DNA of 64,000 bases from positions 35,302 through 99,301 of the forward strand of contig DVLO01000010.1 in assembly GCA_018715495.1 (NCBI GenBank). Reading direction: 5' to 3'. The notes beneath the pieces were generated by a model. It was not told where the DNA came from, ran no database searches, and worked only from the letters and a program-made list of their open reading frames with translations. Every line of letters begins with the position of its first letter. Position 1 is the first letter of the stretch. The DNA comes from Candidatus Limihabitans stercoravium (GTDB lineage Bacteria; Bacillota; Clostridia; Christensenellales; CAG-314). This document shows, one piece after another, positions 1 through 64,000 of this stretch. Made by a program: the position numbers and the translations under genes.

Positions 1-399
1 GCATTTGCCGCTAACCCCAAGGCAGGCGTCTTGATCAAGATTACAGGCGATGCTGAAAATCCCTTCTTCTTCGGTGGTTCAAGTCCCGACATTGCAAAGA
101 TCAACTTCAAGTTCCACTACAAGAACATCGACAGTACTGAAGGTGACGACGTGAAGTACAACGATAAAGACGTATCTTTCAAGGGAATCGGTAACACCTA
201 CAATGCAGGTGCAGAGTGGTGGAGCGAAATCTTCGGTCTTCCCGGAGCATTCGTAGGACCTAACGAAGACAACCCTGCAAATAAGTACGGTTACACGGGT
301 ACAATGTACTGCGTACTCACAGCCATTACAGGTTCTTACTACCAGTTGTCATTTGTAAATGCTGACGCAATTGCAGTCACTCCGTTGACAGCGGCGTAA
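1..399 (+). CDS. 3' end of a gene cut by the window edge; hypothetical protein
   Basis: Frame 1 is open from nt 1, so the TTG at 31 in the ORF track is probably internal. TAA at 397-399. No family recognised. Confidence 0.5.
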   Translation, partial: AFAANPKAGVLIKITGDAENPFFFGGSSPDIAKINFKFHYKNIDSTEGDDVKYNDKDVSFKGIGNTYNAGAEWWSEIFGLPGAFVGPNEDNPANKYGYTGTMYCVLTAITGSYYQLSFVNADAIAVTPLTAA

Positions 400-410
400 T
401 CACACACAAC

Positions 411-472
411 GGCAGGAGGGCGGATGCCCTCCCGCCTGACAGGTAAATACGGAGTGCATTCCGCACTCCGTA
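411..472 (+). terminator. Two consecutive GC-rich hairpins after the upstream gene
   Basis: GGCAGGAGGGC/GCCCTCCCGCC (411-436) and TACGGAGTGC/GCACTCCGTA (448-472). The T-run is weak. Confidence 0.45.
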
Positions 473-512
473 ATTGCCTAAGTAGATGTAAAAATGTAAT
501 AAGAGGGGTTAT

Positions 513-1310
513 ATGAACAGCAAGAAAAACAACGCAATAGGCGTGTTTGATTCGGGAATAGGCGGATTGACTGTACTTGAGAAGTTGATTGAAATGTTCC
601 CTAACGAAAACTTTGTTTACGTTGCCGATCAGGGACACTGTCCTTACGGCACCAAGACTGCTAAGGAAATCGGCGACAGAGTGGAAAAGGTTTCCCGTTA
701 CCTGTATCAACAGGACGTCAAGGCAATTGTGATTGCCTGCAACACTGCGTCACTTCACATTGACCGTGCAAGAGCGGTTGTTGACATTGACGTACTGAGT
801 GTAATTTATCCGACGTGCGACAGGGCAGCGTCTCTGACACGCAACGGAAAAGTAGCTGTAATTGCTACTATTGCAACAATAAACAGCAATACTTATCAGA
901 ATCTCCTTACCGAAAAGGGCAAGACTCCCGTGGCGCTTGCGTGCAGTGAGTTTGTGGATTTCGTGGAAACACATTCTCTTGACGACCCCGGCATGGACAA
1001 GTTGGTTGCCGACAAGTTCAAGGAATTTCAAGACACATCATTCGACACGTTGATACACGGCTGTACACACTTCAGTCTGCTGGAAAAATCCATGCGCAAG
1101 TGTCTGCCCGACGGAATTCGCTACGTGGCATGCGGACAACCTACAGGCGAAAGCCTCAGGAAACTGCTTGCCGAAAAAGACTTACTTACAGACAGAAACA
1201 CAGCAGGAAGTGTCAAGATATACACAACAGGTGGCGTACAGAATGCTGAAAACACAATGAAGTGGTTTACCGCACAGCATGAACCTGTACAACACGTTGA
1301 CATCGACTAA
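513..1310 (+). CDS. murI: Glutamate racemase
   Basis: Motifs VFDSGIGGLTV, IACNTAS and HGCTHF; 265 aa; RBS-like GAGGGG upstream. Confidence 0.9.
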   Translation: MNSKKNNAIGVFDSGIGGLTVLEKLIEMFPNENFVYVADQGHCPYGTKTAKEIGDRVEKVSRYLYQQDVKAIVIACNTASLHIDRARAVVDIDVLSVIYPTCDRAASLTRNGKVAVIATIATINSNTYQNLLTEKGKTPVALACSEFVDFVETHSLDDPGMDKLVADKFKEFQDTSFDTLIHGCTHFSLLEKSMRKCLPDGIRYVACGQPTGESLRKLLAEKDLLTDRNTAGSVKIYTTGGVQNAENTMKWFTAQHEPVQHVDID

Positions 1311-1328
1311 AAAGGAAGGAATTACTAT

Positions 1329-2168
1329 ATGCGTACGATTGAGTTGTCGGAAGTTACGGCAAAGATAAAGAGCATGTTTATTGACGCCTGCGAAAACATA
1401 CCTGACAATGTTCTTGAAACATTGAAAAAGGCGTCGGAATCGGAACAATCACCTCTTGGAAAACAGGTGATTGACAAAATCATCGAAAATGACAAACTGG
1501 CAAGGGACAAGCATTTGCCGATATGCCAGGATACGGGCGTTGCGGTTGTAATGCTTACAATCGGTTCGGAAGTGGTATTCCACGGTGACATCTACGAAGC
1601 GGTAAATGAAGGCGTTCGTCAGGCTTACACTGAGGGATATCTCAGAAAATCGGTTGTACGTCACCCCCTTGATCGTGTAAATACACGTGACAACACTCCT
1701 GCCATTGTGCACATAAAGATGGTGGAAGGCGACACATTCCGTATTGACGTTGCTCCTAAGGGCGGCGGCAGTGAAAACATGAGTCTTGTCAAGATGCTGA
1801 TACCTGCCGACGGTGTGGAAGGAATCAAAAAACTTGTATTGGATACAGTGTTCAATGCAGGCGGCAAGCCCTGTCCCCCAATCATTGTAGGACTGGGAAT
1901 TGGCGGTAATCTTGAAAAGAGCGCAATGCTTGCCAAGGAAGCATTGTTCCGTGAAATAGACGACCATTCGCCCGATCCTCTGGCAAGAAAACTGGAAGAT
2001 GAATTGTTGGAAGAAATCAACAAACTGGGCGTAGGTCCAATGGGATTTGGCGGCACACAGACATGCCTTGCCGTAAAGGTAAATACATATCCTTGTCACA
2101 TTGCAAGTTTGCCTGTAGCAATCAACATTCAGTGCCATGCAGCAAGACACAAGTCTTGCAAGTTGTAA
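1329..2168 (+). CDS. Class I (Fe-S) fumarate hydratase / tartrate dehydratase-type hydro-lyase, alpha subunit
   Basis: CQDTGVAVV motif; 279 aa; GGAAGG RBS; followed directly by the beta subunit. Confidence 0.85.
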   Translation: MRTIELSEVTAKIKSMFIDACENIPDNVLETLKKASESEQSPLGKQVIDKIIENDKLARDKHLPICQDTGVAVVMLTIGSEVVFHGDIYEAVNEGVRQAYTEGYLRKSVVRHPLDRVNTRDNTPAIVHIKMVEGDTFRIDVAPKGGGSENMSLVKMLIPADGVEGIKKLVLDTVFNAGGKPCPPIIVGLGIGGNLEKSAMLAKEALFREIDDHSPDPLARKLEDELLEEINKLGVGPMGFGGTQTCLAVKVNTYPCHIASLPVAINIQCHAARHKSCKL

Positions 2169-2181
2169 GGAGGTTAGGGAA

Positions 2182-2730
2182 ATGATAAGACTTACAAGCC
2201 CCGTTGATCCACAGCAAATCAAGCAATTACGTGCAGGCGACGTTGTGCTTATCAGCGGTGTTATATATACGGGTAGAGATGCTGCACACAAGAGGTTGTG
2301 CGAACTGTTGAGCCGTGGCGAACAGTTGCCAGTTGATGTCAAAAATGGTATTATTTATTATGTAGGACCTACTCCTGCAAAGCCGGGAAGAGCTATCGGC
2401 TCCGCAGGTCCTACATCCAGTTACCGCATGGATCCTTATGCCGAACCTTTGCTCAAACAAGGATTGAAGGTAATGGTGGGTAAAGGATCACGCAGTAAGG
2501 AATTCAAGCAACTTTTACAACAATACGGAGCAGTTTATCTGTCGGCTATCGGCGGTGCGGCGGCATCTATTTCGGAGACAATCAAGAAGTGTGAGGTTGT
2601 CACTTACGAAGACCTTGGCGCCGAAGCCATCCACCGTCTGGAAGTTGAAGACTTCTATGCGATAGTGACTTACGACAGCGTGGGGAATGATCTATTTGAA
2701 CAAGGAATCGAAAAGTACAGGAAAATTTAA
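2182..2730 (+). CDS. Class I fumarate hydratase-type hydro-lyase, beta subunit
   Basis: GVIYTGRDAAHKRL motif. I prefer the ATG at 2182, preceded by AAGGAGG at 2167-2173, over the ORF-track start at 2137, which overlaps the alpha subunit. Confidence 0.85.
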   Translation: MIRLTSPVDPQQIKQLRAGDVVLISGVIYTGRDAAHKRLCELLSRGEQLPVDVKNGIIYYVGPTPAKPGRAIGSAGPTSSYRMDPYAEPLLKQGLKVMVGKGSRSKEFKQLLQQYGAVYLSAIGGAAASISETIKKCEVVTYEDLGAEAIHRLEVEDFYAIVTYDSVGNDLFEQGIEKYRKI

Positions 2731-3322
2731 AATTTTGTCGGTAGTGTTGGTTGCGATGCTGATCGTGCTTTCGGCTTGTCAGCCGACGGTGCAGCCTCCT
2801 CTTTATCAGCCGCAATCAACACTTCCGGAAATGGCAAGGGGGCTTGTATACGGCAAGAAGCTGTACCTTACATCCATCGGACAGGCATTGGACATCGAAA
2901 CGCTTGCGTCCAGCATGAACACCTTACAGGACATCAGTTACACAATGGACAACCTTTTGAACGCATCGGAAGTGGAAGAAGGTGCGGTGGTGTTCATCAC
3001 GGTGGGGTGCAGTTTCAAGGCACTGACGGAAAGCGGCCTGACCAAGGAATCGGAAGGCGAACGTGCACAGCAGTTTATTGACCGTGCGGACAGAGGGGAA
3101 ATTACCCTTGTGTCATGGCACATCGGCGGTATTGCACGCAGGGGCGCAACTTCCGACTCGTTGGTGGAAATGCTGTTTACACAATCCGATCTTGCACTGT
3201 TTACCGAAGCGGGCAACAGAGATTTGTTCTTGTCCGATTGGGCAATTGCGGGCGGCGTTCCGTATTGCCAGTTCACAACAAGTATAAGCGACGTGCTGCA
3301 ATACATGACGGAGAGTAATTGA
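2687..3322 (+). CDS. Putative lipoprotein, first gene of the poly-gamma-glutamate operon; start uncertain
   Basis: Hydrophobic N-terminus ending in lipobox LSAC. The 3' end overlaps the pgsB start. No family recognised. Confidence 0.55.
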   Translation: MIYLNKESKSTGKFKILSVVLVAMLIVLSACQPTVQPPLYQPQSTLPEMARGLVYGKKLYLTSIGQALDIETLASSMNTLQDISYTMDNLLNASEVEEGAVVFITVGCSFKALTESGLTKESEGERAQQFIDRADRGEITLVSWHIGGIARRGATSDSLVEMLFTQSDLALFTEAGNRDLFLSDWAIAGGVPYCQFTTSISDVLQYMTESN

Positions 3323-4437
3323 AGATGGATTACATGTTTTTGATTATTTCAATTCTTGCGGCGCTGTATGTGGCGTTTATCGTTGTGGAAAAGTTCCACC
3401 ACGAAAAACTTCGCAAGCGTCTGACACGTGTAATTCACGTCAACGGAACACGTGGCAAGAGCACAGTAACCCGCCTTATAGACGCAGGTCTCAGGGAATG
3501 CGGTTTCTCCGTTGCAAGTAAGACAACGGGTACTGTGCCCACCTACATTGACGCTTCGGGTACACCCCGTCCCATCAAGCGTATGGGGCCTGCCAATATC
3601 CGTGAACAGTTAAAGGTTATGCGTTGGGCAACTGCCGAAAAGGCACAGTATCTTGTTGTTGAATGTATGGCGGTCAATCCCGAATTGCAATACATTGCCG
3701 AACATCAGATGTTGCATTCCGACATTACTGTAATCACCAACGTGAGACTGGATCACCTTGACGAAATGGGTGAAGATCTTACAAGCATTGCCTATTCTCT
3801 TGCCAATACAGTGCCGTCGGGCGGCACATTGGTGCTGGGTGAAGAGCAGTGCAGGGAAGTATTTGAAGAAGTTGCCGAAAAGACAGGAAGTACTGTTGTG
3901 GTGGCTCAACCGTACACGGGTGAAGATTGCATGGATACAATGCCCGAAAACATTGCAACGGCACTGGAAGTGTGCCGTGTACTTGGACTGGACGAAGAGA
4001 AGTTCTTTAACGGAATGAAGAAGTACATCCGTGACCCGGGCGCACTGTCATTCCACAAGTTGGAGACCACGGTTTTTATCAACGGTTTTTCCGCAAACGA
4101 CCCGCAGTCCACCTTGGAAGTGTACAGGTCGGTCACACAGAGATATCCTGCCGACAGCATGACGGTTGTGCTGAATGCCCGTTCGGACAGAGCCTTCCGT
4201 GTAGAGCAGCACATCAACATGTTAAAGGACATGCAGTTTGCCAATGTCATTGTAACGGGGTCTAACCAGTTGTACGTGATAAATAGGCTCAAGAAACTGG
4301 GAATATCGGCAATCAGGTTTGAAAACATTGAGAAACTGAAACAGTATCCGTTTGTTTTCGGTTGCGGCAACATTGCAAATGAAGGAATGAAGATAGCGGA
4401 TTACTTCAAGGAAAACGGAGTGGAAATACATGGCTGA
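3319..4437 (+). CDS. pgsB: Poly-gamma-glutamate synthase, Mur-ligase-like subunit PgsB/CapB
   Basis: N-terminal TM helix, then HVNGTRGKSTVTRL (P-loop), ECMAVNPE and NGFSANDP. These are collinear with my recollection of Bacillus PgsB. Confidence 0.85.
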   Translation: MKMDYMFLIISILAALYVAFIVVEKFHHEKLRKRLTRVIHVNGTRGKSTVTRLIDAGLRECGFSVASKTTGTVPTYIDASGTPRPIKRMGPANIREQLKVMRWATAEKAQYLVVECMAVNPELQYIAEHQMLHSDITVITNVRLDHLDEMGEDLTSIAYSLANTVPSGGTLVLGEEQCREVFEEVAEKTGSTVVVAQPYTGEDCMDTMPENIATALEVCRVLGLDEEKFFNGMKKYIRDPGALSFHKLETTVFINGFSANDPQSTLEVYRSVTQRYPADSMTVVLNARSDRAFRVEQHINMLKDMQFANVIVTGSNQLYVINRLKKLGISAIRFENIEKLKQYPFVFGCGNIANEGMKIADYFKENGVEIHG

Positions 4438-4879
4438 AATACTTATACTTGGTGTGATACTGAGCATTGTTTTTTACGAATTGACGGACATTTCTCCCGG
4501 TGGGATCATTGTTCCCGGTCTGATGGTGATGTACATCACCCAGTGGACCAGGATGCTTTACACTGTTGCAATTGCGGTACTTGCGTATTACATTGTCAGA
4601 CTTTTAAGCACAAGATTCATCATCTTCGGCAAGAGAAGGTTTGTTGTTCTCATCATCGTAAGCCTTGTATTGCATTTTCTTATAAACTTTCTGTTGGGTC
4701 TGTTCATCAACAATCTTACGGGTATTTCCCTTTCGGTAGTGGGATATACTGTAGCCGGTATCATTGCAAATAACATTTACAAGCAGGGAATCAAGCGCAC
4801 GATTCCATCTCTTGCAATTGTAATTTGCTTGCTTGAAACAATACTGATTATTTTGGGACAATTGGGTGTCTTTCTATGA
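4430..4879 (+). CDS. pgsC: Poly-gamma-glutamate synthase membrane subunit PgsC/CapC
   Basis: 149-aa polytopic membrane protein, the same length as Bacillus PgsC, with GGIIVPGLM and AGIIANN motifs. Overlaps pgsB by 8 nt. Confidence 0.85.
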   Translation: MAEILILGVILSIVFYELTDISPGGIIVPGLMVMYITQWTRMLYTVAIAVLAYYIVRLLSTRFIIFGKRRFVVLIIVSLVLHFLINFLLGLFINNLTGISLSVVGYTVAGIIANNIYKQGIKRTIPSLAIVICLLETILIILGQLGVFL

Positions 4880-6018
4880 AAAAGGTAGTTCCCTTTCAGT
4901 CCATGATACTTGCAATATGGGCGCTGATCATGTGCGCTTCTGTTGCGTTTACGCTGACGTCACCGCAACAGACCATCAGTCCTTACTACGACGTGATGAA
5001 ACAATCGGCACTTCTTGCGCAAAAATCCATGGACGCAATTAAAGAATACAAACTCAACAACGGTATAGAAATCAGTCCCGACGACATTCTGAACACGGGA
5101 ATGCTGGGCGACCGTTACACATCAATTACAACTACGGTAGGAGTACTTGAGGCCAAGAGAACAACCTTCAACCCCAACTGGGCTGCTGTAATTGTAGGTA
5201 TGTTTGTAAAGGCAGGACTTAAACAAGGCGACCAGGTGGGAATGATTTTTTCAGGGTCATTTCCTGCACTTAACCTGTGTGCAATGGCAGCAGCACAGGA
5301 GTACGGACTCGAAGTGTGCATCATGGCGTCGGTGGGAGCATCCAGTTACGGCGCAAACAATCCCGAATTTACCTTCTTCGACATGGCGGAATACCTGTTT
5401 ACCAAACAGATACTGACCAATCGCATCGATTACATGTCGTTTGGCGGAGCGGAAGACGTAGGTATGGAATTTACCGACTACGACAAGGCACGAATCAGGT
5501 TTCGTATTGAAAGCACAGGTGTGACATTCCTGGAAGAAAGTGATTTTCACAAGAACATAAATCAACGTATTGAAATTTTTGAAAAAGAAATTCCCGACAT
5601 AAAGTTTCTTTTAAATGTCGGCGGCAGCATGGTGGGACTGGGATCCGGATTGTCGGCATTCCAGGCGTCGGGCTATGTATCTGCCAGTCACTTCGATTCA
5701 ACAGCATCAAATATTCCGGGTGTAGGTCTGAGCAAGGACTTCGGGCTGCTGGAATACTACAATGCCGGCGGAATACCCGTGGCAAATCTGTTGAACATCA
5801 AGGGACTTGCACTGGAATACGGTATTCCATACGACCCCGTCGAAATGCCTCCCATCGGCGAAGGACAGACTTATTACGCCGTAACGTACAACCTGACTAC
5901 GTCGTTTGTCTCATTGGGATTGTTTTTGGCTGTAATTATTTTCTATTGTATTCACAGGAGAAAAAACGGTACAGAGGTAAGTAAACATGAACGAAACCAT
6001 ATTCTTTGTGGAAGATGA
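4876..6018 (+). CDS. Poly-gamma-glutamate system protein sitting where PgsA/CapA normally sits; not a metallophosphatase
   Basis: ATGA overlap with pgsC; N- and C-terminal TM helices. No CapA-like metallophosphatase motifs seen. Resembles my recollection of the 'poly-gamma-glutamate system protein' family that accompanies pgsBC outside Bacillus. Confidence 0.55.
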   Translation: MKKVVPFQSMILAIWALIMCASVAFTLTSPQQTISPYYDVMKQSALLAQKSMDAIKEYKLNNGIEISPDDILNTGMLGDRYTSITTTVGVLEAKRTTFNPNWAAVIVGMFVKAGLKQGDQVGMIFSGSFPALNLCAMAAAQEYGLEVCIMASVGASSYGANNPEFTFFDMAEYLFTKQILTNRIDYMSFGGAEDVGMEFTDYDKARIRFRIESTGVTFLEESDFHKNINQRIEIFEKEIPDIKFLLNVGGSMVGLGSGLSAFQASGYVSASHFDSTASNIPGVGLSKDFGLLEYYNAGGIPVANLLNIKGLALEYGIPYDPVEMPPIGEGQTYYAVTYNLTTSFVSLGLFLAVIIFYCIHRRKNGTEVSKHERNHILCGR

Positions 6019-6679
6019 TACCACTATACATTCTCTTATAAAGGCGACGCTGGAACTCAACGGTTACAGGGCAGTGGGGTTTAAAGAACCTTTGGTATTT
6101 ATCGAAGCGTTAAAAACCACTATACCCGACCTTCTTATACTTGATCTGATGCTTCCCAACATGTCGGGCTACGACGTGATCACCTACATGAAGGGCAGGG
6201 AAGATTACGCTAAGGTTCCCATTGTCATTCTCTCTGCGCTGTCCGACGAACTGGACGTGGTAAAGGGATTGGACAACGGTGCGTCCGACTACATCAGCAA
6301 GCCTTTCGGCGTGTTGGAATTTGTGTCACGTATCAAGTCGAACTTGCGTAAGGGCAAGAATCCCGGCGAAGAAACAGACGTGCTTAAAGTACGCAATCTT
6401 GTTGTCAGTAAGAAAAAATTTACCTGCACTTTGAACGGTAAACCTGTTTCGCTGACAATAAAGGAATTTGAATTGTTGAGTCTGCTGATGCAAAACCATT
6501 CCAAGGTAGTGACACGTGGCGAACTTTTAAAGGAAATCTGGGGGTTTGACAGTGATGTTGCCACACGTACTCTGGACATGCACATCAAGACGATACGTGA
6601 AAAATTTGCAACCATTACAGATGAACCTTACATCACTACGGTAAGGGCTGTAGGTTACGTTATTTACGATGAGGTGTAA
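5987..6679 (+). CDS. OmpR/PhoB-family response regulator
   Basis: Receiver domain (VEDD...DLMLPNMSG...K) plus a winged-helix C-terminus (LTIKEFELL...TVRAVGY). Overlaps the upstream gene by 32 nt. Confidence 0.9.
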   Translation: MNETIFFVEDDTTIHSLIKATLELNGYRAVGFKEPLVFIEALKTTIPDLLILDLMLPNMSGYDVITYMKGREDYAKVPIVILSALSDELDVVKGLDNGASDYISKPFGVLEFVSRIKSNLRKGKNPGEETDVLKVRNLVVSKKKFTCTLNGKPVSLTIKEFELLSLLMQNHSKVVTRGELLKEIWGFDSDVATRTLDMHIKTIREKFATITDEPYITTVRAVGYVIYDEV

Positions 6680-6683
6680 CTGA

Positions 6684-8408
6684 ATGTATCAGGAACTTGT
6701 CAGGCGCAATGTCATCATTATTGCATTGAGTCTTGTCGTCTTTTTGCTCTTTGCATTGTACACAACCAACTACATCAATCAGAAAAACGTTACCAGTGAG
6801 TTGGTTTATCTGTCCAAGATACTTGCAGATGAAATAGATCAGACGGTGTCGGAAACGGAGGTCAGGGAAATCGTCAACAGGTTTTCCAAGGATCAGACGT
6901 GGCTCAGTATTTACATTTCCAACAGTTACGGTGACATCATGATAGACAGCACCAGCGACGGAATGGGTGAGGGGGTGTATTCCTCTTTTACTGCCCAAGA
7001 ACTTGAGCTGGTCTCCAGGATGGACCCCTCCGATCGCACCTACATCATTGATGGAAAGATATACTACATCGAACAACTCAACGACGACATAATCATGCGC
7101 ACGTCCATACAGATTGTGGACAATACAAACTACATTTTCCAAGGCGTATTTCTGCTGGGAATTGTCCTGATTGTGGTACTGTTCATCAGTATCAAGTACA
7201 CAGGAAAGACCATCGGCGGGGTAAAGGAAGCCTTTGAAAACGTCACAAACAGTATGCGCACAATCAGTAAGGGACAGTACAATGAGATAACGCAGAAATC
7301 CCCTTACCAGGAAGTGCAAAGTGCCTATCGTGAAGTAAATGCGGTAAACAACAGTGTATTTCAGTACATTCAGCGTATCAGTGCCGAAAGAGACAAGATA
7401 AACTTCATCATCAACAACATCATGGAAGGCATTGTGATAGTGGGCGTCAGCGGAAAAATCTACAGCGCCAACAAGTACGCTGTTGCAGCAATCGGAATGA
7501 AAACCGACGCCGATACCATTTCCGACGCCATGGATGACGAAATGTTCTTGTCCAACATCTTCAAGGTGGCAGAGGGCGGCGAAAAAGAACTGCGTTTCGA
7601 TTTCTACAACAATCAGACGGACAAGATTTATCTTGTCGGTATCAGCAGGTTTAACCATGAACACATTGGCGAAGACCTGATATCAATTGTTCTTACCGAT
7701 GTGACAGATTCACGCCGTGAAGAACAGATCAAGATTGATTTCGTTGCCAATGTTTCGCACGAACTCAAGACGCCCATTACTTCCATCAGCGGATTCAGTG
7801 AACTGCTGCTCAGCGGATTGGTGCAAAACCCCGACGATTTCAATCAATACATCAAGAACATTTACAAGGAAAGTTGCAACATGAAGAACACCATTGATGA
7901 ACTGTTGTATCTTTCCAAACTGGATTACAACAAGAACAAGGTGACCTTTGATGAAAGCGTTGATCTTCTGGCGCTTTCAAACAGGGTGCTTGACAACGCT
8001 CAACGCCGTGCCGACAAGCACAATGTCAGATTGTTAGACGTCCAAGGCAATTGTGTGGTGAAGGGCAGTGAGTCCTTGCTGGAACACATGCTGTCAAACC
8101 TTGTAAGCAATGCCATCAAGTACAACAAGGAAGGCGGTACTGTGGCAATCAGCCTGGGATATAAGGATGGCGTACCTTTCCTTTCGGTAACAGACAGCGG
8201 CATGGGCATTGATTCCCGTCACATTGACAAGTTGTTTGACAGGTTCTACCGTGTCGACAACAGCAGATGCCGTCAGACGGGTGGCACAGGACTGGGACTT
8301 ACCATTGTGCAAAAGATTGTAAGACTACACAACGCATCCATTTCAATAGACAGCGTGGTGGGCAAGGGCAGTACATTTACTATCACATTCGGAGGAAAAC
8401 ATGCTTAA
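6684..8408 (+). CDS. Sensor histidine kinase
   Basis: Two TM helices flank an extracytoplasmic domain. H-box VSHELKTPITSI; N box NAIKYN; G boxes DSGMGI and GGTGLGLTIV. Confidence 0.9.
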   Translation: MYQELVRRNVIIIALSLVVFLLFALYTTNYINQKNVTSELVYLSKILADEIDQTVSETEVREIVNRFSKDQTWLSIYISNSYGDIMIDSTSDGMGEGVYSSFTAQELELVSRMDPSDRTYIIDGKIYYIEQLNDDIIMRTSIQIVDNTNYIFQGVFLLGIVLIVVLFISIKYTGKTIGGVKEAFENVTNSMRTISKGQYNEITQKSPYQEVQSAYREVNAVNNSVFQYIQRISAERDKINFIINNIMEGIVIVGVSGKIYSANKYAVAAIGMKTDADTISDAMDDEMFLSNIFKVAEGGEKELRFDFYNNQTDKIYLVGISRFNHEHIGEDLISIVLTDVTDSRREEQIKIDFVANVSHELKTPITSISGFSELLLSGLVQNPDDFNQYIKNIYKESCNMKNTIDELLYLSKLDYNKNKVTFDESVDLLALSNRVLDNAQRRADKHNVRLLDVQGNCVVKGSESLLEHMLSNLVSNAIKYNKEGGTVAISLGYKDGVPFLSVTDSGMGIDSRHIDKLFDRFYRVDNSRCRQTGGTGLGLTIVQKIVRLHNASISIDSVVGKGSTFTITFGGKHA

Positions 8409-8877
8409 AGAACAACCATTGGTTACAGACGTAATAGGAGATAAGACAACCAAGACAGACGTTCGTGTGGAATTTTTTGGTGCAACAGACGAATTGTCGG
8501 CATTTATCATGAACCTGACACATCACATCGAAGACGTCAAACTTCAGATGGAATTGAAAAAGATTGTCAATCTTCTGTCCGTCATGATGGCGGAAGTCGC
8601 AGGCGGATTCGGTCACATCGGACAGAAACATCTTGACGAATTGTTGGAACTGGTGGAAAAATACGAAAAGATTGCCGGTCCTTTCAAGGGATTTGTGGTA
8701 CCCGGTACCACCCTCATGGGATCCCGTGTGCACATTGTGCGCACAGTTACCCGTCGTGCCGAACTTGCCTACGCAAGAGTGTACGAAAAGTACGGCGGAA
8801 GCGGCTACATATTTGAGTATCTCAACAAGATGTCCACATTGTTTTACGCAATTGCCCGTATTTACGACGAAAAGTGA
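8401..8877 (+). CDS. PduO-type ATP:cob(I)alamin adenosyltransferase-family protein (short form)
   Basis: VEFFGATDELSAFI and VVPGTT...VHIVRTVTRRAE...YLNKMSTLFYAIAR match the conserved PduO/MMAB blocks. Overlaps the kinase gene by 8 nt. Confidence 0.6.
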   Translation: MLKEQPLVTDVIGDKTTKTDVRVEFFGATDELSAFIMNLTHHIEDVKLQMELKKIVNLLSVMMAEVAGGFGHIGQKHLDELLELVEKYEKIAGPFKGFVVPGTTLMGSRVHIVRTVTRRAELAYARVYEKYGGSGYIFEYLNKMSTLFYAIARIYDEK

Positions 8878-8924
8878 GTTTATGGGGTGTGCCTAAAGTA
8901 CACCTGTGCAGTTGAATACCTCAG

Positions 8925-8958
8925 AAAAGGCGGATCAGTTACGATCCGCCTTTTCTGC
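8925..8958 (+). terminator. Rho-independent terminator of the pgs/two-component operon
   Basis: AAAAGGCGGATC / GATCCGCCTTTT 12-bp stem followed by a T-run. Confidence 0.8.
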
Positions 8959-9066
8959 CGTCAATATAATTTGTATTTTTTATCAAGGTGCCGCATTGTT
9001 ACAATGTGTGACGGTCTTGTATTATCTGTAATTGTGACATGCAATTAAATACTTTGCAATAGGGCA

Positions 9067-9106
9067 AACTAAAGGCAAGACCATTGTGTTGGTCTTGCCT
9101 TTAGTT
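9067..9106. terminator. 16-bp perfect hairpin downstream of the TetR-like remnant
   Basis: AACTAAAGGCAAGACC / GGTCTTGCCTTTAGTT. Confidence 0.5.
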
Positions 9107-9170
9107 GATTTCAGGTATCTTATTTATTCTAGTAAATCTATCTTTACTTAACGCAGTCTGATGTATTTAT

Positions 9171-9500
9171 TTACAAGATTTTTCTTTTTAAGATAGAAAT
9201 TACTTTTTTTTTGTAAATTCCCTTTTCAAGAATGGGCATCAGGTGATTGTCTATCATTTCGTTTACCTGTGCTTCGTCCATGTCTTCCAGTATTGCACGC
9301 AAGCTGACGAAGTTTGTTATACCCATCAGTGAGTACGCAAGGGTCATTACATCAGGCACATCGATTTCATCAATGTCACGCAGTATAGAGTTGTAGTAAC
9401 TTTTAGCGAATGAAATGTAGTAGTTTTCAAACAATTCCTTTTCTACCGACAAACTTCCCCAGATGATGTTGTAGATGTGGGGACGTTGTTTGGCGTCCAT
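9171..9500 (-). pseudogene. TetR-family regulator remnant: C-terminal ligand domain only, HTH missing
   Basis: The TetR_C-like helix pattern (LAYSLMGITNFVSLRAIL..EAQVNEMIDNHLMPILEKG) is present. There is no N-terminal HTH and no RBS. The frame is open 108 nt upstream without a start codon. A+T-rich context. Confidence 0.4.
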
Positions 9501-9958
9501 TCGGTGTTTTTGTTTGTTTCGGAATTTATCGGTAGTTACTTTAATTTGTTGTAATGTTAAGTAATTGTTTTTACGCAGTTTAGTAAACGGAGCATTACAT
9601 CCATGTGCTTATTTCTATCCCATGTGAATCTGCCAAAATGTTGATAAAAAAGAGTACTATTTTATATGTTTTTTAATTGAGTAGTGTAAAGTGCAAATGG
9701 AAGATATGATTAATTATTAGAAGTGGGGGGTAAAAATGCTTTTTTTACAAATAGACTGTAGATGTAAATTCTTATTTTAAATCGATCAAACGTATGTCTT
9801 TAGTTGTAATTTTTTACAAATCGATGTAGTAAGGCACTCAAATTCAATACTTTTACAATAAAAAATCCATTTCATTTTTCAAAAACAGTATTGACAAAAT
9901 TTTCATCTATGGTAAACTTGTAGTGTGAGCAAGTACACACTTGCTTTAAAATTATTAT

Positions 9959-9976
9959 TACTTGAACGTTCAAGTA
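9959..9976. promoter_or_regulatory. 18-bp perfect palindrome TACTTGAACGTTCAAGTA; candidate LacI-family operator in front of the GH2 gene
   Basis: Perfect dyad with a central AACGTT core typical of LacI/GalR operators. It lies 27 bp upstream of the first ATG of the locus. Confidence 0.5.
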
Positions 9977-10002
9977 GAATTTATTAAATCAAAATTTGAG
10001 AT

Positions 10003-11784
10003 ATGTCAGGGAGTGTTTTACAAATGCAGCACGTCAGTTTTTACAAAAAAGGATACCCCAGACCACAGTTGGTGAGGGACAGTTTTATGTTGCTCAACGG
10101 TCAGTGGGATTTTGCTTTCGATGAAGAGGGCAAGGGTTTGTCCGACGGATACATCAACGGATTTACAGATAAACTCAAGATAAACGTACCATTTTCTTAC
10201 CAGACGGCAATGTCGGGTATTGGTATTGAAAAGAGAGTTGACCGTGTCTGGTACAGTCGTACAGTAAATCTTACGCAGCAGCAATGCAGTGGTGATGTGC
10301 TGATTCACTTTGAAGGAAGTGACTACGAAACATCGGTGTGGGCAAACGGCAAGTTTCTGGGACGTGACAACGGCGGTTACCACAGATTGACCTTCAATGC
10401 AACAGGAGCATTGCATGAAGGGGACAACATCATTGTTGTAATGGTAACAGACGATTACAGCATTGAAAAACCACGTGGCAAACAACGTTGGAAGGACGAA
10501 AACTTTGGTTGTTGGTACACAGACACAACGGGTATCTTCAAGACTGTCTGGCTGGAATTTGTTTCTCACAAGAGATTGGACAATGTGTTGATTGAGGGAA
10601 ATTCCGACGCACATTCCGTAGCAATCAGTTACGACGTATTAAATTGTGATTACGTAAACGACGACATCAAGGTAAAAGCAACCATTACATATAAAGGTGA
10701 CAAGGTTTGCGATGTCACATGTCCAGTCACAAGTGCAACAAGCGGTATGAACATCTGGCTGGGCGAAGAAGTAAATCTCTGGCAGGTAGGCGAAGGAAAT
10801 GTGTACGAAGTAAATCTTCAGTTGATGTCGGGCGACGAAATGCTGGACAATGCAGACAGTTACTTCGGATTGCGTAAAGTTGAGGCACGTGACGGTAAGA
10901 TCTACCTAAACGGCAACGAACTGTACCAGAAGTTGGTACTTGATCAGGGCTACTGGAAGGGCAGTGACCTTACTCCTCCCTCCGAACAGGCGTTGGAAGA
11001 CGATATCACCGACATGCTGGCAATGGGATTCAACGGCGCACGCAAGCACCAGAAAGTTGAAGACGAACGTTTCCTGTACTACGCAGATATGTACGGATAC
11101 ATTGTGTGGGCTGAAATGCCTTCCATGTACAAAAACACCGAAAACAGCCGCAATACATTCAAACGTGAATGGAAACTGGCAGTAAATCAGCAACGCAATC
11201 ACCCATGTATTCTGGTGTGGGTACCGTTTAATGAAAGCTGGGGTGTTGAAGACATTCTGTTCGACAAGACAGTGCAGGACTTTGTAAACGAAGTTTACCA
11301 CGAAACCAAGGAGATGGACGGCACACGTCTTGTAGTAACAAATGACGGTTGGGAACACACAATTTCCGACATCCTGACAATTCACCACTACGAACAGGAC
11401 GGCGAAAAGCTGCACAGATACTTCGACAGTGTAGACAAGTGTTGTCAACATGTATGGCAATCTCACCACAAGGGAGCGTTTGCCAACGGTTACCGTTACA
11501 ACGGTCAGCCCATCATGATTTCGGAATTTGGCGGAACGGCATTTGTAAAGGATACTGTAGGTAACAATTGGGGATACGGTCAGGGAGTTACCGACAACAA
11601 GGAATTTTTACAACGTTTCGACGGATTGATCAAGGCAATTGACAGTCTTCCTTACAGTTGCGGATACTGCTACACACAGGTAACTGACGTACAACACGAA
11701 GTAAACGGATTGCTTGATTTCGAACACAAGTCCAAGTTTGACAAAAAGCAAATCAACGAAATTTTGAACAGACACGGAAGATGA
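10003..11784 (+). CDS. Glycoside hydrolase family 2 (short, about 590 aa)
   Basis: Shows LNGQWDF (sugar-binding domain), NGARKHQK and WVPFNESWG (TIM-barrel acid/base region). An alternative start at 10024 has a better RBS (AGGGAG). Confidence 0.8.
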   Translation: MSGSVLQMQHVSFYKKGYPRPQLVRDSFMLLNGQWDFAFDEEGKGLSDGYINGFTDKLKINVPFSYQTAMSGIGIEKRVDRVWYSRTVNLTQQQCSGDVLIHFEGSDYETSVWANGKFLGRDNGGYHRLTFNATGALHEGDNIIVVMVTDDYSIEKPRGKQRWKDENFGCWYTDTTGIFKTVWLEFVSHKRLDNVLIEGNSDAHSVAISYDVLNCDYVNDDIKVKATITYKGDKVCDVTCPVTSATSGMNIWLGEEVNLWQVGEGNVYEVNLQLMSGDEMLDNADSYFGLRKVEARDGKIYLNGNELYQKLVLDQGYWKGSDLTPPSEQALEDDITDMLAMGFNGARKHQKVEDERFLYYADMYGYIVWAEMPSMYKNTENSRNTFKREWKLAVNQQRNHPCILVWVPFNESWGVEDILFDKTVQDFVNEVYHETKEMDGTRLVVTNDGWEHTISDILTIHHYEQDGEKLHRYFDSVDKCCQHVWQSHHKGAFANGYRYNGQPIMISEFGGTAFVKDTVGNNWGYGQGVTDNKEFLQRFDGLIKAIDSLPYSCGYCYTQVTDVQHEVNGLLDFEHKSKFDKKQINEILNRHGR

Positions 11785-12680
11785 AAGAACTTATACTGAC
11801 AGATATCACCGATATTGGTGATCCATATGTACTCAATTACAACGGAACTTACTACATGTACGCAACTTCGTCGGCTGACGGGTTCAAGGTATGGAAATCC
11901 ACAGACCTTAAAAACTGGACGGACTGCGGACTGTGTTACTTCAAGAAAGACAGTTACGGTTACATGGATTTCTGGGCTCCGGAAGTAGTGGTTCGCAAAG
12001 ACGGCAAGTTGGTAATGCACTTTTCTGCAAAGGACAGGCAGTCAAACGGACTTCGTATCGGCGTTGCCATTGCAGACAAACCCGAAGGACCTTTTGTCGA
12101 CGCAGTAAAGGACAAGCCCATGTTTGACCTTGGATACTGTACAATCGACGCTCACTGCTTTACCGATGATGACGGCACAAGTTACCTTTACTACGTAAGG
12201 GACGTTGCCGACAACATTCAGGACGGTATTCACAAGAGCGAAATTTACGTTTCTAAGCTTGACGAAACATTGACGAAACTTGTGGGCGAACGTGTCAGAG
12301 TGACCACGCCCGAAGGCGTTGAAGAAACGTCACTTATTCCCGATTGGCAGTGGAACGAAGGACCTTTCGTTTTAAAGCACAACGGAAAGTACTACTTAAA
12401 CTACTCGTACAACATCTTTAACAGCAAGGAATACTCGGTAGGAGTTGCTATTTCCGACAATCCGATGGGCGGGTTTGTCAAGGTGGACAGAAATCTGCTC
12501 CGATATACAGACACCATGTCGGGTCCCGGACACAACGCCTACTTTACAGACAATGACGGTCAGTTGTGGTGTGCATTCCACATTCACACTCACTACGACA
12601 AGCCAAGCGGTGACAGACGTGCATGTCTTGCACCGGCACAATTTGACGCTGACGGACGATTGGTCGTTCGTTACAAATAA
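11781..12680 (+). CDS. Glycoside hydrolase family 43 (arabinofuranosidase/xylosidase-type)
   Basis: GDPYV (catalytic Asp), FWAPEV, TIDAH and WNEGPF (catalytic Glu). ATGA overlap with the GH2 gene. Confidence 0.85.
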   Translation: MKELILTDITDIGDPYVLNYNGTYYMYATSSADGFKVWKSTDLKNWTDCGLCYFKKDSYGYMDFWAPEVVVRKDGKLVMHFSAKDRQSNGLRIGVAIADKPEGPFVDAVKDKPMFDLGYCTIDAHCFTDDDGTSYLYYVRDVADNIQDGIHKSEIYVSKLDETLTKLVGERVRVTTPEGVEETSLIPDWQWNEGPFVLKHNGKYYLNYSYNIFNSKEYSVGVAISDNPMGGFVKVDRNLLRYTDTMSGPGHNAYFTDNDGQLWCAFHIHTHYDKPSGDRRACLAPAQFDADGRLVVRYK

Positions 12681-12697
12681 TTTCAGGAGGAATAACA

Positions 12698-14854
12698 ATG
12701 AAAAGAAAGGTAGCATTGGCGTTGTTGGCATTGGTGCTGGTTCTTTCCATGGTTACAGCAGTGGCATGTAACCCGCAGGAATCTAGCGAATCTTTCAAGA
12801 TTACCATTGCCGAAACAACAAATGGTACGATTACGGCTGACAAGCAAACAGCCAAAGAGGGCGAAACGGTCACTCTGACTGTTACACCTGACGAAGGCTA
12901 CATCTTGAAGAGCGGTTCATTGAAGTTCAATGACACTGCAATTACAGGCACAACATTTAAAATGCCCAAACAGGATGTAACAATTACGGCTGAATTTACA
13001 AAAGACATGACAGGCGTTACTGTTGAAACCATCGAAAAAGACGGCTTGAAGATGTCCGCAACACAGCTCAGCAAGACTGCAACAGCCTATCTGTTTACAA
13101 CATTCGGTGAAACGGCTCTGACATTTACCGCTTTTGTTCAGGACGTTACACTGAAGGACGGCGACGGCATGAAGGTGATGTTCGCATCCGAACAGGAAAT
13201 TGTAAATGCAGTTCTTCCTGATGGCAAGACAATTTCAATCGAAATCACACATGACGGAAACAAGCTCATCCAGACAACAGACGAAGAAGGCAAGTTCGTT
13301 GATCTTACCGAAGGCGCAACTGCAACACTTGAACTGTGGTCGGAAAACGGCACTGAAGTTGACGGTTACAAGGTTGTAATGACAGTTGATTACGCTAAAC
13401 TGGGTCTTACTAAAGACACTGCTAAAGACAGCATTACGTTCTGCCCGTTGCTGTACAATGCAAGTTCTAACATTGCTCCCAGCAAAGGTTACATCAACAA
13501 TGTAATGGATGAAAACAAGTCAAATACTTACATGGTTGTAGTTGATGACAACCAATACAGAGCAAATGCTTACGAAAGCGGTACAGGTCAACTTGGTTCG
13601 GTAAGTTACATTGCACACGGTCAGTACTGGGATTTGTCACAGGATTACTACAAGTCCAATCCTGATTACGCAAACCGCAAGGCTGTTCTTACAGGACACG
13701 ACAACGCTGACAACAACCTGATGTTCTACCGTACAAGTGGTGAATTGATGTACGCACAAGCTACAATCAAGGTAACATCATTTACAAATCCCAACGAAGC
13801 ATGGGGCAAGTTCGGTATGATGCTGTTTGACGGACAAAGCGTGAACGGTTTGTTCTTCTACGTTGACGCATTTGCTAGTCAACCCGGAAATATCGACAGT
13901 ATTGGTGGTACAGCAGTAGGTACAAACAAGGCAGTAGGCGGATGGGGAACATGGAGCGCTGTAAAAGACGGCGTGTTCAACCTTGAAACAAAGACAATCA
14001 CTTTGGCAATGGTTTACCAGAACGGCTACATTCACCTTTACGCAGACGGTGTAAAGGTTGGTTCGGTTTACTACGGCAAATACAATCAAAACATGCACTT
14101 CGGTCTTAAATCCTTCGGATACGGACTGGAAGTAACTAATTACTTTGCTTCCACAGATCCCGTTGCTGACGGTTGGGAAGACAAACTGGAAACAATTGAA
14201 AAAGAAGACATTGACACATTGTTCATGGGTGATTCCTACATGGAATTCTGGAAGAACAGCGGATTTACAAGTCACGTTGCACAACTTCCCAGTTACGCAA
14301 ATGAAGGTATCGGCGGAACAAAGACAATCGATTGGATGAACAAGTTGCAAGACATGTCTGCTAGATACAATCCTTCTAACATTGTAATGCACATTGGTGT
14401 AAACGACATCGATGACGAAGGTTTGACCAAGGAACAAGCAACAGCAAGATTGCTTGAACTGTTCAATGCTTACCATCAGACATTCAGCGACGCTCAGTTG
14501 TATTGGGTAGCACTCATTCCCAACACAATGTTTGCTGACAAGGTAGCAACCTACAACGAAGTAAATGCCGAAATCAAGGCGTTTGCCCAAAACAACAACT
14601 GGCTTACATATATCGAAGCCGACGAAGCATTTACAACCGAATCGGGCGGTGCAAGAGTCAACATGTTCTACGACGGTCTGCACCTCAACAGAGAATACGG
14701 TTACCCATTGTGGGCTAAGCTCATCATGGAAGCATTGGGATATACCCATGCTGAAGGCACAGAACTGGGTGACGGCACAAACTTCGCTTATTCCGACGGC
14801 TGGACATTCATCGAAGATGGTGCAAAGGCTTACAACACAGGCAACGGCGAATAG
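12698..14854 (+). CDS. Surface lipoprotein with a B-repeat, a CBM9-like region and an SGNH/GDSL esterase domain. It ends at an in-frame TAG that probably interrupts a longer gene.
   Basis: Signal peptide with lipobox VACN. SGNH blocks FMGDSY, EGIGGTK, HIGVNDI and DGLHLN. See the finding on the TAG at 14852-14854. Confidence 0.75.
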   Translation: MKRKVALALLALVLVLSMVTAVACNPQESSESFKITIAETTNGTITADKQTAKEGETVTLTVTPDEGYILKSGSLKFNDTAITGTTFKMPKQDVTITAEFTKDMTGVTVETIEKDGLKMSATQLSKTATAYLFTTFGETALTFTAFVQDVTLKDGDGMKVMFASEQEIVNAVLPDGKTISIEITHDGNKLIQTTDEEGKFVDLTEGATATLELWSENGTEVDGYKVVMTVDYAKLGLTKDTAKDSITFCPLLYNASSNIAPSKGYINNVMDENKSNTYMVVVDDNQYRANAYESGTGQLGSVSYIAHGQYWDLSQDYYKSNPDYANRKAVLTGHDNADNNLMFYRTSGELMYAQATIKVTSFTNPNEAWGKFGMMLFDGQSVNGLFFYVDAFASQPGNIDSIGGTAVGTNKAVGGWGTWSAVKDGVFNLETKTITLAMVYQNGYIHLYADGVKVGSVYYGKYNQNMHFGLKSFGYGLEVTNYFASTDPVADGWEDKLETIEKEDIDTLFMGDSYMEFWKNSGFTSHVAQLPSYANEGIGGTKTIDWMNKLQDMSARYNPSNIVMHIGVNDIDDEGLTKEQATARLLELFNAYHQTFSDAQLYWVALIPNTMFADKVATYNEVNAEIKAFAQNNNWLTYIEADEAFTTESGGARVNMFYDGLHLNREYGYPLWAKLIMEALGYTHAEGTELGDGTNFAYSDGWTFIEDGAKAYNTGNGE

Positions 14855-14863
14855 GTTGTATGG

Positions 14864-17800
14864 ATGAAGAACGCAAGCGGTAGTGACATCTACGCTGAGT
14901 TCAATGCAACAATCGGTCAGGTTTACAACAACGACGGATTCCCCAAGTTTGGTGCAATTCTCAGAAACGATGACGTATCCATTTTCGGTTACGTTGACGC
15001 AGTAGGTCTTGCAACAGGCGCAGGCGGAAAGGGTAGCAACATTGTTTACCGTCCCAACATCACATTGGCAGGCGGATTCGGAGCTGCAGGCGATTGGCAA
15101 TGGAACAATCAACCGGGTGGAAGCCAGATCAACGGCGAATACACAAACGGAACTTACGTCAAGGTAGCAATTGCTAAACTTGGTAACCAGATCGTATTGT
15201 GGATAAATGACGTACTCGTAAGCAAGACAACAGCTGCTTACATTGACGCAACAGACGTTGTAACTGTAGGTTTTGCAGGATTTAACCTTGAAATGACAGT
15301 TGAAGGTCTGTACGTAACAACAGACATTCAGGAAATCACCGAAAAGGTTGAAGGACCTGAGGCAGCAGACGCTGTAATCGACGGTGTAGCGGACGACGCT
15401 ATTTACACCGAACAAGTACTTGGTTTCACAAGTTCTTTCGGTTTGCAAAATGACGGAAAGACACACTTCACACTTAGCGGTGTTAAGGGAACAGACGGTG
15501 TTTACTTCATCGCAACAATTATTGCTCCCGAAAACACAAGAAACGGTCCAAACTGGTGGGAATACGCTAACATCGAATTCCGTTTCGGTAACGATGATTT
15601 GATTCAACACTACATTTACTTCAATCAACCGGGATTCAGTTCAGTAGCATCATCCAACGGTATTACACAGGTTGCAAGTGACGGCGGTAAGCTCATCGAA
15701 GATGGCGAATACGCAGGAATGTACAAGGTAGTTGTAGAATTCTTTGCTCCGTTCACTTCATTTGCAGGATGTGACGCTTCCACAGAAGAAATCCCCGTTA
15801 AGGCTTGGGGCTGGGTTTACGGCGAACAAGGTTGGACGCACGGAATGAACGTAGGCACATGGAATGCTTACACAGCATCCGAACAGGGTCTGCGTTTCCA
15901 ACGCAACATCACCGTTGAAGGCAACAACGTTGCAGTAACTGTAACACCTTCCAAGACAACAGCTTACAGTGGCGAAACAATCACATTGGACGTTCAGCTT
16001 CAGGAAGGTCAGCAAATTGAATCGATCAAGGTAAACGGTGAAGCAATTACCGAACAGGACGGAATCTACTCCTTCACAATGCCTGATGAAGACGTTGTGA
16101 TCGAAGTTGCATTGCAAGGAATTTCCGTAACAACCAAGACGGAAATGCCCGAAGGCACAACAGGTGCTACAATCACTACAGATAAAGGCACAGCAGCTAT
16201 CGGCGAAACTGTTACATTTACAGTAGAGTTTCCGTCTGACGTTACATTGAAGTCGCTGACAGTAAACGGCGAAGCAATTGAAATCACAGGCGGAACTTAC
16301 AGCTACACAGTAAAGGAAACCGACACTAAGGTGGAAATCATTGCAACCTTCGACTACGCAACGGAAATGACAATTGACGGTGTTCTTGATCCCGAAGAAA
16401 ACTACGGTGAACCCGTTGGCTTCCTTGTTGAAGGCAACAGAAAGGTTACAGTTTACGCAGTAAAGGGAGAAAACGGTATTTACTTCTTTGTAGAAGCGTA
16501 CACGGACACTCTCATCAACGACAACACTGCACAGTGGTTCATGAATCACAACTTCGAATTCTACCTGAACAACGGTGCACAGTGCTATGTAAACAGTCGT
16601 AGCGAAAGCGTTGGAGTAACCAAGTTTATTTGGGAAAGTTCCTTGATTGACGTTGGCGAATTCAACGGTAAGTACAGACACGTTGCGGAAATCTTTGTTC
16701 ACAAGTCATTGATTGACAACTTCGGCGAAGAAATTCAGTTGAACTACGCATTCAAGGCACCCAATGAAACTGCTCGTTGGGAAGGCATGAGCAACAATCA
16801 GTGGAACAGAGGTGACTGGTGGAACAATTACATCGGTGGCGCAGACGGTAACATTGTTGGCGCTTTCGGACAAGGTAAGGGACGTCCTGCAAATCTGTTC
16901 ATCACATCTGAAGGTCTTGTATGTAAATTGCCCGTAGCACAAAACGGTACAATTGACGGTGACCTTACAGAATTTGCCGAAAAGACAAGCGTTACAGTAG
17001 GTAACGAAAATGCTAAATTTGTTGTAACAGGTTACACAGCGGAAGACGGCTTGTACATGGCATTTACTATCAAGCAAAAGCAACTTGCCGAACCCACAGC
17101 TGAATGGCACTTGAACGACAACATTGAAATCAAGATAAACAACGGTTATAATCCGGATGATCCCACTCAGGCTGCTTTGTATGCCGGAAGAAGTGCAGGG
17201 TTCAGTTTATACGATAAATTTATCGTCGCAATGGGTCCTGTTACCGATTACGCAATGATCCGTACGGAAATTGACGAAGACGGTTACAAGTACCAGACTG
17301 TTGTTGAATTGTTCATTGCAATGGACAATCCTGTAATGGCAACCAACATTCAATTGGGATGTAACGGTAACGGTTTCGGCGGATGGCAGTCATTGATCTG
17401 GGATGCAAATTACGCTTACATCAACGCAAACGGAGTTTACTATCTCAATGACCTTGTTGCACTGGAAAGTATCACAATTGATGGACAGCTCGATGAAGGC
17501 ATGGCTGATCTTGCTTCCGTAACAGGTACATGGAACGAAGATACAATCGTACTTACAGGCAAGAAACTTCAACACGGTATTGTTCTTTACACAACAATCA
17601 CACACAAGATTTCTGTTGATCAGAGATTGCAAGGTGACAGCGGTGAAGAATGGTGGCGATATCTCAACGTTGAATTCCGTCTTGGAGGCAACAACTGGAT
17701 GCAGGTGTGCGGATCTGTAAAGAACAATTACACACAGTTCTGCGCAATGGGTATCAGCACAACGGGTGAAGGTCCTTACACAACCACATTCGAAACTTAC

Positions 17801-17953
17801 ATTCCTTACGGTGTTGCTCACGGTGGAGATATTTCACAAGGTATCAGCATTGCATGTGCCGTAGTTACAGGCAACAGCTGGGGAACAGTGTTCGGTAACT
17901 GGGACGCTACAACATTCCGTGTAACAGACAACGGCGTTGTAAACGTTGCTTGA
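14864..17953 (+). CDS. ConA/LamG-like domain, two B-repeats and four CBM9-like modules. This is probably the C-terminal continuation of 12698..14854.
   Basis: Same frame as the upstream ORF; no signal peptide and no RBS. Repeated (V/T)IDG.LD modules with W-rich strands. FPKFGAIL matches the paralogous domain in 22817..25270. Confidence 0.7.
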   Translation: MKNASGSDIYAEFNATIGQVYNNDGFPKFGAILRNDDVSIFGYVDAVGLATGAGGKGSNIVYRPNITLAGGFGAAGDWQWNNQPGGSQINGEYTNGTYVKVAIAKLGNQIVLWINDVLVSKTTAAYIDATDVVTVGFAGFNLEMTVEGLYVTTDIQEITEKVEGPEAADAVIDGVADDAIYTEQVLGFTSSFGLQNDGKTHFTLSGVKGTDGVYFIATIIAPENTRNGPNWWEYANIEFRFGNDDLIQHYIYFNQPGFSSVASSNGITQVASDGGKLIEDGEYAGMYKVVVEFFAPFTSFAGCDASTEEIPVKAWGWVYGEQGWTHGMNVGTWNAYTASEQGLRFQRNITVEGNNVAVTVTPSKTTAYSGETITLDVQLQEGQQIESIKVNGEAITEQDGIYSFTMPDEDVVIEVALQGISVTTKTEMPEGTTGATITTDKGTAAIGETVTFTVEFPSDVTLKSLTVNGEAIEITGGTYSYTVKETDTKVEIIATFDYATEMTIDGVLDPEENYGEPVGFLVEGNRKVTVYAVKGENGIYFFVEAYTDTLINDNTAQWFMNHNFEFYLNNGAQCYVNSRSESVGVTKFIWESSLIDVGEFNGKYRHVAEIFVHKSLIDNFGEEIQLNYAFKAPNETARWEGMSNNQWNRGDWWNNYIGGADGNIVGAFGQGKGRPANLFITSEGLVCKLPVAQNGTIDGDLTEFAEKTSVTVGNENAKFVVTGYTAEDGLYMAFTIKQKQLAEPTAEWHLNDNIEIKINNGYNPDDPTQAALYAGRSAGFSLYDKFIVAMGPVTDYAMIRTEIDEDGYKYQTVVELFIAMDNPVMATNIQLGCNGNGFGGWQSLIWDANYAYINANGVYYLNDLVALESITIDGQLDEGMADLASVTGTWNEDTIVLTGKKLQHGIVLYTTITHKISVDQRLQGDSGEEWWRYLNVEFRLGGNNWMQVCGSVKNNYTQFCAMGISTTGEGPYTTTFETYIPYGVAHGGDISQGISIACAVVTGNSWGTVFGNWDATTFRVTDNGVVNVA

Positions 17954-17990
17954 CAATTTAAATTACCGTATTAAAACGGTTTAAAACAAC

Positions 17991-18075
17991 TATTCCTTCC
18001 GACGCAGGGCAACCTGCGTCGGGCAAAAGGAATACTGCACAGCACAAAGAGGTGTTGTGCTGTGCAGTATTTCTT
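17991..18075 (+). terminator. Tandem/alternative hairpins ending the glycosidase operon
   Basis: TATTCCTTCCGACGCAGG...CCTGCGTCGG..AAGGAATA, then AATACTGCACAGCACAA/TTGTGCTGTGCAGTATT followed by a T-rich tail. Confidence 0.7.
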
Positions 18076-18104
18076 TAAAGTCTTTCATGTAAATGGGGGC
18101 AACA

Positions 18105-19055
18105 ATGAAGAGAGTAACTTTGAAAGACGTTGCAAAAACATGCGGATATTCGGTAAATTGTGTATCCCGTGCATTGATGGATGCGGACGATATAGCAACT
18201 ACGACAAAACAGCGAATAAAACAGATTGCCGAAGAAATGGGGTACGTCCCCCATATGTCGGCATCGATACTGCGCAAGGGCAACAGCAATCGTATAGGTA
18301 TATTGTGCGACAACCTGCTCAATCCATTTTACTCAGTAATTACCAACTACATGCAGTGGAGGTTTGTTGAAAAAGGTTACACGTTCGTGACTTTTTACAC
18401 AACACGTCAGTTGTTTGGAACAGACGATGTCAAACAGATTGTTGCATCCGACGTGGACGGCTTGATTTGTTTTTTGGGTCCCGACGCCGACGCAACTGCA
18501 ATGCTTAAAAAATTCAATCTGCCTACGGTAATTCTGGGAAGAAAATCCGACGATTTCGACAGCGTTGTGCTTGACAACTTCAAGGGCGGCTACATCATCA
18601 CCCAAAGGCTGATTGACAGCGGAAGAAGAAACATTGTGTACATAGGTGAAAACAACATCATCGACTGTTCATTGGACAGAGGCGAAGGATACTTAAAGGC
18701 AATGAAAGAAAACAATCTGACTCCAGTTTCTTTTTGTGCCTATGAAAGAGGTTCTTACGAAAATGTAGTGGAACAGATGGTTAAAGACAACATTCCGTTT
18801 GACGCAATTTTCTGTTTTAACGACTTCGGTGCTTATGTGGTAATGGACAGGCTTGCCGAAATGGGAATTTACGACAAATCTATTGCCGGTTTCGACGAAA
18901 TACGTAAGGAACTGCGTTTCTACGGCAAGGTGGATACTGTGGGGTACGACAAACAATCCTTTGCACAAAAGGCAGTGGACATGCTGTTTGAACGTATCAG
19001 AAGGAGCAACATCGGTCAACCGAAGATGGTTGTTGAAGACGTTTATCTTGTTTAA
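18105..19055 (+). CDS. LacI/GalR-family transcriptional regulator
   Basis: HTH MKRVTLKDVAKTCGYSVNCVSRAL plus a periplasmic-binding-protein-like effector domain. The ORF-track start at 18093 is also possible. Confidence 0.9.
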   Translation: MKRVTLKDVAKTCGYSVNCVSRALMDADDIATTTKQRIKQIAEEMGYVPHMSASILRKGNSNRIGILCDNLLNPFYSVITNYMQWRFVEKGYTFVTFYTTRQLFGTDDVKQIVASDVDGLICFLGPDADATAMLKKFNLPTVILGRKSDDFDSVVLDNFKGGYIITQRLIDSGRRNIVYIGENNIIDCSLDRGEGYLKAMKENNLTPVSFCAYERGSYENVVEQMVKDNIPFDAIFCFNDFGAYVVMDRLAEMGIYDKSIAGFDEIRKELRFYGKVDTVGYDKQSFAQKAVDMLFERIRRSNIGQPKMVVEDVYLV

Positions 19056-19117
19056 AACCGTTACAAACGCCTGTTTATCAAGGCGTGTAATATAGAAAAC
19101 AATTTTGGAGGAATATC

Positions 19118-20935
19118 ATGAAAAAGTTTATCAGATTTTTTAGCATTGTGCTTTGTCTGGTGTTGATGGCTTCCGTTTTTGCAGCTTGTAAGCCTGCAAA
19201 TAAAGACGACATCGAAATTGACGACGAAGGTAACATTCGTCCCAGTGACAAAGAGGCAAGAGTAGAATTCTGGTTCTACGGCGATGATGTTGAACTTGGT
19301 GTATTCGAAAGCCTTGTTGACTCTTTTAACAAGGAAAACGAAGGCGTAATCGAAGTTGACCTTGTAGTAAAGGCATCCAGCAACTACGAAGACGCTGTTC
19401 GTCAGGCTTTGTCAGGCAAGAAACTGGACGTATTCTACGTAGGCGACAACGGTTACAAGTCTTACGCCGAATCAGGTTTGCTATTGGACATCACAGACTA
19501 TATGGAAACAAGTCAGGTTTACAATGTAGATGAAATGTGGGACACAGTGGTTACACGTTACAAGTACGACGTCAACACCAAGTTGTCCAACACCGAAACA
19601 GGCAGATACTACGGCGTACCCAAGGATATCGGTCCTACGGTAATTTTCTACAACGAAACACACTTTAAACAAGCAGACGTTACAGTATTGAGCGTTGCAG
19701 CCGAAGATCTTGAAGCATTCAACGGCGGTGCAGCTGACGCAAGAGGTAACACAAAGGCTCAGTTGGGTATCACAGGTACAGTAAAGGAACAGGGATTCTT
19801 CCGCGACAACGGCAAGATGTTCTTCAACAACCAGATTCCCATGAGCTGGCAGGAAACAAACGAACTTGCAAAGATTCTGCAAGACGAACAACGCAAGACA
19901 AACAACAACGCTTACGGTTACTTCACCGAATGGTGGTTCAACTACGGTTGGTCTGTAGGTGGCGACTGTATCCAATACATTCCTACAAGTGACACCGGTT
20001 ACACAGGCGGTTACTACGATTTCACATTGATGGACGACACCAAGAACTACATTGTTGCCGATGACGTAACAGAAGGAGTTACAGTAAACGGTGTTAAGTA
20101 CAATGCAGGTGAAATCATTGAATACAAGGACAAGCTTGGTCTTACAACAGTTGCTACTGCAGGTGGCGATTACAACAAGGAAATCACAGCTGAAGTTCTT
20201 TCATTGGTTGAACAGGACAAGTTGAACGAACTTCCCAGCCAACGTGAAGCATTTACCGAATTTGTATGTATCGGTTCTAAGGAAGGACAAAAAGTTGACG
20301 AATTCGGAGGAAAAACCTACACAGGTTACGGAATCACACCCAGCCCCTCGTCCATCGGTACTGACGCAGGTAAGACAGTTGAATTTGTAAACGGTAACAT
20401 CTCCATGCTGGTAGACGGCAGATGGAACGTTACAAACTTCCGTGAAATGATGACAGACGAATGGGACGTTGCTCCGTTGCCCATGTACAAGGAATACGAC
20501 TCTGAAGGTAACATCACTGTACACGGTATCGAAGCCGGACACAGCGGTTCAGTTGGTCTGTGCATCAACAAGAACAGTCAGGTTCCCACAGCATCCTGGA
20601 AGTTCATCGAATACATCGGCGGCGTTAAGGGTCAGACATTGCAAGCCGAAGCAGGTTTCGCAATTCCTTTGCAAAAAGAACTTGCTAACAGCGATGTTTT
20701 CCTGCAACCCGGTCAAGATCCTAAGAACTCAATTGTGTTCGTACGTGCAGCTGAAATTCAGCAGGCAGGTGACTGGTGGTATCTGTCCGACAAGAAGTGG
20801 ATTGACGACTGGGCAGGCGTATTGAACGGCGACGTAAGAAACGGCAACAAGACAATGACCGAATTCTTTAACTGCTACGAATACCAGAGCACATTTAATA
20901 AACTTCTTTCCTACACTAAAGTATTTGGGGCTTAA
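19118..20935 (+). CDS. ABC transporter extracellular solute-binding lipoprotein (CUT1-type, large)
   Basis: Signal peptide with lipobox AACK; GGAGG RBS. The SBP_bac_1-like pattern is present and two MalFG-type permeases follow. Confidence 0.85.
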   Translation: MKKFIRFFSIVLCLVLMASVFAACKPANKDDIEIDDEGNIRPSDKEARVEFWFYGDDVELGVFESLVDSFNKENEGVIEVDLVVKASSNYEDAVRQALSGKKLDVFYVGDNGYKSYAESGLLLDITDYMETSQVYNVDEMWDTVVTRYKYDVNTKLSNTETGRYYGVPKDIGPTVIFYNETHFKQADVTVLSVAAEDLEAFNGGAADARGNTKAQLGITGTVKEQGFFRDNGKMFFNNQIPMSWQETNELAKILQDEQRKTNNNAYGYFTEWWFNYGWSVGGDCIQYIPTSDTGYTGGYYDFTLMDDTKNYIVADDVTEGVTVNGVKYNAGEIIEYKDKLGLTTVATAGGDYNKEITAEVLSLVEQDKLNELPSQREAFTEFVCIGSKEGQKVDEFGGKTYTGYGITPSPSSIGTDAGKTVEFVNGNISMLVDGRWNVTNFREMMTDEWDVAPLPMYKEYDSEGNITVHGIEAGHSGSVGLCINKNSQVPTASWKFIEYIGGVKGQTLQAEAGFAIPLQKELANSDVFLQPGQDPKNSIVFVRAAEIQQAGDWWYLSDKKWIDDWAGVLNGDVRNGNKTMTEFFNCYEYQSTFNKLLSYTKVFGA

Positions 20936-20962
20936 AACCTAAGCCCCTCTCCACAAGAGAGG
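20927..20962 (+). other. Intercistronic stem-loops between the binding-protein and permease genes
   Basis: GGGGCTT/AAGCCCC and CCTCTC/GAGAGG hairpins in the 35-nt spacer. This position is typical of differential mRNA stabilisation in ABC operons. Confidence 0.35.
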
Positions 20963-20970
20963 ACATTGAA

Positions 20971-21897
20971 ATGTATCTGCAAAATATTTACAACAAACGT
21001 AAAAAGACGGGACGTGCCGAAAACATCAGCGGTTTGCTGATGGCCCTCATCCCTGTTGTAGGATTTGCATTGTTTGGTTTTATTCCATTGGTGATTGCCA
21101 TTGTGATATCTTTCATGTACATTCCGGGCAGAGGAGATATTGCCAACGGTACATTCAACGGAATACAGAACTTTGTCGAAGTTTTGTCCGACCCGATGTT
21201 CTGGAAGTCTATCGGAAACACATTGATCATGGCTTTGTCGTTGCCTATCTGTATCGTCATTGCATTGATCATCGGTTATCTGTTGACCAAAAACATCAAG
21301 GGTACAAAGGTATTCCGTTCTATCTATTTCATTCCTTACGTCTGCTGTGCCGTTTCCGTCACTTTGATGTGGGAATTGATTTTCAACCAGAATCACGGTA
21401 TATTGAACTCATGGTTGGGTCTGGATCGTGAAACGGCTATTCCATGGCTGACAAATTCCGACTACTACCTTGGTGTAATGGTGTTGATAGGTGTGTGGTC
21501 GGGTACTGCCTACGGAATCGTGTTGTACGGCGCTGCATTGACAAATGTCAACAGCACACTGTACGAGGCTGCAAAGGTGGACGGAGCAAATTCTTTCCAG
21601 AGTTTTATTCACATTACTCTTCCTGCCATTTCGCCAACAACATTCTTCCTGTTGACAACGGGTATCATCGGTGCATTGCAGGAATTTGTAAGACCGCAGA
21701 TTTTAGGCGGAGGCGGAAACGGTGCAGGTCCCAACAACGACGGTCTGACAATCGTATTTTACTTGTACCGCAACGCATTTTCTTACGACGGAACAATGGG
21801 TATTGCCGCCGCTACGGCATTTTTGCTTGCGTTGATGATACTTATCGTTACTGTAATCAACTTTAAGGTATCTAAGAAGTGGGTGAGCTATGATTAA
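20971..21897 (+). CDS. Sugar ABC transporter permease (MalF/UgpA-like)
   Basis: Six TM segments; EAA-loop region YEAAKVDGANSFQSFIHITLP. Confidence 0.9.
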   Translation: MYLQNIYNKRKKTGRAENISGLLMALIPVVGFALFGFIPLVIAIVISFMYIPGRGDIANGTFNGIQNFVEVLSDPMFWKSIGNTLIMALSLPICIVIALIIGYLLTKNIKGTKVFRSIYFIPYVCCAVSVTLMWELIFNQNHGILNSWLGLDRETAIPWLTNSDYYLGVMVLIGVWSGTAYGIVLYGAALTNVNSTLYEAAKVDGANSFQSFIHITLPAISPTTFFLLTTGIIGALQEFVRPQILGGGGNGAGPNNDGLTIVFYLYRNAFSYDGTMGIAAATAFLLALMILIVTVINFKVSKKWVSYD

Positions 21898-22789
21898 CAG
21901 AATTAACATACGTAAAGACACTTCGGAGTTGGTAAAGAAAGGTTTTGCCAGAGCCGCAGTTTATATTGTACTTATACTGTTTGCGCTGTGGATCATCGTA
22001 CCGTTCTCGTTGGTATTGGTGACATCTTTCAAGACAGCCGCCGAAGCTAACAGCCTCGATTTCCACTGGTGGCCCACCGACGGATTTACTTTGCAAGGCT
22101 ATGAAGCAATCTTCAATTACGACACAGGTTCGGCAATCGAAGGCGTGCCGCTACTTGTAATGGGCTTTTTCAACACATTGTGGATTATTTTACCGCCCAC
22201 TCTGTTGGGATTGTTCTGTTCATCTTTGAGCGCCTACGCTTTTGCCAAGTTGCGTTTTAAAGGCAAGAACTGGCTGTTCTCGTTGTTGCTCTTGACAATG
22301 ATGATTCCCGGTACAATTTTGCTGACGCCAAGCTACATAATCTACAACCAGATAGGTTGGGTTGACACTCCGTTGCCCTTGATGATTCCCGGTATGTTCG
22401 GTGCGGCAACATGTGTGTTCTTCATGCGTCAGTTCTACGCAGGAATCCCAAGCGAATTGCTGGAAGCTGCTAAACTGGACGGCATGGGTTACTTCAAGAT
22501 GTTCTTTAAGATAATGGTGCCGTTGTCCGTTCCCGCATTGCTGGCTCAGGGATTGTTGGGCTTCATCGGCGGTTACAACGACTATCTCGGACCGTTTATT
22601 TATCTGCAATCGCCTGAAATGTACACATTGCAAATCACCTTGAACCTTTTAAAGGACGTATTTGCATTGAAGAATGTTCCTGCAATGATGGCGGCTACGG
22701 TAATAAGTATATTGCCTACAATCATTTTGTACCTGATAGCGCAGAAATACTTCGTAGAAGGTATTGCTACCAGCGGTATGAAACTGTAA
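21890..22789 (+). CDS. Sugar ABC transporter permease (MalG/UgpE-like)
   Basis: EAA loop LLEAAKLDGMGYFKMFFKIMVP; overlaps the previous permease by 8 nt. Confidence 0.9.
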   Translation: MINRINIRKDTSELVKKGFARAAVYIVLILFALWIIVPFSLVLVTSFKTAAEANSLDFHWWPTDGFTLQGYEAIFNYDTGSAIEGVPLLVMGFFNTLWIILPPTLLGLFCSSLSAYAFAKLRFKGKNWLFSLLLLTMMIPGTILLTPSYIIYNQIGWVDTPLPLMIPGMFGAATCVFFMRQFYAGIPSELLEAAKLDGMGYFKMFFKIMVPLSVPALLAQGLLGFIGGYNDYLGPFIYLQSPEMYTLQITLNLLKDVFALKNVPAMMAATVISILPTIILYLIAQKYFVEGIATSGMKL

Positions 22790-22816
22790 CAGTTACACTA
22801 ATTAAGGAGAAATTAC

Positions 22817-25270
22817 ATGTTTAAAAGAACTTTTGCATTGCTTGTTGTATTGGTAATGCTGTGCTCTACGGTATTTGCCTTGACAGCTTGTAAACCAAAG
22901 GATGGCGGTGATGCAGGCGAATTTGTCTACACTGACTATCCCGATGTTGCCGAAGCCGACTACAACAAGAATCTTTACTTCTTTAATGAAGCAAACTTTC
23001 AGGTTGCAGACCCCTCTGTAATCTACATCACCGAAGGCGAAGAAGCAGGTTACTTCTACGCTTACGGCACAAGCGACCTTATTCAATGTCACGGTATTCA
23101 GACATGGCGTTCGAAAGACCTGACCAACTGGGAATACATGGGCGTTGCATTCGAACCTGACTTTTCCGAAACATGGGCGCACAACAACTACTGGGCTCCC
23201 GAAGTACTGTACGATGAAGAAGACGAACTGTACTACATGTTCTACAGTGCGATGGATTACAGAGAAAACAGCAGATTGCACATCAGCGTTGCTTACTCCG
23301 AAAATCCCTACGGTCCTTTCGAATGTCCTGACGGCATGACAAATGCCAACGGCGAAGAACTTTCCAAGTCCGAACCCGTTTACGAATTTTCAAGCATCCT
23401 TCCCAACCGTGAAGGTATCGAAAACCAGATCTTGGACAACCACGCATTCGTTGATCCCGTAACAGGCGACAAGTACATGTACTTCTCCGCTTGGCAAGAT
23501 TGGGGCAAGCGTGGATATCAGGAAATCTACGGTGTAAAGATGATTGACTGGTTTACTCCCGATTACAGCACATTGAAACAGCTGACATCTATCTACAACA
23601 CAACAGTAGGTGATTTCCGTCAGGAAATGGAGAGTAGCAACACTCACTTCGGTGACATCGATGAAGGCGGTTCCGGTTACGCAACGGTAAACGAAGGTCC
23701 GTTCATCTACTACAAGGACGGAACTTACTTCTTGACATTCTCTGTTTACGCTTACACAAGCGAACTTTATCAGGTACGTCAGGCAATTTCCGACAGTCCT
23801 CTTGGCGACTACACCAAGATTCAACCCGATGAAGGCGGTACAGTGCTGGCAACAAGTCCCGAATGGGGCAACGTAGCAAGCGCAGGTCACCACTGTTTCA
23901 TCAAGGCAGGGGATGAACTGATGATTGCTTACCACACATTCCTGAACCGTCGTGACATCGAAGGCGGTCGTGCATTGGCAGTAGACAGAGTTTCCTTTGT
24001 TAAAAACGAAGACGGTCAGTTGCTCATGCACGGTAACGGTCCTACTTACTCCTTCCAGCCATTGCCCGAAGCTGTAAGCGGCTACAAGGATGTGGCTAAG
24101 GACGCAACAATCACTGCAAGTCACACAGCGGAAGACAGCGATGTCAGTTACCTTACCGACGGACTTCTCAAAGCTCACGATTACGACCTTGTAAAGGAAT
24201 ACACAACCAAGAGTGTTTCCTCTACAGAAATTGCAACAATCAACTTGAAGTTCGACGATTGGACAAACGTTCGTTCCGTACTTGTTTACAACAGCATGGA
24301 ATACAACAGCTCTTTCGTTCAGCTTGAATACGTCAAGTTGAAGTACATGACGGAAAGCGGTGAAGCATGGGCTCAGGCAGACGACGTAGCATTCGACTAC
24401 TCATGGAACTCCGACAGCCGTTCTACAATGTATCCCGGCGGTGCGTCAATTCTTGAATTTGACGAAATGCCCGTCAAGGAAATTGAAATCGGTATCAAGT
24501 TGAGTAGCGGTGTACCTTTCGTATCAATTGGTGAAATTTACGTAATGGGTAAAAATGTTGAAAATCCCGAACCTGTAACAAAGTTTGCCGATTCCTACAC
24601 CTACGAACAACCTGTAATCGGCGATTACATCAAGTATGCCGAAGGCGTTAGCGTTGGTAGTGTTGGCGGATACAATACAACGTGGGGTTACGGCGACCTG
24701 TCAACAGACGACGGTACAGAAAATGCTTACATCGAAAATACGGCTCCAGGCGATCAATTTGCTTACTTCAAGAATGCAACCGGCGACTACTTCTACTTCG
24801 AAGCAGAAATGACAATTACCGAAGACAAGCCTTACCGCATGGGAGACGGCACTCAGGAAATGTTCCCCAAGTTCGGTCTGGTATTGAAGGCTGAAATGGG
24901 TAGTACCTTCTTCTACATTGACTCTGCTTACAACGGTGGATTCACTAACGAAGCAGTGGGCTACACGCAGCGTAAGTCTGACAACAGCGATTACGACTGG
25001 GTAAATACCGAAAAGTTGACAACTGTACCCGGATTGAAGTACACCGAAGGCAACTACGCTAAACTTGCAATTGCTCGTATGGGTACAACTTACTACTTCT
25101 TTGCAAACGGACAGTTTATCGGCTCTGAAACCGGTCTGCGTGGCTTGAACGGCGAAGTTGTAGGCGGATGTCTGGTATTCAACATGGGTATCAAGGTTCG
25201 CAACTACAACGTAATCAACGGACAAGCTCAAGTTGAAGCACAATTGCAATCTTTGGGCGTACAGCTGTAA
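22817..25270 (+). CDS. Surface lipoprotein: GH43 catalytic domain, a beta-sandwich binding module and a ConA/LamG-like domain
   Basis: Lipobox LTACK. GH43 motifs ADPSV, YWAPEV, LDNHAF and VNEGPF. The C-terminal domain is paralogous to the start of 14864..17953. Confidence 0.8.
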   Translation: MFKRTFALLVVLVMLCSTVFALTACKPKDGGDAGEFVYTDYPDVAEADYNKNLYFFNEANFQVADPSVIYITEGEEAGYFYAYGTSDLIQCHGIQTWRSKDLTNWEYMGVAFEPDFSETWAHNNYWAPEVLYDEEDELYYMFYSAMDYRENSRLHISVAYSENPYGPFECPDGMTNANGEELSKSEPVYEFSSILPNREGIENQILDNHAFVDPVTGDKYMYFSAWQDWGKRGYQEIYGVKMIDWFTPDYSTLKQLTSIYNTTVGDFRQEMESSNTHFGDIDEGGSGYATVNEGPFIYYKDGTYFLTFSVYAYTSELYQVRQAISDSPLGDYTKIQPDEGGTVLATSPEWGNVASAGHHCFIKAGDELMIAYHTFLNRRDIEGGRALAVDRVSFVKNEDGQLLMHGNGPTYSFQPLPEAVSGYKDVAKDATITASHTAEDSDVSYLTDGLLKAHDYDLVKEYTTKSVSSTEIATINLKFDDWTNVRSVLVYNSMEYNSSFVQLEYVKLKYMTESGEAWAQADDVAFDYSWNSDSRSTMYPGGASILEFDEMPVKEIEIGIKLSSGVPFVSIGEIYVMGKNVENPEPVTKFADSYTYEQPVIGDYIKYAEGVSVGSVGGYNTTWGYGDLSTDDGTENAYIENTAPGDQFAYFKNATGDYFYFEAEMTITEDKPYRMGDGTQEMFPKFGLVLKAEMGSTFFYIDSAYNGGFTNEAVGYTQRKSDNSDYDWVNTEKLTTVPGLKYTEGNYAKLAIARMGTTYYFFANGQFIGSETGLRGLNGEVVGGCLVFNMGIKVRNYNVINGQAQVEAQLQSLGVQL

Positions 25271-25281
25271 ATAACAAACAA

Positions 25282-25312
25282 GTGTAGGGCGAAGTGTATC
25301 TTTGCCCTACAC
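25282..25312 (+). terminator. Hairpin after the GH43 lipoprotein gene
   Basis: GTGTAGGGC / GCCCTACAC, followed by an A/T-rich tail. Confidence 0.6.
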
Positions 25313-25362
25313 AATTAAATTTAGTTAGTAAAAGGGGACGTTTTGTAAAAACGATAGTTACT

Positions 25363-26280
25363 ATGAAAATCATCAACCAATTGACAGATCTCAAGGGAAG
25401 TCAACCCGATCCGTTTATTATCTCAGACAACGGCAAGTTCTACATCTATTGCACAGGTTACGATGGTGTATATTGCTACATTTCCGACACTCTTGAAAAC
25501 TTCAACTACTACGGCAAGGTGTTGTCGGTTGAAGGTCAGAAGGAATACTGGGCACCATGCGTAGTCAAGATTGACGGCAATTTCTACATGTACTACTCAT
25601 CAATGCCTTGTGACAGCGACGATGTTCACACTCAGGCAATCAAGGTTGCCGTTTCAGGAAGACCCGAAGGTCCGTTTGAATACGTCAAGGATCTTTTGCC
25701 TCCCTTCTCAATCGATGCCGATGTCAAGGTCAACGATTTGGGTATTTACATGTTTTATTCAGTAAACCGTTACGAAGGCGAACGTGTAGGAACTTACATC
25801 AAGGTGGACAAGATGTCCGACCCTTACACATTGGAAGGCAATCCAATTGACGTGGTAGTTCCCACGCTTGATGAGGAAATTTTCCAAAAAGACAGGTTTG
25901 TCAAGGGACAGCATTGGCACACAATTGAAGGGGCAAGCTACTTTTTCCGTGACGGCTACCATTACTGCCTGTTCAGCGGCAACTGTTACGAAAAGGATAC
26001 TTACTACATCGGTTACAGTGTAGCTCACAGTGACGAAATGCAACTCAACAAGTTGAATTTTAAGAAGTATCCCGACGACAACACCTACGCACCGTTGATT
26101 AAAAGCAACGACTACGAATACGGTACAGGACACAACAGCGTAATAGATGTTGACGGACAGCTTTATGTAGTGTATCATGGACGTGACGAAGTCAAGACAT
26201 CACATATGGATACCCGCACAGCACGTATTTGCAAACTTTTTGCAGACAATGGCGTATTGCGTGTGGAAAGGTACAAGTAA
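25363..26280 (+). CDS. Glycoside hydrolase family 43, intracellular
   Basis: PDPFII, YWAPCV, SIDADV, TIEGASYF and GTGHNSV. I chose the ATG at 25363 because the ORF-track start at 25294 lies inside the terminator hairpin. Confidence 0.8.
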   Translation: MKIINQLTDLKGSQPDPFIISDNGKFYIYCTGYDGVYCYISDTLENFNYYGKVLSVEGQKEYWAPCVVKIDGNFYMYYSSMPCDSDDVHTQAIKVAVSGRPEGPFEYVKDLLPPFSIDADVKVNDLGIYMFYSVNRYEGERVGTYIKVDKMSDPYTLEGNPIDVVVPTLDEEIFQKDRFVKGQHWHTIEGASYFFRDGYHYCLFSGNCYEKDTYYIGYSVAHSDEMQLNKLNFKKYPDDNTYAPLIKSNDYEYGTGHNSVIDVDGQLYVVYHGRDEVKTSHMDTRTARICKLFADNGVLRVERYK

Positions 26281-26760
26281 TTGATTGAAATTTACGATTT
26301 TTCTGTGAAAAACAAGCTCAGACACCAACTTACTGCAATGACAGTCAAATACTGTCTTGCAGTTGTGTGCTGGGCTTTTTTGTGTGTTTTAGCAGTTGTC
26401 ACATTGTCAAGATTGTTGTGGCTGTCAGTTACGCTGGCAGGCATTGTGACACTGGCGTTTCTTCTGTGGTCGGTGGTATTCTGGAATATCACCTACGGCA
26501 GGACAAGACGGTATCTGCGCTTTTTAGACAATGCCGAAACTGGCAGACGTTGTGACATTGTGGCTGTATTTCAAGGCTTTGGCGACACAGTCTCAAGGTA
26601 CGGATTGCAATTTAAACAGTACAACGTTACCGATGTCAACAACGGGCAAGCAGTGCTGATTGCGGAAATTTCCGTAGATGTACCGTTAGAGGTAGGTAGC
26701 AAGTACTACCTTACATGTGCGGGGGATATGCTTCTGGCATATAAGAGATATGACGATTGA
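26281..26760 (+). CDS. Small membrane protein (2 TM helices plus a C-terminal soluble domain), unknown function
   Basis: The TTG start abuts the GH43 stop (an ATG at 26338 is an alternative). Hydrophobic segments are present. The 3' end overlaps the next gene. Confidence 0.5.
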   Translation: MIEIYDFSVKNKLRHQLTAMTVKYCLAVVCWAFLCVLAVVTLSRLLWLSVTLAGIVTLAFLLWSVVFWNITYGRTRRYLRFLDNAETGRRCDIVAVFQGFGDTVSRYGLQFKQYNVTDVNNGQAVLIAEISVDVPLEVGSKYYLTCAGDMLLAYKRYDD

Positions 26761-27283
26761 CAACAAGTTTACCCGTGATCGTGTAAAAAAGGTGCTGAAG
26801 CCTACTTTGATTGTGGTGTTGGTGGTGGCAGTAGTGATGGGATGTTTTTTCGCTTACTACCTTTTGTCCCTTCCTTCACCTAAAGAAAAACTGACCATAT
26901 GGGTGGGAAGTACGGAGCTGAATTACTCTGAGAAGTTGCACGACGATGTGTTGGAATACGCTTCTCAGTACGGCATCACTCATTGCAGTTTTGTGATACG
27001 CAATCCCGATGACTTCTACTACGACACGGCATTTAGCCTGAGCGGATACTATTCCGCCGATGTGTTTATTTTGGATGAAAAACAGATTGAGTCGTATCAG
27101 GAAACGGCGTTGTTCATGCCTTTAAATGTTGCGGAAGGTTACCGCTATCAGGACAAGGTAATCGGTATTCCCTTGACGGAAGAACTGTACGTTCTTCTAA
27201 ACTATCGCAGTGACAAGGATGCCGACATGCTGATGGACGTTGCACAATTTTTGATACAGACAATCAATGAGGATGTACAATGA
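26750..27283 (+). CDS. Membrane-anchored extracytoplasmic protein, unknown function (weakly like the N-lobe of a solute-binding protein)
   Basis: The ATG at 26750 overlaps the upstream stop (ATGACGATTGA). Single N-terminal TM helix. Confidence 0.5.
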   Translation: MTIDNKFTRDRVKKVLKPTLIVVLVVAVVMGCFFAYYLLSLPSPKEKLTIWVGSTELNYSEKLHDDVLEYASQYGITHCSFVIRNPDDFYYDTAFSLSGYYSADVFILDEKQIESYQETALFMPLNVAEGYRYQDKVIGIPLTEELYVLLNYRSDKDADMLMDVAQFLIQTINEDVQ

Positions 27284-28272
27284 AGAAAAAAGGCTTAGTG
27301 GAACAGGTCGTCCTTGGTAAAGTAAAAGACAAGGATTTTACCGTAAACGATTTACCTGCCAACAGATTTCAGCTCTTCAGGTTTCTGATGAGAAACAAGT
27401 TACGTCAGCTATACTGCAATCATTTGCTTTCGGCTTTGTTTTTTATTCCGTTGCTTGCATGGGCTGTGCTGTGTATTTCCTACACCGATCTTACATTTGG
27501 TGACGGTACAGCTCTTGAACAGCTGACAAGACTTCCCTACTACACGGCTGTGGTTTACGGCACGGCAATTCCGTTGTGGATGCTTGCATTTTGGGGATTG
27601 TCGGGCGGAATGTTTGTAACCCGCAAGTTGTGTTGGGGTGAACCCGTTGTTTTGAGAAAGGATTTTAAAAAGGGAATGAAGCAAAGCGGCGGTCAGTTTG
27701 TTTTTATAGGTTTCATTACCGGCATTTTGTGGCTGATTGTTGCTTTTTCCAGCAAGTGGCTTGCATTGTATGCAATGCAGTATGGCGCAAGTATTCTGAC
27801 TTCTGTAGGAATGGGCTGTCTTGTAATTGTAGCTCTTGTGCTGACAGGCGTTACAATGTTTGCGCTTTCTATGGCAAGTTTGTACAACGTTTCCTTGGGA
27901 CGTCTGTACATCAACAGTTTTAAACTGTACTTTGCAACTTTCTTGAAGTCAAGCGGTATTGTGATTTTAAGCGTATTGCTTCCGCTTGTACTGTTACTTG
28001 TGCCGTTGGTATTGACACAGCTCATCGCTTACTGTCTGTTTGTAGTGGTGCAAATAGGCTGGATGATGTTGCTGTTCACACTGTGTAGTCACAGTGCATT
28101 CGACAAGTTTATCAATTCTAAGGATTACCCGGATTTTTACGGCAAGGGATTGCGCTACGGTAAGATGGACAAGGCAGAAGCAGTTGAAACGGTTGTCGAA
28201 CAACCGACAAACCAGCCATTCGAACAGCAGGAAGTTGAAGACGGATTTGAGAGGCCGTCAGGTAACGACTAG
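27280..28272 (+). CDS. Polytopic membrane protein (possibly YesL/DUF624-like)
   Basis: ATGA overlap with the upstream gene; about 6 TM helices; acidic C-terminal tail. Confidence 0.55.
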   Translation: MKKKGLVEQVVLGKVKDKDFTVNDLPANRFQLFRFLMRNKLRQLYCNHLLSALFFIPLLAWAVLCISYTDLTFGDGTALEQLTRLPYYTAVVYGTAIPLWMLAFWGLSGGMFVTRKLCWGEPVVLRKDFKKGMKQSGGQFVFIGFITGILWLIVAFSSKWLALYAMQYGASILTSVGMGCLVIVALVLTGVTMFALSMASLYNVSLGRLYINSFKLYFATFLKSSGIVILSVLLPLVLLLVPLVLTQLIAYCLFVVVQIGWMMLLFTLCSHSAFDKFINSKDYPDFYGKGLRYGKMDKAEAVETVVEQPTNQPFEQQEVEDGFERPSGND

Positions 28273-29847
28273 ATGACTACTATAAACGCAAAATATCTTA
28301 CAAAACTTTATAAAAAGGAATACGCACTTAAAGATTGCAACATTGACGTGAGAAACGGTGAGTTTCTTGTCATTATGGGACAATCAGGATGCGGCAAGAC
28401 CACTTTACTTAAGATTCTTGCAGGGGTGGAAAAGACAACCTCCGGCGAACTGTATCTGGACGGAGTAATTGCCGACAGTATCCCTTTAAAAGACAGAGAC
28501 ATCTCATTGGTTTTTCAGGAATATGTTCTGTATCCTAACATGACAGTGTACGAAAACGTGGCTGTTGCGCTGGAAGGCAAGATGGATTCGCAGCAGATCT
28601 ACGACAGAGTCATGCCCGTGTTGAGCAAATTGGGACTTGACTGTGCAATGAATCAACGTCCAAGGACATTGAGCGGCGGACAACAACAGCGTGTTGCTCT
28701 TGCCAAGGCAATTGTCAAGCAATCCAGATTGATACTGCTTGACGAACCCATGAGCAACGTTTCCCCATTACAGCGTGTGGAATATTGCCAATTGTTGTTG
28801 CAGTTGAAAAGACAGTTGCCCGAAACTACCTTTGTCTATGTTACGCACAATTCCTCCGAAGCGTTGACGCTTGCCGACCGCATTGCCGTAATGAAGGATG
28901 GCAGGGTGGAATACTGTTGTGACAGAAAGAATTTTCTTTACAACTTTTCCAATGTGGATGCACTGGAAGTATTTTCAGGCAACGTTACCAAGGTTTTGGG
29001 AACATGGCACAACGGATTTGTTTCCGATGAACCGATTTCCATCTCTAAACGTGTATTGGACACTTGCCGTGCGACGGACGGTCAACAACTTGTTGCCATT
29101 TCCAACAAGATGGACAACGGTAACTACTATCTTTTCGATCAGGATGGCAGGGCTGTAAGTGGTGCGGTAAACGAAGTTTGCGTTTCGGCACGTCTTGACG
29201 GTAACATCCTGCGTGTTGGAAATCAGGAAATAGCACTGGACGAACAGTTCTGTTCACGACTGTTAAAGAAACACGGTGACGTCACCATGCAGTTCAGAGC
29301 GGACAAATTGAGTAAGGTTAGACTTCCCAACAGTTTCAGATTGTTGCTTGATGTGGTGTACAATGACGGCGACATACTGGGAGTCAGTTGGCAGGGTACA
29401 ACATTTTACATGCTGCGTCGAACAAATTTACAACCGGGCGAACAGATTTACATGTACGCACTGACGGAAGATGTCGATTTGTTTGACGGTCAGCGCATTA
29501 CTGCGCATTACCCAATCAATCAGTGTAGCGTTCCCATGAAGGTGGTAGATTACGGCAGACGCATTGTGAAGATACTGGGTTACAAGTATGCCGTTTCGTC
29601 GGATGTAACAGGAAAAACACGTGCTTTATTGTCTGTCGACAGCTTGCGGTTAGCTAAAAAATCGGATAAAAACACAATAAAGGTGCGTGAAGTACTGGAT
29701 GAAGATATTCTGGGTGAACAGAAGATTGTTTATTGTATTGTGGACGGCGTGGACGGTTACGTCGCAGTGTTGACAAAGAGTGAAAATCTGTGTCTTGAAC
29801 AAAATATCAGATTGTGTCTGAACGCCGAAAAAGTCAGTTTGAGTTAG
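28273..29847 (+). CDS. MalK/UgpC/MsmX-like ABC ATPase with an unusually long C-terminal extension
   Basis: Walker A GQSGCGKTT, Q-loop, signature LSGGQQQRV, Walker B LILLDEP and H-loop VTHN. The ATG follows the upstream TAG directly. 524 aa. Confidence 0.85.
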   Translation: MTTINAKYLTKLYKKEYALKDCNIDVRNGEFLVIMGQSGCGKTTLLKILAGVEKTTSGELYLDGVIADSIPLKDRDISLVFQEYVLYPNMTVYENVAVALEGKMDSQQIYDRVMPVLSKLGLDCAMNQRPRTLSGGQQQRVALAKAIVKQSRLILLDEPMSNVSPLQRVEYCQLLLQLKRQLPETTFVYVTHNSSEALTLADRIAVMKDGRVEYCCDRKNFLYNFSNVDALEVFSGNVTKVLGTWHNGFVSDEPISISKRVLDTCRATDGQQLVAISNKMDNGNYYLFDQDGRAVSGAVNEVCVSARLDGNILRVGNQEIALDEQFCSRLLKKHGDVTMQFRADKLSKVRLPNSFRLLLDVVYNDGDILGVSWQGTTFYMLRRTNLQPGEQIYMYALTEDVDLFDGQRITAHYPINQCSVPMKVVDYGRRIVKILGYKYAVSSDVTGKTRALLSVDSLRLAKKSDKNTIKVREVLDEDILGEQKIVYCIVDGVDGYVAVLTKSENLCLEQNIRLCLNAEKVSLS

Positions 29848-29865
29848 ATTGTATTCAGTAGATTC

Positions 29866-29900
29866 AAGCGGTGCGGACTGTTTATGTCCGTACCGCTTTT
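29866..29900 (+). terminator. Rho-independent terminator
   Basis: AAGCGGTGCGGAC / GTCCGTACCGCTT followed by TT. Confidence 0.7.
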
Positions 29901-29991
29901 AAATTTGTAAAATGTGCGGTAGGTTGTAGGGCAGGTGTCGTTCAACGTGTTTTTTCGATGTTGCCAAAAGCGGTAGCGGTACAACTCAATT

Positions 29992-30002
29992 TGTGGTATA
30001 AT
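29992..30002 (+). promoter_or_regulatory. Extended -10 promoter element TGTGGTATAAT upstream of mutT
   Basis: TGnTATAAT consensus; the same 13-mer TTTGTGGTATAAT occurs in front of uvrC. Confidence 0.45.
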
Positions 30003-30029
30003 GTAGAAAAACATTTCGGGTGGTGTAGC

Positions 30030-30410
30030 GTGGTAGAAGTAGTAGCGGCATTGATTTGGAAGAAAGACAGGTTTTTAGCCTGCCAGAGACCTCACAACAA
30101 GGCAAGAGCATTGTTGTGGGAATTTGTAGGCGGCAAGGTGGAAGCGGGAGAGAACAGGCAACAAGCCCTTGTACGTGAATGTCGTGAGGAATTGGGGATT
30201 ACAGTAAATGTCGGCGACGTGTTCATGGAAGTTGTGCATGATTACCCTGACATTACAGTGCATCTGACATTGTTCAACTGTACCATTGCCGAAGGTCAAC
30301 CGCAGAAATTGGAACACAACGACATACGTTGGATTACAACAGAGGAAATACCCAATTACAATTTCTGTCCTGCCGATGACGAAATACTGAAAAAACTGAT
30401 GTCCATGTGA
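30030..30410 (+). CDS. mutT: NUDIX hydrolase, MutT-like (8-oxo-dGTP diphosphatase type)
   Basis: Nudix box GGKVEAGENRQQALVRECREELGI. I prefer the GTG at 30030, which gives 126 aa, because the ORF-track start at 29871 lies within the upstream terminator. Confidence 0.7.
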   Translation: MVEVVAALIWKKDRFLACQRPHNKARALLWEFVGGKVEAGENRQQALVRECREELGITVNVGDVFMEVVHDYPDITVHLTLFNCTIAEGQPQKLEHNDIRWITTEEIPNYNFCPADDEILKKLMSM

Positions 30411-30501
30411 CGGACTGCCCGTCGTGTCATTGCCGTTTAGCAGTTTTTGAAAAATGTGGCAGTGTATTGTTTTTTTTCGTAACGTCATTGTATTTTAACG
30501 C

Positions 30502-30533
30502 AAAAAAAGTCCAAGTATCTCTACTTGGACTTT
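30502..30533 (-). terminator. Terminator of upp (usable in both directions)
   Basis: AAAGTCCAAGTA / TACTTGGACTTT; the flanking A-run reads as a U-run on the minus strand. Confidence 0.75.
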
Positions 30534-30549
30534 CGTCATGTTTGGGTGT

Positions 30550-31188
30550 TTACTTTGTTCCGAAGATACGGTCGCCTGCGTCACCGAAAGCTGTAACGAT
30601 GTAACCCTTTTCGTTCAGCGGTGCATTTGCAAAGTGTGCAACGTAAATCTTGACGTCGGGGTGACGTTCCGCAACACGCTTGATTCCTTCGGGTGCTGCA
30701 ATCAATGACAGCAACTTGATGTTCTTGCATCCTCTTTGTTTGATGAAGTCGATTGCTGCAGCGGCACTTCCGCCTGTTGCAAGCGCAGGGTCAACAACCA
30801 TTACCTGACTGTCGGGCGCTTCCTTGGGCAACTTGCAGTAGTATTCGTGTGGTTCAAGTGTTTCTTCGTCACGGTACAATCCGATGTGTCCGATTCTTGC
30901 CTGCGGAAACAGTGCGACAAGACCGTCTACCATTCCAAGACCTGCACGCAGTATCGGTACGATTGTTACGTCGTCCTTTATTACAGGGGACATGAACTTA
31001 GACAATGGTGCCTGAATTTCCACTTCTGTTGTTGCAAGATCTCTGTACGCTTCGTAACCCATCAGCATTGCAACTTCGCTGACGATTTCACGGAATTCCT
31101 TTGTTCCCGTTGTGACGTCGCACAGTTTGGTTATCTTGTGAGCAATGAGCGGATGATTGAAGATTGTTACGTTTTTCATGTAATCCAT
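30550..31188 (-). CDS. upp: Uracil phosphoribosyltransferase
   Basis: [17 protein letters not shown] and [11 protein letters not shown] (PRPP site); 212 aa. Confidence 0.9.
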
Positions 31189-31264
31189 TGTAGTAATCCC
31201 CTTTAAATTGGTTTTAATCAGTATATATCAAAGGCGCCGAAAAGGCAAGTTTTTTCCAAACACA

Positions 31265-31293
31265 TTGACATGATGTGTGTGGTATGCTAAAAT
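31265..31293 (+). promoter_or_regulatory. Sigma-A-type promoter of pyrR
   Basis: TTGACA, a 17-nt spacer, then TAAAAT. Confidence 0.55.
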
Positions 31294-31322
31294 ATTGTTA
31301 CTGTAAAAATGAGGTGTAATAT

Positions 31323-31847
31323 ATGAACATCAAGGCTCAGATCATGGACGAACAGGCGATACGCAGGGCGTTGACACGTATTTCTTACGAAATTATTGAA
31401 CGTATGCCCGACCTGTCCAATGCCGTACTTGTGGGAATCAAGACAAGGGGTATTCCCATTGCAAAGGTTTTAAAGAAAAACATTGTTGCTTCCACAGGCG
31501 TTGACATTCCACTGTATCAGTTGGATGCACGCAACTATCGTGATGACATCAATCCCGAACAACGCACTGACAGTAAGTTTAGTGGAGACATTGCAGGTAA
31601 GGATGTAATTCTTGTCGATGACGTACTGTTTACCGGACGTACTACACGTGCGGCAATTGAGGCGATTCTGGACGCAGGACGTGCCTCAAGCATCAAACTG
31701 GCGGTGCTTGTAGATCGTGGACACCGTGAGTTGCCTGTCAAGGCGGACTTCGTAGGAAAGAACATTCCCACTTCCATGAAGGAAAAGGTTGTTGTTGCGG
31801 TTGGACCGTTGGACGGCGAAACAGGTGTGTTCATCTACGAACAGTAG
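31323..31847 (+). CDS. pyrR: Bifunctional pyrimidine operon regulator / uracil phosphoribosyltransferase PyrR
   Basis: 174 aa; AIRRALTRISYEIIE and VILVDDVLFTGRTTRAA. Confidence 0.9.
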   Translation: MNIKAQIMDEQAIRRALTRISYEIIERMPDLSNAVLVGIKTRGIPIAKVLKKNIVASTGVDIPLYQLDARNYRDDINPEQRTDSKFSGDIAGKDVILVDDVLFTGRTTRAAIEAILDAGRASSIKLAVLVDRGHRELPVKADFVGKNIPTSMKEKVVVAVGPLDGETGVFIYEQ

Positions 31848-31897
31848 TGGCAATTGCTTGTTGTACTGCTGTAAAACACAATTAAATCGGTATAATT

Positions 31898-31936
31898 AAA
31901 GCACACTGTGAGTGTTCTCAGCAGTGTGCTTTTTTG
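31898..31936 (+). terminator. Terminator between the convergent pyrR and uracil permease genes
   Basis: AAAGCACACTG / CAGTGTGCTTT followed by TTTT. Confidence 0.75.
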
Positions 31937-31953
31937 TTATATTCTGTGGGAGG

Positions 31954-33405
31954 TTAGTTGTTTTCTTGTGTAGCAGTTGTCTGTTCATCTGATTGGTATT
32001 CTTCAACGATTACCATTCCGGATTCTTCATCTTCTTCTGTTTCGGGACGCTTGCCAACGATTGCATTTGTGATAAGACCTACAATCAGTGCTGCTGCAAC
32101 AGCTGTGATGCTGAATGCTGCACCGCCTGTGATTTCATTCTTACCGAAGTTGAATGCAAGTCCGCCGATACCGCATACAAGGATTGATGCAACTACGAAC
32201 AGGTTTCTGTTGTCGCCAAGGTCAACCTTCTTGAGCATCTGCAAACCGCTTACTGCGATGAAACCGTACATTGCGATACAAGCACCGCCCATTACACATT
32301 TGGGGATTGTGTTGATTACAGCAACGAATGGTGTGAAGAATGCAAGCACGATACAGCCGATACCTGCTGTCATGATTGAGATTACAGAAGCGTTCTTTGT
32401 GATTGCTACACAACCTATAGATTCACCGTATGTTGTGTTTGCACATCCGCCGAAGAAAGCGCCTACGATTGAACCAAGACCGTCACCAAGAAGTGTTCTT
32501 GTAAGACCGGGATCCTTGATAAGATCTTTTTCAACGATTGTGCTGAGGTTCTTGTGGTCAGCGATGTGTTGAGCAAGTTCAACTACACCGATAGGAGCGA
32601 ACAGCAGTGCAAGGTTACCGATTGCAGCGGCATCCAGAGGATATTGACCTTGAGTCTTGATTGCCATCAAGAATGTGAAGTCAGGGATACGAAGGAAACT
32701 TGAGAATGTGATTGTTCCGAATGCATCGATGAAAGGTTGGAAGTTTACGATTTTCAGGCTGTCAACCTTAGCGATGTATCCGATTGCTGTAAGTATCAAT
32801 GTGAACACGTAACCAGCGCCGATACCTACGATGAAGGGAATCAACTTGAATGTCTTGTTACCCTTTGTCGATGTAAGTACGATTGTAAAGAAGGTAATCA
32901 AACCGCAAACTATGGAGAGCAGGCTGTAGCTTTCAGCTGTTCCGCCGTTGTGCATGATCCAGTCTGTAGCTGTGGGGGACAATCCCAAACCGATGATTGT
33001 TACAACAGGTCCGATTACTACTGCGGGCAACAACTTGTTTACCCAACCCGAACCGATGAACTTAGTGATGATTGCAAGTACGATGTAAACCAATCCTGCG
33101 AAAGCAACACCGATAATCAGTCCCCAGTAACCGTAGTTCTGAGTAGCTGCCGCACTCATTGCGCCAAGGAACGTGAATGAGCTTCCAAGGAATACGGGGC
33201 TCTTTCTCTTAGTGCAGAAGATGTAAACCAGTGTACCAAGACCTGCACCAAGCAGTGCTGCCGATAGATCCATTGTGAGACCAACGCCTGTGATGATCAT
33301 GGGAACAAGCAGTGTTGCAGCCATGATTGAGATCATTTGCTGGAATGCAAAAATCAGCGTCTTTTTGAAACCGGGGTTGTCTGAGATGCCGTAGATGAGT
33401 TTCAT
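31954..33405 (-). CDS. pyrP: Uracil/xanthine permease (NCS2 family) with an acidic C-terminal tail
   Basis: Polytopic, with NCS2-like blocks (QHIADHK.., GESIGC). I chose the ATG at 33405, preceded by GGGAGG; the ORF-track start at 33459 lies in the leader. Confidence 0.85.
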   Translation of the reverse strand: MKLIYGISDNPGFKKTLIFAFQQMISIMAATLLVPMIITGVGLTMDLSAALLGAGLGTLVYIFCTKRKSPVFLGSSFTFLGAMSAAATQNYGYWGLIIGVAFAGLVYIVLAIITKFIGSGWVNKLLPAVVIGPVVTIIGLGLSPTATDWIMHNGGTAESYSLLSIVCGLITFFTIVLTSTKGNKTFKLIPFIVGIGAGYVFTLILTAIGYIAKVDSLKIVNFQPFIDAFGTITFSSFLRIPDFTFLMAIKTQGQYPLDAAAIGNLALLFAPIGVVELAQHIADHKNLSTIVEKDLIKDPGLTRTLLGDGLGSIVGAFFGGCANTTYGESIGCVAITKNASVISIMTAGIGCIVLAFFTPFVAVINTIPKCVMGGACIAMYGFIAVSGLQMLKKVDLGDNRNLFVVASILVCGIGGLAFNFGKNEITGGAAFSITAVAAALIVGLITNAIVGKRPETEEDEESGMVIVEEYQSDEQTTATQENN

Positions 33406-33427
33406 TTTGTTACCTCCCAAAATTTTG

Positions 33428-33470
33428 CAAAAAAAAACCTTGTGTACGTACAGAAACATACAACAAGGTA
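33428..33470 (-). terminator. Leader terminator/attenuator upstream of the uracil permease; candidate PyrR-controlled
   Basis: On the minus strand: ACCTTGTTGTA...TACACAAGGT followed by T9. It lies between the promoter and the RBS. Confidence 0.5.
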
Positions 33471-33548
33471 GACCTTTACATTAGAAGTATAACCAAATGT
33501 GAATTCTTGTCGATATCTCTGTATCGTTTTTAAAGATTTCTGTGACGT

Positions 33549-33577
33549 ATTCTAGCACAGCAATTACAAGGTGTCAA
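33549..33577 (-). promoter_or_regulatory. Sigma-A-type promoter of the uracil permease leader
   Basis: On the minus strand: TTGACA, a 17-nt spacer, then TAGAAT. Confidence 0.5.
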
Positions 33578-33656
33578 ACATTTAAACGCACTTTTTTTAA
33601 CAATTGTTGATTTTTATTTTAAGTTGTTGTACAATGTAGAAAACAAGGAGGCGGAT

Positions 33657-34076
33657 ATGAAAATACTGGTCAGCAAGTGTCTGTTGGGATACAATTGTAG
33701 GTACAAGGGTGACAACTGCCTGAATGCCAAAGTAATCGATCTTGTAAAACAGGGACATCAGGTTGTTGCGGTGTGCCCCGAACAGGACGGCGGATTGCCC
33801 ACCCCCAGAGACCCCGGCGAAATCGTAGGGGACAAGGTACTTACTAAAGAGGGCAAGGATATCACTGCCGAATACCGCAAGGGTGCGGAACACGCTCTTG
33901 AACTTGCCCGTAAAGAAGGTGTCGATATGGCGGTGCTAAAGAGCAAGAGTCCGTCATGTGGTTGTGGCAAGATTTACGACGGCACATTTAGCGGAACGCT
34001 GAAAGATGGCAACGGCGTCACTGCTCAGCTGTTGTTGGACAACGGCGTAAAGGTAGTAACTGAGGAGTTACTTTAA
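33657..34076 (+). CDS. DUF523 family protein (TudS-like, the family of 2-thiouracil desulfidases)
   Basis: MKILVSKCLLGYNCRYKG, CPEQDGGLPTPR and KSPSCG cysteine motifs; AAGGAGG RBS. Confidence 0.8.
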   Translation: MKILVSKCLLGYNCRYKGDNCLNAKVIDLVKQGHQVVAVCPEQDGGLPTPRDPGEIVGDKVLTKEGKDITAEYRKGAEHALELARKEGVDMAVLKSKSPSCGCGKIYDGTFSGTLKDGNGVTAQLLLDNGVKVVTEELL

Positions 34077-34099
34077 AATCTGTATTTAAGGAATATTTT

Positions 34100-34300
34100 A
34101 TGAACATACTGGTAATTAACGGAATGCCCAAGGGGGCTAACAGCACAACACTTCAGACGGCACTTTATTTGCAGGCGAAAAATCCCAACCATCAATGGCA
34201 GTTTCTTGACGTAGGATAACGTATCAAGGCGATTGAAAAGGATTTTTCCACAGCACGTCAGTTGTCAGAGCAGGCGAAGAAGGAAATTGAAACAAAGTAA
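34100..34300 (+). pseudogene. Decayed flavodoxin-like NAD(P)H-dependent oxidoreductase (nonsense codon plus internal deletion)
   Basis: MNILVINGMPKGANSTTLQTALYL...FLDVG-TAA-RIKAIEKDFS, then only 18 more codons in the same frame. As I recall them, homologues are about 200 aa and read VGQRIK at this point. Confidence 0.45.
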
Positions 34301-34343
34301 TTGAGGATTTTTTTATCAGTTTTAAACTGAAAAGGAGTATATC

Positions 34344-34718
34344 ATGAAACAAAGATTTTTCATCTGTGAACATTGCGGAAACATCATTGCAATGGTCAAG
34401 GACAAGGGTGTTCCCGTATTCTGCTGTGGACAGAAGATGACGGAACTTGTTGCAGGTACCGTTGAAGCGTCAGCAGAAAAGCACATTCCCGTCTACAAGG
34501 TAGAAGGAAACAAGGTGCATGTAACAGTAGGTTCAGTTGAACACCCAATGCTTGAAGCACACTTTATCGAATGGATCAGCCTTGAAACCAAGCAGGGCAA
34601 TCAGAGAAAGGTACTTGAACCCGGTCAGAAGCCCGAAGCGTGTTTTGCAATGTGCGAAGGTGACGAAGTGGTTGCCGTTTACGCTTACTGCAACCTGCAC
34701 GGATTGTGGAAGGCTTAA
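34344..34718 (+). CDS. dfx: Desulfoferrodoxin (class I superoxide reductase)
   Basis: N-terminal CEHCGN...FCCG desulforedoxin site; SOR domain with EKHIP, HPM and CNLHGLW; 124 aa. Confidence 0.85.
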   Translation: MKQRFFICEHCGNIIAMVKDKGVPVFCCGQKMTELVAGTVEASAEKHIPVYKVEGNKVHVTVGSVEHPMLEAHFIEWISLETKQGNQRKVLEPGQKPEACFAMCEGDEVVAVYAYCNLHGLWKA

Positions 34719-34746
34719 AAACATCGAAAAAAAGAAAGCATCCTTT

Positions 34747-34788
34747 GATGTGTACCTCCAAAAGTGTCTAACTTTTGGGGTACACATC
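34747..34788. terminator. Long hairpin at the left edge of the A+T-rich methyltransferase island
   Basis: GATGTGTACCTCCAAAAG / CTTTTGGGGTACACATC, between convergent genes. Confidence 0.6.
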
Positions 34789-34829
34789 ATTGTTGTGTCA
34801 TCCCTTTAATTGTAATTTTATGTTGTAAC

Positions 34830-37064
34830 CTATTTTATTAACTCGTACTTGAACAACAAAGGAACTATGTAATCATTATAGTAGACTTTTACAGTAGTAT
34901 CTAGAGTTTTTATTGCTGTATTTAAATTAGCATATTTATAAACAAGTACGGGTTCGCCTTTACTATTTTCACGTCCTGAATCTATTTTTATATTTATATC
35001 TTCAAGTATCTGCCATGTGCCAAAACGGAAGTTTGGATTTCTTGAAACCGTTGCTTTGTATTCGTCAGTACGCATTGCTTCGTAAACTACATCATCCCAG
35101 TATTTTAATAATCTATTTTCAATCTCGGATAATACGTGACCATCATTTATAAAATTCGCCAAACTATTGTAAGCAATAGTGTCTTTTTGATCAAAGCATA
35201 ACTCGTTTCGATAAAACCGACCATCACTCCCCAACAGAGATCGACATTTGTTTTTCGAGGTCAATGCTGTATAAATTAAGCAACGTTTAAGAAATTCCTT
35301 GTCGGTTAAGTAACTTCCTTGTCCATCGTAGGACTTCGAATAGACATCAGTTTTATACCATTTATCGTACGCAAATGTCGCAGCTGCAAATAACGGTAAC
35401 TTTTCTAGGAAATTATCACATCGCAGATAAAATCCATGAGCCTTATATAAACCACCTCTGGTTAAAGTCACATCTTTCCTGTCGATTTGAAAATTACTTG
35501 TCATGAGATAAGCTAATATATTTTCATTAAATAGTGGTGTTATATATTTTTTACGACCGTTTTCAATAAATTCCGTTCCGTCCCTTTCGAAAATGATTCC
35601 CAGTTGGTCATTTTTGAATGTGCGTTTGTCGTAAGCCTCAGAAAGATTGTGGTAAGCTTTTCTAATTATAATTTCATCATCTATTGCTTTATGTACTTTA
35701 TCACCAACAATATCAAAAGCTGTTAGTCTCAGCGAAGTTGTTTCGTAGTCGTCAATATTGCTCCAATGTATGCAACCTATTGCAGAATTTTGAGAAGCAT
35801 GAAATTCTTTTCGATTACATAAAAATCCGCCCCAAAACTTTTTGTTTACAAGATTTTGATTTCTCCAGTATTTGGTTGGTGAATATAAAATGTAACTATC
35901 AGTAGGTTTTTTTAGGTAATATTTAAATCCACTCCAAATAAAAAGATTAGAAAGGTCGTTTAGTACTACTCCCTTATGTTCTTCACGCATTCTTTGAATA
36001 ACGTAGCTTTGTTTCCATGCATTTTCTTTTTTACCTGTGTTTTGAGTACCGCCACTACCAGATTCACTAAATGGTGGATTTTCCATTAAAATTACAACAC
36101 AGTTTTTATCATTTATTTTTTCACGTATGTAATCGTTAGAAACCCCTTGTTCGTTATGCTCGGCGGGAATAATATCGTAAGCTAATGCGTCTGTATTTGG
36201 AATAACGACTAAACATTTGTCCCCATATTTTAAATTTAACAACACGTACTCGTTGAATTCAATAGTGGACAAAACACAATGCTTTAATATTTCATCGGGT
36301 AACCCCTCTTCTAAGTTTCCTGTGCCTGCACAACGATCAATAATAATATAGTCCATTCCATGGGGAATCTTATTTATTGCTTTAAACAATAATTTGTGCA
36401 TCTCGTTTACATAAGCTCTGGGTGTGTAGTATGCTCCATGTTCTCTTTGAAGTAATCCTGGATTCAAACAGTCCATTATGTCTTCAAATTCAATGTTGGT
36501 AATTTTTTCGTAAGGGTATATTCTATCTTTTAAAATATTTGGCTTGCGTATTTCTGCATTTGCACCTTTTATAAAACTGTCTTTGTTTGGGTTTAATTTG
36601 TAGTATTGCTGCGAAAGCCCAATAATATTAAATTTATCAACGTGGTATTTAACAAAATTATTGCTGTTTACATACTCAAATAGTTTTTGAAGACCAAGGC
36701 TTGTAGAATAATCGATTTCAATGTGTTTTGCTTTTGTAGTAAATTCGTCATTTCCTTTGCTTGCAGCTCCGAAATAAACTTTTTCAATATCTTCAAGCAA
36801 ATCTTCTGATTGAAATATGTATGCTATTTCTCGATTTAAATCATTAAGAATAATATTCGCAGGAAGTTTTTCTCCCCTAATACGAATACGTGAAGCGTAT
36901 TTAACGGCTTGAAATAATACCTTATTTATATTATCTATATTCAATTTGTTTTCATAAAGATTGCCTTTATCTATCCCGTCTGTGTTATGTGACAAATCGG
37001 GGTTAATTCCTATTTTATTATAAAATTCTTTTTGACCATCTATTTCTGCCAAGTAAGCTTTCAT
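34830..37064 (-). CDS. Gamma-class N6-adenine DNA methyltransferase, large single chain; candidate Type IIG/IIL (MmeI-like) restriction-modification enzyme
   Basis: Motif X GAYYTPRAYVNEM; motif I DRCAGTGN (36315-36338); motif IV NPPF (36069-36080). About 400 aa lie C-terminal of motif IV, consistent with a TRD (target recognition domain). The N-terminus has GID-x5-E-x-K. I chose the ATG at 37064, preceded by AGGAG. Confidence 0.75.
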   Translation of the reverse strand: MKAYLAEIDGQKEFYNKIGINPDLSHNTDGIDKGNLYENKLNIDNINKVLFQAVKYASRIRIRGEKLPANIILNDLNREIAYIFQSEDLLEDIEKVYFGAASKGNDEFTTKAKHIEIDYSTSLGLQKLFEYVNSNNFVKYHVDKFNIIGLSQQYYKLNPNKDSFIKGANAEIRKPNILKDRIYPYEKITNIEFEDIMDCLNPGLLQREHGAYYTPRAYVNEMHKLLFKAINKIPHGMDYIIIDRCAGTGNLEEGLPDEILKHCVLSTIEFNEYVLLNLKYGDKCLVVIPNTDALAYDIIPAEHNEQGVSNDYIREKINDKNCVVILMENPPFSESGSGGTQNTGKKENAWKQSYVIQRMREEHKGVVLNDLSNLFIWSGFKYYLKKPTDSYILYSPTKYWRNQNLVNKKFWGGFLCNRKEFHASQNSAIGCIHWSNIDDYETTSLRLTAFDIVGDKVHKAIDDEIIIRKAYHNLSEAYDKRTFKNDQLGIIFERDGTEFIENGRKKYITPLFNENILAYLMTSNFQIDRKDVTLTRGGLYKAHGFYLRCDNFLEKLPLFAAATFAYDKWYKTDVYSKSYDGQGSYLTDKEFLKRCLIYTALTSKNKCRSLLGSDGRFYRNELCFDQKDTIAYNSLANFINDGHVLSEIENRLLKYWDDVVYEAMRTDEYKATVSRNPNFRFGTWQILEDINIKIDSGRENSKGEPVLVYKYANLNTAIKTLDTTVKVYYNDYIVPLLFKYELIK

Positions 37065-37185
37065 GATTGAATCTCCTATCGTAAATGCATACCAATTGTA
37101 ATGCAATTGCGTTAATTTGTCAATTTAATTGCGTATTATATTAAACGCAGATGCATAGTATAATAGCATAAAGGAGATTGCCTTT

Positions 37186-37479
37186 ATGGATATAATAGCG
37201 AAAATAGAAAAATTGAAGAATGATAGAGGTTGGACTGATTATGAGCTTGCTCAACAATCAATGCTTACGCAGTCTACAATCGCTTCAATAAAGGCACGTG
37301 GAACGGCACCTAAGGTAGAAACATTACAAGCAATTTGTAATGCTTTTGGAATTTCGTTAGCACAGTTTTTTTTAGAAGATGAAAGCATTGATATGCTAAG
37401 TGAACAAGAAAAAGAGCTAATTGAAAGATTTAGAAAATTGCCAATTAAGAAAAAACAAGCACTTATTGATTTATTGTAG
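37186..37479 (+). CDS. XRE-family helix-turn-helix regulator, divergent from the methyltransferase (controller-protein-like)
   Basis: HTH_3 pattern (WTDYELAQQSMLTQSTIASIKARGTAPKVETLQAICNAFGISLAQFF); AAGGAG RBS. Confidence 0.8.
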   Translation: MDIIAKIEKLKNDRGWTDYELAQQSMLTQSTIASIKARGTAPKVETLQAICNAFGISLAQFFLEDESIDMLSEQEKELIERFRKLPIKKKQALIDLL

Positions 37480-37530
37480 ATTAGCAATCATAAACTATTT
37501 AATGAGTTAAAACTTGATATTAAACAATGA

Positions 37531-37563
37531 AAAGAACACGACAAACGTCGTGTTCTTTTTGTT
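37531..37563 (+). terminator. Rho-independent terminator after the XRE gene
   Basis: AAAGAACACGAC / GTCGTGTTCTTT followed by TT. Confidence 0.75.
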
Positions 37564-37637
37564 TGGTTGAATTAAAGTGTACTTGTTGAATTTGTCTTAC
37601 GTTAAGTGGTTGAAATTTAACTGACGTGGTGTGTTTT

Positions 37638-38846
37638 TCATGCGAAAACATTGAAATTGCTTGCCGTCGGAATGTACACAAGTGTGACGTTGCTGTCGTT
37701 GAAATTCGCTCTTGCGGTTTGGACGTAATCGGTGGGATTGTAGTTTACCTTGCTTGAAAGTTCTCCTCCGCCTGTCACGTTTCCGAACATTTCCCCCCAG
37801 CCGTATTGGTAGTTCAGGTATTCCTGAAAATCGTTGTAGTGGTTATAGGTGTAGAAAAGGTACTTTTCGTTTACATCTGTCATTCCGTCGCCGTTTTCAT
37901 CGTAACGTGTGTAAACAATGCGTGCCGCTCCACGTGTTATGTTTTTGCCGTCGTTGTAAGGTTTTGCAATAAAATTCGGGTCGCAATCAGTGCCTGTAGT
38001 TCCGATGTCGATTTCGTAATATTGAAGATCACCGCCGCAACCGCTGATGTCGGGAAGTACGGGTTCGTAAGGATACTTTTCCGTGTTGCCGCTGAATTCA
38101 GTGTGGTTGAGCCTGAGATAAATTCCCCATTCACTCAATACGGGACTGGAATATTTACCGGTAGCGTAATTGGGCGGAACGTCGCCGAACGCCATGAGGT
38201 AGGCTGCAACTTCTTCAAGAGTAACATATGCTCCGTAACGGTAAACCTTGTTTACGATGTTTCCGTTGCTGTCGAACACGTAGTAGGTATCGCCGTCCAT
38301 TGAGTAAAGAACGGATGTATTTCTTACAAACAGGGCGCCTTGTTTTGGTTGATTTTTGGCAATGGTGGGTTCCTGATCTTGTTCGGAAATGTCACCCGAC
38401 ATCAATCCGTGCTGGGTACGGAAGTAGGCGTCGGCAGAACTTGTTGCAGGTTGGTAATTTTCGTAAAATTCCTCTTTGTCAACGTTTGTGTAAGGGTCGT
38501 TTATTGTATCGGGATTTTTAATTTCAATTTCGATACTGTCGGAGTGTTTTCCGTTGGTTGCGGTTACAGTTATTGTGCCTTCCGCAGTTGCCGTCAGTAT
38601 GTCTCCGTCAATGGTGGCAATGTCCTTACCGGAAGTAATGTTGAGATTGTAACTTTCAATTTCGTTACCTGCTGTGATCAATCTGGTGTTAAAGCAACGC
38701 AACTGTACTCTGTCTCCGATGTAAACCTGACTGTCTGTTGCTGTAATTTGTATTCCGGTGTTGAACAGAAATACAAACAGAACTGACGCTATGAGAATCA
38801 GAGCAACCAGCAGCGCAATTGTAATTTTCGTGGATTTTTTCGTCAT
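37638..38846 (-). CDS. Membrane-anchored/secreted barnase-family (microbial N1/T1-type) ribonuclease with one Big_2-like Ig domain
   Basis: N-terminal TM/signal anchor. The C-terminal domain is collinear with barnase: TLEEVAAYLMAFGDVPPNY, EFSGNTEKYPYEPVLP, YYEIDI, RGAARIVY and FYTYNHYNDFQEY. The equivalents of barnase K27, E73, R83, R87 and H102 are present. Confidence 0.75.
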   Translation of the reverse strand: MTKKSTKITIALLVALILIASVLFVFLFNTGIQITATDSQVYIGDRVQLRCFNTRLITAGNEIESYNLNITSGKDIATIDGDILTATAEGTITVTATNGKHSDSIEIEIKNPDTINDPYTNVDKEEFYENYQPATSSADAYFRTQHGLMSGDISEQDQEPTIAKNQPKQGALFVRNTSVLYSMDGDTYYVFDSNGNIVNKVYRYGAYVTLEEVAAYLMAFGDVPPNYATGKYSSPVLSEWGIYLRLNHTEFSGNTEKYPYEPVLPDISGCGGDLQYYEIDIGTTGTDCDPNFIAKPYNDGKNITRGAARIVYTRYDENGDGMTDVNEKYLFYTYNHYNDFQEYLNYQYGWGEMFGNVTGGGELSSKVNYNPTDYVQTARANFNDSNVTLVYIPTASNFNVFA

Positions 38847-38961
38847 TTTGTTTCCTTCTTGGTAAATTGTACTTTCAAACTAACAGCCATCACTACGGAT
38901 GGCTGTGCGAAGTAATATTTTACATGAAATTTATAAAAATGTCAATACGGACATTTTTAAG

Positions 38962-40779
38962 TCAGGCATAAATACCGTCAAAAAAGACGTACTCCGTTGC
39001 CGTAATTGCGGCAGTGAATGGAGAAAAATCCTCTCTTGCTGTCGGTACATAGGGCGTTGGATTGTAGTCGTACTTGCTGGAAATTGTGCCTCCACCTGTG
39101 ATGTTGCCGAACATTTCTCCCCAACCTCCACGGTAGTTCAGGTATTCCTGGAAATCGTTGTAGTGGTTGTAGGTGTAGAACAGGTAACGTTGGTTGGGTG
39201 TCAGTGTTGCGCCGTTGTCCGTCTGTGCGTAAACAATTCGTGCCGCTCCACGTGTAATCGTTTCGCCGTCATTGTAAATTTCTGACGGGTAACTGGGATC
39301 GCAGTCCGTCCCTGTAGTTCCGATATCTATTTCGTAGTAGCGCATTGTTCCGCCACATCCGCTGATGTTTGGAAGTACAGGTTCGTAAGGGTACTTTTCG
39401 GTGTCACCGCTGAAATAGGAATGGTTCAATCTGAGATATTCCGCCCAATCGGAAGAAGTCGGACTGGTGTATTTACTGGAAACGTAGTTTGCGGGTATGT
39501 CGCCGAATGCGAATACGTAGGCTGCAACGTCTTCCAACGTTACGTAAGCGCCGTCACGGTAGATTTCGTCTACTATCTTGCCGTATTGGTCAAATACGTA
39601 GTAGGTGTTTCCGTTTACCGAAAACAGAACTGATGTGTTGCGCACGAACATTCCGTCAGATGTCGGTTGATTGTCGGCAATGGTGGGTTCCTGATCTTGC
39701 TCTGAAATGTCACCCGACATCAATGCTTCGTCGGAACGGAATCCTGCGTCCACCCAGTTTTCGGCTTCGGTGTAATTGTTGTAGAAGGTGTTTTTGTTGG
39801 TGTTTCTGTACGGGTTGGTCAGTGTGTCGGGGTCAACAACCGTTATTTCTGCGGGTGCGCTGTAGTAGTTGTCGTACACGGCTTTTACTTTAATCGTACC
39901 GCTTGAGTAGGCGGTCAATATGTCTCCGTTAATTGTTGCAATTGTTCCGCCTTCTACAATTTCGAATTCAAATTGCACATTGCTGTAGGCATTATCTTTG
40001 AATGTTGCATTCAACTGCAGTCGGTCGCCCTCAAGCAGTTCATCCTTGTAGAGTTGCATTTCCAGTAATTCCATGTCGGGCCGGGGCGATTGCATTACCA
40101 CAATTTCCATTGTGTCGGAGTACTTGCCTGCAGTAATGGTTACAGTGCAGTTGCCTTTCTTTTGTGCGGTTGCTATACCTTGTTGCGTAATTGTCACAAC
40201 GTCATTGGATACCGTCCACACAATTTTTTCGGTAATTCCCGATGTGATTGTGTACTGCAACCGGAATGTTTCTCCGACATTCATTGTCTTGGTTTTTTCC
40301 ACAAAAGAAATGCTGTTGTTGTCTTCCCCTGCCAGTACCGTAATTGTAATGGTGTCGGAGGATTGTCCTAAAATTATTGTGACAGTGCAATTTCCTTCTT
40401 TCAGCGCTGTCACCAATCCGTCGGGAGCAATTGATACTACGTCGTTGGATGTTGTCCATGATACGTTGTGAGGTTTGTCATCGCTGATGGCGTAGGACAG
40501 GTAGTCCGATTGTCCTACAGTAAAGGTTATGCTGTCTTGGATAAACTGAACTGTTGGGTCGGGAGTGGATGTTGTTGTGTCAGTAACTGTTATGTAAACA
40601 AGATCACTGGCTTCGCCTGCACGTACAATTACTGCGCAGACACCGGAAACAAGTCCGACTACAAGTCCTTTGTCAGAAACGCTGACATTGTTTCCTGTTG
40701 CCGACCATTGCAGCTGATCCTTTATATCTTCTGTAACGGTATATTTGAGCTGGATAGATTCACCTACCTTCAATTTCAC
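38962..40779 (-). CDS. Barnase-family ribonuclease with several Big_2-like Ig domains. The true 5' end is probably the ATG at 40909, out of frame because of an A8 tract.
   Basis: The C-terminal domain is a paralogue of 37638..38846, with visibly high nucleotide similarity. The frame stays open upstream to 40905 and encodes IFSAVCLILALLIFSGCS (lipoprotein signal) with no in-frame start. Confidence 0.75.
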   Translation of the reverse strand: MKLKVGESIQLKYTVTEDIKDQLQWSATGNNVSVSDKGLVVGLVSGVCAVIVRAGEASDLVYITVTDTTTSTPDPTVQFIQDSITFTVGQSDYLSYAISDDKPHNVSWTTSNDVVSIAPDGLVTALKEGNCTVTIILGQSSDTITITVLAGEDNNSISFVEKTKTMNVGETFRLQYTITSGITEKIVWTVSNDVVTITQQGIATAQKKGNCTVTITAGKYSDTMEIVVMQSPRPDMELLEMQLYKDELLEGDRLQLNATFKDNAYSNVQFEFEIVEGGTIATINGDILTAYSSGTIKVKAVYDNYYSAPAEITVVDPDTLTNPYRNTNKNTFYNNYTEAENWVDAGFRSDEALMSGDISEQDQEPTIADNQPTSDGMFVRNTSVLFSVNGNTYYVFDQYGKIVDEIYRDGAYVTLEDVAAYVFAFGDIPANYVSSKYTSPTSSDWAEYLRLNHSYFSGDTEKYPYEPVLPNISGCGGTMRYYEIDIGTTGTDCDPSYPSEIYNDGETITRGAARIVYAQTDNGATLTPNQRYLFYTYNHYNDFQEYLNYRGGWGEMFGNITGGGTISSKYDYNPTPYVPTAREDFSPFTAAITATEYVFFDGIYA

Positions 40780-41037
40780 ATCTTCATCCAGTATCTTGAC
40801 TGATGAAGGTTGTGTAATCGATGGGAGATTTAAAAGACTACATCCGCTGAATATAAGCAGTGCCAGTATGAGGCAGACTGCCGAAAAGATTTTTTTTGTG
40901 TTTTTTCATTATCTTTACCTTTCAAGTGTTGGTTTGGTTGTTTGACTTCGTTAATGTACGTCTGTCAAAAAACGGGTAATGTTGATTATAATACTAATTG
41001 TGTTTTGTGTCAAGATGTGTCTTGCAACGGACACTAG

Positions 41038-41958
41038 TTAATAGGGTTGATTGTCAGTGTTGCCGTTTTGTTGTTTAAGATATTGATTTACCATGTCGAC
41101 AAACTCTATTGACGCTCTTGTCTGTGGATGACGTGGATCAACAATCATGTTTATCTGACGGGTAGGCATGGTGTAATCAAGAGGGACTTCGAATACACGG
41201 TTGCGTACAATTGCCGATTTCGCCATGGATTGCGGAACAAAGCCCAGTCCCAGATTGTTGCTTATCATGGGGACAATCAGATCTGCGCCGTCCGCTTCTA
41301 TTTCGGGTGAAAAAGTAAGATTGTTGCTTATAAAAACTTCGTCAAGAAATTGTCTCAACTGCATGCTGTGGCGAAGACTGACAATGGGGTAGTCGGAGAT
41401 ATCTTTTAGTTGAAGAACGGTGTTCTTAAGATAAGAGTAGTTGTTACCTGCGATGAGTATGTCACGGAATGTGTGTACAGTTGTCAGACGTAGGTTTTTA
41501 GTATTGTTGCAAGGCGTTGAAACAAATGCAATGTCAATTATTCCGTCACGCAGTCTTTCTACTGTTGAGTTGTTACTCCCAGTGTTTATCTTCAGTTTGA
41601 CCTTGGGGTGTTTTGCTTTAAACATATTGATGAATTCAAACAAAAATTCGTGCAGGGACGTAACGGATGCCCCAATATAGATTGTACCCGTTTCCACGTC
41701 GATTGCGTGCTTTACTTCTTCTTCACCTTTGGAAATGTAACTGTGGGCAATGCTGATGTATTCGTGCAAAACCTTTCCTTCGTAGGTAAATTCCACACCG
41801 TTTTTATTGCGCATGAACAGGCGACATCCCAGTTCACTTTCAAGTTTTTGTATTGCACGTGTTACAGCAGGTTGACTGGAGTATAGTTCGGCACTTGCTT
41901 TTGTAATGTTTTTGTGCTTTCCCACGTAGTAAAAAATCTTGTAGTATTCGTAATTCAT
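41038..41958 (-). CDS. LysR-family transcriptional regulator
   Basis: HTH (TKASAELYSSQPAVTRAIQKLE) plus a LysR substrate-binding domain. Divergent from the malic enzyme gene. Confidence 0.9.
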   Translation of the reverse strand: MNYEYYKIFYYVGKHKNITKASAELYSSQPAVTRAIQKLESELGCRLFMRNKNGVEFTYEGKVLHEYISIAHSYISKGEEEVKHAIDVETGTIYIGASVTSLHEFLFEFINMFKAKHPKVKLKINTGSNNSTVERLRDGIIDIAFVSTPCNNTKNLRLTTVHTFRDILIAGNNYSYLKNTVLQLKDISDYPIVSLRHSMQLRQFLDEVFISNNLTFSPEIEADGADLIVPMISNNLGLGFVPQSMAKSAIVRNRVFEVPLDYTMPTRQINMIVDPRHPQTRASIEFVDMVNQYLKQQNGNTDNQPY

Positions 41959-41989
41959 CGTTTTTGTTTGCTTTAATTATGCGTTTTTG

Positions 41990-42003
41990 ATATGATATCA
42001 TAT
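41990..42003. promoter_or_regulatory. Perfect 14-bp palindrome ATATGATATCATAT in the LysR/malic-enzyme divergent region (T-N11-A type)
   Basis: Perfect dyad, positioned between divergent genes. Confidence 0.4.
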
Positions 42004-42120
42004 TTTATTATCATTTTACATTATATCAAAGAGGTGGTACTATGTAAATAGTAAATAAAATGTTTAAATGTGGAAGTTTAACATTTTTACGTATTTTGCA
42101 ATAAAAGGAGATGTATTTTT

Positions 42121-43305
42121 ATGAATTACAGGGCAGAATCGTTGAAAAAACATGCCGAATGGAAGGGAAAAATCGAAACAAAAGTTAGAGTACCCGTTGA
42201 CAGCAGAGAAAATCTTCTTGTAGCCTACACACCCGGTGTTGCCGAACCTTGCATGGCTATTCATGGCGATGTGAACAAGAGTTTCGAACTGACCCGCAGA
42301 TGGAACACTGTTCCGGTAATTACAGACGGTACCGCAGTGCTTGGTCTTGGAGACATCGGACCTGAAGCAGGAATGCCCGTAATGGAAGGCAAGTGTGCAT
42401 TGTTCAAGGCATTTGGCAATGTTGACGCCTATCCTATTTGCCTGAGAACCAAGGATACCGAAGAAATCATCAACACAATCAAGGTTATGGCAGGGTCTTT
42501 CGGCGGAATCAACCTTGAAGACATTTCCGCACCCAGATGCTTCGAAATCGAAACACGTTTGAAAAAGGAACTGGACATCCCTGTATTCCATGATGACCAG
42601 CACGGCACTGCAATTGTAACAGCGGCAGGACTTATCAATGCGTTGAAACTTGCAGGCAAGAAAATGGAATCTATCAAGGTGGTAATCAACGGACCCGGTT
42701 CGGCAGGCATTGCAATTGCTAAATTCCTCATGAAGTTTGGAGTCAAGGACATCACAATGTGCGGACTGAACGGTATCTTGTGGGCAGGTGATGAAACGTT
42801 GAATCCCGCTCAGCAGGAAATTGCAAAGGTGACCAACCTCAGCCGCAGAAAGGGATTGCTTTCCGACGCAATGAAGGGTGCAGATGTGTTGATTGGTGTA
42901 TCCGGTCCTAACTGCATTACTAAAGAAATGGTAAGCAGTATGGCAGACAATGCAATCATGTTTGTGTGCGCTAACCCCGTTCCCGAAATCAATCCCAAGG
43001 ACGCATTGGAAGCAGGTGCATTTATAGTTGGTTCCGGTTCATCCGAATATCCCAACCAGATCAACAACGTATTGGTATTCCCAGGATTGTTCAGAGGGGC
43101 TCTGGATGTTCGTGCAAATACCGTCAACGACGAAATGATGATGGCTGCGGCTTGTGGTATTGCAAGTTGTGTTACAGATGAAGAACTCAGTCCTACATAC
43201 ATTCTTCCTTACGCATGGGATCAGAGAGCGCATGACGCAGTTGCTAAGTCGGTAGCTGACGCCGCAATTGCAACAGGCGTATCCAAGCTGTACAGCAACA
43301 AGTAA
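42121..43305 (+). CDS. NAD(P)-dependent malic enzyme (short, MaeB N-terminal type)
   Basis: [47 protein letters not shown] and GPGSAGIA. Confidence 0.9.
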
Positions 43306-43400
43306 ATTGACAATTAAAAGCGGTACAAGACAATGACCATCTGTGCATCGGTTTCCTACATTCCTATGTAAAAATTGATGACTGAATATCTCTGAAAAGG

Positions 43401-43436
43401 CAACAGCCTCTGCGACTTGCAGAGGCTGTTGTTTTT
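43401..43436 (+). terminator. Rho-independent terminator of the malic enzyme gene
   Basis: CAACAGCCTCTGC / GCAGAGGCTGTTG followed by T5. Confidence 0.8.
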
Positions 43437-43553
43437 AGTGGAAGATGTAGTGGGAAATATGGCAAAATTGTGTAGCGAGTTTTCAATTGTTGATGTTGGT
43501 TTTTTCGTGTACGTCACTTGAAAAAGGATTGTGCAGCAATTTATTGATTTTGG

Positions 43554-43595
43554 AAATAAAACCTAAGCACTCCAACGGGGGTAGGAGTGCCTAGG
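43554..43595 (-). terminator. Terminator of the 187-aa membrane protein gene
   Basis: CCTAAGCACTCC / GGAGTGCCTAGG; a T-run follows on the minus strand. Confidence 0.6.
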
Positions 43596-43609
43596 TAATA
43601 TAGCCAACG

Positions 43610-44173
43610 TTAACCATTTATCAACTGGTCGGCTTCGTTCAGTATTTGATTAAGGCGAGAACGCATTCTTTGAACTTCGTTGTCCCATTTAGCTTGCCTT
43701 TCTTTCATCTCATCCTTGTGTTTGTTGTAGTTGGCAATGCGGATGATATATATGACGATTGGCAACAATGCACCGACGGCAATCCCTATGTAAGTTACAA
43801 TTTCGCCTGCAAGACCGGGCAACAACTTGAATGCAAGAAAGGCAAGAATTACCATTCCGATAAGGTGGGGAATGATACTCGGTTTTTTGAAAGGATTGCC
43901 TGCTTTAGACTTGGATTCAAGTTCTTTCTCGGTTGAAATGTATTCCGATTCCAGTTGTACCACCTTGTTGTACCAAGGAGAGGATTTTTCCCTTGAAAAA
44001 GTTATTTTATTGAAGGTAGAGTAGTGTTGTGTTCCGTCGGAATCCTGTTTGGTAAATTCCTGACATCTCTGATTGTTTATTACTTCCCAACCGAAGTTTT
44101 CCCAAAATGAGATTGTAGCATTAATTTTTGCGTCATCCGGGTAAACTTGTACTGTCTTTGTTTCCCTTGCCAT
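43610..44173 (-). CDS. Hypothetical protein: small N-terminal globular domain (DUF4177-like GWEV pattern), two TM helices and a C-terminal coiled coil
   Basis: GGAGG RBS. Hydrophobic block at HLIGMVILAFLAFKLLPGLAGEIVTYIGIAVGALLPIVIYII. Confidence 0.5.
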   Translation of the reverse strand: MARETKTVQVYPDDAKINATISFWENFGWEVINNQRCQEFTKQDSDGTQHYSTFNKITFSREKSSPWYNKVVQLESEYISTEKELESKSKAGNPFKKPSIIPHLIGMVILAFLAFKLLPGLAGEIVTYIGIAVGALLPIVIYIIRIANYNKHKDEMKERQAKWDNEVQRMRSRLNQILNEADQLING

Positions 44174-44293
44174 TGTACTTCCTCCTTTGATTTAAGCAAA
44201 ATACAACATATTTCGCTTATAATGGAAGTATTTTAACACTAAATATAGTGTATGTCAAGCAATGCACACTAAATTAGATGTATCATTTATCAC

Positions 44294-44503
44294 ATGAGTA
44301 GTCTTGGCGAAAATTTAAAATATCTGAGAAAGATAAATAAAATCAGCCAGAAGGAATTTGCCTTGAAAATGAATACTACCCAGCAGAGAGTAAGTGAGTG
44401 GGAGTGCAATAAGGTAGAGCCCTCACTTTATAACATCGTTAAAATTTTACATTTATACAACATTACATTTGAAGAGTTGATGGAAGGAATTGATATAAAT
44501 TAG
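44294..44503 (+). CDS. XRE-family HTH regulator (69 aa)
   Basis: LKYLRKINKISQKEFALKMNTTQQRVSEWECNKVEPSL; divergent from 43610..44173. Confidence 0.8.
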   Translation: MSSLGENLKYLRKINKISQKEFALKMNTTQQRVSEWECNKVEPSLYNIVKILHLYNITFEELMEGIDIN

Positions 44504-44519
44504 TGTTTATTGAACAGTT

Positions 44520-44558
44520 ACAGCCTCTGTCGTTATCGGCAGGGGCTGTTGTTTTTTT
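44520..44558 (+). terminator. Rho-independent terminator
   Basis: ACAGCCTCTG / CAGGGGCTGT followed by T-rich sequence (TGTTTTTTT). Confidence 0.7.
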
Positions 44559-44781
44559 AACTAATTTGATTTGGTTTAGTGGTATTGATTAATTTTACGC
44601 ACAAATTGTAACCTTGAAGGCTGTTGTGCTTTCCGGATCATGTTTTGTATTGTAAATGTATTTATTTAACGAGGTAGATTGAACGCTTACAGTTTTACCG
44701 TTTCAATATCCTGTCTGTTTGATTGTTCAACGATAGATTAACAGACAACGTCTGCAAGGTAATTATTTGCAGTAGTGTATT

Positions 44782-45717
44782 TCAATCTGTGTCGAAACGG
44801 TAAATTGTGTAGAATGGTGTTTTCTTAGGTTTGTATGTGCAATCTTTACTTAGTCCGATGTACAGTATCGAGGTAGCCTCGAAAGATTTTTTGATTACTA
44901 AGCAATTTCCTTTTGTGGTAATTGCACACACATCATTGTAAACTTCCCTCTCGGGATGCCAGTGCGTCAGGTTTTTTGTACGGCTACTGTTTGTGTTTAT
45001 GCTGATACAGTCCTCGTCTATTTCAACAAACAGATCCTTGCTTTCCCAGTGTATTACCTCATCGTTTACCAAGGTAAATTTGCCGCCAAGGTTGTCCGTC
45101 AACATCAGCATGTCGTACAGTTGTTTAGCGTTACGTGGTACTGTTGACAGTATTTTCCAGTTGGTTTGTTCCAGTGCATTTTCGTAGTTGTTTACCACAA
45201 AGAGGCAATCGGGAACTTGTTCTTCGCTAATGAAGTCATCTTCAATGATTGTTCTTTCCACAATGAGTTTTACAGGGAGGTTTTTCAGATCGTCAGGCAG
45301 TGACAGTTTCAGTATTTCCGCTTGCTGTTCTATGTTGCACAGGCTTTCTTCACGGTATTTACGGTAAATGCCTTTCAGTGTTCCGTCAACAACTTTCATT
45401 GATTGAAATTCATTAAAAAAATACAACGTCCCACAGTATTCGAAGTAATCGGGACAGCCTTTCCTATGGGTGTACGTTATGTTCAGTTCTTTAAACTTGT
45501 CACACATTGCGTTGTAGAACAGGTATTCGGGGCGTGAATTAATTGCGCTTTTGTAGTTTTCGGAAAAGTCATTGTAGTAACGTGATTTCTTGTATTCTCT
45601 TATTGGTTTTATGGATTGAAACGGATATGCCACCGCCAAGAAAATGGCTGACAATACAATTAACGGCGACAATAAAATGCAAAGTAATGCTATCAGTAAT
45701 TTAGTGTACCACTTCAT
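44782..45717 (-). CDS. Hypothetical N-terminally membrane-anchored protein (311 aa)
   Basis: I chose the ATG at 45717, preceded by AAGGAGAAAGG. The ORF-track start at 45846 runs through a hairpin. No family recognised. Confidence 0.5.
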   Translation of the reverse strand: MKWYTKLLIALLCILLSPLIVLSAIFLAVAYPFQSIKPIREYKKSRYYNDFSENYKSAINSRPEYLFYNAMCDKFKELNITYTHRKGCPDYFEYCGTLYFFNEFQSMKVVDGTLKGIYRKYREESLCNIEQQAEILKLSLPDDLKNLPVKLIVERTIIEDDFISEEQVPDCLFVVNNYENALEQTNWKILSTVPRNAKQLYDMLMLTDNLGGKFTLVNDEVIHWESKDLFVEIDEDCISINTNSSRTKNLTHWHPEREVYNDVCAITTKGNCLVIKKSFEATSILYIGLSKDCTYKPKKTPFYTIYRFDTD

Positions 45718-45901
45718 ATCCTTTCTCCTTTGCACAATTGTATCACATTGTATTGCAAATTGCAATACAGTTGGCTGAACACAACAAGCCGTCCCATCGT
45801 TCGGGACGGCTTGTAAAGTCTTTGGATTTGTAATTGTTAAATTCAATGGGTAGTTTGTTTCTGAACAGCTGTGTTGACAGTGCTTTTACAATTTCTTGAA
45901 G

Positions 45902-46218
45902 TTACAGTGCAACTCCCCAGTTGATTTGCAGTGGTGCGCCGTAAGTACCGTTCCACGATGTGTTCCAGCTTGACGGCAGGCTGGGTGCTTCGATGTTTAC
46001 TACCCCGATGCATTGATTGAATACACTTTCGCCTACGTATGTCACCGATTGAGGAATGTAGAAAGATGCAATCATCTTACACCACGAAAAAGCGGTGTCG
46101 CCGCCGTTGCAGCAAAGTGTTCAAGATTGTGTTTGTGCCCGCTGTTACATGCTGTCATGCCGAACGTTGCTGTTGCAATCAACACGGCAAGCAGTAGCAG
46201 TGCAGTTGTCTTTTTCAT
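45902..46218 (-). pseudogene. Remnant of a BspA-type leucine-rich-repeat lipoprotein (frameshifted and truncated)
   Basis: On the minus strand, GGAGG precedes MKKTTALLLLAVLIATATFGMTACNSGHKHN..., which stops at 46072. An overlapping -1 frame from 46075 encodes MIASFYIPQSVTYVGESVFNQCIGVVNIEAPSLPSSWNTSWNG...NWGVAL. This is a typical terminal LRR unit plus tail. Confidence 0.4.
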
Positions 46219-46579
46219 TTGTGCCTCCTATTGTCAGATTTCAGACAAATTACTTGAGTTGCTTTGTCTGAAATTCACTGATTTCTAAAATGTATTCAGC
46301 GGCACATTATGTACTGTTTTTCCGTCTTTGGCAACCGTTCTTGCTGTCAATGTGTTTTAATGAGCGGTAAAGCTAATCTAAAAGTGCATATTATGTTGAT
46401 GTTCTGCCAATGAATTGTGTAAAACACAGTAGAAGGCTAAATGATGAATGATAGATGATGCGTGTTGAGTTGCAAGACATGATGCGTGTACTTCTATTCA
46501 TTGAGGTTAGTGGAATGGTTAAGTTGGAAAATCCAGTGTAAACATAATCCCTGACAGCGAAACAGGGTTTTTCATGGTA

Positions 46580-46748
46580 GCCGTGTGCAACACCGTCACA
46601 TTATTTCAACTTCCTGAACCAAGCAAAAAAAAGAAGGCGAAGCCAAAACGAGAAATGAAAAACAAGGCAGTTGTTCACTGCCTTGTTCGTTGCTGTCAGT
46701 ATGTATTGAAATAAAATAAAAACACGGCAACCAAGATTTACTTAGTCG
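46580..46748. repeat. Direct repeat copy A (169 bp)
   Basis: Aligns end to end with 46876..47041 with a handful of substitutions and two short indels. Contains an 11-bp hairpin followed by a T-run on the minus strand. Confidence 0.85.
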
Positions 46749-46875
46749 GCATTGCCATGCAGGCACTGGGGGGGGGAAAATTGTTGTTGCCTAGTTGCCG
46801 TACGCAGTACTACTGCCGTAGGGGCGCTTTGTAAAACTTTATGTGGACATCAATCTCAAAAGTGAAACACTAGTT

Positions 46876-47041
46876 GCCGTGTGCAACACCGTCACATTAT
46901 TTCAACTTCCTGAACCAAGCAAAAAGAAGGCGAAGCCAAACGGAGAAATGAAAAACAAAGCAGTTGTTCACTGCCTTGTTCGTTGCTGTCAGTCTGTATT
47001 GAAATAAAATAAAAACACGGCAACCAAGATTTACTTAGTCG
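46876..47041. repeat. Direct repeat copy B (166 bp)
   Basis: See copy A. It is followed directly by a third GCCGTGTGCAACAC and by the copy of the tRNA 3' end. Confidence 0.85.
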
Positions 47042-47054
47042 CCGTGTGCAACAC

Positions 47055-47075
47055 TGGTCTGGGTGACAGGGCTTG
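47055..47075 (-). repeat. Partial duplicate of the 3' end of tRNA-Pro (att-like)
   Basis: TGGTCTGGGTGACAGG is identical to 47244-47259. After one mismatch, 4 more nt match. It lies 189 bp downstream of the real 3' end. Confidence 0.7.
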
Positions 47076-47243
47076 TAAGGAGCAACTTGTTGCGACGGAA
47101 TAGCGAGCTTGCGAGCGTCACGTTATTTCATCATGCTGGCAGTAGTCCGTAAAGGACAGCGACAGCAAAGGGAGAAATGGAAAAAGGAAGTACCTTGTGT
47201 ACTTCCTTTTCCGTTGCGACTTATAAGCGTCGCTGTCCGATCT

Positions 47244-47320
47244 TGGTCTGGGTGACAGGACTTGAACCTGCGACCCCAAGACCCCCAGTCTTGTGCGCTA
47301 CCAAACTGCGCTACACCCAG
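47244..47320 (-). tRNA. tRNA-Pro, anticodon GGG, with encoded CCA
   Basis: The 77-nt cloverleaf was folded by hand. Acceptor CTGGGTG/CACCCAG; D arm GCGC/GCGC; anticodon stem CAAGA/TCTTG with loop CTGGGGG; T arm GCAGG-TTCAAGT-CCTGT; discriminator A, then CCA. Confidence 0.9.
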
Positions 47321-47330
47321 ATGCCCATAT

Positions 47331-47359
47331 ATAATACATCATTTTACAAAATTTGGCAA
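47331..47359 (-). promoter_or_regulatory. Sigma-A-type promoter of tRNA-Pro
   Basis: On the minus strand: TTGCCA, a 17-nt spacer, then TATTAT. The -10 element ends 10 nt before the tRNA 5' end. Confidence 0.5.
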
Positions 47360-47568
47360 TGAAAAGAACACAAAAAGTTTTAAAATTTTTACTGAAATCA
47401 TTTTATTTTAAGTCAATAGTGGTAAAATATTGTCAAAAGGTCAGGTAAATTAGTTTGTCAAACAGAGCAAGTAGTCTTGACAAAACATTGCGGTGCTGAT
47501 ACAATCTAATCAACTGAAACTATTGACAATTACATTGCACTAAAAGCACAAGATTTAAGGAGTAAATC

Positions 47569-48339
47569 ATGAAAAAGACAATTGAAAAAGTCGCACTTGT
47601 TGCGCAGACGGTAATTGCATTGATTGTTGCCATCATCTGTTTGTTGATGGCATTGGGTAACATTCCAACCATTTCCACTGACAGTTCTTCCGGCAAGGTA
47701 GTGCTGGTACTTGTGTGTATCTTTTCGGGATTGTATCTTGCATTTGCAATCTACAACCTTTACGTGGCATTCAGCGACCGCAACGTTTTGAGATACGTTA
47801 TGTTGACAGCGGACAACAACAAGTCCACATCTGCATCGGGCAAGGTGTTGAAAAAGATTGCTGTATCCAACAGCACATTGGTAGAAGGAATCAAGGTAAG
47901 ACGTTTGCAAGTTCGTCCGGATGAAAAGATGGGTTTCAAGATGCGTGTTGATCTGGACGTCGACAGCAACGAAGTCAACATGGCACTGGAAAAGTACAGA
48001 TGTTTATTGATCGACAGCTACATCAACATTCTTGGATTGAAGTTCAGTTCCATTGATTTCCGTATCCGCAAGGTTACAACAACCTACACCCCTGATGTTG
48101 CCAAGGCGGAACAACAAGCTAAGACAATCACCAACAATAACAAGCAATCTGTTGAACAGCCTGTAAATGAAGAACATCATACTGAACAACCTCAACCTGA
48201 ACAACCCATCGAAGCGGAAACTGTAGAAGTTGAAACGGAGCAGACTGAAGAACAGCCGACGGTGGACGTTACCGAAGATATTGTAGTGACTGTCGAAGAC
48301 GCCGAACAATCGGAAGAAACGGAAAAAGAAGAAAAGTAA
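47569..48339 (+). CDS. Membrane protein with an Asp23/Gls24-like (AmaP-like) domain and an acidic E/Q/P/T-rich tail
   Basis: AAGGAG RBS; two N-terminal TM helices; a beta-rich central domain. The tail reads EQPQPEQPIEAETVEVETEQTEEQPTVDVTEDIVV. Confidence 0.5.
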   Translation: MKKTIEKVALVAQTVIALIVAIICLLMALGNIPTISTDSSSGKVVLVLVCIFSGLYLAFAIYNLYVAFSDRNVLRYVMLTADNNKSTSASGKVLKKIAVSNSTLVEGIKVRRLQVRPDEKMGFKMRVDLDVDSNEVNMALEKYRCLLIDSYINILGLKFSSIDFRIRKVTTTYTPDVAKAEQQAKTITNNNKQSVEQPVNEEHHTEQPQPEQPIEAETVEVETEQTEEQPTVDVTEDIVVTVEDAEQSEETEKEEK

Positions 48340-48385
48340 CATATATCTATAATTAAGGATTATGTGTAAAAAATATTAGAATATA

Positions 48386-48426
48386 AAAAGCACACTGTTA
48401 TGCAAAATTCAATACAGTGTGCTTTT
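48386..48426. terminator. Bidirectional terminator between convergent genes
   Basis: AAAAGCACACTGT / ACAGTGTGCTTTT. Confidence 0.75.
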
Positions 48427-48438
48427 AATTTATTTTTA

Positions 48439-49821
48439 TTATTTTATTGAAGAAAAGAAATCTGATTCTTTTACTATTTTTATATTTGAACCTCTTTCGT
48501 TAAATTCTATTGCTTTTTTAACTTTTGACCCATATGTTCCATTACTATATAATTTTGATTCATATTTTCCAATCATCAAAATATTAGTTGTTTTTTTTAG
48601 GTTTGGGTCAATTATTCCACCTTTTGAAATAATATAATCTGCAACATCAGATTTTTTTCCATATTCAAAGTCTCCGCTTAGGCACACATGCTTTCCTTCT
48701 ACTGAATTAACTTGTTCTTTTAAATGGTCAATAGGGTCTAGCATTTTATTTATGATTTCATTCAAGTAAACAGATTCTTCTTTTGTAACAACTGAATCTT
48801 CCAATATTTTTTCGACAGCCTTGATCGTTTTATTGAATGGAAAATGATTGGAAAGATATATATTATCATATAGCCATTGCCGAAGGTTTTTGCATTCAGT
48901 TTCGGATATTTTGCCATCCAATGTAATTCCACGTAATATTCCATCTAATATTTGGGTCGCCAATGTGATAGGCGAAGTGCTAACTATGTCCAAGTAAGAT
49001 TTAATTAAGTGCTGTAATTCTGTAATTTCATCTAACGTGATTTTCCCATCATATATTATTTTATTTAGAACACTTACAACTGCGGAAATCTCTGGTTGTT
49101 TTGAATATTCAGAAAACTTTGCTTGCCAGTTTTTAATATATTCAAATTCATCCGAAGTGACTTGATTATCCATGGAAAATCCACGTATAATACCATAGAA
49201 TTCGCTCACTGCTTTTCTTGCTTCTGGATTTGATATAAATCTTGCAAATTCGTTAGTTTGGGAATAATTGAACTTTTTGACTTCTATGGTATTAATATCA
49301 ATCGAATACTTATCTACAATAGCCTTGAACAAATCTGCACAAGCACAGCAGTCATCAAAAGCGTTGTGTTCGCAACCTATATCCACATTGAAATATGTAC
49401 ACAGAGTAGTCAAACTATAATTTTCGACTTCATATGATGGAACATATTTGCGAGCTAAGTCCAAGGTGCAAATATAATACATTTCAGGAATATCAATGTT
49501 GTATCTTTTTAATGTTTTTACAAGAGCATTAAGATCAGATGTCGCAACATTATGACCTATCACAATTGAGTTGGTGAAGTATTTCTCTATATCTTTCCAG
49601 ACAATAGGAAAAGTTTGTTTGTCTTTTACTTGCTCATAAGTTATGTTGTGTGTTTTAACACATATAATATCAAAATTATCTTCGGGATTTATGTAAATAT
49701 CTCTTTCCGGATGATAAGGATCTCCTGTAATAAAGTTTTCACAAGAAATTCCAATTTGACATATGGACATGTTTTGGCTGTTTGCGTATTCAACATCAAA
49801 ATATGTAACTTTTTCTATCAT
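48439..49821 (-). CDS. DEDDh (DnaQ/epsilon-like) 3'-5' exonuclease fused to four helical repeats and a C-terminal BRCT domain
   Basis: Exo I FDVEYAN; Exo II VIGHNVATSDLNAL; Exo III EHNAFDDCCACADL. A four-fold D/G-G-K-I-T/S-x-D/E-E motif is present. The BRCT-like tail reads GKHVCLSGDF...ILMIGK...KKAIEFN..IKIVKESDF. Strongly A+T-rich. Confidence 0.75.
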   Translation of the reverse strand: MIEKVTYFDVEYANSQNMSICQIGISCENFITGDPYHPERDIYINPEDNFDIICVKTHNITYEQVKDKQTFPIVWKDIEKYFTNSIVIGHNVATSDLNALVKTLKRYNIDIPEMYYICTLDLARKYVPSYEVENYSLTTLCTYFNVDIGCEHNAFDDCCACADLFKAIVDKYSIDINTIEVKKFNYSQTNEFARFISNPEARKAVSEFYGIIRGFSMDNQVTSDEFEYIKNWQAKFSEYSKQPEISAVVSVLNKIIYDGKITLDEITELQHLIKSYLDIVSTSPITLATQILDGILRGITLDGKISETECKNLRQWLYDNIYLSNHFPFNKTIKAVEKILEDSVVTKEESVYLNEIINKMLDPIDHLKEQVNSVEGKHVCLSGDFEYGKKSDVADYIISKGGIIDPNLKKTTNILMIGKYESKLYSNGTYGSKVKKAIEFNERGSNIKIVKESDFFSSIK

Positions 49822-50063
49822 ATTTGCTCCTTAATCATTAGTTTGTTAATATTATATCATAATGTAAATGTTTTTACAATGTTTTCTTTTGCTTAAATGT
49901 CAGTATCAAATGAGATTTAATTATCTTTATAGTTTAATTAATTGTAGGTGTTTTTTTTGTATTAAAAGGTAAGGGGTAAATTACAAACTGTTTTCAAACA
50001 GCGTCTTTACAAAGATTGTTTCAGGTGGTAAAATGTAGATATACCAATCAAAGGAGAAACATC

Positions 50064-51854
50064 GTGGACAAACAAGCGTTACAGGTTCTGAAAAAAGGTA
50101 ATCAATCGGACACTCGTGTGCAGTTGACTCCGTGGGCTGATGTGGGCAACAGACCTTTGCAGGAATATCCACGCCCGCAGTTTGCAAGAGAAAGTTACAT
50201 CAATCTCAACGGCTGGTGGGATTACTGTATTGACAGCAACTTTAATCCTCCGGAAGTGTATCAGGGCAGGATTCTGGTACCCTTTTCGCCTGAAAGCATT
50301 TTGTCGGGAGTAGGTAAGCAGCTCAGTCCAACACAGTATCTGCATTACCGCACGCAGTTTTCCTACCCCAAGAATTTCAACAAGGGAAGAATTTTGTTGC
50401 ATTTCGGAGCAGTTGACAACATTGCGCAAGTGTGGGTAAACGGCAAGAATGCGGGCAGTCACAGTGGTGGTTACAACAGTTTTTCGCTGGATATAACTAA
50501 TTTGTGTGAAGATCAGCAATCCAATTTGTTGGAAATCACTGTGCGTGACCCATCTGACACATCCTACTACTGTACGGGGAAGCAGTGTCTTGACCGTCAC
50601 GGAATGTGGTACACGGCGCAAAGCGGAATCTGGCAGACGGTATGGATTGAGAGTGTACCTGACGAATATATTTCCAACGCATTTGTAAACATCGATTACG
50701 ACAATGCTAAGGTCACCGTCAGTCTGCAAAAGAACTTCGACGGACCTGTAACAGCCATAGTGTACGACGGAAGAAAAGAAGTAGCAAAGTCCGACTGCAC
50801 AGGCAGTACCTTGACAATTGAAATGCCCAAGGACTTCAAGTCGTGGAGTCCCGAAGACCCGTTCCTGTACAAGGTGATGTACATTTCCCGCCGTGACAAG
50901 GTGGAAAGTTACTTCGGAATGCGCAAGGTGGATGTAAGACGGGACGAAAAGGGCGTTCCCAGACTGTATCTCAACAACAAGAAGTATTTCCAGTCGGGAC
51001 TGCTTGACCAGGGATACTGGAGTGACGGACTGTACACTGCGCCCAGTGACGAAGCAATGATATACGACATTGAAACGGCTAAAAAACTGGGATTCAACAT
51101 GCTACGCAAACACATCAAGGTAGAGCCAATGAGATGGTACTACCACTGTGACAAACTGGGAATGCTTGTATGGCAGGACATGCCCAGCGGCGGCGGACGT
51201 CAGCACAAGTGGGTAACAATGATTTCACCTTTCCTGGGATTACGTCGCAAGAAAGACAACAAGTACAGGGCATTTTCCCGCAAATCATTGAAGGGTAGAC
51301 AATTGTTCAAGGATCAGTATATTGAAATGTTGCGTCAATTGTACAATTGCGTGTGTATTTGTACATGGGTACCATTCAACGAAGGATGGGGACAGTTTGA
51401 CGCATTGAAGTTTGTCAAACTCACCAAGCAGATTGACCCAACACGTATTGTTGACCATGCCAGCGGTTGGCACGATCAAGGGGGCGGAGATGTACTGAGC
51501 TTGCACATTTACTTCAAGCCGATACGATTGCCCCGTCCCGAACAGGACAGATGTACTGTGGTGACGGAGTTTGGCGGTTACACTCACCGTGACATGGAAC
51601 ACTGTTTCAATACCGGTGCAATGTTCAGCTACAAGGATTTTGACAGTGTGGAAGAATACAACAAGGCAGTTGAACAGCTGTTTGACAAGGAAGTAGTGCC
51701 TGCAATTGACAAGGGATTGTCTGGCTGTGTGTATGTGCAGCTCAGTGACGTCGAAGATGAAGTAAACGGTTTGCTCACTTACGACAGAAAGGTATTGAAG
51801 GCGGATGCCGAAATGTTTAAAAGAATAAACGAAAAACTCAAATATGACAGATAA
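50064..51854 (+). CDS. Glycoside hydrolase family 2 (second short paralogue)
   Basis: LNGWWDY, FNMLRKHIK and WVPFNEGWGQFD. I chose the GTG at 50064, preceded by AAAGGAG. A TGGTAAAAT extended -10 element lies upstream. Confidence 0.8.
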   Translation: MDKQALQVLKKGNQSDTRVQLTPWADVGNRPLQEYPRPQFARESYINLNGWWDYCIDSNFNPPEVYQGRILVPFSPESILSGVGKQLSPTQYLHYRTQFSYPKNFNKGRILLHFGAVDNIAQVWVNGKNAGSHSGGYNSFSLDITNLCEDQQSNLLEITVRDPSDTSYYCTGKQCLDRHGMWYTAQSGIWQTVWIESVPDEYISNAFVNIDYDNAKVTVSLQKNFDGPVTAIVYDGRKEVAKSDCTGSTLTIEMPKDFKSWSPEDPFLYKVMYISRRDKVESYFGMRKVDVRRDEKGVPRLYLNNKKYFQSGLLDQGYWSDGLYTAPSDEAMIYDIETAKKLGFNMLRKHIKVEPMRWYYHCDKLGMLVWQDMPSGGGRQHKWVTMISPFLGLRRKKDNKYRAFSRKSLKGRQLFKDQYIEMLRQLYNCVCICTWVPFNEGWGQFDALKFVKLTKQIDPTRIVDHASGWHDQGGGDVLSLHIYFKPIRLPRPEQDRCTVVTEFGGYTHRDMEHCFNTGAMFSYKDFDSVEEYNKAVEQLFDKEVVPAIDKGLSGCVYVQLSDVEDEVNGLLTYDRKVLKADAEMFKRINEKLKYDR

Positions 51855-52296
51855 AGAAACATTCATGAAAAAGGCGTTAAAGCAAGCACAAGCGGCTTTG
51901 CGACGTGATGAAGTGCCAATAGGTGCGGTGATTGTTCGTGACGGAAAGGTCATTGCAAGGGCGCACAATACACGTATGAAAAGTCGTGACGCAACCGATC
52001 ACGCCGAAATAAAGGCGATACGTCAGGCATGCAGAAAACTGGGTGATTGGCGTCTGAACGATTGTCAGTTGTACGTCACGCTGGAACCCTGTCTGATGTG
52101 CCTTGGCGCATGCTACAACGCACGTATAGGAAAGGTGTATTTCGGTGCTTATGATAAAACGGAAGGCAGGTCGGAAATGTTGAAAAACATCAACACGTTA
52201 AACCACAATCTGGAAACGGAAGGTGGCGTGTTGGAACAACAATGTTCGGAAATGCTGACAAATTATTTTGCACAAAAGCGAAAGAAAAAGTCGTGA
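51844..52296 (+). CDS. tadA: tRNA adenosine(34) deaminase
   Basis: HAEIKAI and TLEPCLMCLGA zinc motifs; 150 aa; overlaps the GH2 gene by 11 nt. Confidence 0.9.
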   Translation: MTDKETFMKKALKQAQAALRRDEVPIGAVIVRDGKVIARAHNTRMKSRDATDHAEIKAIRQACRKLGDWRLNDCQLYVTLEPCLMCLGACYNARIGKVYFGAYDKTEGRSEMLKNINTLNHNLETEGGVLEQQCSEMLTNYFAQKRKKKS

Positions 52297-52347
52297 TTTA
52301 AAGTGACGTTATTGCGAAACACAAAGCTACAAATATGCTTTTAGAGT

Positions 52348-52400
52348 AAAAAAATCCCTTCGGCTTCTGGGGTGTACCCCAATCCGAAGGGATTTTTATT
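52348..52400. terminator. Bidirectional terminator
   Basis: AAAAATCCCTTCGG / CCGAAGGGATTTTT, flanked by an A-run and a T-run. Confidence 0.8.
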
Positions 52401-52411
52401 TAGTTCAGTGA

Positions 52412-53533
52412 TTATTCAGCACTTGCAATGTCTACTGTGATGTAGTCCTTGATTGCCTGGTCGTAACTTGCAAGTTGCATTGAGTAGTATCCGTTCTGAA
52501 TTTTTACAACGGTAAACTTGCTTATCAATCCGTTGGCTGTACCTTTGACGTCAACCTTCTGTTCGCTGTCGTAGCAAACGTTGCTGATGTAATACAGTGC
52601 GGTCTGATTGATGTAACCGACAACTATGTCAGTTTTGGAAGGTGTCAGTTCGCCGTCAATGTTCAGCAGACTGTTGTGAGACTTGCTGATTGCAAATGAT
52701 GCTGTTGCAGTTGTAGCTGTCAGCGGTTCAAATACCTGAACGGAAGGAGTGTCCTGGAATCCGTTGGGACCCTTGTCCAGTGTGCGGCTGTACAGAATGT
52801 ATTGGTTTATGTCTATAGTACCTTCACTGATTGTATGGTTGGTAGTTGTGTTTTCGCCGTTTACCGTTTTAGCAACCTTGACAGACGCACCGTTTTCGTA
52901 GGTGTAGGTGCATTCCGTTGAGTATTGAGAGTACTGTTGTGCAGTCTTTCCAAGGTAGTAACCTACAACGCTCTTAGTGGATTTCAAGGGGTTTTGTGAT
53001 TTTTCTGCCTTGAATTCGGTGTAGGTGTCGGTGGTCGAACGCAACACAACCTTTCCTTCGTCAAGATACTGTTGCAATGTCTTGTCGGTAAAGGTCAATG
53101 CCTTTTCTTCGTCGGTGAATGTATTGATTGTTGCAAGTTGGTCGGCTGTCATGCCGTTTATCAACTTGGTGGTGTAGTCCGACTTGTCGTAAACAGAGTA
53201 GATTACTTGCTTCGTTGTAAGGGTGTACTTCGAAGTGTCGTCGGTGTTGATGTCAATTGTGTAGGTACCTGTTGCGTCAACGGGACGGATTTCGTCGTAG
53301 CTTGTTGGCAACAGCTGGTAGTCGCCGATGTACGTTGTTTCACTGCTTTCGCCCTTTACAATCTGTTGGTTGTTTTCCTTGCCGTTTTGTTCAAGAGAAA
53401 TGTTGAACGTGTACGATTCGGTGGAAAAACGCAGTTCTTTACCTGTGGGAAGTGCGTTGGGAGAGCATCCCGCAAATGCCATTACTGCAACAATCAGCAA
53501 TGCGACGATTGCAACTAAATGTCTAGATTTCAT
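52412..53533 (-). CDS. Putative lipoprotein, unknown function
   Basis: Signal peptide with lipobox FAGCS; T/S/Y-rich beta-type sequence. Confidence 0.6.
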   Translation of the reverse strand: MKSRHLVAIVALLIVAVMAFAGCSPNALPTGKELRFSTESYTFNISLEQNGKENNQQIVKGESSETTYIGDYQLLPTSYDEIRPVDATGTYTIDINTDDTSKYTLTTKQVIYSVYDKSDYTTKLINGMTADQLATINTFTDEEKALTFTDKTLQQYLDEGKVVLRSTTDTYTEFKAEKSQNPLKSTKSVVGYYLGKTAQQYSQYSTECTYTYENGASVKVAKTVNGENTTTNHTISEGTIDINQYILYSRTLDKGPNGFQDTPSVQVFEPLTATTATASFAISKSHNSLLNIDGELTPSKTDIVVGYINQTALYYISNVCYDSEQKVDVKGTANGLISKFTVVKIQNGYYSMQLASYDQAIKDYITVDIASAE

Positions 53534-53714
53534 GTATATTCTCCGTATTTAAATTGTTTTTGCAAACGTTGGTGCAATTTTCGCTGGTATTATATCACAA
53601 TATCATTATTTTGCCAACAAATTTACGGCTGTTGTGCAATTGCTGAAAATATGCTGATGTATTTGCTGTTGCGAAGTTAACTCATGTGTGGTAAAATGAG
53701 TTCAAGGTGAATTT

Positions 53715-56700
53715 ATGTTTACGATTTTAAAGACAAACAGCATGAAAGAAGGCGCAAGTTACATTGCACGGTGTTTACAGCAGACCGACCCATCCAATCT
53801 GGATGTCGGTCACATTGTCATTGTGCCCGACAGAGCGTCTCTTGAAGCGGAAAATGAAGTGTTGCGTGCATTGGGCGGAAGTTTCAATGTGGAAGTGCTG
53901 ACTTTCAGACGTCTTGCAAATGCGGTGTTGGATACAAAGTATCAGTACATGAGCAAGCAATCGGGAATAATTGCGTTGACGGGTATCATCGAAGATGTCA
54001 AAAGTCAGTTGACCTGTTACACCAAGGCGTATTCATCCGTCGGATTTGTCAGCAATGTTTACGACACAATCAGTGCATTCAAGTATTGCAAGATTTCACC
54101 GGAAATGCTTGTTCGAACCGACTACCACCCGTCCGTTGCCTCCAAGATGAAGGATCTTGGTCTACTCTACCGAAGTTACAGTGATTTTCTCAGCGGACGT
54201 TACGTCGATTCTGCCGATAAGATGGACATGCTGTCGCAAAAAGCAGGCAGCAGTGACAAGATAAAAAACAGCTACTTCTATCTTTACGACTTCGACAACC
54301 TTACCAAACAGCAGTTGGGAGTCATCCGTGAACTGGCGCTTGCAAGCAAGGGTGTTACTCTTGCATGTTGTACGGCACAGGCGGAGGGGGACAAGTATCT
54401 GTACACCAACGAAATTTTCAATGGCGTTGTTTCCATGCTGAAAGAAAATTCCATTGCCTACAACGTGGTGGAAAGTTGTGGTTTTTCCAACAATTTCACA
54501 AGGCAAATAGGGGAAAATCTTTTCAGATACCACAAGGTCAAGCCCATTGAAAATGACGGCTTTTTGTCAATTTACGAAGGAGAAACACGTGTTGACGAAG
54601 TGTATTCGCTGGCATGTGCCGTTGAACGGTACATCAGACAGGGCAACAGATTCAAGGATATTTACGTTGTCACAAGTGACATCAACAAGTACACGGACGC
54701 CATATCAACGGTGTTCAGCCAGTTTGGAATACCGTACTTCTGCGATACTCCTACAAGCCTTGCCCAGCACGTCTATTCGCAGTTTATTGTTGACTACCTG
54801 TCATCAAGAAATAACTTGAGACTTGACAAGGTGTTGAACTGGGCGAAAAATCCGCTGTTTTCGTTGGACAACGGCGACGCCTACTATTTCGAAAACTTTT
54901 GTTTGAAATACAACGTCAAGTACGATTACAGTCAGTTCCGTGTGGGAAATACCGACAAACTCTATCAGCGTGCGTCCAATTTCAGACAACTTGTTTCCGA
55001 CCTTATAGACAGCGTCGCAATGCCAAGGACTGCATCGGTAAGGCAGTTTGTCGATGTGGTAAATCTGCTCATTTCACATGCTCAACTGCGTGAACGTAAC
55101 AACATTTTTCTCAAAAGACAGCAGGAAGAAGGTCTTGCTGTCGAATCACGTGTTACCGAACAGGTGGAACAAAAGGTACAGGACGTACTGATTCAATTGA
55201 CAGAAGTGGGAGGAGACCGGATGTGCAGCGATCAGCAGTTCCTGACATTGCTGACGACTGCGCTTGCTTCGGTAAACGTGTCGGTGTTGCCTGTGTACAA
55301 CGACTGCGTTGTATTTGCCAACATGGCTAAGGCACGTAAACACGACATCAGGTTTTTAGCACTGTTGGGTGCTAACCACGGGGAAATGCCCATCATAAAG
55401 GGAGATTGCAACCTTTTAAACGATGACAATTTAAAAACGCTTGCGGAAATGGGCATCAACCTTGAACCGCAGATTTTCGTTGAAAACAAGCGTGAAAGAT
55501 TCAGTTTGTTTCAGTTGTTGTTGGAACCGTGCGACAAACTGTACGTTTCCTACGCACTGACGGACGGTAAGGATAAACTTGTTCCGTCGGCTTTCGTCGG
55601 TCAACTTTCGTCAATGTTTACCCACAACGGCAAACCGTTGTCACGCCTCAAAAACGACAACGAAGTTTACTGTCACAGTCAGGCAATTAGCAAACTTGTG
55701 TTGAACAGACGCAGACTTGTTGACCGTCAGCCTGTAGACATGCCATTGTATCAGGTGCTTTACAACCGATTTGCCGATGAAGTGGAAAAATTTATGTTCA
55801 ATAAAGAAGGTCGCAACCTTCGTGTGTCGTCGGGAAGAAAATTGTTTCTTTCTAAAAACACAACAACGGCAAGCAAGATTACGGAGTTTTTCAAATGTCC
55901 GTACAAGTTTTACATTCAACACGGATTGCGTGCCAAACCACGTCAGGTGGCAGACGTGCAGTCAAGTTACATCGGTGACATTCTGCACGCAGTACTTGAA
56001 AGGTACGTTAGAAGTGTGGACATTACCGAAAGCGATCAGGTTACAAACAATCGTGCCGACATGTATTTCGATGAAGTAATGCAGGATGACTTTTTCCGTG
56101 CATTGGCGTCGGATGTCGCAGTAACACACGTACTGCGACAACTTCGCAATGAGTGCCACAAGATGTGCAATGTTGTCAAGAAACAACTTGCATCTTCAAG
56201 TTTTGCCAACTTCGCAACGGAATTGGAATTCGGAAACAACTGTCCTTTACCGCCGGTGCGTGTGGAATTTGATGACGACGAATTCTTCCTTGTGGGTAAG
56301 ATTGACCGTGTGGACGTTCTGGACGATGACTTCGTAGTGGTGGACTACAAGAGCGGCGAAGGTGCGGCAAATTACAGCGAAACAAGTTTGTATTTCGGTG
56401 CCAAACTGCAACTTCCCATTTACGTCAAGGCGGTGGAAAGTAATCTTGGTAAACGTCCGTTGGGATTTTACTACTTCCGTATGCACAACGACTTTGTAAA
56501 GGGTGCCGAACCACTGTACACCTGGAAGGGCAGGACGGTGGACAACAAGGAAAAAATCCAATTGCTGGATCACAATCTGTCGGAGGGCAAGAGTACAAGA
56601 TTGTCGGTGTCTGTCAACAAAGACGGTTCATTGCGAAAGTCTTCAAGCATATTGACCGAACAACAACTTGACAGTCAGGTAAGATACGCTGAGTCTCTCA

Positions 56701-56909
56701 TTGCGTCGGCGGGCAGAAACATGCGTGACGGTTACATTGCAGTGTCACCCAGTCACGGTGCATGTGATTACTGCGATTACAGGAACATCTGCGACTACAC
56801 GGATGTTTACAATTACCAGCAACGTGACACCAAGTTAAAGGTGGATGCGGCAAAAATTGAGGAGGTGATGGAATGCCCAACTTCAACGAAGGACAGCAAA
56901 GAGCAATAG
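53715..56909 (+). CDS. addB: Helicase-nuclease AddAB, subunit B
   Basis: 1064 aa. The C-terminal RecB-type nuclease carries an Fe-S cysteine set (CPYKFY ... GACDYCDYRNIC) and GKIDRVD...VVDYKSG. Confidence 0.85.
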   Translation: MFTILKTNSMKEGASYIARCLQQTDPSNLDVGHIVIVPDRASLEAENEVLRALGGSFNVEVLTFRRLANAVLDTKYQYMSKQSGIIALTGIIEDVKSQLTCYTKAYSSVGFVSNVYDTISAFKYCKISPEMLVRTDYHPSVASKMKDLGLLYRSYSDFLSGRYVDSADKMDMLSQKAGSSDKIKNSYFYLYDFDNLTKQQLGVIRELALASKGVTLACCTAQAEGDKYLYTNEIFNGVVSMLKENSIAYNVVESCGFSNNFTRQIGENLFRYHKVKPIENDGFLSIYEGETRVDEVYSLACAVERYIRQGNRFKDIYVVTSDINKYTDAISTVFSQFGIPYFCDTPTSLAQHVYSQFIVDYLSSRNNLRLDKVLNWAKNPLFSLDNGDAYYFENFCLKYNVKYDYSQFRVGNTDKLYQRASNFRQLVSDLIDSVAMPRTASVRQFVDVVNLLISHAQLRERNNIFLKRQQEEGLAVESRVTEQVEQKVQDVLIQLTEVGGDRMCSDQQFLTLLTTALASVNVSVLPVYNDCVVFANMAKARKHDIRFLALLGANHGEMPIIKGDCNLLNDDNLKTLAEMGINLEPQIFVENKRERFSLFQLLLEPCDKLYVSYALTDGKDKLVPSAFVGQLSSMFTHNGKPLSRLKNDNEVYCHSQAISKLVLNRRRLVDRQPVDMPLYQVLYNRFADEVEKFMFNKEGRNLRVSSGRKLFLSKNTTTASKITEFFKCPYKFYIQHGLRAKPRQVADVQSSYIGDILHAVLERYVRSVDITESDQVTNNRADMYFDEVMQDDFFRALASDVAVTHVLRQLRNECHKMCNVVKKQLASSSFANFATELEFGNNCPLPPVRVEFDDDEFFLVGKIDRVDVLDDDFVVVDYKSGEGAANYSETSLYFGAKLQLPIYVKAVESNLGKRPLGFYYFRMHNDFVKGAEPLYTWKGRTVDNKEKIQLLDHNLSEGKSTRLSVSVNKDGSLRKSSSILTEQQLDSQVRYAESLIASAGRNMRDGYIAVSPSHGACDYCDYRNICDYTDVYNYQQRDTKLKVDAAKIEEVMECPTSTKDSKEQ

Positions 56910-59900
56910 ACATCAAGGGTAACTTATTGGTGTCGGCTTCCGCAGGCACGGGCAAGACCACCGTCATGATTGAACGCATCTATCAGATGATAAAGCGTGG
57001 TGACGTGGATGTTTCGCAGTTGTTGGTTGTGACATTCACTAACCTTGCAGCTGCCGAAATGAAACAAAGGCTGGCATTAAAACTTGCCGAACACGCAACC
57101 GATCCTGTAATTGCCGACAGACTTGAACGCATTGACAGTGCATCCATCAGCACTCTGCACAGTTTTTGCAGTGACGTACTGAGAAATTTCTTTTATATTG
57201 CAGATATAGATCCATCATTTACGGTACTTGACGATATATCTGTTCTTGCATTGAAAAAAGAAGCAATGGACAAGGTAATGTCAACTTACACCAATCAGGA
57301 CGTGGTGTTTTCCGATTTGTACAGTATTCTGGCAAGCAAGCGTCAGGAATCCAGATTCCGTGATGTGGTGTATCAACTGTACGAATTTGCAGCGACTCAG
57401 GAAGACTTCGGCAAGTGGTACGACGATACACGCAACAACTACAACGAAGTTGCGGACAACGGCGTATTGGCGCAGGCAATAAACAACAACATTGCAACAA
57501 ATCTGAAGTACTACATTGACCTTTTCGACAGACTGGGCGAACAGTTCAGTCGGTACGGACTGGACAAGTACGCCGATGTGTGCTACGCCAACAAGGATGT
57601 CATTACATTCAACTACGAAAACTTGAGCGACAATCTCAATGCGATAGGAAGACTCAACAAGAACAACATTGCAACACTTCGCAAACCCACTAAGATGCCC
57701 TCAGGCATAGAACCCGACTTGTTTTTAAGCCTGTTGGAAGAAGGCAAGGACGCCGTTGACGGGGTGCGAAAATTTCTTGAAAAGTACATGATTCTGGGCG
57801 CACGTGGATGGGAAAATCTTGTAAAGGAAACGCAACAGTCTGTAGTTTACACAGACAAACTCGTGGAAGTAATGAAGTTGTTTTCCGAACAGTACGCTCA
57901 ATTGAAGAAACAGCGTGGAGCAATAGACTTCAACGACATGGAACGCATGGCGCTGGATGTCTTAAAAGACGAAGACGCTTTAAAACAACTGCGCCGCAAG
58001 TACCGCTACATCTTTGTGGATGAGTACCAGGACACCAACAGAGTGCAGGAAGCAATTGTCACAAGGCTTTTAGGAAGTGACAACTTCTTCGCCGTTGGAG
58101 ACGTCAAGCAAAGTATTTACGGTTTCCGTGGGTGTGAACCGCAGATTTTTGTGGACAAGTACAACAACTTCCGCAGTAATGCCGATTTGGGCAGCACTGT
58201 GGAACTCAACGTAAACTACCGATCGGGACTCAATGTGTTAAACTTTGTAAACACCGTTTGTCAGCGCAACATCACGGAGCAGTTCGGTAAGGTCAATTAC
58301 TCACGTGACGCAATGCTCATCGGGTCGGAAAAGGCTGGGGAGAGTTCCGTTGAAGTCATTGTGGTGGAAAGTCCCGAAAAAGAGGAAAAAGAAGTAGAAG
58401 GAATCTACGACATCACAACCGACATTGCAGATGAAGGCAGTGACGATGCGCAAAACAACGTCATTGCAAGTAAGATACTGTCTCTTGTCGGCAGTAAAAT
58501 CGCCGTCGGTGACAAGATGTTGACGGTGGGGTACGGTGACATTGCGATACTGTCGCCTTCCATGACGGACAAGGCTCTTGCGTTGTACAACTGTCTTGTA
58601 CGCCACAACATTCCCGTTGTTGCAGGATTTAAGGGCGAAGGATTTTCCAACAAGGAAGTAAGGGACATCATCAACTTTCTGCGTGTTCTTGACAACGTGT
58701 GTGAAGACAGCTGCCTGGTGGGAGTGTGTCTGTCGCCCATTGGGGGCCTTTCCGAAGAAGAAATGGCTGAGATTGTGTTGTCTGCGGACGGAACGGAAGA
58801 AAGCCTTTTTGAAAAAATCGCCAAATATATTGCTGCAAAACACGATTCAATTGCCCAAAAGGCAAGTAAGTTGCTGGAATTTATCGACAGAATGAGATTT
58901 TACTCTTATTCGGCAACAGTGGATGAAGTAATGCTTGAGGTGTTAAAGCAACGCAACTGGCAGCTGCATGTTGCAGGGCTTCCCAACGGAACACTTCGAC
59001 TTCACAAGTTGTATGAATTCATACATTCCGTGAAGGGGTGCTACTTTGCCGAAAGCGTCAGCAAGTTTGTGCAGTACATCGATCAGACCAGCGATCTGAA
59101 AATGGAGCAAAACGTATCCGCTGCAAACGCTGTCCGAATGATGACAATGCACGCAAGTAAGGGACTGGAATTTCCTGTGGTAATTCTTGCCAATTGCGAA
59201 AAAAACTTCCGCCCCGAATCCCCGACTTTGGTAATCAATGCCGATGTGGGAATTTGTATCAGCAACTACGATTTCGACACAATGACAAGCAATGAAACAC
59301 TTGGTACAATTGCTACGGGCATGTACAACAACATCAAGTTGAAGGAGGAATCCATGAGGTTGCTGTACGTTGCCATGACACGTGCTAAACACAGATTGAT
59401 TGTGGTGTCCAAGTATTCCAAGGCTTTGTTTTCCAAGCGTGCACCCGTTGACGCAACAAGTCAGATGGAGTGGATTGTTGGCGCATTGCAGGATAAGTAC
59501 GGCGACCTTTTAAAGGACGGATTTTCCGCCGACGGCATAACTTATACTCAAGGGGAAATGAGTAGTGTACAACAATCTCAAACACAGATGATGTGTCCGC
59601 AGGACGATGACCTTGACGGGGCGTTGGCAAGAATGTCCTACGTCTACCCCTACAGTGAAGCAACTCATCTGCCCAGCAAGGTTGCAAGTTCTACTCTTGA
59701 CAGACCAATGGACGATGACGGAGTGTCTCAGTACGTTCCTACGCTCTGGGGCGAAAAACGAAAACTTCTTGGTACTGCCTATCACATGTTGTACCAGTAC
59801 ATCAGCCTGGACGGTTCGGACATGGAACAAAGACTTCAACAACTTGTAGAATTGGGACGTATCGACAAGGATACCGCATCGCAAATTGACAGGACGTTGA

Positions 59901-60238
59901 TTGAAAATACGCTCAACAACAGTCAGTTTACAAGATTGTTTCAGGGCGGCAAGGTGTACCGTGAACATCCTTTCATGCTCAATGTGTGCGGCAGAGATAT
60001 AGGACTGGACAGCGATGAAACTGTTGTATTGCAGGGCGTAATAGACCTCATGGTTGTGTACGACGATCATGTAAACGTTGTGGACTTCAAGTACACACGC
60101 AACAGTGCTGCAATACTTGACAACTACCGTGCACAGCTTGAAAGTTACCGTCTTGCAGTAAAACGTATCACCAGGGCAACGACAGTCAATTGCTACGTGT
60201 TGTCCATTGCCGACAACAAGGTTGTGGATTTTCAGTAG
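56873..60238 (+). CDS. addA: Helicase-nuclease AddAB, subunit A (UvrD-like helicase plus nuclease)
   Basis: SASAGTGKTTVM, FVDEYQDTN, YRSG, MTMHASKGLEFP and YVAMTRAK. The C-terminus shows GVIDLM...VVDFKY. GGAGG RBS; 37-nt overlap with addB. Confidence 0.9.
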   Translation: MPNFNEGQQRAIDIKGNLLVSASAGTGKTTVMIERIYQMIKRGDVDVSQLLVVTFTNLAAAEMKQRLALKLAEHATDPVIADRLERIDSASISTLHSFCSDVLRNFFYIADIDPSFTVLDDISVLALKKEAMDKVMSTYTNQDVVFSDLYSILASKRQESRFRDVVYQLYEFAATQEDFGKWYDDTRNNYNEVADNGVLAQAINNNIATNLKYYIDLFDRLGEQFSRYGLDKYADVCYANKDVITFNYENLSDNLNAIGRLNKNNIATLRKPTKMPSGIEPDLFLSLLEEGKDAVDGVRKFLEKYMILGARGWENLVKETQQSVVYTDKLVEVMKLFSEQYAQLKKQRGAIDFNDMERMALDVLKDEDALKQLRRKYRYIFVDEYQDTNRVQEAIVTRLLGSDNFFAVGDVKQSIYGFRGCEPQIFVDKYNNFRSNADLGSTVELNVNYRSGLNVLNFVNTVCQRNITEQFGKVNYSRDAMLIGSEKAGESSVEVIVVESPEKEEKEVEGIYDITTDIADEGSDDAQNNVIASKILSLVGSKIAVGDKMLTVGYGDIAILSPSMTDKALALYNCLVRHNIPVVAGFKGEGFSNKEVRDIINFLRVLDNVCEDSCLVGVCLSPIGGLSEEEMAEIVLSADGTEESLFEKIAKYIAAKHDSIAQKASKLLEFIDRMRFYSYSATVDEVMLEVLKQRNWQLHVAGLPNGTLRLHKLYEFIHSVKGCYFAESVSKFVQYIDQTSDLKMEQNVSAANAVRMMTMHASKGLEFPVVILANCEKNFRPESPTLVINADVGICISNYDFDTMTSNETLGTIATGMYNNIKLKEESMRLLYVAMTRAKHRLIVVSKYSKALFSKRAPVDATSQMEWIVGALQDKYGDLLKDGFSADGITYTQGEMSSVQQSQTQMMCPQDDDLDGALARMSYVYPYSEATHLPSKVASSTLDRPMDDDGVSQYVPTLWGEKRKLLGTAYHMLYQYISLDGSDMEQRLQQLVELGRIDKDTASQIDRTLIENTLNNSQFTRLFQGGKVYREHPFMLNVCGRDIGLDSDETVVLQGVIDLMVVYDDHVNVVDFKYTRNSAAILDNYRAQLESYRLAVKRITRATTVNCYVLSIADNKVVDFQ

Positions 60239-60359
60239 AGCGTTGTGGCGTTTGGATTTAATACAAGTTTAACGTGAAAAACAATGTAACAAATACATCA
60301 AAATTGATGTTTACTCCGTTGTGCTGTTGTCAACAATAGGTGCAACGGAGGTTTTTTAT

Positions 60360-61082
60360 ATGCAATATTTACAATTGTTTTTTGAGTACGCAGCACAGTA
60401 CGCAGTTTACGCAGTAATCGGGGCTGTTTCATTGATTACCATTTTTGCAGTTGTCAACCTTGTGTTCGATGATTACCGTAAGATAAACAAGGGGCTTAGA
60501 AACAGTATTACTAAACTGAAACGTGGTTGCCGCAACGGTTGGGCGGAATTCTACGACAGTTTGCCACAGCCTTACAGATTGTTGTGGAAGTGCTACACGG
60601 CAACGGGCGGCGGAGTGTACATTGACAGGGCGGTGGATTTCGTGGCGGTAAGACAAAGAGTACTCTTTAAATTGGGTATCCTGTTGTCATGGGCGGTTGC
60701 ATTGGTGTACGGTGTGGCATTTTTCTATTCCATGGGTGAATCGGCACTTTACATCAGCATGTCTGTGTTGTTTTACAGTGTTACTGTGTTGTTGATTGTC
60801 AGATTTTCCCACATTGCCAAGTTGAATCGTGCAAGAAGAATCTACACTCAGTGGACGGCGTGTGTTGACGGATTTTTTGGCAAGGATTACAGTTTTACCC
60901 TCAACAAGAGAGTGGAAGACAAGGATGTTTCACGCACAACCAATGCATTGTCGGTACAGAAAGACCCATCACGTGTGGCGGAAATACTGCGCAACAGTAA
61001 TCTTGACGGACAGCGCAGCGTAGCGCAGCAACGCAAACTCAACGTCGCATTGAACAGTCTTGTGTGCGGTGCAAACAAGTGA
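60360..61082 (+). CDS. Hypothetical membrane protein
   Basis: I chose the ATG at 60360, preceded by GGAGG; three to four TM helices; no family recognised. Confidence 0.5.
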   Translation: MQYLQLFFEYAAQYAVYAVIGAVSLITIFAVVNLVFDDYRKINKGLRNSITKLKRGCRNGWAEFYDSLPQPYRLLWKCYTATGGGVYIDRAVDFVAVRQRVLFKLGILLSWAVALVYGVAFFYSMGESALYISMSVLFYSVTVLLIVRFSHIAKLNRARRIYTQWTACVDGFFGKDYSFTLNKRVEDKDVSRTTNALSVQKDPSRVAEILRNSNLDGQRSVAQQRKLNVALNSLVCGANK

Positions 61083-61097
61083 GGACTAAACAAATTC

Positions 61098-61138
61098 AAG
61101 ACGCTTTAAGTCAAACTGTGGACTTGGCGTCTTTTTTT
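61098..61138 (+). terminator. Rho-independent terminator
   Basis: AAGACGC..AAGTC / GACTT..GCGTCTT followed by T6. Confidence 0.7.
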
Positions 61139-61154
61139 GTGGTATAATCAAGTC

Positions 61155-62969
61155 ATGAACAATGACATTTCGTTGAAACTTGCCAACCTTCCCGATGAAC
61201 CGGGCGTGTACATCATGTACGACGTTGACGGAAACATCCTGTATGTCGGCAAGGCTAAAAATTTAAAAAACAGGGTAAGACAGTACTTTTTCACCTCAAC
61301 TAAGAAGACGGAAAAGGTTCTTGCCATGCTTTCGCACGTGTGGACGTTCCGCTACATCATTACGGCAAGCGAAACGGATGCGCTGTCGCTGGAAAACACC
61401 CTGATAAAGAAACACACTCCGCCCTACAACATACTGCTCAAGGACGACAAACAGTATCCCTACGTCAAGGTGGATTTGAGACAGGATTTCCCACGCTTTG
61501 TCACTACACGCAAATTGCAAAAGGATGGTTACAAGTACTTCGGGCCAATCACTTCGGGCGGAGCAAAGGCTTTTCTGGATATATTGAGTCAGGTTTTTCC
61601 CACGGCAACCTGCAAGTTGAATTTCAATAAACTGCCCAAGAATTTCCGTCCGTGTTTGAATTACCACATCGGACGTTGCTGTGCGCCTTGTATCGGCAAG
61701 GTCTCCAGGAAACAGTACGGAGAAATTGTAAAGCAGGCGGTGGATTTTCTTTCCGGCAACGACACAATGGTCAAACAAGTGCTCAAGGAAAAAATGCACG
61801 AAGCCAGCGAAAAACTGCTGTTCGAACAGGCATTGCAGTACCGAAATTACCTTGGACTCATTGACAAACTAAATCAGCAGCGCATTGTCGTGCTCAACAA
61901 GGCGGTGGATTACGACATGTTTGCCGTTGCAGGTAACGGAAGCAACAGCGTTGTCAATCACACCATGATCAGGTGCGGCAAGGTTGTGTATAGCGACAAT
62001 TTCGCAGTCACCGACGCAGGTCTTGACGAAGCGCAAACTCTGTCAAGTTTCTTGATGGCGTATTGCGAAAAGGTGCAGTTGTGTTCCGAATTGTTTGTAA
62101 ACATTGAGTTGAACGACACCGAACAACTTGAACAGGCAATACAGCAACTGACAGGTAACGAGGTTACAGTGTACTGTCCGCAGAGAGGTGACAAGAAACG
62201 TCTTGTTGACATGTCCTACCGCAACGCAGTAGAGTACCTTACCAAGAGTCAGACTGCAATTGAGAAGAAGTACAACAGCACTGTGGGCGCTGTTCAGCAG
62301 CTGAAACAGTTGTTAAACCTTGTGACGCTACCCAAACGAATTGAGTGTTACGACATCAGTAACATCAGCGGTGTTGACAAGGTTGCGTCCATGGTTGTGT
62401 TTACCAACGGAAGCAAGGATCAGGCGGCGTACCGCCGTTTCAGGATAAAGACGGTTGAGGGTGCTAACGACTTTGCCAGCATGAAGGAAGTGCTGACAAG
62501 AAGATTTGCCCGTATCGATGACGAAAAATTCGGTGCACGTCCCGACCTCATTGTGGTGGACGGCGGGCTGGGACAACTGGACTACGCACGTCAGGCAATG
62601 GAAGAAACGGGAGTTACCGTCCAGATGGTATCTCTTGCCAAGCGTGAAGAACTGGTGTATACATTGCGTGACAATGAGCCTATATTCCTTCCACGAAACA
62701 GCTACGCACTGAATGTATTGATAAACATCCGTGACGAAGCGCACCGATTTGCAATAACCTATTTCAGGAAACTGCACGGCAAAAATGCCTTAAAATCCGT
62801 CCTTGACGAAATTGAAGGAGTGGGTGAAAAACGCCGCATTGCATTGCAACGTCATTTCAAGAGCCTTGAAGCGTTGACCAATGCCACGGAAGATGAGATT
62901 GCCGCCGTCGACGGAGTAACCCGTCCCGTTGCACGCACAATCTACCGTCATTTCCACGACGCCGATTGA
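61155..62969 (+). CDS. uvrC: Excinuclease ABC subunit C
   Basis: GIY-YIG domain (PGVYIMYD..ILYVGKAKNLKNRV), UVR domain, and C-terminal RNase H-like and (HhH)2 domains. The ATG at 61155 fits the conserved N-terminus. Confidence 0.9.
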   Translation: MNNDISLKLANLPDEPGVYIMYDVDGNILYVGKAKNLKNRVRQYFFTSTKKTEKVLAMLSHVWTFRYIITASETDALSLENTLIKKHTPPYNILLKDDKQYPYVKVDLRQDFPRFVTTRKLQKDGYKYFGPITSGGAKAFLDILSQVFPTATCKLNFNKLPKNFRPCLNYHIGRCCAPCIGKVSRKQYGEIVKQAVDFLSGNDTMVKQVLKEKMHEASEKLLFEQALQYRNYLGLIDKLNQQRIVVLNKAVDYDMFAVAGNGSNSVVNHTMIRCGKVVYSDNFAVTDAGLDEAQTLSSFLMAYCEKVQLCSELFVNIELNDTEQLEQAIQQLTGNEVTVYCPQRGDKKRLVDMSYRNAVEYLTKSQTAIEKKYNSTVGAVQQLKQLLNLVTLPKRIECYDISNISGVDKVASMVVFTNGSKDQAAYRRFRIKTVEGANDFASMKEVLTRRFARIDDEKFGARPDLIVVDGGLGQLDYARQAMEETGVTVQMVSLAKREELVYTLRDNEPIFLPRNSYALNVLINIRDEAHRFAITYFRKLHGKNALKSVLDEIEGVGEKRRIALQRHFKSLEALTNATEDEIAAVDGVTRPVARTIYRHFHDAD

Positions 62970-63044
62970 CAATGACCATTGTGAACATGTTTTTTCAACT
63001 CACGTAGTGCGAAAATCAACATCATTTTTTAAGCGAAAGCAATC

Positions 63045-63076
63045 AAAATCCCGACGAAAACCGTCGTGATTTTCTT
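63045..63076 (+). terminator. Terminator after uvrC
   Basis: AAAATCCCGACG / CGTCGTGATTTT followed by a T-rich tail. Confidence 0.55.
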
Positions 63077-63431
63077 ATTTGTCCAATTGGTGCATGGTTA
63101 AACATTCAATTGTTCTTTAGCTTTGATTTTTATAATAAAGGGTATTTTTACCGCGGAAAATCGTGACAACTTCTGTCACTTATCCTAAAAACTGATTTTC
63201 TGTAAATTCGTCAAAAAAAGCGAATTTATTTTTCTTGAATTGTATTGACAAAACACTTTTAGCAATATATCATTAGTTTGGCTTAATTATATATTGACTA
63301 GGAGGTGGTTGTGATGTGCAGTTGATGGCATTATGTTTGCCTGAATGACATTGATTTTCTGCTTTACAAATGATGAAATAAAGGAGCAAATACATTTCAC
63401 CGCTCTTTTAGGGGAAAATCAGGAGATTTCT

Positions 63432-64000
63432 TATGTCAATTAGTATGAAAAAAACAATGTGTGCATTGTTGTTGGTCATTTGTCTTTCTTGTGCCGTGGC
63501 ATTGGGACTTGGATCTAATTCTGTTGCCTACGCTGAATCTAACACGGCAGTTCCTGCAAGCGAAACTTTACAAAGCGGTTTAGGCATGGCAATCAATGTT
63601 GTAACTGCTCAGAAACTAAATGATTTCAAGATCAACAATATGGTGTTTGATTCGGAGAAATTTCAAGATATAGCCGTTTCAAGAGTAAACTTAAGCGAAA
63701 CAACTATAAGCTCATATTCAACAACGGACATCAACGATTTGATTATGAATTTCAGCTTTAGCACTGGAATTGGAACTGAAGCTAAAGCATTCCTTGGATG
63801 TTTGAGTTTAGGATTGAGTGGTTCGTCCAATATCAATTTTGAAGAATACAGTTACAAATATTTTTATATTTTTGAAAGTGAAGTGCTTCGTTACAGGCTT
63901 ACGGTAAACAACTACGACCAGTTAGACACATTTGCAAATTGCTATAGTGATAAATACCTAAGTGATTTAGCAAAACTGGCTAACAACACCATGTCTTACG
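63432..64000 (+). CDS. 5' part of a secreted protein, running off the window; possible MACPF/pore-forming family
   Basis: AGGAG RBS 8 nt upstream. Signal peptide MSISMKKTMCALLLVICLSCAVALGLGSNSVAYA-ES. The frame is open to nt 64000, and the gene is absent from the ORF track because it has no stop in the window. Confidence 0.6.

Follow-up and report, generated by a model that had tools for sequence, protein, structure and literature searches.

A candidate ten-gene operon for a PgsA-independent gamma-linked glutamate polymer synthase with a putative PgsW subunit in Candidatus Limihabitans stercoravium

The closest described systems are the capBCADE operon of Bacillus anthracis and the pgsBCA(E) operon of Bacillus subtilis, in which a ligase gene is followed by the genes for a small membrane subunit and for a protein that is anchored in the membrane and exposes a large domain outside. 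D-glutamate is supplied by glutamate racemase, and a gene of the GGT family is linked to the synthase genes in the case of capD on pXO2. The regulators of the B. subtilis pgs genes, DegS-DegU, ComP-ComA, and SwrA, are unlinked, and so are those of B. anthracis, namely AtxA, AcpA, and AcpB. Three-gene clusters without PgsA have also been recognised before, as NCBIfam holds a model (TIGR04332/pgsW) for their third gene. Its NCBI name is 'poly-gamma-glutamate system protein', and the symbol pgsW appears in the annotation of Cetobacterium. Candela et al. are said to have described PgsA-less three-gene clusters in 2009, and Fusobacterium nucleatum, whose third gene probably belongs with the pgsW clusters, has such a three-gene cluster and reportedly secretes polyglutamate. 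In Cetobacterium, another member of the Fusobacteriaceae, the same pgsB-pgsC-pgsW triad with a third gene of the same NCBIfam family lies directly downstream of ggt, a gene for a 'DUF6305 family protein' (as named by NCBI), a TRAP-type large permease gene, and a gene annotated as 'succinylglutamate desuccinylase'. The third gene of Francisella tularensis is placed in TIGR04332 here by its annotation name, as Francisella 'capA' has the product name of TIGR04332 (PMC5362203). The Francisella capBCA genes are required for virulence, but neither a polyglutamate nor a capsule function could be found for them (PMC4688374, PMC2897883). CapA is counted as an accessory component in CapsuleFinder (PMC5542703). 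A search of the literature for TIGR04332, pgsW, and DUF6305 brought up no publication, and no product of a PgsW-type system has been shown so far in Firmicutes.

I analysed a window of 64,000 nucleotides of Candidatus Limihabitans stercoravium DNA. As shown in Table 1, ten genes on the forward strand are packed in the order murI-fumA-fumB-DUF6305-pgsB-pgsC-pgsW, response regulator (RR), histidine kinase (HK), and PduO-like gene. With a probability of about 65%, which applies jointly to this assignment and to the whole mechanism proposed below, I regard 513-8877 as a ten-gene operon for a PgsA-independent gamma-linked glutamate polymer synthase. The initial annotation had described a string of seven genes starting at 2687. 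Its seven ORFs and six junction distances agree with the coordinates (overlaps of 4, 8, 4, and 32 nt, a gap of 4 nt, and an overlap of 8 nt), and the tight packing holds, while the start at 2687 does not, since the packed unit opens at murI. The racemase gene, noted as lying 1.4 kb upstream, is thus the first gene of the string: murI and fumA are separated by 18 nt, fumA and fumB overlap by 32 nt, and fumB runs over the ATG of the DUF6305 gene by 44 nt.

Table 1. Features of the packed gene string and its borders (window coordinates)
Feature	Position	Strand	Evidence
3′ end of the 1260-aa lipoprotein gene, aBig_2 Ig-like domain	1..399	+	Pfam aBig_2; lipobox LTAC
Two stem-loops, 411-436 and 450-472	411..472	+	Between the 1260-aa lipoprotein gene and murI; sequence read directly
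murI, glutamate racemase, first of the packed string	513..1310	+	TIGR00067 197.1 bits (cut-off 146.65)
fumA, class I (Fe-S) fumarate hydratase alpha subunit	1329..2168	+	NF004885 406.9 bits (cut-off 276)
fumB, Fe-S hydro-lyase (fumarate hydratase) beta subunit	2137..2730	+	NF005310 267.4 bits (cut-off 238)
DUF6305 lipoprotein	2687..3322 (later start 2735 possible)	+	PF19823 89.1 bits (cut-off 25); lipobox LSAC
pgsB, ATP-dependent amide ligase of poly-gamma-glutamate synthase	3319..4437	+	TIGR04012 333.2 bits (cut-off 222.7)
pgsC, four-TM synthase membrane subunit	4430..4879	+	TIGR04011 110.2 bits (cut-off 96.45); PF14102 108.9 bits
pgsW (TIGR04332), in the PgsA/CapA position	4876..6018	+	294.2 bits (cut-off 100)
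OmpR/PhoB-type response regulator	5987..6679	+	PF00072 + PF00486; overlaps pgsW by 32 nt
PhoR-lineage sensor histidine kinase	6684..8408	+	PF00512 + PF02518 (HisKA, HATPase)
PduO-type Cob_adeno_trans-family protein, last of the string	8401..8877	+	PF01923 92.8 bits (cut-off 24)
Terminal stem-loop, 15-bp stem, 6-nt loop	8922..8957	+	45 nt past the last stop codon

PgsB and PgsC, which had been called recognisable from the sequence, are true members of the families known from Bacillus. Both score above the cut-offs of TIGR04012 and TIGR04011, which are equivalog models built from genuine polyglutamate synthases. PgsB has an N-terminal membrane anchor (TM residues 5-23) and an intact P-loop (GTRGKS), and is 34% identical to CapB of pXO2; PgsC has four hydrophobic helices. 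The catalytic motifs of the kinase and the regulator are likewise intact in sequence.

The third protein was believed in the initial annotation to be a 'poly-gamma-glutamate system protein' without CapA motifs, and this was borne out: the TIGR04332 match spans profile positions 5-307 of 307, and PF09587 (CapA) gave no match to PgsW even at E<=10, while CapA of B. anthracis pXO2 scored 265.4 bits in the same search. None of the seven proteins of 2687-8877 matched PF09587 in the Pfam search, and no CapA-family ORF recurs across the 81 loci. A comparison of the PgsW family profile with CapA by hhalign gave a probability of 0.8%, covering the TM helix only. The candidate identity of PgsW with CapA/PgsA was therefore rejected. 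The locus is indeed PgsA-less, although such clusters were already known (NCBIfam TIGR04332; PMC5542703). In the AF2 model of PgsW (pLDDT 88.5, pTM 0.84), two TM helices (7-28 and 341-378) enclose a predicted alpha/beta ectodomain of about 310 aa. CapA/PgsA, by comparison, has a single TM helix, and the PgsW fold is a different one with no assigned family. The hydropathy profile and the charged termini place the domain outside, and the topologies of natural fusions agree. In a PgsC-PgsW fusion, the last TM helix of PgsC stands in for the first one of PgsW, which points to a direct contact and an outside-facing ectodomain. PgsW-AstE fusions also exist, and one species has a PgsW-kinase fusion on at least 8 contigs. 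No fold or sequence relative of PgsW was found in the PDB. Because a recognisable fold relative is lacking, the function of PgsW is read from its position, topology, and fusions.

Both ends of the ten-gene unit are bounded by hairpins. The two stem-loops upstream of murI (fold of 400-450: -21.3 kcal/mol, z=-3.95) likely form the boundary between transcription units. A comparable hairpin is present 5′ of murI in nearly all species with the window's form of the locus (Type I, see below), and these hairpins mark the 5′ boundary of the unit. A strong terminator had been proposed at 8925. The stem-loop found there (-28.3 kcal/mol, z=-6.0, with 0/200 shuffles folding equally well) is a probable terminator; a simple consensus scan missed it because the U-run lies inside the stem and no U-tail follows. 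Neither a promoter nor a regulator-binding motif was found upstream of murI. The spacings of the junctions from murI to the PduO-like gene are kept in about 20 species and are therefore not due to chance. The median spacing over species is -44 nt for fumB/DUF6305 and -32 nt for pgsW/RR (20 species). The latter overlap and the +4 nt RR/HK gap persist while PgsW falls to about 40% identity, in lineages labelled Clostridia and Bacilli/Acholeplasmataceae.

Is the arrangement conserved elsewhere? Essentially all of the 80 species-level loci keep the gene order pgsB-pgsC-pgsW, and two-component genes lie directly 3′ of pgsW in 42 of the 63 informative ones. These genes belong to two unrelated families, neither of which occurs outside its own clade of PgsW. 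Type I, the form of the window, has a PhoR/PhoP-like RR and HK directly after pgsW in 17 species. Type II (23 loci) has a multi-pass, intramembrane-type kinase with about 5-6 TM helices and without any large domain outside the membrane. Intramembrane-sensing kinases monitor a partner membrane machine, as BceS does with BceAB. By analogy of layout, the Type II kinases, as distinct from that of the window, may be likened to BceS, being encoded right after pgsW and, in one species, forming a single protein with PgsW. In the Bacteroidales, Desulfobacterales, and Nitrospirae-type loci of the set, pgsW is not followed by two-component genes. Thus, the seven-gene arrangement proposed in the initial annotation is conserved in Type I as to the regulator and the kinase, and not as to the PduO-like gene, which follows the kinase in 11 of the 17 Type I loci and in no Type II locus. 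Accordingly, the coupling of the PduO-like gene is weak.

The kinase of the window has TM helices at 10-28 and 151-169, which flank an external loop of about 120 aa, followed by a cytoplasmic linker alignable with PhoR and then by HisKA and HATPase. This is the domain order of the PhoR (PnpS) kinases of the Firmicutes PhoP-PhoR (PnpR-PnpS) systems. The regulator's best NCBIfam match is PhoB (190.9 bits, under the cut-off of 296.2), and it is 40% identical to a pst-linked regulator. Unlike PhoP-PhoR, the pair lies at the 3′ end of a polymer operon and not next to pstSCAB-phoU. It scores under every equivalog cut-off, as a genuine pst-linked pair also does for the same models (see below). The PhoPR system of B. 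subtilis makes the wall exchange its phosphate-rich teichoic acid for teichuronic acid, which contains no phosphate. By analogy, a PhoPR-like control of a polyanion free of phosphate can be imagined here.

The ten genes make up the 3′ portion of a longer island of genes on one strand, most of which lies beyond the window. The upstream module of a near-identical strain encodes two GGTs, a DctM-like permease, two AstE-like proteins, a second DUF6305 protein, and, as its last gene, the 1260-aa lipoprotein. This gene, kept in 18 loci, is 1742-5524 in locus L001, corresponding to positions -3383..399 of the window, which thus begins inside it. Around pgsBCW in Firmicutes and Cetobacterium, DUF6305 genes were found in 52 loci (of 81 in all), AstE-like genes in 43, DctM-like genes in 29, and GGT genes in 28. 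From its gene content, the module holds candidates for degradation, anchoring, and uptake. The lipoprotein of 2687..3322, which had been left without a family, was identified by profile search as a DUF6305 protein. It is extracytoplasmic with a flavodoxin-like fold (AF2 pLDDT 81.5), and its model has no relative in the PDB at E<1e-3. Being lipoproteins, the DUF6305 protein, the AstE-like AstE259, and the 1260-aa protein act outside the membrane. A 54-aa ORF follows the upstream DctM-like gene, and citrate-lyase genes adjoin the island.

Compared with the Bacillus operons, the locus shares the order of the three core genes, the racemase as the source of D-glutamate, and the GGT linkage, here with two GGT genes upstream. 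It differs in having murI and a two-component system inside the operon, and the DUF6305, AstE-like, DctM-like, and 1260-aa lipoprotein genes are without counterpart in Bacillus. Compared with the Gram-negative pgsBCW clusters, it adds murI, fumAB, a pgs-adjacent DUF6305 paralogue, the PhoPR-lineage pair, and the PduO-like gene in one packed string. I infer the polymer and the role of PgsW as follows. D-glutamate from MurI would be polymerised at the membrane by the anchored amide ligase PgsB, using ATP, together with the four-TM PgsC. PgsW would replace PgsA/CapA as an extracytoplasmic third subunit, with the ectodomain held by its two TM helices; it may touch PgsC and take or pass on the emerging chain. 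The DUF6305 lipoprotein may work on the polymer or its fragments outside the membrane, and the proteins of the upstream module (GGTs, DctM-like permease, AstE-like lipoprotein hydrolases, second DUF6305 protein, and 1260-aa lipoprotein) might trim, anchor, or recycle the polymer. Through the co-transcribed pair, the operon would respond to a signal related to the envelope or to phosphate.

The regulator, kinase, PduO-like, and fumAB genes might instead be syntenic passengers, with the pair being a housekeeping PhoP/PhoR system that exerts no specific control over the polymer, which I consider unlikely. The kinase scores 301.8 bits with PnpS (cut-off 400) and 261.7 with PhoR (cut-off 334.2), close to the 295.3 and 256.3 bits of a genuine pst-phoU-linked Clostridial PhoR, whose pair misses the same cut-offs. 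Since the scores match, the pair could be the general phosphate system of the cell. Orthologues apart, the sensor region has its nearest, though distant, relatives (P0182, P0177) in pstSCAB-phoU-RR-HK operons, and no second Pho system appears in the contig parts read, with no pst or phoU gene near the pair in the loci L001, L082, and L088 (together about 50 kb around). All Type I loci fall in one PgsW clade; the linkage could therefore be inherited, and common descent could account for part of the co-linearity inside it. FumAB and the PduO-like protein are also more conserved among relatives (75-93% identity) than PgsW (40-74%), as housekeeping proteins would be. On the other hand, an unrelated pair occupies the same position in the second large clade and is sometimes fused to PgsW, which is difficult to account for unless there is functional coupling. 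The -32 nt and +4 nt junctions hold despite the divergence of PgsW, and, while the kinase is 31% identical to pst-linked PhoR from residue 133 on, its external loop gives no alignment with that protein. Thus, of the earlier proposal that polymer synthesis is wired to its own sensor, the co-conserved pair stands; judged by sequence, the pair is of the PhoR/PhoP lineage and may be either dedicated or the Pho system.

It is similarly doubtful that PgsBCW makes short gamma-glutamyl chains or an envelope decoration and no high-molecular-weight capsule, with turnover by the GGT and AstE-like proteins and re-import by the DctM-like permease. The product would then be a glutamate buffer, a store, or an envelope modification and not a shield. 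Consistent with this, the Francisella capBCA genes have a strong virulence phenotype, while neither polyglutamate nor a role in a capsule could be detected for them (PMC5362203, PMC4688374, PMC2897883). Also consistent are the GGT, AstE-like, DctM-like, and DUF6305 genes, tied to the synthase genes far more tightly than in Bacillus, and the PgsW-AstE fusions, in which part of the synthase is combined with a domain of hydrolase type. However, PgsB and PgsC pass models of true polyglutamate synthases, and capBCA of B. anthracis is also linked to a GGT-family gene, whose product CapD serves anchoring and not catabolism. The secretion of polyglutamate reported for F. nucleatum, with its three-gene cluster, also speaks for a polymer. 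It is very improbable that the locus mainly captures and catabolises gut polyglutamate or gamma-glutamyl peptides and that pgsBCW is minor or vestigial. The two GGTs, the permease, and the lipoprotein hydrolases in an island beside citrate-lyase genes would suit such a function, but the pgsB, pgsC, and pgsW genes are intact and conserved, their linkage is universal, and the co-transcription of murI, the D-glutamate supplier, points to synthesis.

murI adjoins the pgs genes in 14 loci, at varying positions in different lineages, which speaks for the ten-gene operon that I favour. fumA is present in 16 loci and missing in five Type I loci. Several Type I loci lack fumAB and the PduO-like gene, no connection of these genes to the polymer is evident, and any role of theirs in the operon would be conjectural. 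The PduO-like protein scores 98.0 bits with TIGR00636, under the equivalog-domain cut-off of 108.45. Its nearest solved chains are PH0671 and BH1595, both of unknown function, ahead of YvqK and the PduO of L. reuteri.

The window encodes an intact PgsB-PgsC pair, with a third conserved membrane protein that is not related to PgsA. The same string packs in a glutamate racemase and a conserved two-component system, and the accessory lipoproteins are extracytoplasmic. An ORF check recovered all seven open reading frames proposed in the initial annotation, every one on the forward strand, and the junctions were as claimed, with overlaps of 4, 8, 4, and 32 nt, a gap of 4 nt, and an overlap of 8 nt (see the table). 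The strong hairpin proposed at the end of the string was also found. A consensus terminator scan made no call at this hairpin because the U-run sits inside the stem. The seven-gene string stands, but its start at the DUF6305 gene does not; the unit is wider and begins at murI. The packing of murI, fumA, and fumB equals that of the rest of the string, and fumB overlaps the ATG of the DUF6305 gene by 44 nt. The PduO-like protein falls under the TIGR00636 equivalog cut-off (98 vs 108.45). The kinase matches a protein of 'Candidatus Limihabitans stercoravium', an uncultured Clostridia species, at 100% identity. Recent horizontal transfer of the operon was considered and set aside, since the GC content is flat (0.44-0.50 over positions 1-9000) and gives no compositional sign of such a transfer.

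Genes and hairpins of the packed unit in the window
Feature	Position	Strand	Evidence
Hairpin pair	411-472		between the preceding gene and murI
murI	513-1310		
fumA	1329-2168		
fumB	2137-2730		
DUF6305 lipoprotein	2687-3322	+	PF19823 89 bits (cut-off 25), lipobox LSAC
PgsB	3319-4437	+	TIGR04012 333.2 (cut-off 222.7)
PgsC	4430-4879	+	TIGR04011 110.2 (cut-off 96.45)
'Poly-gamma-glutamate system protein' (pgsW)	4876-6018	+	TIGR04332 294.2 (cut-off 100)
OmpR/PhoB-type regulator	5987-6679	+	PF00072 + PF00486
Kinase	6684-8408	+	HisKA + HATPase
PduO-like protein	8401-8877	+	Cob_adeno_trans PF01923 92.8 (cut-off 24)
Terminal hairpin	8922-8957		15-bp stem, -28.3 kcal/mol, z=-6.0

What is the third protein? 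It had been described as lacking CapA motifs and as a member of the 'poly-gamma-glutamate system protein' family, and both statements hold. It has no PF09587 match even at E<=10, while the CapA of B. anthracis pXO2 scores 265 bits in the same search, and a profile-profile comparison with CapA aligns the N-terminal TM helix alone at 0.8% probability; the TIGR04332 score lies far beyond its cut-off. The PgsW family comprises 1,427 clusters at 50% identity (E<=1e-3). In the predicted model (pLDDT 88.5, pTM 0.84), two TM helices flank an alpha/beta domain of about 310 aa. Because both termini are positively charged, the domain is placed, as a prediction from sequence, outside the membrane. The invariant residues of the alignment, D70, K94, T96, S126, S128, N133, S156, D194, and R231 among them, are concentrated in ITTTxG..AKRT, SGSFPALN, GASSYGAN, SxGGxxD, and NVGGS. 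A Foldseek search of the PDB with the model gave TM-scores of merely 0.15-0.18, and the PgsW profile had no match among PDB sequences. Solved Pgs structures were sought in the PDB by sequence and profile and none was found; PgsB matches only MurT, at 22 bits.

I performed a scan with the PgsW alignment, taking one genome per species, which gave 294 relatives, from which 80 loci were kept. Unbiased clustering of all neighbourhood ORFs in 81 loci recovered PgsW in 77, PgsB in 75, PgsC in 66, DUF6305 in 52, an AstE-like protein in 43, and a response regulator directly downstream in 42. A DctM-like permease (29/81), GGT (28/81), a multi-pass kinase, HK2 (24/81), the 1260-aa lipoprotein and a PhoR-like kinase, HK1 (18/81 each), FumA/FumB (16/81), MurI (14/81), and the PduO-like protein (11/81) follow. 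Sixty-three loci extend for 3 kb or more 3' of pgsW; of these, 17 have the regulator and then HK1, as in the window (Type I), and 23 have HK2 and then a regulator with a DpiA-like helix-turn-helix (Type II). Two have a regulator only, and 21 lack two-component genes. Isolates that represent Type I or Type II in the locus set include Oscillibacter valericigenes, Fusibacter paucivorans, Paratissierella segnis, and Pygmaiobacter massiliensis. On the PgsW tree, Type I forms one clade and Type II another, and there is a Bacteroidales/Desulfobacterales/Nitrospirae-type clade without two-component genes. The median Type I junctions are +13.5 nt for murI-fumA, -32 for fumA-fumB, -44 for fumB-DUF6305, -11 for DUF6305-pgsB, -4 for pgsB-pgsC, -1 for pgsC-pgsW, -32 for pgsW-regulator, +4 for regulator-kinase, and about 0 for kinase-PduO. 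This spacing persists in MAGs with the labels Christensenellaceae, Clostridia, Acholeplasmataceae, and Bacillales while PgsW identity drops to about 40%.

Several features of these loci are worth recording. A GC-rich hairpin lies 30-80 nt 5' of murI in nearly every Type I species, at 411-472 in the window and at the equivalent site in loci L002-L024. In the window, only about 40 nt separate the second hairpin from the murI start, with no convincing promoter there, and thus read-through or attenuation control is possible. In 14 Type I species, the region 5' of murI was examined for promoters and for Pho-box-like or other conserved repeats; it held hairpins only, and no shared motif was found. 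A conserved cytoplasmic tail, (K/R)xERN(Y/H)ILC(R/G)R, closes many of the Type I PgsW proteins (window 5990-6018). Its coding sequence coincides exactly with the 32-nt overlap with the regulator start and is therefore constrained in two reading frames. The Type II architecture, as in a Fusibacter locus (L049, 11026-18499) and about 23 others, runs pgsB-pgsC-pgsW, a 6-TM kinase, the regulator with the DpiA-like HTH, DUF6305, a DctM-like permease, an AstE-like gene, and GGT. The Bacteroidales-type, Gram-negative-type loci (L071, L073, L072, L079) have an accessory set unlike that of Firmicutes: a 1257-aa gingipain-like Peptidase_C25 protein with a type IX secretion C-terminal domain precedes pgsBCW, and a conserved 303-aa protein without a Pfam match follows.

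Is the two-component pair coupled to the synthase, or is it a neighbour by accident? The initial annotation would have been contradicted by two-component genes not co-conserved with the pgs genes, and the Type I loci, with their spacing kept, show these genes to be co-conserved. The PduO-like gene is weakly linked. In 18 of 18 species, the external loop of the Type I kinase, about 120 aa long, lies between two TM helices, whereas Type II kinases (about 470 aa) have 5-6 TM helices without a large external loop and no match to named equivalogs. Since two unrelated sensor families occupy the same position in two clades, functional coupling is favoured over accidental synteny and is probable. As for its origin, the nearest non-orthologous relatives of the Type I sensor region are kinases of pstS-pstC-pstA-pstB-phoU-regulator-kinase operons; the NCBIfam profile of a genuine pst-linked PhoR almost equals that of the window kinase, and the two are 31% identical from residue 133 onward, the regulators 40%. 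The pair can thus be assigned, from these sequence comparisons, to the PhoPR lineage. A word-indexed search with the sensor region returned the same species, relatives at 91% and 63%, and then pst-linked PhoRs at 24%, a result that is only partly informative on dedication as the search overlooked 30-50% orthologues present in the loci. The PhoR-lineage sensor and its regulator may be a paralogous pair dedicated to the operon, or may be the sole Pho system of the cell.

Natural fusions were found among relatives outside the window. PgsW is joined to a kinase in P0284 (821 aa), to an AstE-like domain in P0219/P0224 (604-618 aa), and to PgsC in P0324 (474 aa). In the PgsC-PgsW fusion, the first TM helix of PgsW is replaced by the last TM helix of PgsC. 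For PgsW-AstE, there are two clusters, drawn from four data sources, and the former lipoprotein signal acts in this fusion as a third TM helix, so that the AstE domain is kept outside. The 821-aa PgsW-HK2 fusion was seen in a single species, 'Candidatus Aphodomonas merdavium', where at least 8 contigs carry it; further assemblies of this species encode two separate proteins of 365 and 455 aa. These fusions predict PgsC-PgsW and PgsW-kinase contacts.

The window starts within the gene for a 1260-aa lipoprotein, the neighbour preceding murI. Read in order along this strand, a near-identical strain has citrate-lyase genes, a pair of GGT genes, a DctM-like permease, a 54-aa ORF, a 485-aa AstE-like protein, DUF6305 (223 aa), a 259-aa AstE-like protein, the 1260-aa lipoprotein, and then murI to pgsW. 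In a locus of the same species (L088, 1-9974), which covers sequence upstream of window position 1, also on the same strand, the citrate-lyase genes are CitF, citrate lyase ligase, and CitX/CitG, followed by the two GGT genes, the permease, the 54-aa ORF, and the 485-aa AstE-like gene. Lipoprotein signal peptides are present on DUF6305, its paralogue, the 259-aa AstE-like protein, and the 1260-aa protein. For DUF6305, the predicted model (pLDDT 81.5) is an alpha/beta domain of flavodoxin-like type, to which no solved structure is specifically related, and the invariant residues of its alignment are acidic and Arg-rich. In Cetobacterium and in Type II loci, a DctM-like or TRAP-type large permease follows DUF6305 directly, and the very regular pairing in Type II suggests that DUF6305 is a binding partner of the TRAP-like permease. 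Citrate/citramalate lyase, class I fumarase, and a PduO-type protein could together belong to glutamate fermentation by the B12-dependent methylaspartate route. The reachable sequence contains no glutamate mutase or methylaspartase, and therefore this link is not claimed; any role of the PduO-like gene or fumAB is doubtful.

The following mechanism is proposed. D/L-glutamate would be polymerised at the membrane by PgsBCW, in which PgsW, in place of PgsA, would touch PgsC and handle the emerging chain outside the membrane. GGT and AstE-like enzymes may trim, anchor, or recycle the polymer, and DUF6305 may bind glutamyl carboxylates, while the PhoPR-lineage pair would tie expression to a phosphate or envelope signal. 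I give this whole picture of synthase, accessories, and regulation a probability of about 0.65; its synthase part is more likely still. It is rather unlikely that a broader reading holds in all four parts together, namely that Firmicutes PgsW-type polyglutamate systems are self-monitoring envelope-polymer machines. There, PgsW would be, judging from its model, a new-fold extracytoplasmic subunit and a functional substitute for PgsA. Through the in-operon PhoR-lineage paralogue of the window clade, phosphate or wall stress might, by analogy, induce gamma-polyglutamate, a polyanion free of phosphate; this would be a counterpart of the teichoic-to-teichuronic acid switch in B. subtilis. The multi-pass intramembrane kinase of the sister clade would read synthase activity directly, which would explain its occasional fusion to PgsW. 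DUF6305 lipoproteins would form a new (poly)glutamate-binding class serving both the synthase and the TRAP-like permease.

Poly-gamma-glutamate is a virulence capsule of B. anthracis, a biofilm and food polymer of B. subtilis, and an industrial product. Gut Clostridia and Bacilli-like lineages commonly carry the PgsA-less form, with a fixed set of DUF6305, AstE-like, GGT, and DctM-like genes and usually a two-component system immediately downstream of the synthase genes. This form offers testable handles: a PgsA replacement with a confident structure model and invariant residues, contact-predicting natural fusions, and a candidate regulatory signal. Candela et al. in 2009 reportedly described polyglutamate secretion by F. 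nucleatum and clusters of three genes in Gram-negative bacteria, the third of which has no relationship to CapA or CapE. NCBI already has the TIGR04332 model and the pgsW symbol, the latter in the annotation of Cetobacterium somerae, where ggt, DUF6305, a TRAP large permease, and a 'succinylglutamate desuccinylase' lie upstream. In a literature search, no paper naming TIGR04332, bacterial pgsW, or DUF6305 was found. The Firmicute forms, the fixed accessory set around pgsBCW, the two independently recruited two-component systems directly 3' of the synthase genes, and the natural PgsW fusions appear to be new. CapsuleFinder treats CapA as accessory and found PGA-type systems in many phyla (PMC5542703). 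Francisella capBCA is required for virulence and its product is unknown (PMC4688374, PMC2897883). The Francisella 'capA' bears the TIGR04332 product name and, judging by this name, appears to belong to the PgsW family (PMC5362203); the present results may help explain this long puzzling virulence locus.

Straight after the operon terminator, positions 9000-10000 are AT-rich (GC 0.32 vs 0.45-0.47 in the flanks). A lone minus-strand ORF of 109 aa in this stretch (9171-9500), without a Pfam match on record, resembles a TetR-type regulator reduced to its C-terminal half and is possibly the remnant of a gene. Further downstream (10003-26280) lies a plant-polysaccharide utilisation cluster with GH2, three GH43, a GDSL-type lipase/esterase with Flg_new_2 repeats, a 1029-aa protein without a Pfam match, a LacI regulator, and an ABC sugar transporter.

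Follow-up and report, generated by a model that had tools for sequence, protein, structure and literature searches.

The window, i.e., the whole 64-kb stretch of DNA analyzed here, contains two minus-strand ORFs with a barnase-like part, ORF A and ORF B, both lying where a preliminary description of this DNA had placed them. Each combines an export or anchor signal and Ig-like sequence with a conserved C-terminal module of ~290 aa that is common to both (Table 1). A Pfam scan matched Big_2 (PF02368) strongly to ORF B (61.1 bits, E 9.7e-17, three stretches), and a profile search also retrieved Ig-like PDB chains. The proposed fusion to Ig-like domains is supported; in ORF A the Big_2 match itself is weak, at 17 bits against a threshold of 22.8. 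By alignment, the ORF A domain is homologous to the last Ig-like domain of ORF B. Homologs of ORF A include P0001 (99% identical) and P0002 (89%). Neither the window nor four loci of homologs gave an Rfam match, to a riboswitch or otherwise, and NCBIfam returned nothing relevant.

Table 1. Features of the two genes and their flanks, in window coordinates.
Feature	Coordinates	Strand	Description
ORF A	37638..38846	-	402 aa; N-terminal signal-anchor/TM segment (MTKKSTKITIALLVALILIASVLFVFLF), one Ig-like domain, 293-aa RNase module
ORF A Ig-like (Big_2-like) domain	38520..38744	-	~residues 35-109; Big_2 E 0.0057, sub-threshold
ORF A module N-subdomain	38238..38519	-	residues 110-203; two helices and a three-stranded sheet
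ORF A barnase-like core	37815..38237	-	residues 204-344; three insertions relative to barnase
ORF A core catalytic equivalents			E278, D280, R305, R309, H336
ORF A C-terminal extension	37641..37814	-	GWGEMFGN-TGGG..NPT-YV motif; low-confidence aromatic/hydrophobic tail at end
ORF B gene	38962..40909	-	648-aa lipoprotein in relatives
ORF B as open frame in this assembly	38962-40779	-	605 aa from GTG 40779; 5' part frameshifted
ORF B Ig-like region	39838..40779	-	~four Big_2-type domains; I-set and Big-like matches too
ORF B barnase-like core	39139..39555	-	409-547 in 605-aa numbering; catalytic equivalents E483, R510, R514, H539
ORF B lipoprotein signal peptide and lipobox (…LALLIFSGC)	40840..40909	-	in ORF B frame; ATG (40909) +1 out of frame
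A8 homopolymer	40890..40897	-	source of ORF B frameshift
Sigma-70-type promoter TTGACA-17-TATAAT, upstream of ORF B	40985..41013	-	12/12 consensus, pattern match
Promoter-like TTGACA-17-TAAAAT, upstream of ORF A	38917..38945	-	11/12, pattern match
Intrinsic-terminator-like hairpin, downstream of ORF A	37530..37559	-	13-bp stem

The preliminary description treated ORF B as a 605-aa protein. That frame exists and begins at a GTG, but the gene is really one of 648 aa starting at ATG 40909. In this assembly the ATG and the first signal codons lie in another frame because of the run of eight A residues at 40890-40897; the conspecific contig L088 has A7 instead, and there the 648-aa gene is intact. 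The lipoprotein signal of ORF B is unbroken in L088 and in P0011, and the N-termini of P0011 and P0020 read MKKHKKIFSAVCL(M/I)LALLIFSGC / MKTNKKIFSAVCLILALFIFSGC. An export or anchor signal, described earlier as an export signal, is supported for both proteins, with a hydrophobic N-terminus in ORF A and, behind the frameshifted start, an encoded lipobox for ORF B. With the lipobox defined as [LVI][ASTVI][GAS]C at the end of the signal peptide, ORF A has no lipobox Cys and is therefore of the signal-anchor type, while a lipobox-like motif occurs in 109 of 147 family representatives.

A nucleotide likeness between 37775-37865 and 39095-39185 had been taken as a sign of recent duplication. The likeness is real (75 of 91 positions identical), but only after a 4-nt shift. 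Since ORF A and ORF B are only 62% identical over 341 aa and 68.6% identical in the DNA of the module, and since a relative with an ORF A ortholog of 89% identity already carries a 648+402 pair, we rejected a recent duplication.

The conserved module consists of a ~95-aa N-subdomain, a ~140-aa barnase-like core with three insertions, and a 58-aa tail. The first description placed the barnase-like part in the last 110 aa; it is instead a larger core followed by a conserved extension. The motif blocks quoted for the original barnase alignment were all found. PF00545 was the sole Pfam family to match the module, though the matches to ORF A (20.9 bits, E 5e-4), ORF B (19.3 bits, E 1.7e-3) and the module alone (21.7 bits) all stayed below the gathering threshold of 24 bits. 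Among 79 divergent members, 20 matched PF00545 at E<=0.01, none better than 3e-4. Searches of PDB sequences with a single sequence or a profile retrieved only Ig-like chains and never barnase. When the family profile was aligned with barnase and binase by hhalign, module residues 95-235 aligned with barnase 1-110 at a score of 34.6, compared with a maximum of 20.8 among 30 column-shuffled controls.

An initial AF2 model based on 25 close homologs reached pLDDT 70, retrieved nothing meaningful from the PDB and was replaced by a model of the module built from 149 sequences (pLDDT 93.6, pTM 0.91). When this model was compared with the PDB using Foldseek, the top nine matches were all barnase or binase (prob 0.99-1.00), with TM 0.62-0.65 normalized to barnase over 142-144 columns; the E-values were modest (1e-3), and the next PDB match had E=1. 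The secondary-structure order of the model agrees with the barnase fold, an alpha+beta arrangement in which helices at the N-terminus pack against an antiparallel sheet of five strands, and the core is ~20-30% identical to barnase (20-22% in the Foldseek alignments). Because the PDB matches, the sub-threshold PF00545 matches and hhalign agree, the barnase fold is supported, and the predicted structure confirms at the superfamily level that the module contains a barnase-type microbial RNase fold, as had been proposed for both genes.

Conservation of the active site was assessed over 148 family representatives. Both E73 and D75 of barnase have their equivalents in every representative (100%), and those of R83, R87, H102 and Y103 are conserved at 99%, 98%, 99% and 98%, respectively. 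Module residues E169 and H227 (E278 and H336 of ORF A) align with E73, the general base of barnase, and H102, its general acid. The preliminary description had listed equivalents of K27, E73, R83, R87 and H102; the last four stand, but K27 falls on module G121, next to K122, which is a lysine in 76% of representatives. The guanine-recognition loop (F56-S57-N58-R59-E60 in barnase) is partly conserved, with F142 at 92% and S143 at 78%, N58 and R59 not conserved, and module E152 (95%) aligning with E60 only past a 6-residue insertion. This partial conservation counts against a role in RNA scavenging. The alignments support a putatively intact catalytic set in the barnase-fold domain.

This is a large family, comprising 369 clusters at 50% identity and ~2,800 at 90%, and was found at 465 loci in species-representative genomes. 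Every named member is annotated as hypothetical in the source databases. Our literature searches, which did not cover the 2026 bioRxiv classification of BECR (Barnase-EndoU-ColicinE5/D-RelE) RNases, found no description of the family and no characterized member.

Genes of nucleic-acid or nucleotide metabolism lie within 10 kb at 48 of 83 homologous loci (SurE at 29, DHH/DHHA1 at 29, TK at 24, SNase at 15, Exo_endo_phos at 14, His_Phos_1 at 11 and HD at 9), counts that are not independent because related species share synteny. In many genomes the family gene sits beside genes for a lipoprotein SNase, an ABC importer, SurE, an NrnA-like DHH protein, an HD protein and thymidine kinase. At L005-type loci, for instance, an ABC importer, its SBP lipoprotein, an SNase lipoprotein, a 943-aa lipoprotein and the RNase lipoprotein are encoded co-directionally, and this group faces genes for cytoplasmic SurE, two DHH proteins, HD and TK. 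The combination of nuclease lipoprotein, ABC importer and nucleotide-processing enzymes recurs at many loci, e.g., L005, L009, L010, L014, L015, L056, L063 and L080. Such recurrent linkage points to catabolism and salvage. Also in favor of scavenging, a xanthine/uracil permease gene and two phosphoribosyltransferase genes lie 4-7 kb from the pair, both here and in relatives. Counting against scavenging, no SurE, DHH, TK, SNase or ABC importer gene lies next to the pair in this window, and most Bacilli-labeled loci are without these salvage neighbors in the clustering used. The sub-threshold PF00545 scores, the modest Foldseek E-values and the frameshift in ORF B count against it too.

Taken together, we consider it fairly probable that the pair are surface RNases that cut extracellular RNA for nutrient scavenging. 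Among the roles listed in the preliminary description, which also named biofilm RNA turnover and antagonism, this is the best supported. We infer RNase activity, substrate, physiological role and means of self-protection as follows. ORF B would be a membrane-tethered lipoprotein held on an Ig-like stalk and ORF A would be tethered by its N-terminal signal-anchor, so that both would present a barnase-fold endoribonuclease on the cell exterior. Cleavage of extracellular RNA is predicted to follow the barnase mechanism, with E278 of ORF A as general base, H336 as general acid, and R305 and R309 holding the phosphate. The products would carry 2',3'-cyclic and then 3'-phosphate ends and would feed nucleotide, nucleoside and phosphate salvage. 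The cell may be protected by Sec export of an unfolded precursor, possibly along with an unlinked inhibitor. Precedents for both the enzyme and the layout exist, in that phosphate starvation switches on the barnase-type RNases of Bacillus (PMC5021464) and Mycoplasma lipoprotein nucleases lie in ABC-transporter operons for nucleotide salvage (PMC3585158).

It is unlikely, in our estimation, that the pair are active surface RNases whose main role is not nutrition, such as turnover of biofilm matrix or extracellular RNA, breakdown of small RNAs from host or diet, or protection from RNA phages. The structural evidence for such roles is identical to that for scavenging, the Ig-like stalk together with the strong consensus promoters hints at plentiful display on the surface, and no salvage operon adjoins the pair in this window. 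However, the recurrent linkage to SurE, DHH, TK, HD, SNase and ABC importer genes argues against them, and no biofilm or phage-defence genes are linked to the family; PADLOC found only generic HTH (helix-turn-helix) proteins among the neighbors.

Less probable again is a role as interbacterial RNase toxins, like the barnase-type tips of polymorphic toxins, with an immunity protein encoded elsewhere. The barnase fold is in use among toxins, cytoplasmic barnase is lethal without barstar, and no inhibitor gene is visible locally. As first noted, there is no recognizable barstar near the pair: phmmer with a validated barstar sequence as query found none in the window (best E 2.2), a Pfam scan of ten window ORFs (nine of 69-187 aa) gave no match to PF01337, and none was found within 10 kb of the 83 homologous loci (best E 0.26). 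The significance attached to this observation did not hold up, since among Bacillus RNases the barnase and binase genes are likewise not adjacent to barstar and only that of balifase is (PMC5021464); the lack of a local barstar is thus not anomalous.

Nor was any conserved small neighbor gene, i.e., a candidate for immunity, present in the 83 loci, where all small ORF clusters were shadows of larger genes. We also rejected as an inhibitor the 109-aa protein encoded downstream of the L005 homolog, a small multi-TM protein present in only 4 loci. A fused barstar in the N-subdomain was likewise rejected at the sequence-profile level (hhalign prob 0.1-0.2); in ORF A this subdomain has no Pfam or PDB match, though it is highly conserved, and its secondary-structure order appears to differ from that of barstar. 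LXG, RHS, WXG and other trafficking domains are absent from family members, whose N-terminal parts contain no repeats other than Ig-like, PT and Flg_new. Across 80 species, among distant Clostridia and Bacilli MAGs, the module keeps 60-72% identity and is not hypervariable, and a lipoprotein anchor does not bring a toxin into another cell. With neighbors that are often nucleotide-salvage genes, these findings speak against the original toxin framing. In polymorphic toxin systems (Zhang et al. 2012, PMC3482391), a larger exported protein likewise carries a barnase-type RNase domain at its C-terminus. In contrast to them, the pair has no adjacent immunity gene, trafficking/processing domains or cassette variability, and its module sequence is highly conserved and housekeeping-like.

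Finally, it is very improbable that the module has kept only the fold and serves, without catalysis, in binding (as an adhesin or RNA/glycan binder), as its sub-threshold PF00545 matches, large insertions and extra subdomains and the adhesin-like Ig-like repeat architecture might suggest, because equivalents of the catalytic Glu, Arg, Arg and His hardly vary among the 148 representatives, a pattern not expected of a dead enzyme.

As putative scavenging RNases, the two proteins are closest to barnase, binase and balifase, the Bacillus extracellular guanyl-specific RNases of the N1/T1 superfamily (PF00545), with which they share the fold (TM 0.62-0.65), the Glu, Arg, Arg, His set, the motif order, export from the cell, a gene usually not adjacent to barstar and, by analogy, a link to nutrient limitation (PMC5021464). 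Unlike these free 12-kDa proteins, the pair has its core embedded in a ~290-aa module that adds the N-subdomain, C-extension and three insertions and that is carried on Ig-like domains and anchored through a lipobox or TM segment. The family also differs in coming from anaerobic gut Clostridia and Bacilli MAGs and in having a function predicted from sequence and model. It would add a tethered form with several subdomains to the known range of the barnase fold, and the analysis offers a way into the structure and function of a large family otherwise called hypothetical. If scavenging is correct, an RNA-specific nuclease sits on the surface of many uncultured gut Clostridia and reduced-genome Bacilli, extracellular RNA of dietary, host or lysed-microbe origin would become a recognized nutrient for them, and a testable model for the nucleotide dependence of these organisms follows.

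More speculatively, and less likely than not, the family may belong to an undescribed nucleic-acid utilization system of gut Firmicutes, in which a surface barnase-fold RNase lipoprotein, an SNase lipoprotein, a large OB-fold-like lipoprotein and an ABC importer would feed cytoplasmic NrnA-like DHH, SurE, HD and TK proteins, and in which the ~95-aa N-subdomain might act as a novel regulator built into the protein, or as an element that binds substrate, and so replace barstar. The L005-type loci, which also contain an SNase lipoprotein, match the layout of the Mollicute membrane nucleases M. agalactiae MAG_5040, M. hyopneumoniae mhp379 and M. bovis MnuA. These are lipoproteins whose genes accompany those of a sugar-type ABC importer and an SBP lipoprotein, and their proposed task is the supply of nucleotide precursors (PMC3585158, PMC11729948). 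The Mollicute enzymes have an SNase or EEP fold and are sugar-nonspecific, whereas the barnase-like lipoprotein, putatively RNA-specific, is an extra component not described for those systems. Unlike the Mollicute operons, this window is without ABC or SNase neighbors.

The products of ORF A and ORF B, two neighbouring minus-strand genes, share 62% identity across 341 aa, comprising one Ig-like domain and a conserved C-terminal module of ~290 aa. PF00545, the family proposed for the module in the preliminary description, is indeed the sole Pfam family that matches it (E values of 3e-4 to 1.7e-3, 19-22 bits), but always below the curated 24-bit cut-off, and it matches 20 of 79 divergent family members. 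Neither phmmer nor profile searches of PDB sequences recovered barnase. When a 148-sequence family profile was aligned by hhalign to barnase and binase, with the barnase query checked against PDB beforehand, module residues 95-235 paired with barnase 1-110 at 30% identity with a score of 34.6 and a probability of 64%, the maximum score of 30 column-shuffled controls being 20.8. Taken alone, these sequence comparisons give weak but consistent evidence of a barnase-like module.

The predicted structure decides the matter. An AlphaFold model of the module generated from a shallow alignment had a pLDDT of 70 and gave no useful structural matches; one generated from 149 diverse homologs had a pLDDT of 93.6 and a pTM of 0.91. 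The best nine matches of the latter in a Foldseek search of the PDB were all barnase or binase (probability 0.99-1.00, TM 0.62-0.65 normalised to barnase, 142-144 aligned columns, 20-22% identity), and the tenth had an E value of 1. In the hhalign register, module residues E169, D171, R196, R200, H227 and Y228 correspond to barnase E73, D75, R83, R87, H102 and Y103 (ORF A E278, R305, R309 and H336 for E73, R83, R87 and H102), and these six positions are 98-100% conserved among 148 representatives. Barnase K27 aligns one residue off a position occupied by lysine in 76% of members, and the guanine-recognition loop is only partially conserved. With this catalytic set in place, a non-catalytic role for the family is less likely than an enzymatic one. 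The module is a relative of barnase at the fold and superfamily level, and what had been described as a tandem pair of exported, Ig-domain-bearing, barnase-fold proteins with an intact catalytic set and no local barstar holds up. The family is set apart from barnase by its elaborate module and its tethering. The barnase-like core is ~140 aa long because of three insertions; it is preceded by a conserved 95-aa N-subdomain of two helices and a three-stranded sheet and followed by a conserved 58-aa extension, neither of which has a match in Pfam or PDB.

Features of the gene pair and its surroundings in the window
Feature	Position	Strand	Details
Low-GC insert	34830-37479		34-37% GC, strain-variable; between ORF A and desulfoferrodoxin gene
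ORF A	37638-38846	minus	402 aa
C-terminal tails	37641-37700, 38965-39020		~20 aa
Sigma-70 promoter match	38945-38917		11/12, upstream of ORF A
ORF B	38962-40779	minus	605 aa, GTG start
A8 homopolymer	40890-40897		frameshifts start of ORF B lipoprotein gene
Sigma-70 promoter match	41013-40985		12/12, upstream of ORF B
Two ORFs	43610-45846	minus	187 aa and 354 aa, flanking small XRE HTH gene
XRE HTH gene	44294-44503		small

A basic, hydrophobic signal-anchor segment forms the N-terminus of ORF A. The frame of ORF B, open from 40905 onwards, specifies a lipobox-bearing lipoprotein signal, KNTKKIFSAVCLILALLIFSGC followed by S, and an ATG upstream at 40909 is +1 out of frame with this signal because of the A8 run. 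The contig L088, which is conspecific and has a 99% identical ORF A, carries A7 at this site and an intact 648-aa ORF B gene, and the intact N-terminus is also present in the homologous protein P0011, which argues that ORF B is a 648-aa lipoprotein gene frameshifted at a homopolymer in this assembly. The frameshift may stem from faulty assembly, from a genuine mutation or from a surface protein's phase variation by slipped-strand mispairing. The perfect and near-perfect promoter matches suggest that both paralogs would be transcribed strongly and independently, and a terminator-like hairpin lies 3' of ORF A. The family's C-termini form a low-confidence aromatic/hydrophobic tail (also in homologs P0005-P0120) that often ends in -CA, -AA or -VA, with a final Ala in 55 of 120 close homologs, and is unlike an LPXTG or TM-type sorting signal.

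The two genes had been proposed to be recent duplicates on the strength of closely similar nucleotide segments. These segments do match at 82%, but only with a 4-nt shift, and they belong to an invariant stretch, YLFYTYNHYNDFQEYLNY…GWGEMFGN; their similarity therefore reflects protein constraint; the module DNA as a whole is 68.6% identical. The same LysR/malic-enzyme context already contains a 648+402 pair at the homologous locus L001, where the ORF A ortholog shows 89% identity. Rather than recent, the duplication is thus lineage-specific but old, and this lineage is the only one among 83 homologous loci with two copies within 10 kb.

A toxin role for the family is less likely. Domain annotation of the homologs revealed no toxin-trafficking domains, and phmmer with a PDB-validated barstar query found no barstar among window ORFs from all six frames (best E 2.2) or within 10 kb of the 83 loci (best E 0.26). 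Ten ORFs of the window, 69-187 aa long in nine cases, were scanned against Pfam and returned HTH, 2-thiouracil desulfurase, deaminase and similar matches and no PF01337. Unbiased clustering of all flanking ORFs yielded no conserved small neighbour gene, each small cluster being the shadow of a larger conserved gene. Of the barnase, binase and balifase genes, just the last has barstar next to it (PMC5021464), and on that comparison the local absence of barstar is not anomalous.

We favour, with moderate confidence, the prediction that the family is a surface-tethered endoribonuclease degrading extracellular RNA for salvage. Homologs of ORF A form at least 2,832 clusters at 90% identity, those named all being "hypothetical protein" and none having a Pfam domain precomputed for the module. 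An exhaustive HMM search retrieved 369 clusters at 50% identity with E<=1e-3 (197 with E<=1e-30), and in one-genome-per-species data relatives are encoded at 465 loci. The best 80 of these, 59-72% identical to the window module, come from ruminant, rabbit and human guts and belong to uncultured Clostridia, Eubacteriales, Oscillospiraceae, Lachnospiraceae and Bacilli-type MAGs (Erysipelotrichaceae, Acholeplasmatales, Coprobacillus). The N-termini vary (lipobox with low-complexity linker, Big_2, Big-like, PT or Flg_new repeats), and a lipobox-like motif is present in 109 of 147 representatives.

Nucleic-acid or nucleotide-metabolism genes lie within 10 kb in 48 of the 83 loci, counts that are not independent given the phylogenetic relatedness of the loci: SurE nucleotidase (29 loci, median distance 267 bp), DHH/DHHA1 NrnA-like proteins (29, usually two copies), thymidine kinase (24), a ~450-aa SNase-domain protein (15), ExoIII-like Exo_endo_phos (14), His_Phos_1 (11) and HD/dGTPase-like proteins (9). 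Components of ABC importers recur often as well. Neighbours of the SurE/DHH/TK/SNase type are absent from most Bacilli-labelled loci. Extracellular roles other than salvage are also less likely for the family. In homologous loci of the L005 type, the genes for an ABC ATPase, two permeases, an SBP, the SNase, a 943-aa protein and the RNase all run in one direction. Lipoboxes are present in the SBP, SNase, 943-aa protein and RNase; SurE, two DHH proteins, HD and TK lack a signal and are convergent to this set. We regard L005 1-13902 as a candidate nucleic-acid utilisation locus. Similar layouts occur in L009, L010, L014, L015, L056, L063 and L080, the large lipoprotein of such loci being 940-1030 aa long with weak aBig_2 and OB-fold matches. 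The arrangement resembles the lipoprotein-nuclease/ABC-transporter operons of Mycoplasma, for which nucleotide-precursor supply has been proposed (PMC3585158; PMC11729948). Barnase-type RNases of Bacillus are induced by phosphate starvation (PMC5021464).

In the window itself, SurE, DHH/DHHA1, thymidine kinase, SNase and the other typical neighbours are absent from all 64 kb. The pair is flanked by LysR and malic enzyme on one side and by the low-GC insert on the other, past which lie desulfoferrodoxin, 2-thiouracil desulfurase, a xanthine/uracil permease and two phosphoribosyltransferases. The insert encodes a 758-aa protein with amino-methyltransferase-like motifs (DRCAGTGN … NPPF) and no match in Pfam, PADLOC or PDB sequences, together with a divergently transcribed XRE-type HTH gene. 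At the same site, a 221-aa gene and a truncated abhydrolase are found in L088, and an intact 521-aa abhydrolase in L001. The two ORFs at 43610-45846 have no Pfam or PADLOC match, and this region, with its lower GC of 38%, may be another variable islet.

Follow-up and report, generated by a model that had tools for sequence, protein, structure and literature searches.

Two tandem genes for RNase-like proteins make up a two-gene unit on the minus strand of the window, by which we mean the whole 64-kb stretch of DNA (43.5% GC) that was analyzed. The first gene encodes a lipoprotein whose start codon and body, in the window, stand in different reading frames at a run of eight adenines; the second encodes a paralogue with an uncleaved-looking N-terminal membrane anchor, no lipobox and a promoter-like site of its own at 38945-38917. 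The promoter in front of the lipoprotein gene (TTGACA-17-TATAAT) is kept in all conspecific loci, and a near-identical one (TACAAT) is present in a relative that is 84% identical. Nucleobase-salvage genes lie around the RNase-like pair, and this neighborhood suggests that the RNase-like lipoproteins scavenge extracellular RNA. The features of the locus are collected in Table 1.

Table 1. Positions of the lipoprotein gene, its start signals, its tandem paralogue and the salvage genes in the 64-kb window.
Feature	Coordinates	Strand	Remark
Promoter TTGACA-17 nt-TATAAT, sigma-70-type	40985..41013	-	12/12 match; 76 nt 5' of the ATG
TTG without a Shine-Dalgarno sequence in front	40923..40925	-	Shares the body frame only at A6
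Shine-Dalgarno-like AAAGG	40918..40922	-	8 nt 5' of the ATG; direct sequence reading
ATG, ancestral lipoprotein start	40907..40909	-	In frame with the body at A7
Dead-end ORF, 23 codons	40838..40909	-	Reading frame of the ATG at A8
Main frame of the lipoprotein body	38962..40905	-	647 sense codons plus stop 38962-38964
Poly(A) tract	40890..40897	-	A8 in the window, equal to plus-strand T8
Hydrophobic core and lipobox codons, IFSAVCLILALLIFSGC	40840..40890	-	Cys codon TGT 40842-40840
Core of the probable barnase/RNase Sa-type domain	39112..39558	-	Family-invariant E, R-x3-R and H
Tandem paralogue, 402 aa	37638..38846	-	Same RNase-like C-terminus; intact in all strains
Terminator-like hairpin	37530..37559	-	Ends the two-gene unit
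Salvage genes: uracil phosphoribosyltransferase, another phosphoribosyltransferase, xanthine/uracil permease, 2-thiouracil desulfurase, cytidine/dCMP deaminase	30550-34076 and 51844-52296		

When the minus strand was re-read, the anatomy given in the preliminary description was borne out in full, from the ribosome-binding site and the ATG through the A8 run and the two frames to the GTG at 40779. Between the ATG (40909-40907) and the A8 run lies AAAAAACAC, and at A8 the frame of the ATG encodes MKKHKKNLFGSLPHTGTAYIQRM before it stops (23 aa). The main frame opens at 40905, behind a closing TGA that overlaps the ATG, and codes KNTKKIFSAVCLILALLIFSGCS, within the longer stretch ...IFSAVCLILALLIFSGCS... 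No ATG, GTG or TTG occurs in the main frame 5' of the GTG at 40779-40777, which is the earliest canonical start in that frame and the start of HIT77591.1, the annotated 605-aa product. The only other in-frame candidates for the A8 allele, the near-cognate codons ATC, ATA and CTG before this GTG, lie far from the Shine-Dalgarno sequence and were rejected.

Deletion of one A in silico yields a 648-aa lipoprotein, MKKHKKIFSAVCLILALLIFSGCSLLN..., that starts MKKHKK-IFSAVCLILALLIF-SGC and has an n-region rich in Lys, then a hydrophobic core, and a lipobox, F-S-G-C, that fits the PROSITE PS51257-type rule. The poly(A) tract itself codes the Lys-Lys-(Ile) of the signal-peptide n-region. Judged by its charged n-region, h-region and lipobox cysteine, the repaired product would qualify as a bacterial lipoprotein and substrate of Lgt and LspA.

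Pfam placed Big_2 Ig-like domains in the body of the lipoprotein, ahead of an RNase-like region at the C-terminus. The catalytic half of this region matched PF00545 in 16 of 20 family members at 19.1-20.9 bits against a cutoff of 24 (E ~5e-4 to 2e-3), and a sub-threshold match to the same model was also obtained in the tandem paralogue. The trimmed core was compared by hhalign with barnase, binase and RNase Sa; the alignments reached E 0.001-0.004 over ~100 collinear columns at 28-29% identity, with low HHsuite probability. A glutamate, an R-x3-R pair and a histidine, invariant in 31-41 family sequences, align on barnase E73, R83, R87 and H102, so that in the alignment the catalytic Glu, the Arg pair and the His stand in the order of barnase and RNase Sa. 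The Glu of this set is the general base and the His the general acid. Sequence, profile and HMM searches of the PDB returned Ig-like domains only and no RNase match, the RNase-like proteins had no match in NCBIfam or PADLOC, and the structure predictions (pLDDT 71 and 60) had no informative Foldseek match in the PDB. We rate the C-terminal domain as probably a barnase-type RNase.

With barnase, binase and RNase Sa (PF00545) the domain shares a collinear core, the FS..E..LP and (D/N)HY..F motifs and an exported location. It differs from them in its length (~150 residues with two large insertions, against ~100-110), in its fusion to Big_2 domains and a lipid anchor, in matches that stay below the Pfam gathering score, and in that no barstar-like partner was found. 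Neither Pfam analysis of the neighboring genes nor tblastn against the window and all loci revealed a barstar-like gene, except for a weak match in one unrelated locus (L051).

Matches to the family of the lipoprotein were obtained in 392 GTDB species genomes; its best 80 loci (L019-L098) come mostly from gut MAGs (Clostridia, Bacilli, Mollicutes-like). Its members combine a variable N-terminal region, often with Big_2, with a conserved barnase-like core of ~260 aa and a lipid anchor. Almost all of the best 80 loci have a lipoprotein signal at the start, and the lipobox cysteine, found in nearly all of them, reaches a conservation of at least 90% in the family alignment. The family matches seen are named 'hypothetical' or 'Ig-like domain-containing' at most; this lipid-anchored Big_2 and barnase-like family is uncharacterized and widespread.

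The 605-aa product that starts at the GTG is identical to NCBI HIT77591.1 from a MAG of Candidatus Limihabitans stercoravium (Bacillota, Clostridia), a species described in a chicken-gut study from Illumina 2x150 reads assembled with MegaHIT (PMC8035907). A search with the repaired protein retrieved a 90%-identity cluster of 48 members, mostly of 648 aa with the start MKKHKKIFSAVCL.... Exact-pattern scans of genome and metagenome contig collections for the tract context gave no match, and a peptide-pattern scan of a metagenome collection returned other species only, at no more than 66% identity; all conspecific alleles were therefore taken from the assembly index. Seventeen conspecific loci, ~99% identical to the window, were recovered as DNA.

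Three tract lengths occur among these sequences. A7, which gives the in-frame 648-aa lipoprotein, is found in 12 conspecific loci from independent samples (BRZ_* and ONAT22-1 ENA assemblies, scaffold_94104 (L003), and Logan ERR4096317 and ERR4096377). A8 is carried by the window and by L004 (ENA ERZ28614538, sample SAMEA6814606), and A6 by L005-L008, from four Logan runs (SRR30169983 to SRR30170042). No allele has a damaged body, which runs for 642 codons from IFSAV to the stop, and when 17 conspecific sequences were aligned over 2.4 kb the poly(A) tract was the sole indel. A8 and A6 belong to different lineages: the pair of A8 sequences is 2 SNPs apart, the A6 group is clonal, and in this alignment the A7 sequence closest to the window is 11 SNPs away. 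The 605-aa product of A8 was found on ~8-10 contigs from NCBI, ENA and Logan, some of which may represent one sample passed through different pipelines. The A6 product is recorded as a 653-aa protein (P0122), for which the gene caller began at the upstream TTG (40925-40923); real use of this TTG is doubtful because no Shine-Dalgarno sequence precedes it. A 635-aa protein (P0127) was considered as a second frameshift background and rejected, as its DNA is A7 and the gene caller had chosen an internal ATG.

Outside the species, the 84% relative (L002/P0002) reads AAC AAG AAA ATC at the tract site, an interrupted AAGAAAA, and L019, the 56% orthologue, carries A7 in frame at the corresponding Lys-Lys-Ile. 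Across the wider family, a run of A6-A8 directly follows the ATG in 20 of the best 80 loci and is in frame in all 20. Such runs may be a by-product of AAA-encoded lysines in the n-region. Taken as a whole, the pattern of an interrupted tract in the 84% relative, A7 in L019 and A6-A8 runs in a quarter of the family loci fits AAA-rich n-regions or selection alike.

Purifying selection acts on the lipoprotein gene species-wide: polymorphism is synonymous at 21 codons and non-synonymous at 13, with a pN/pS of ~0.18. Private to the A8 lineage are a single synonymous change and a single conservative substitution, V326I. The A6 lineage (L005-L008) has three private non-synonymous changes, among them G595D (numbering of the 648-aa protein), which hits the family-invariant glycine of the G-G-W-G-E motif and hints at decay or relaxed constraint after the A6 frameshift. 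The near-absence of decay in the A8 lineage would equally fit a reversible OFF state.

A run of eight is not in itself rare in this DNA, where A/T runs of at least eight number eight in the window. The A8 at 40897-40890 is the sole long homopolymer of the window whose current length disrupts a gene, and in every other long coding run a one-base change would shorten the ORF. Homopolymers of variable length are frequent between conspecific strains across the region: seven further variable tracts are seemingly intergenic, judged by their position relative to ORFs, and one further variable tract is coding (35907-35913, in a neighboring gene of 758 aa). The coding A8 at 37366-37373 and T9 at 33429-33437 are constant among the conspecific loci.

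We propose that A8 is a real +1 slipped-strand insertion into an ancestral A7 tract. Ribosomes that start at the well-placed Shine-Dalgarno sequence and ATG would stop after 23 codons, having made a peptide of 23 residues; the signal peptide with its lipobox and the enzyme body would be left in the +1 frame without a start codon of their own. Since start and body are in different frames and no canonical start precedes the GTG at 40779, the exported protein should not be made by standard decoding. The A8 allele is predicted from its sequence to be null or strongly reduced in expression; low-level initiation at the GTG is possible and would give a signal-less protein. Another lineage of the same species appears to have acquired an independent -1 allele, A6, and each allele would be stably inherited within its lineage. 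The tract would then act as a hotspot from which loss-of-function variants arise naturally; the gene they affect is presumably dispensable and has an intact paralogue next door.

Among the explanations for the frame break that had been offered in the preliminary description, recent inactivation fits best. Of the ON/OFF phase switch proposed there, the slipped-strand origin is supported, since A6, A7 and A8 all exist; rapid switching is not supported, because the lengths are locked to lineages and none of the same-allele counterparts described below was found. The alternative that orthologues likewise lack an in-frame signal peptide fell away, as the orthologues and ~80 family members have one. 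We consider it likely that A8 and A6 arose independently by slipped-strand mispairing at a mutational hotspot, that both are stably inherited frameshift alleles, and that each is null or strongly reduced. The lineage distribution, the missing counterparts, the selection data and the homopolymer comparison together favor such hotspot alleles over a dedicated fast switch.

Classical slipped-strand phase variation, with the exported RNase ON at A7 and OFF at A6 and A8 and with assemblies that show the majority state, is in our judgment an unlikely reading, though one with several observations in its favor. Three lengths occur in one species, two independent OFF alleles leave the gene body wholly intact, and two frameshifts at one tract among about six lineages would also be expected of a contingency locus. 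As in Mycoplasma hominis vaa, the tract occupies the 5' end of a gene for a surface or exported lipoprotein, here with a perfect promoter match in front, and a second A7/A8 coding-tract polymorphism occurs in the neighboring methyltransferase-like gene. A change of one unit in either direction toggles the frame, as at contingency loci (A7 is in frame with the ATG, A8 and A6 are out), and the length varies among close strains (A6, A7 and A8 in 4, 12 and 2 sequences that are ~99% identical). Reversible switching within a clonal lineage was not seen at the level of consensus assemblies, which would conceal switching at 1e-3 to 1e-5 and minority lengths within a sample.

If flipping were frequent, the same allele should be recorded in both states. 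Ten hypothetical same-allele counterparts (the window allele as A7 and A6, the A6 allele as A7 and A8, and A8 versions of six A7 alleles) were looked up by exact sequence in ~15 billion proteins, and 0 of 10 were present. The actual states of these alleles are recorded on ~10, ~8 and 2-6 contigs each; all of the ~10 contigs with the window allele are A8 and all of the ~8 with the P0122 allele are A6, which speaks against phase variation together with the missing counterparts. An A7 tract is short for a dedicated phase switch, and the equivalent Listeria tract has been measured at 1e-7 to 1e-8. The interruption of the tract in the 84% relative (AAGAAAA), the sporadic occurrence of similar tracts elsewhere, where Lys AAA codons occur, and the altered invariant residue in the A6 lineage also weigh against a switch.

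A more elaborate version, in which a three-state switch (A6 and A8 OFF, A7 ON) is paired with an A7/A8 switch 5 kb away in the methyltransferase-like gene and A8 is perhaps leaky, seems to us rather improbable as well. If true, a secreted nuclease of an uncultured gut anaerobe would be phase-variable through homopolymers, and a population of chicken-gut commensal Clostridia would toggle its RNase export.

It is quite improbable that leaky decoding makes A8 a low-expression rather than an OFF allele, with some full-length lipoprotein produced through transcriptional slippage or a +1 ribosomal slip. According to the sequence, loss of one A or a +1 slip on AAA-AAA-A would restore exactly MKKHKK-IFSAV..., the A7 product, and the promoter, Shine-Dalgarno sequence and ATG are intact. 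Transcriptional slippage has been documented on runs of nine A or T and in some organisms on eight A (PMC1088944), which lends the idea some support; the usual threshold, however, is nine (PMC1088944), the tract length is not conserved, in contrast to programmed cases, and the sequence data give no sign of such rescue.

Single-base miscalls in homopolymers are a common artifact, and Illumina 2x150 data seldom miscall an 8-mer at the consensus level. The sequencing or assembly error raised in the preliminary description, under which the true genome would be A7 and the gene intact, could appeal to such miscalls and to A7 as the majority form in the species, but it is very unlikely given that A8 recurs in L004, an independent ENA assembly that is not identical to the window (10 mismatches in 5236 bases and another downstream context), and a second, different frameshift allele (A6) was seen repeatedly, in four runs; against it stand also the 605-aa product on 8-10 contigs from NCBI, ENA and Logan assemblies, the description of the species by an Illumina 2x150/MegaHIT study, a data type that seldom miscalls an 8-mer, and the gene-preserving state of all remaining coding homopolymers of the window.

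By analogy, the closest precedent for the two frameshift alleles appears to be the 5' poly(A) tract of Listeria monocytogenes inlA, where A7 is in frame, A6 truncates the protein and has at least two origins, and an AAGAAAA allele is known (PMC2831843). Rates measured there were 5.5e-7 for A6 to A7 and 3.9e-8 for A7 to A6, ~1000-fold above point mutation and far below classical phase variation (PMC2831843). Both cases concern Bacillota and a tract a few codons past the start of an exported surface-protein gene with A7 in frame; in both, a one-base change truncates the product after a few residues, frameshifts arose independently in different clades, and the AAGAAAA interruption known from inlA is that of the 84% relative here. 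The present locus differs in that both a -1 (A6) and a +1 (A8) allele occur, and whereas inlA has a clade in which one and the same background occurs both ON and OFF, no such clade was found here. The product is here a lipoprotein with a probable RNase domain and in inlA an LPXTG internalin, and the rates were measured for inlA alone.

In Mycoplasma hominis vaa, A8 is ON and A7 and A9 are OFF, with switching at 1e-3 to 1e-4 in clonal populations (PMC524362). The likeness to vaa and similar mollicute lipoprotein genes lies in a 5' coding poly(A) with one in-frame length, from which a change of one unit by slipped-strand mispairing turns the gene OFF. Switching in vaa is fast, whereas here no switching was seen within a lineage and close species do not keep the tract.

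Almost certainly, the entry HIT77591.1 (605 aa, 'Ig-like domain-containing protein') is a gene-caller artifact of the frameshifted lipoprotein gene; it deserves a flag as a frameshift allele and should not be read as a cytoplasmic protein. The locus is a natural frameshift allele of an ordinary kind, with nothing mechanistically new; it extends the inlA-type pattern of a 5' poly(A) hotspot to an uncultured commensal. Within this one gut species, strains would differ in their ability to export one of two tandem RNase-like lipoproteins.

Further differences between conspecific loci were observed in the surroundings of the two-gene unit. The tract at 35907-35913 lies inside the gene at 34830-37106 (minus strand) and is A7 in the window and in L011, where the ORF is intact (744-758 aa); in seven other conspecific loci it is A8, and gene calling there splits the gene into 388 + 213 aa. 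The protein, which has no match in Pfam, NCBIfam, PADLOC or the PDB, contains IIDRCAGTGNL and NPPF motifs and by eye resembles an N6-adenine DNA methyltransferase. A divergent HTH_3 gene (37186-37479) adjoins it. A NUDIX gene at 29871-30410 (plus strand) has 179 aa in the window and L011, whereas gene calling gives 126 aa in a further five conspecific loci, and two variable homopolymers (30470-30477 and 30502-30508) lie just 3' of it.

On the other side of the lipoprotein gene, a segment of ~3 kb (43675-46826) that is absent from seven conspecific loci is flanked by a tRNA-Pro(GGG) gene (47244-47320, minus strand) and bracketed by repeats of ~100-150 nt (46580-46685 and 46827-46978). Between these repeats lies a G9 run (46768-46776) that has only five bases in the single locus with matching flanks. 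The segment is possibly a small integrated element.
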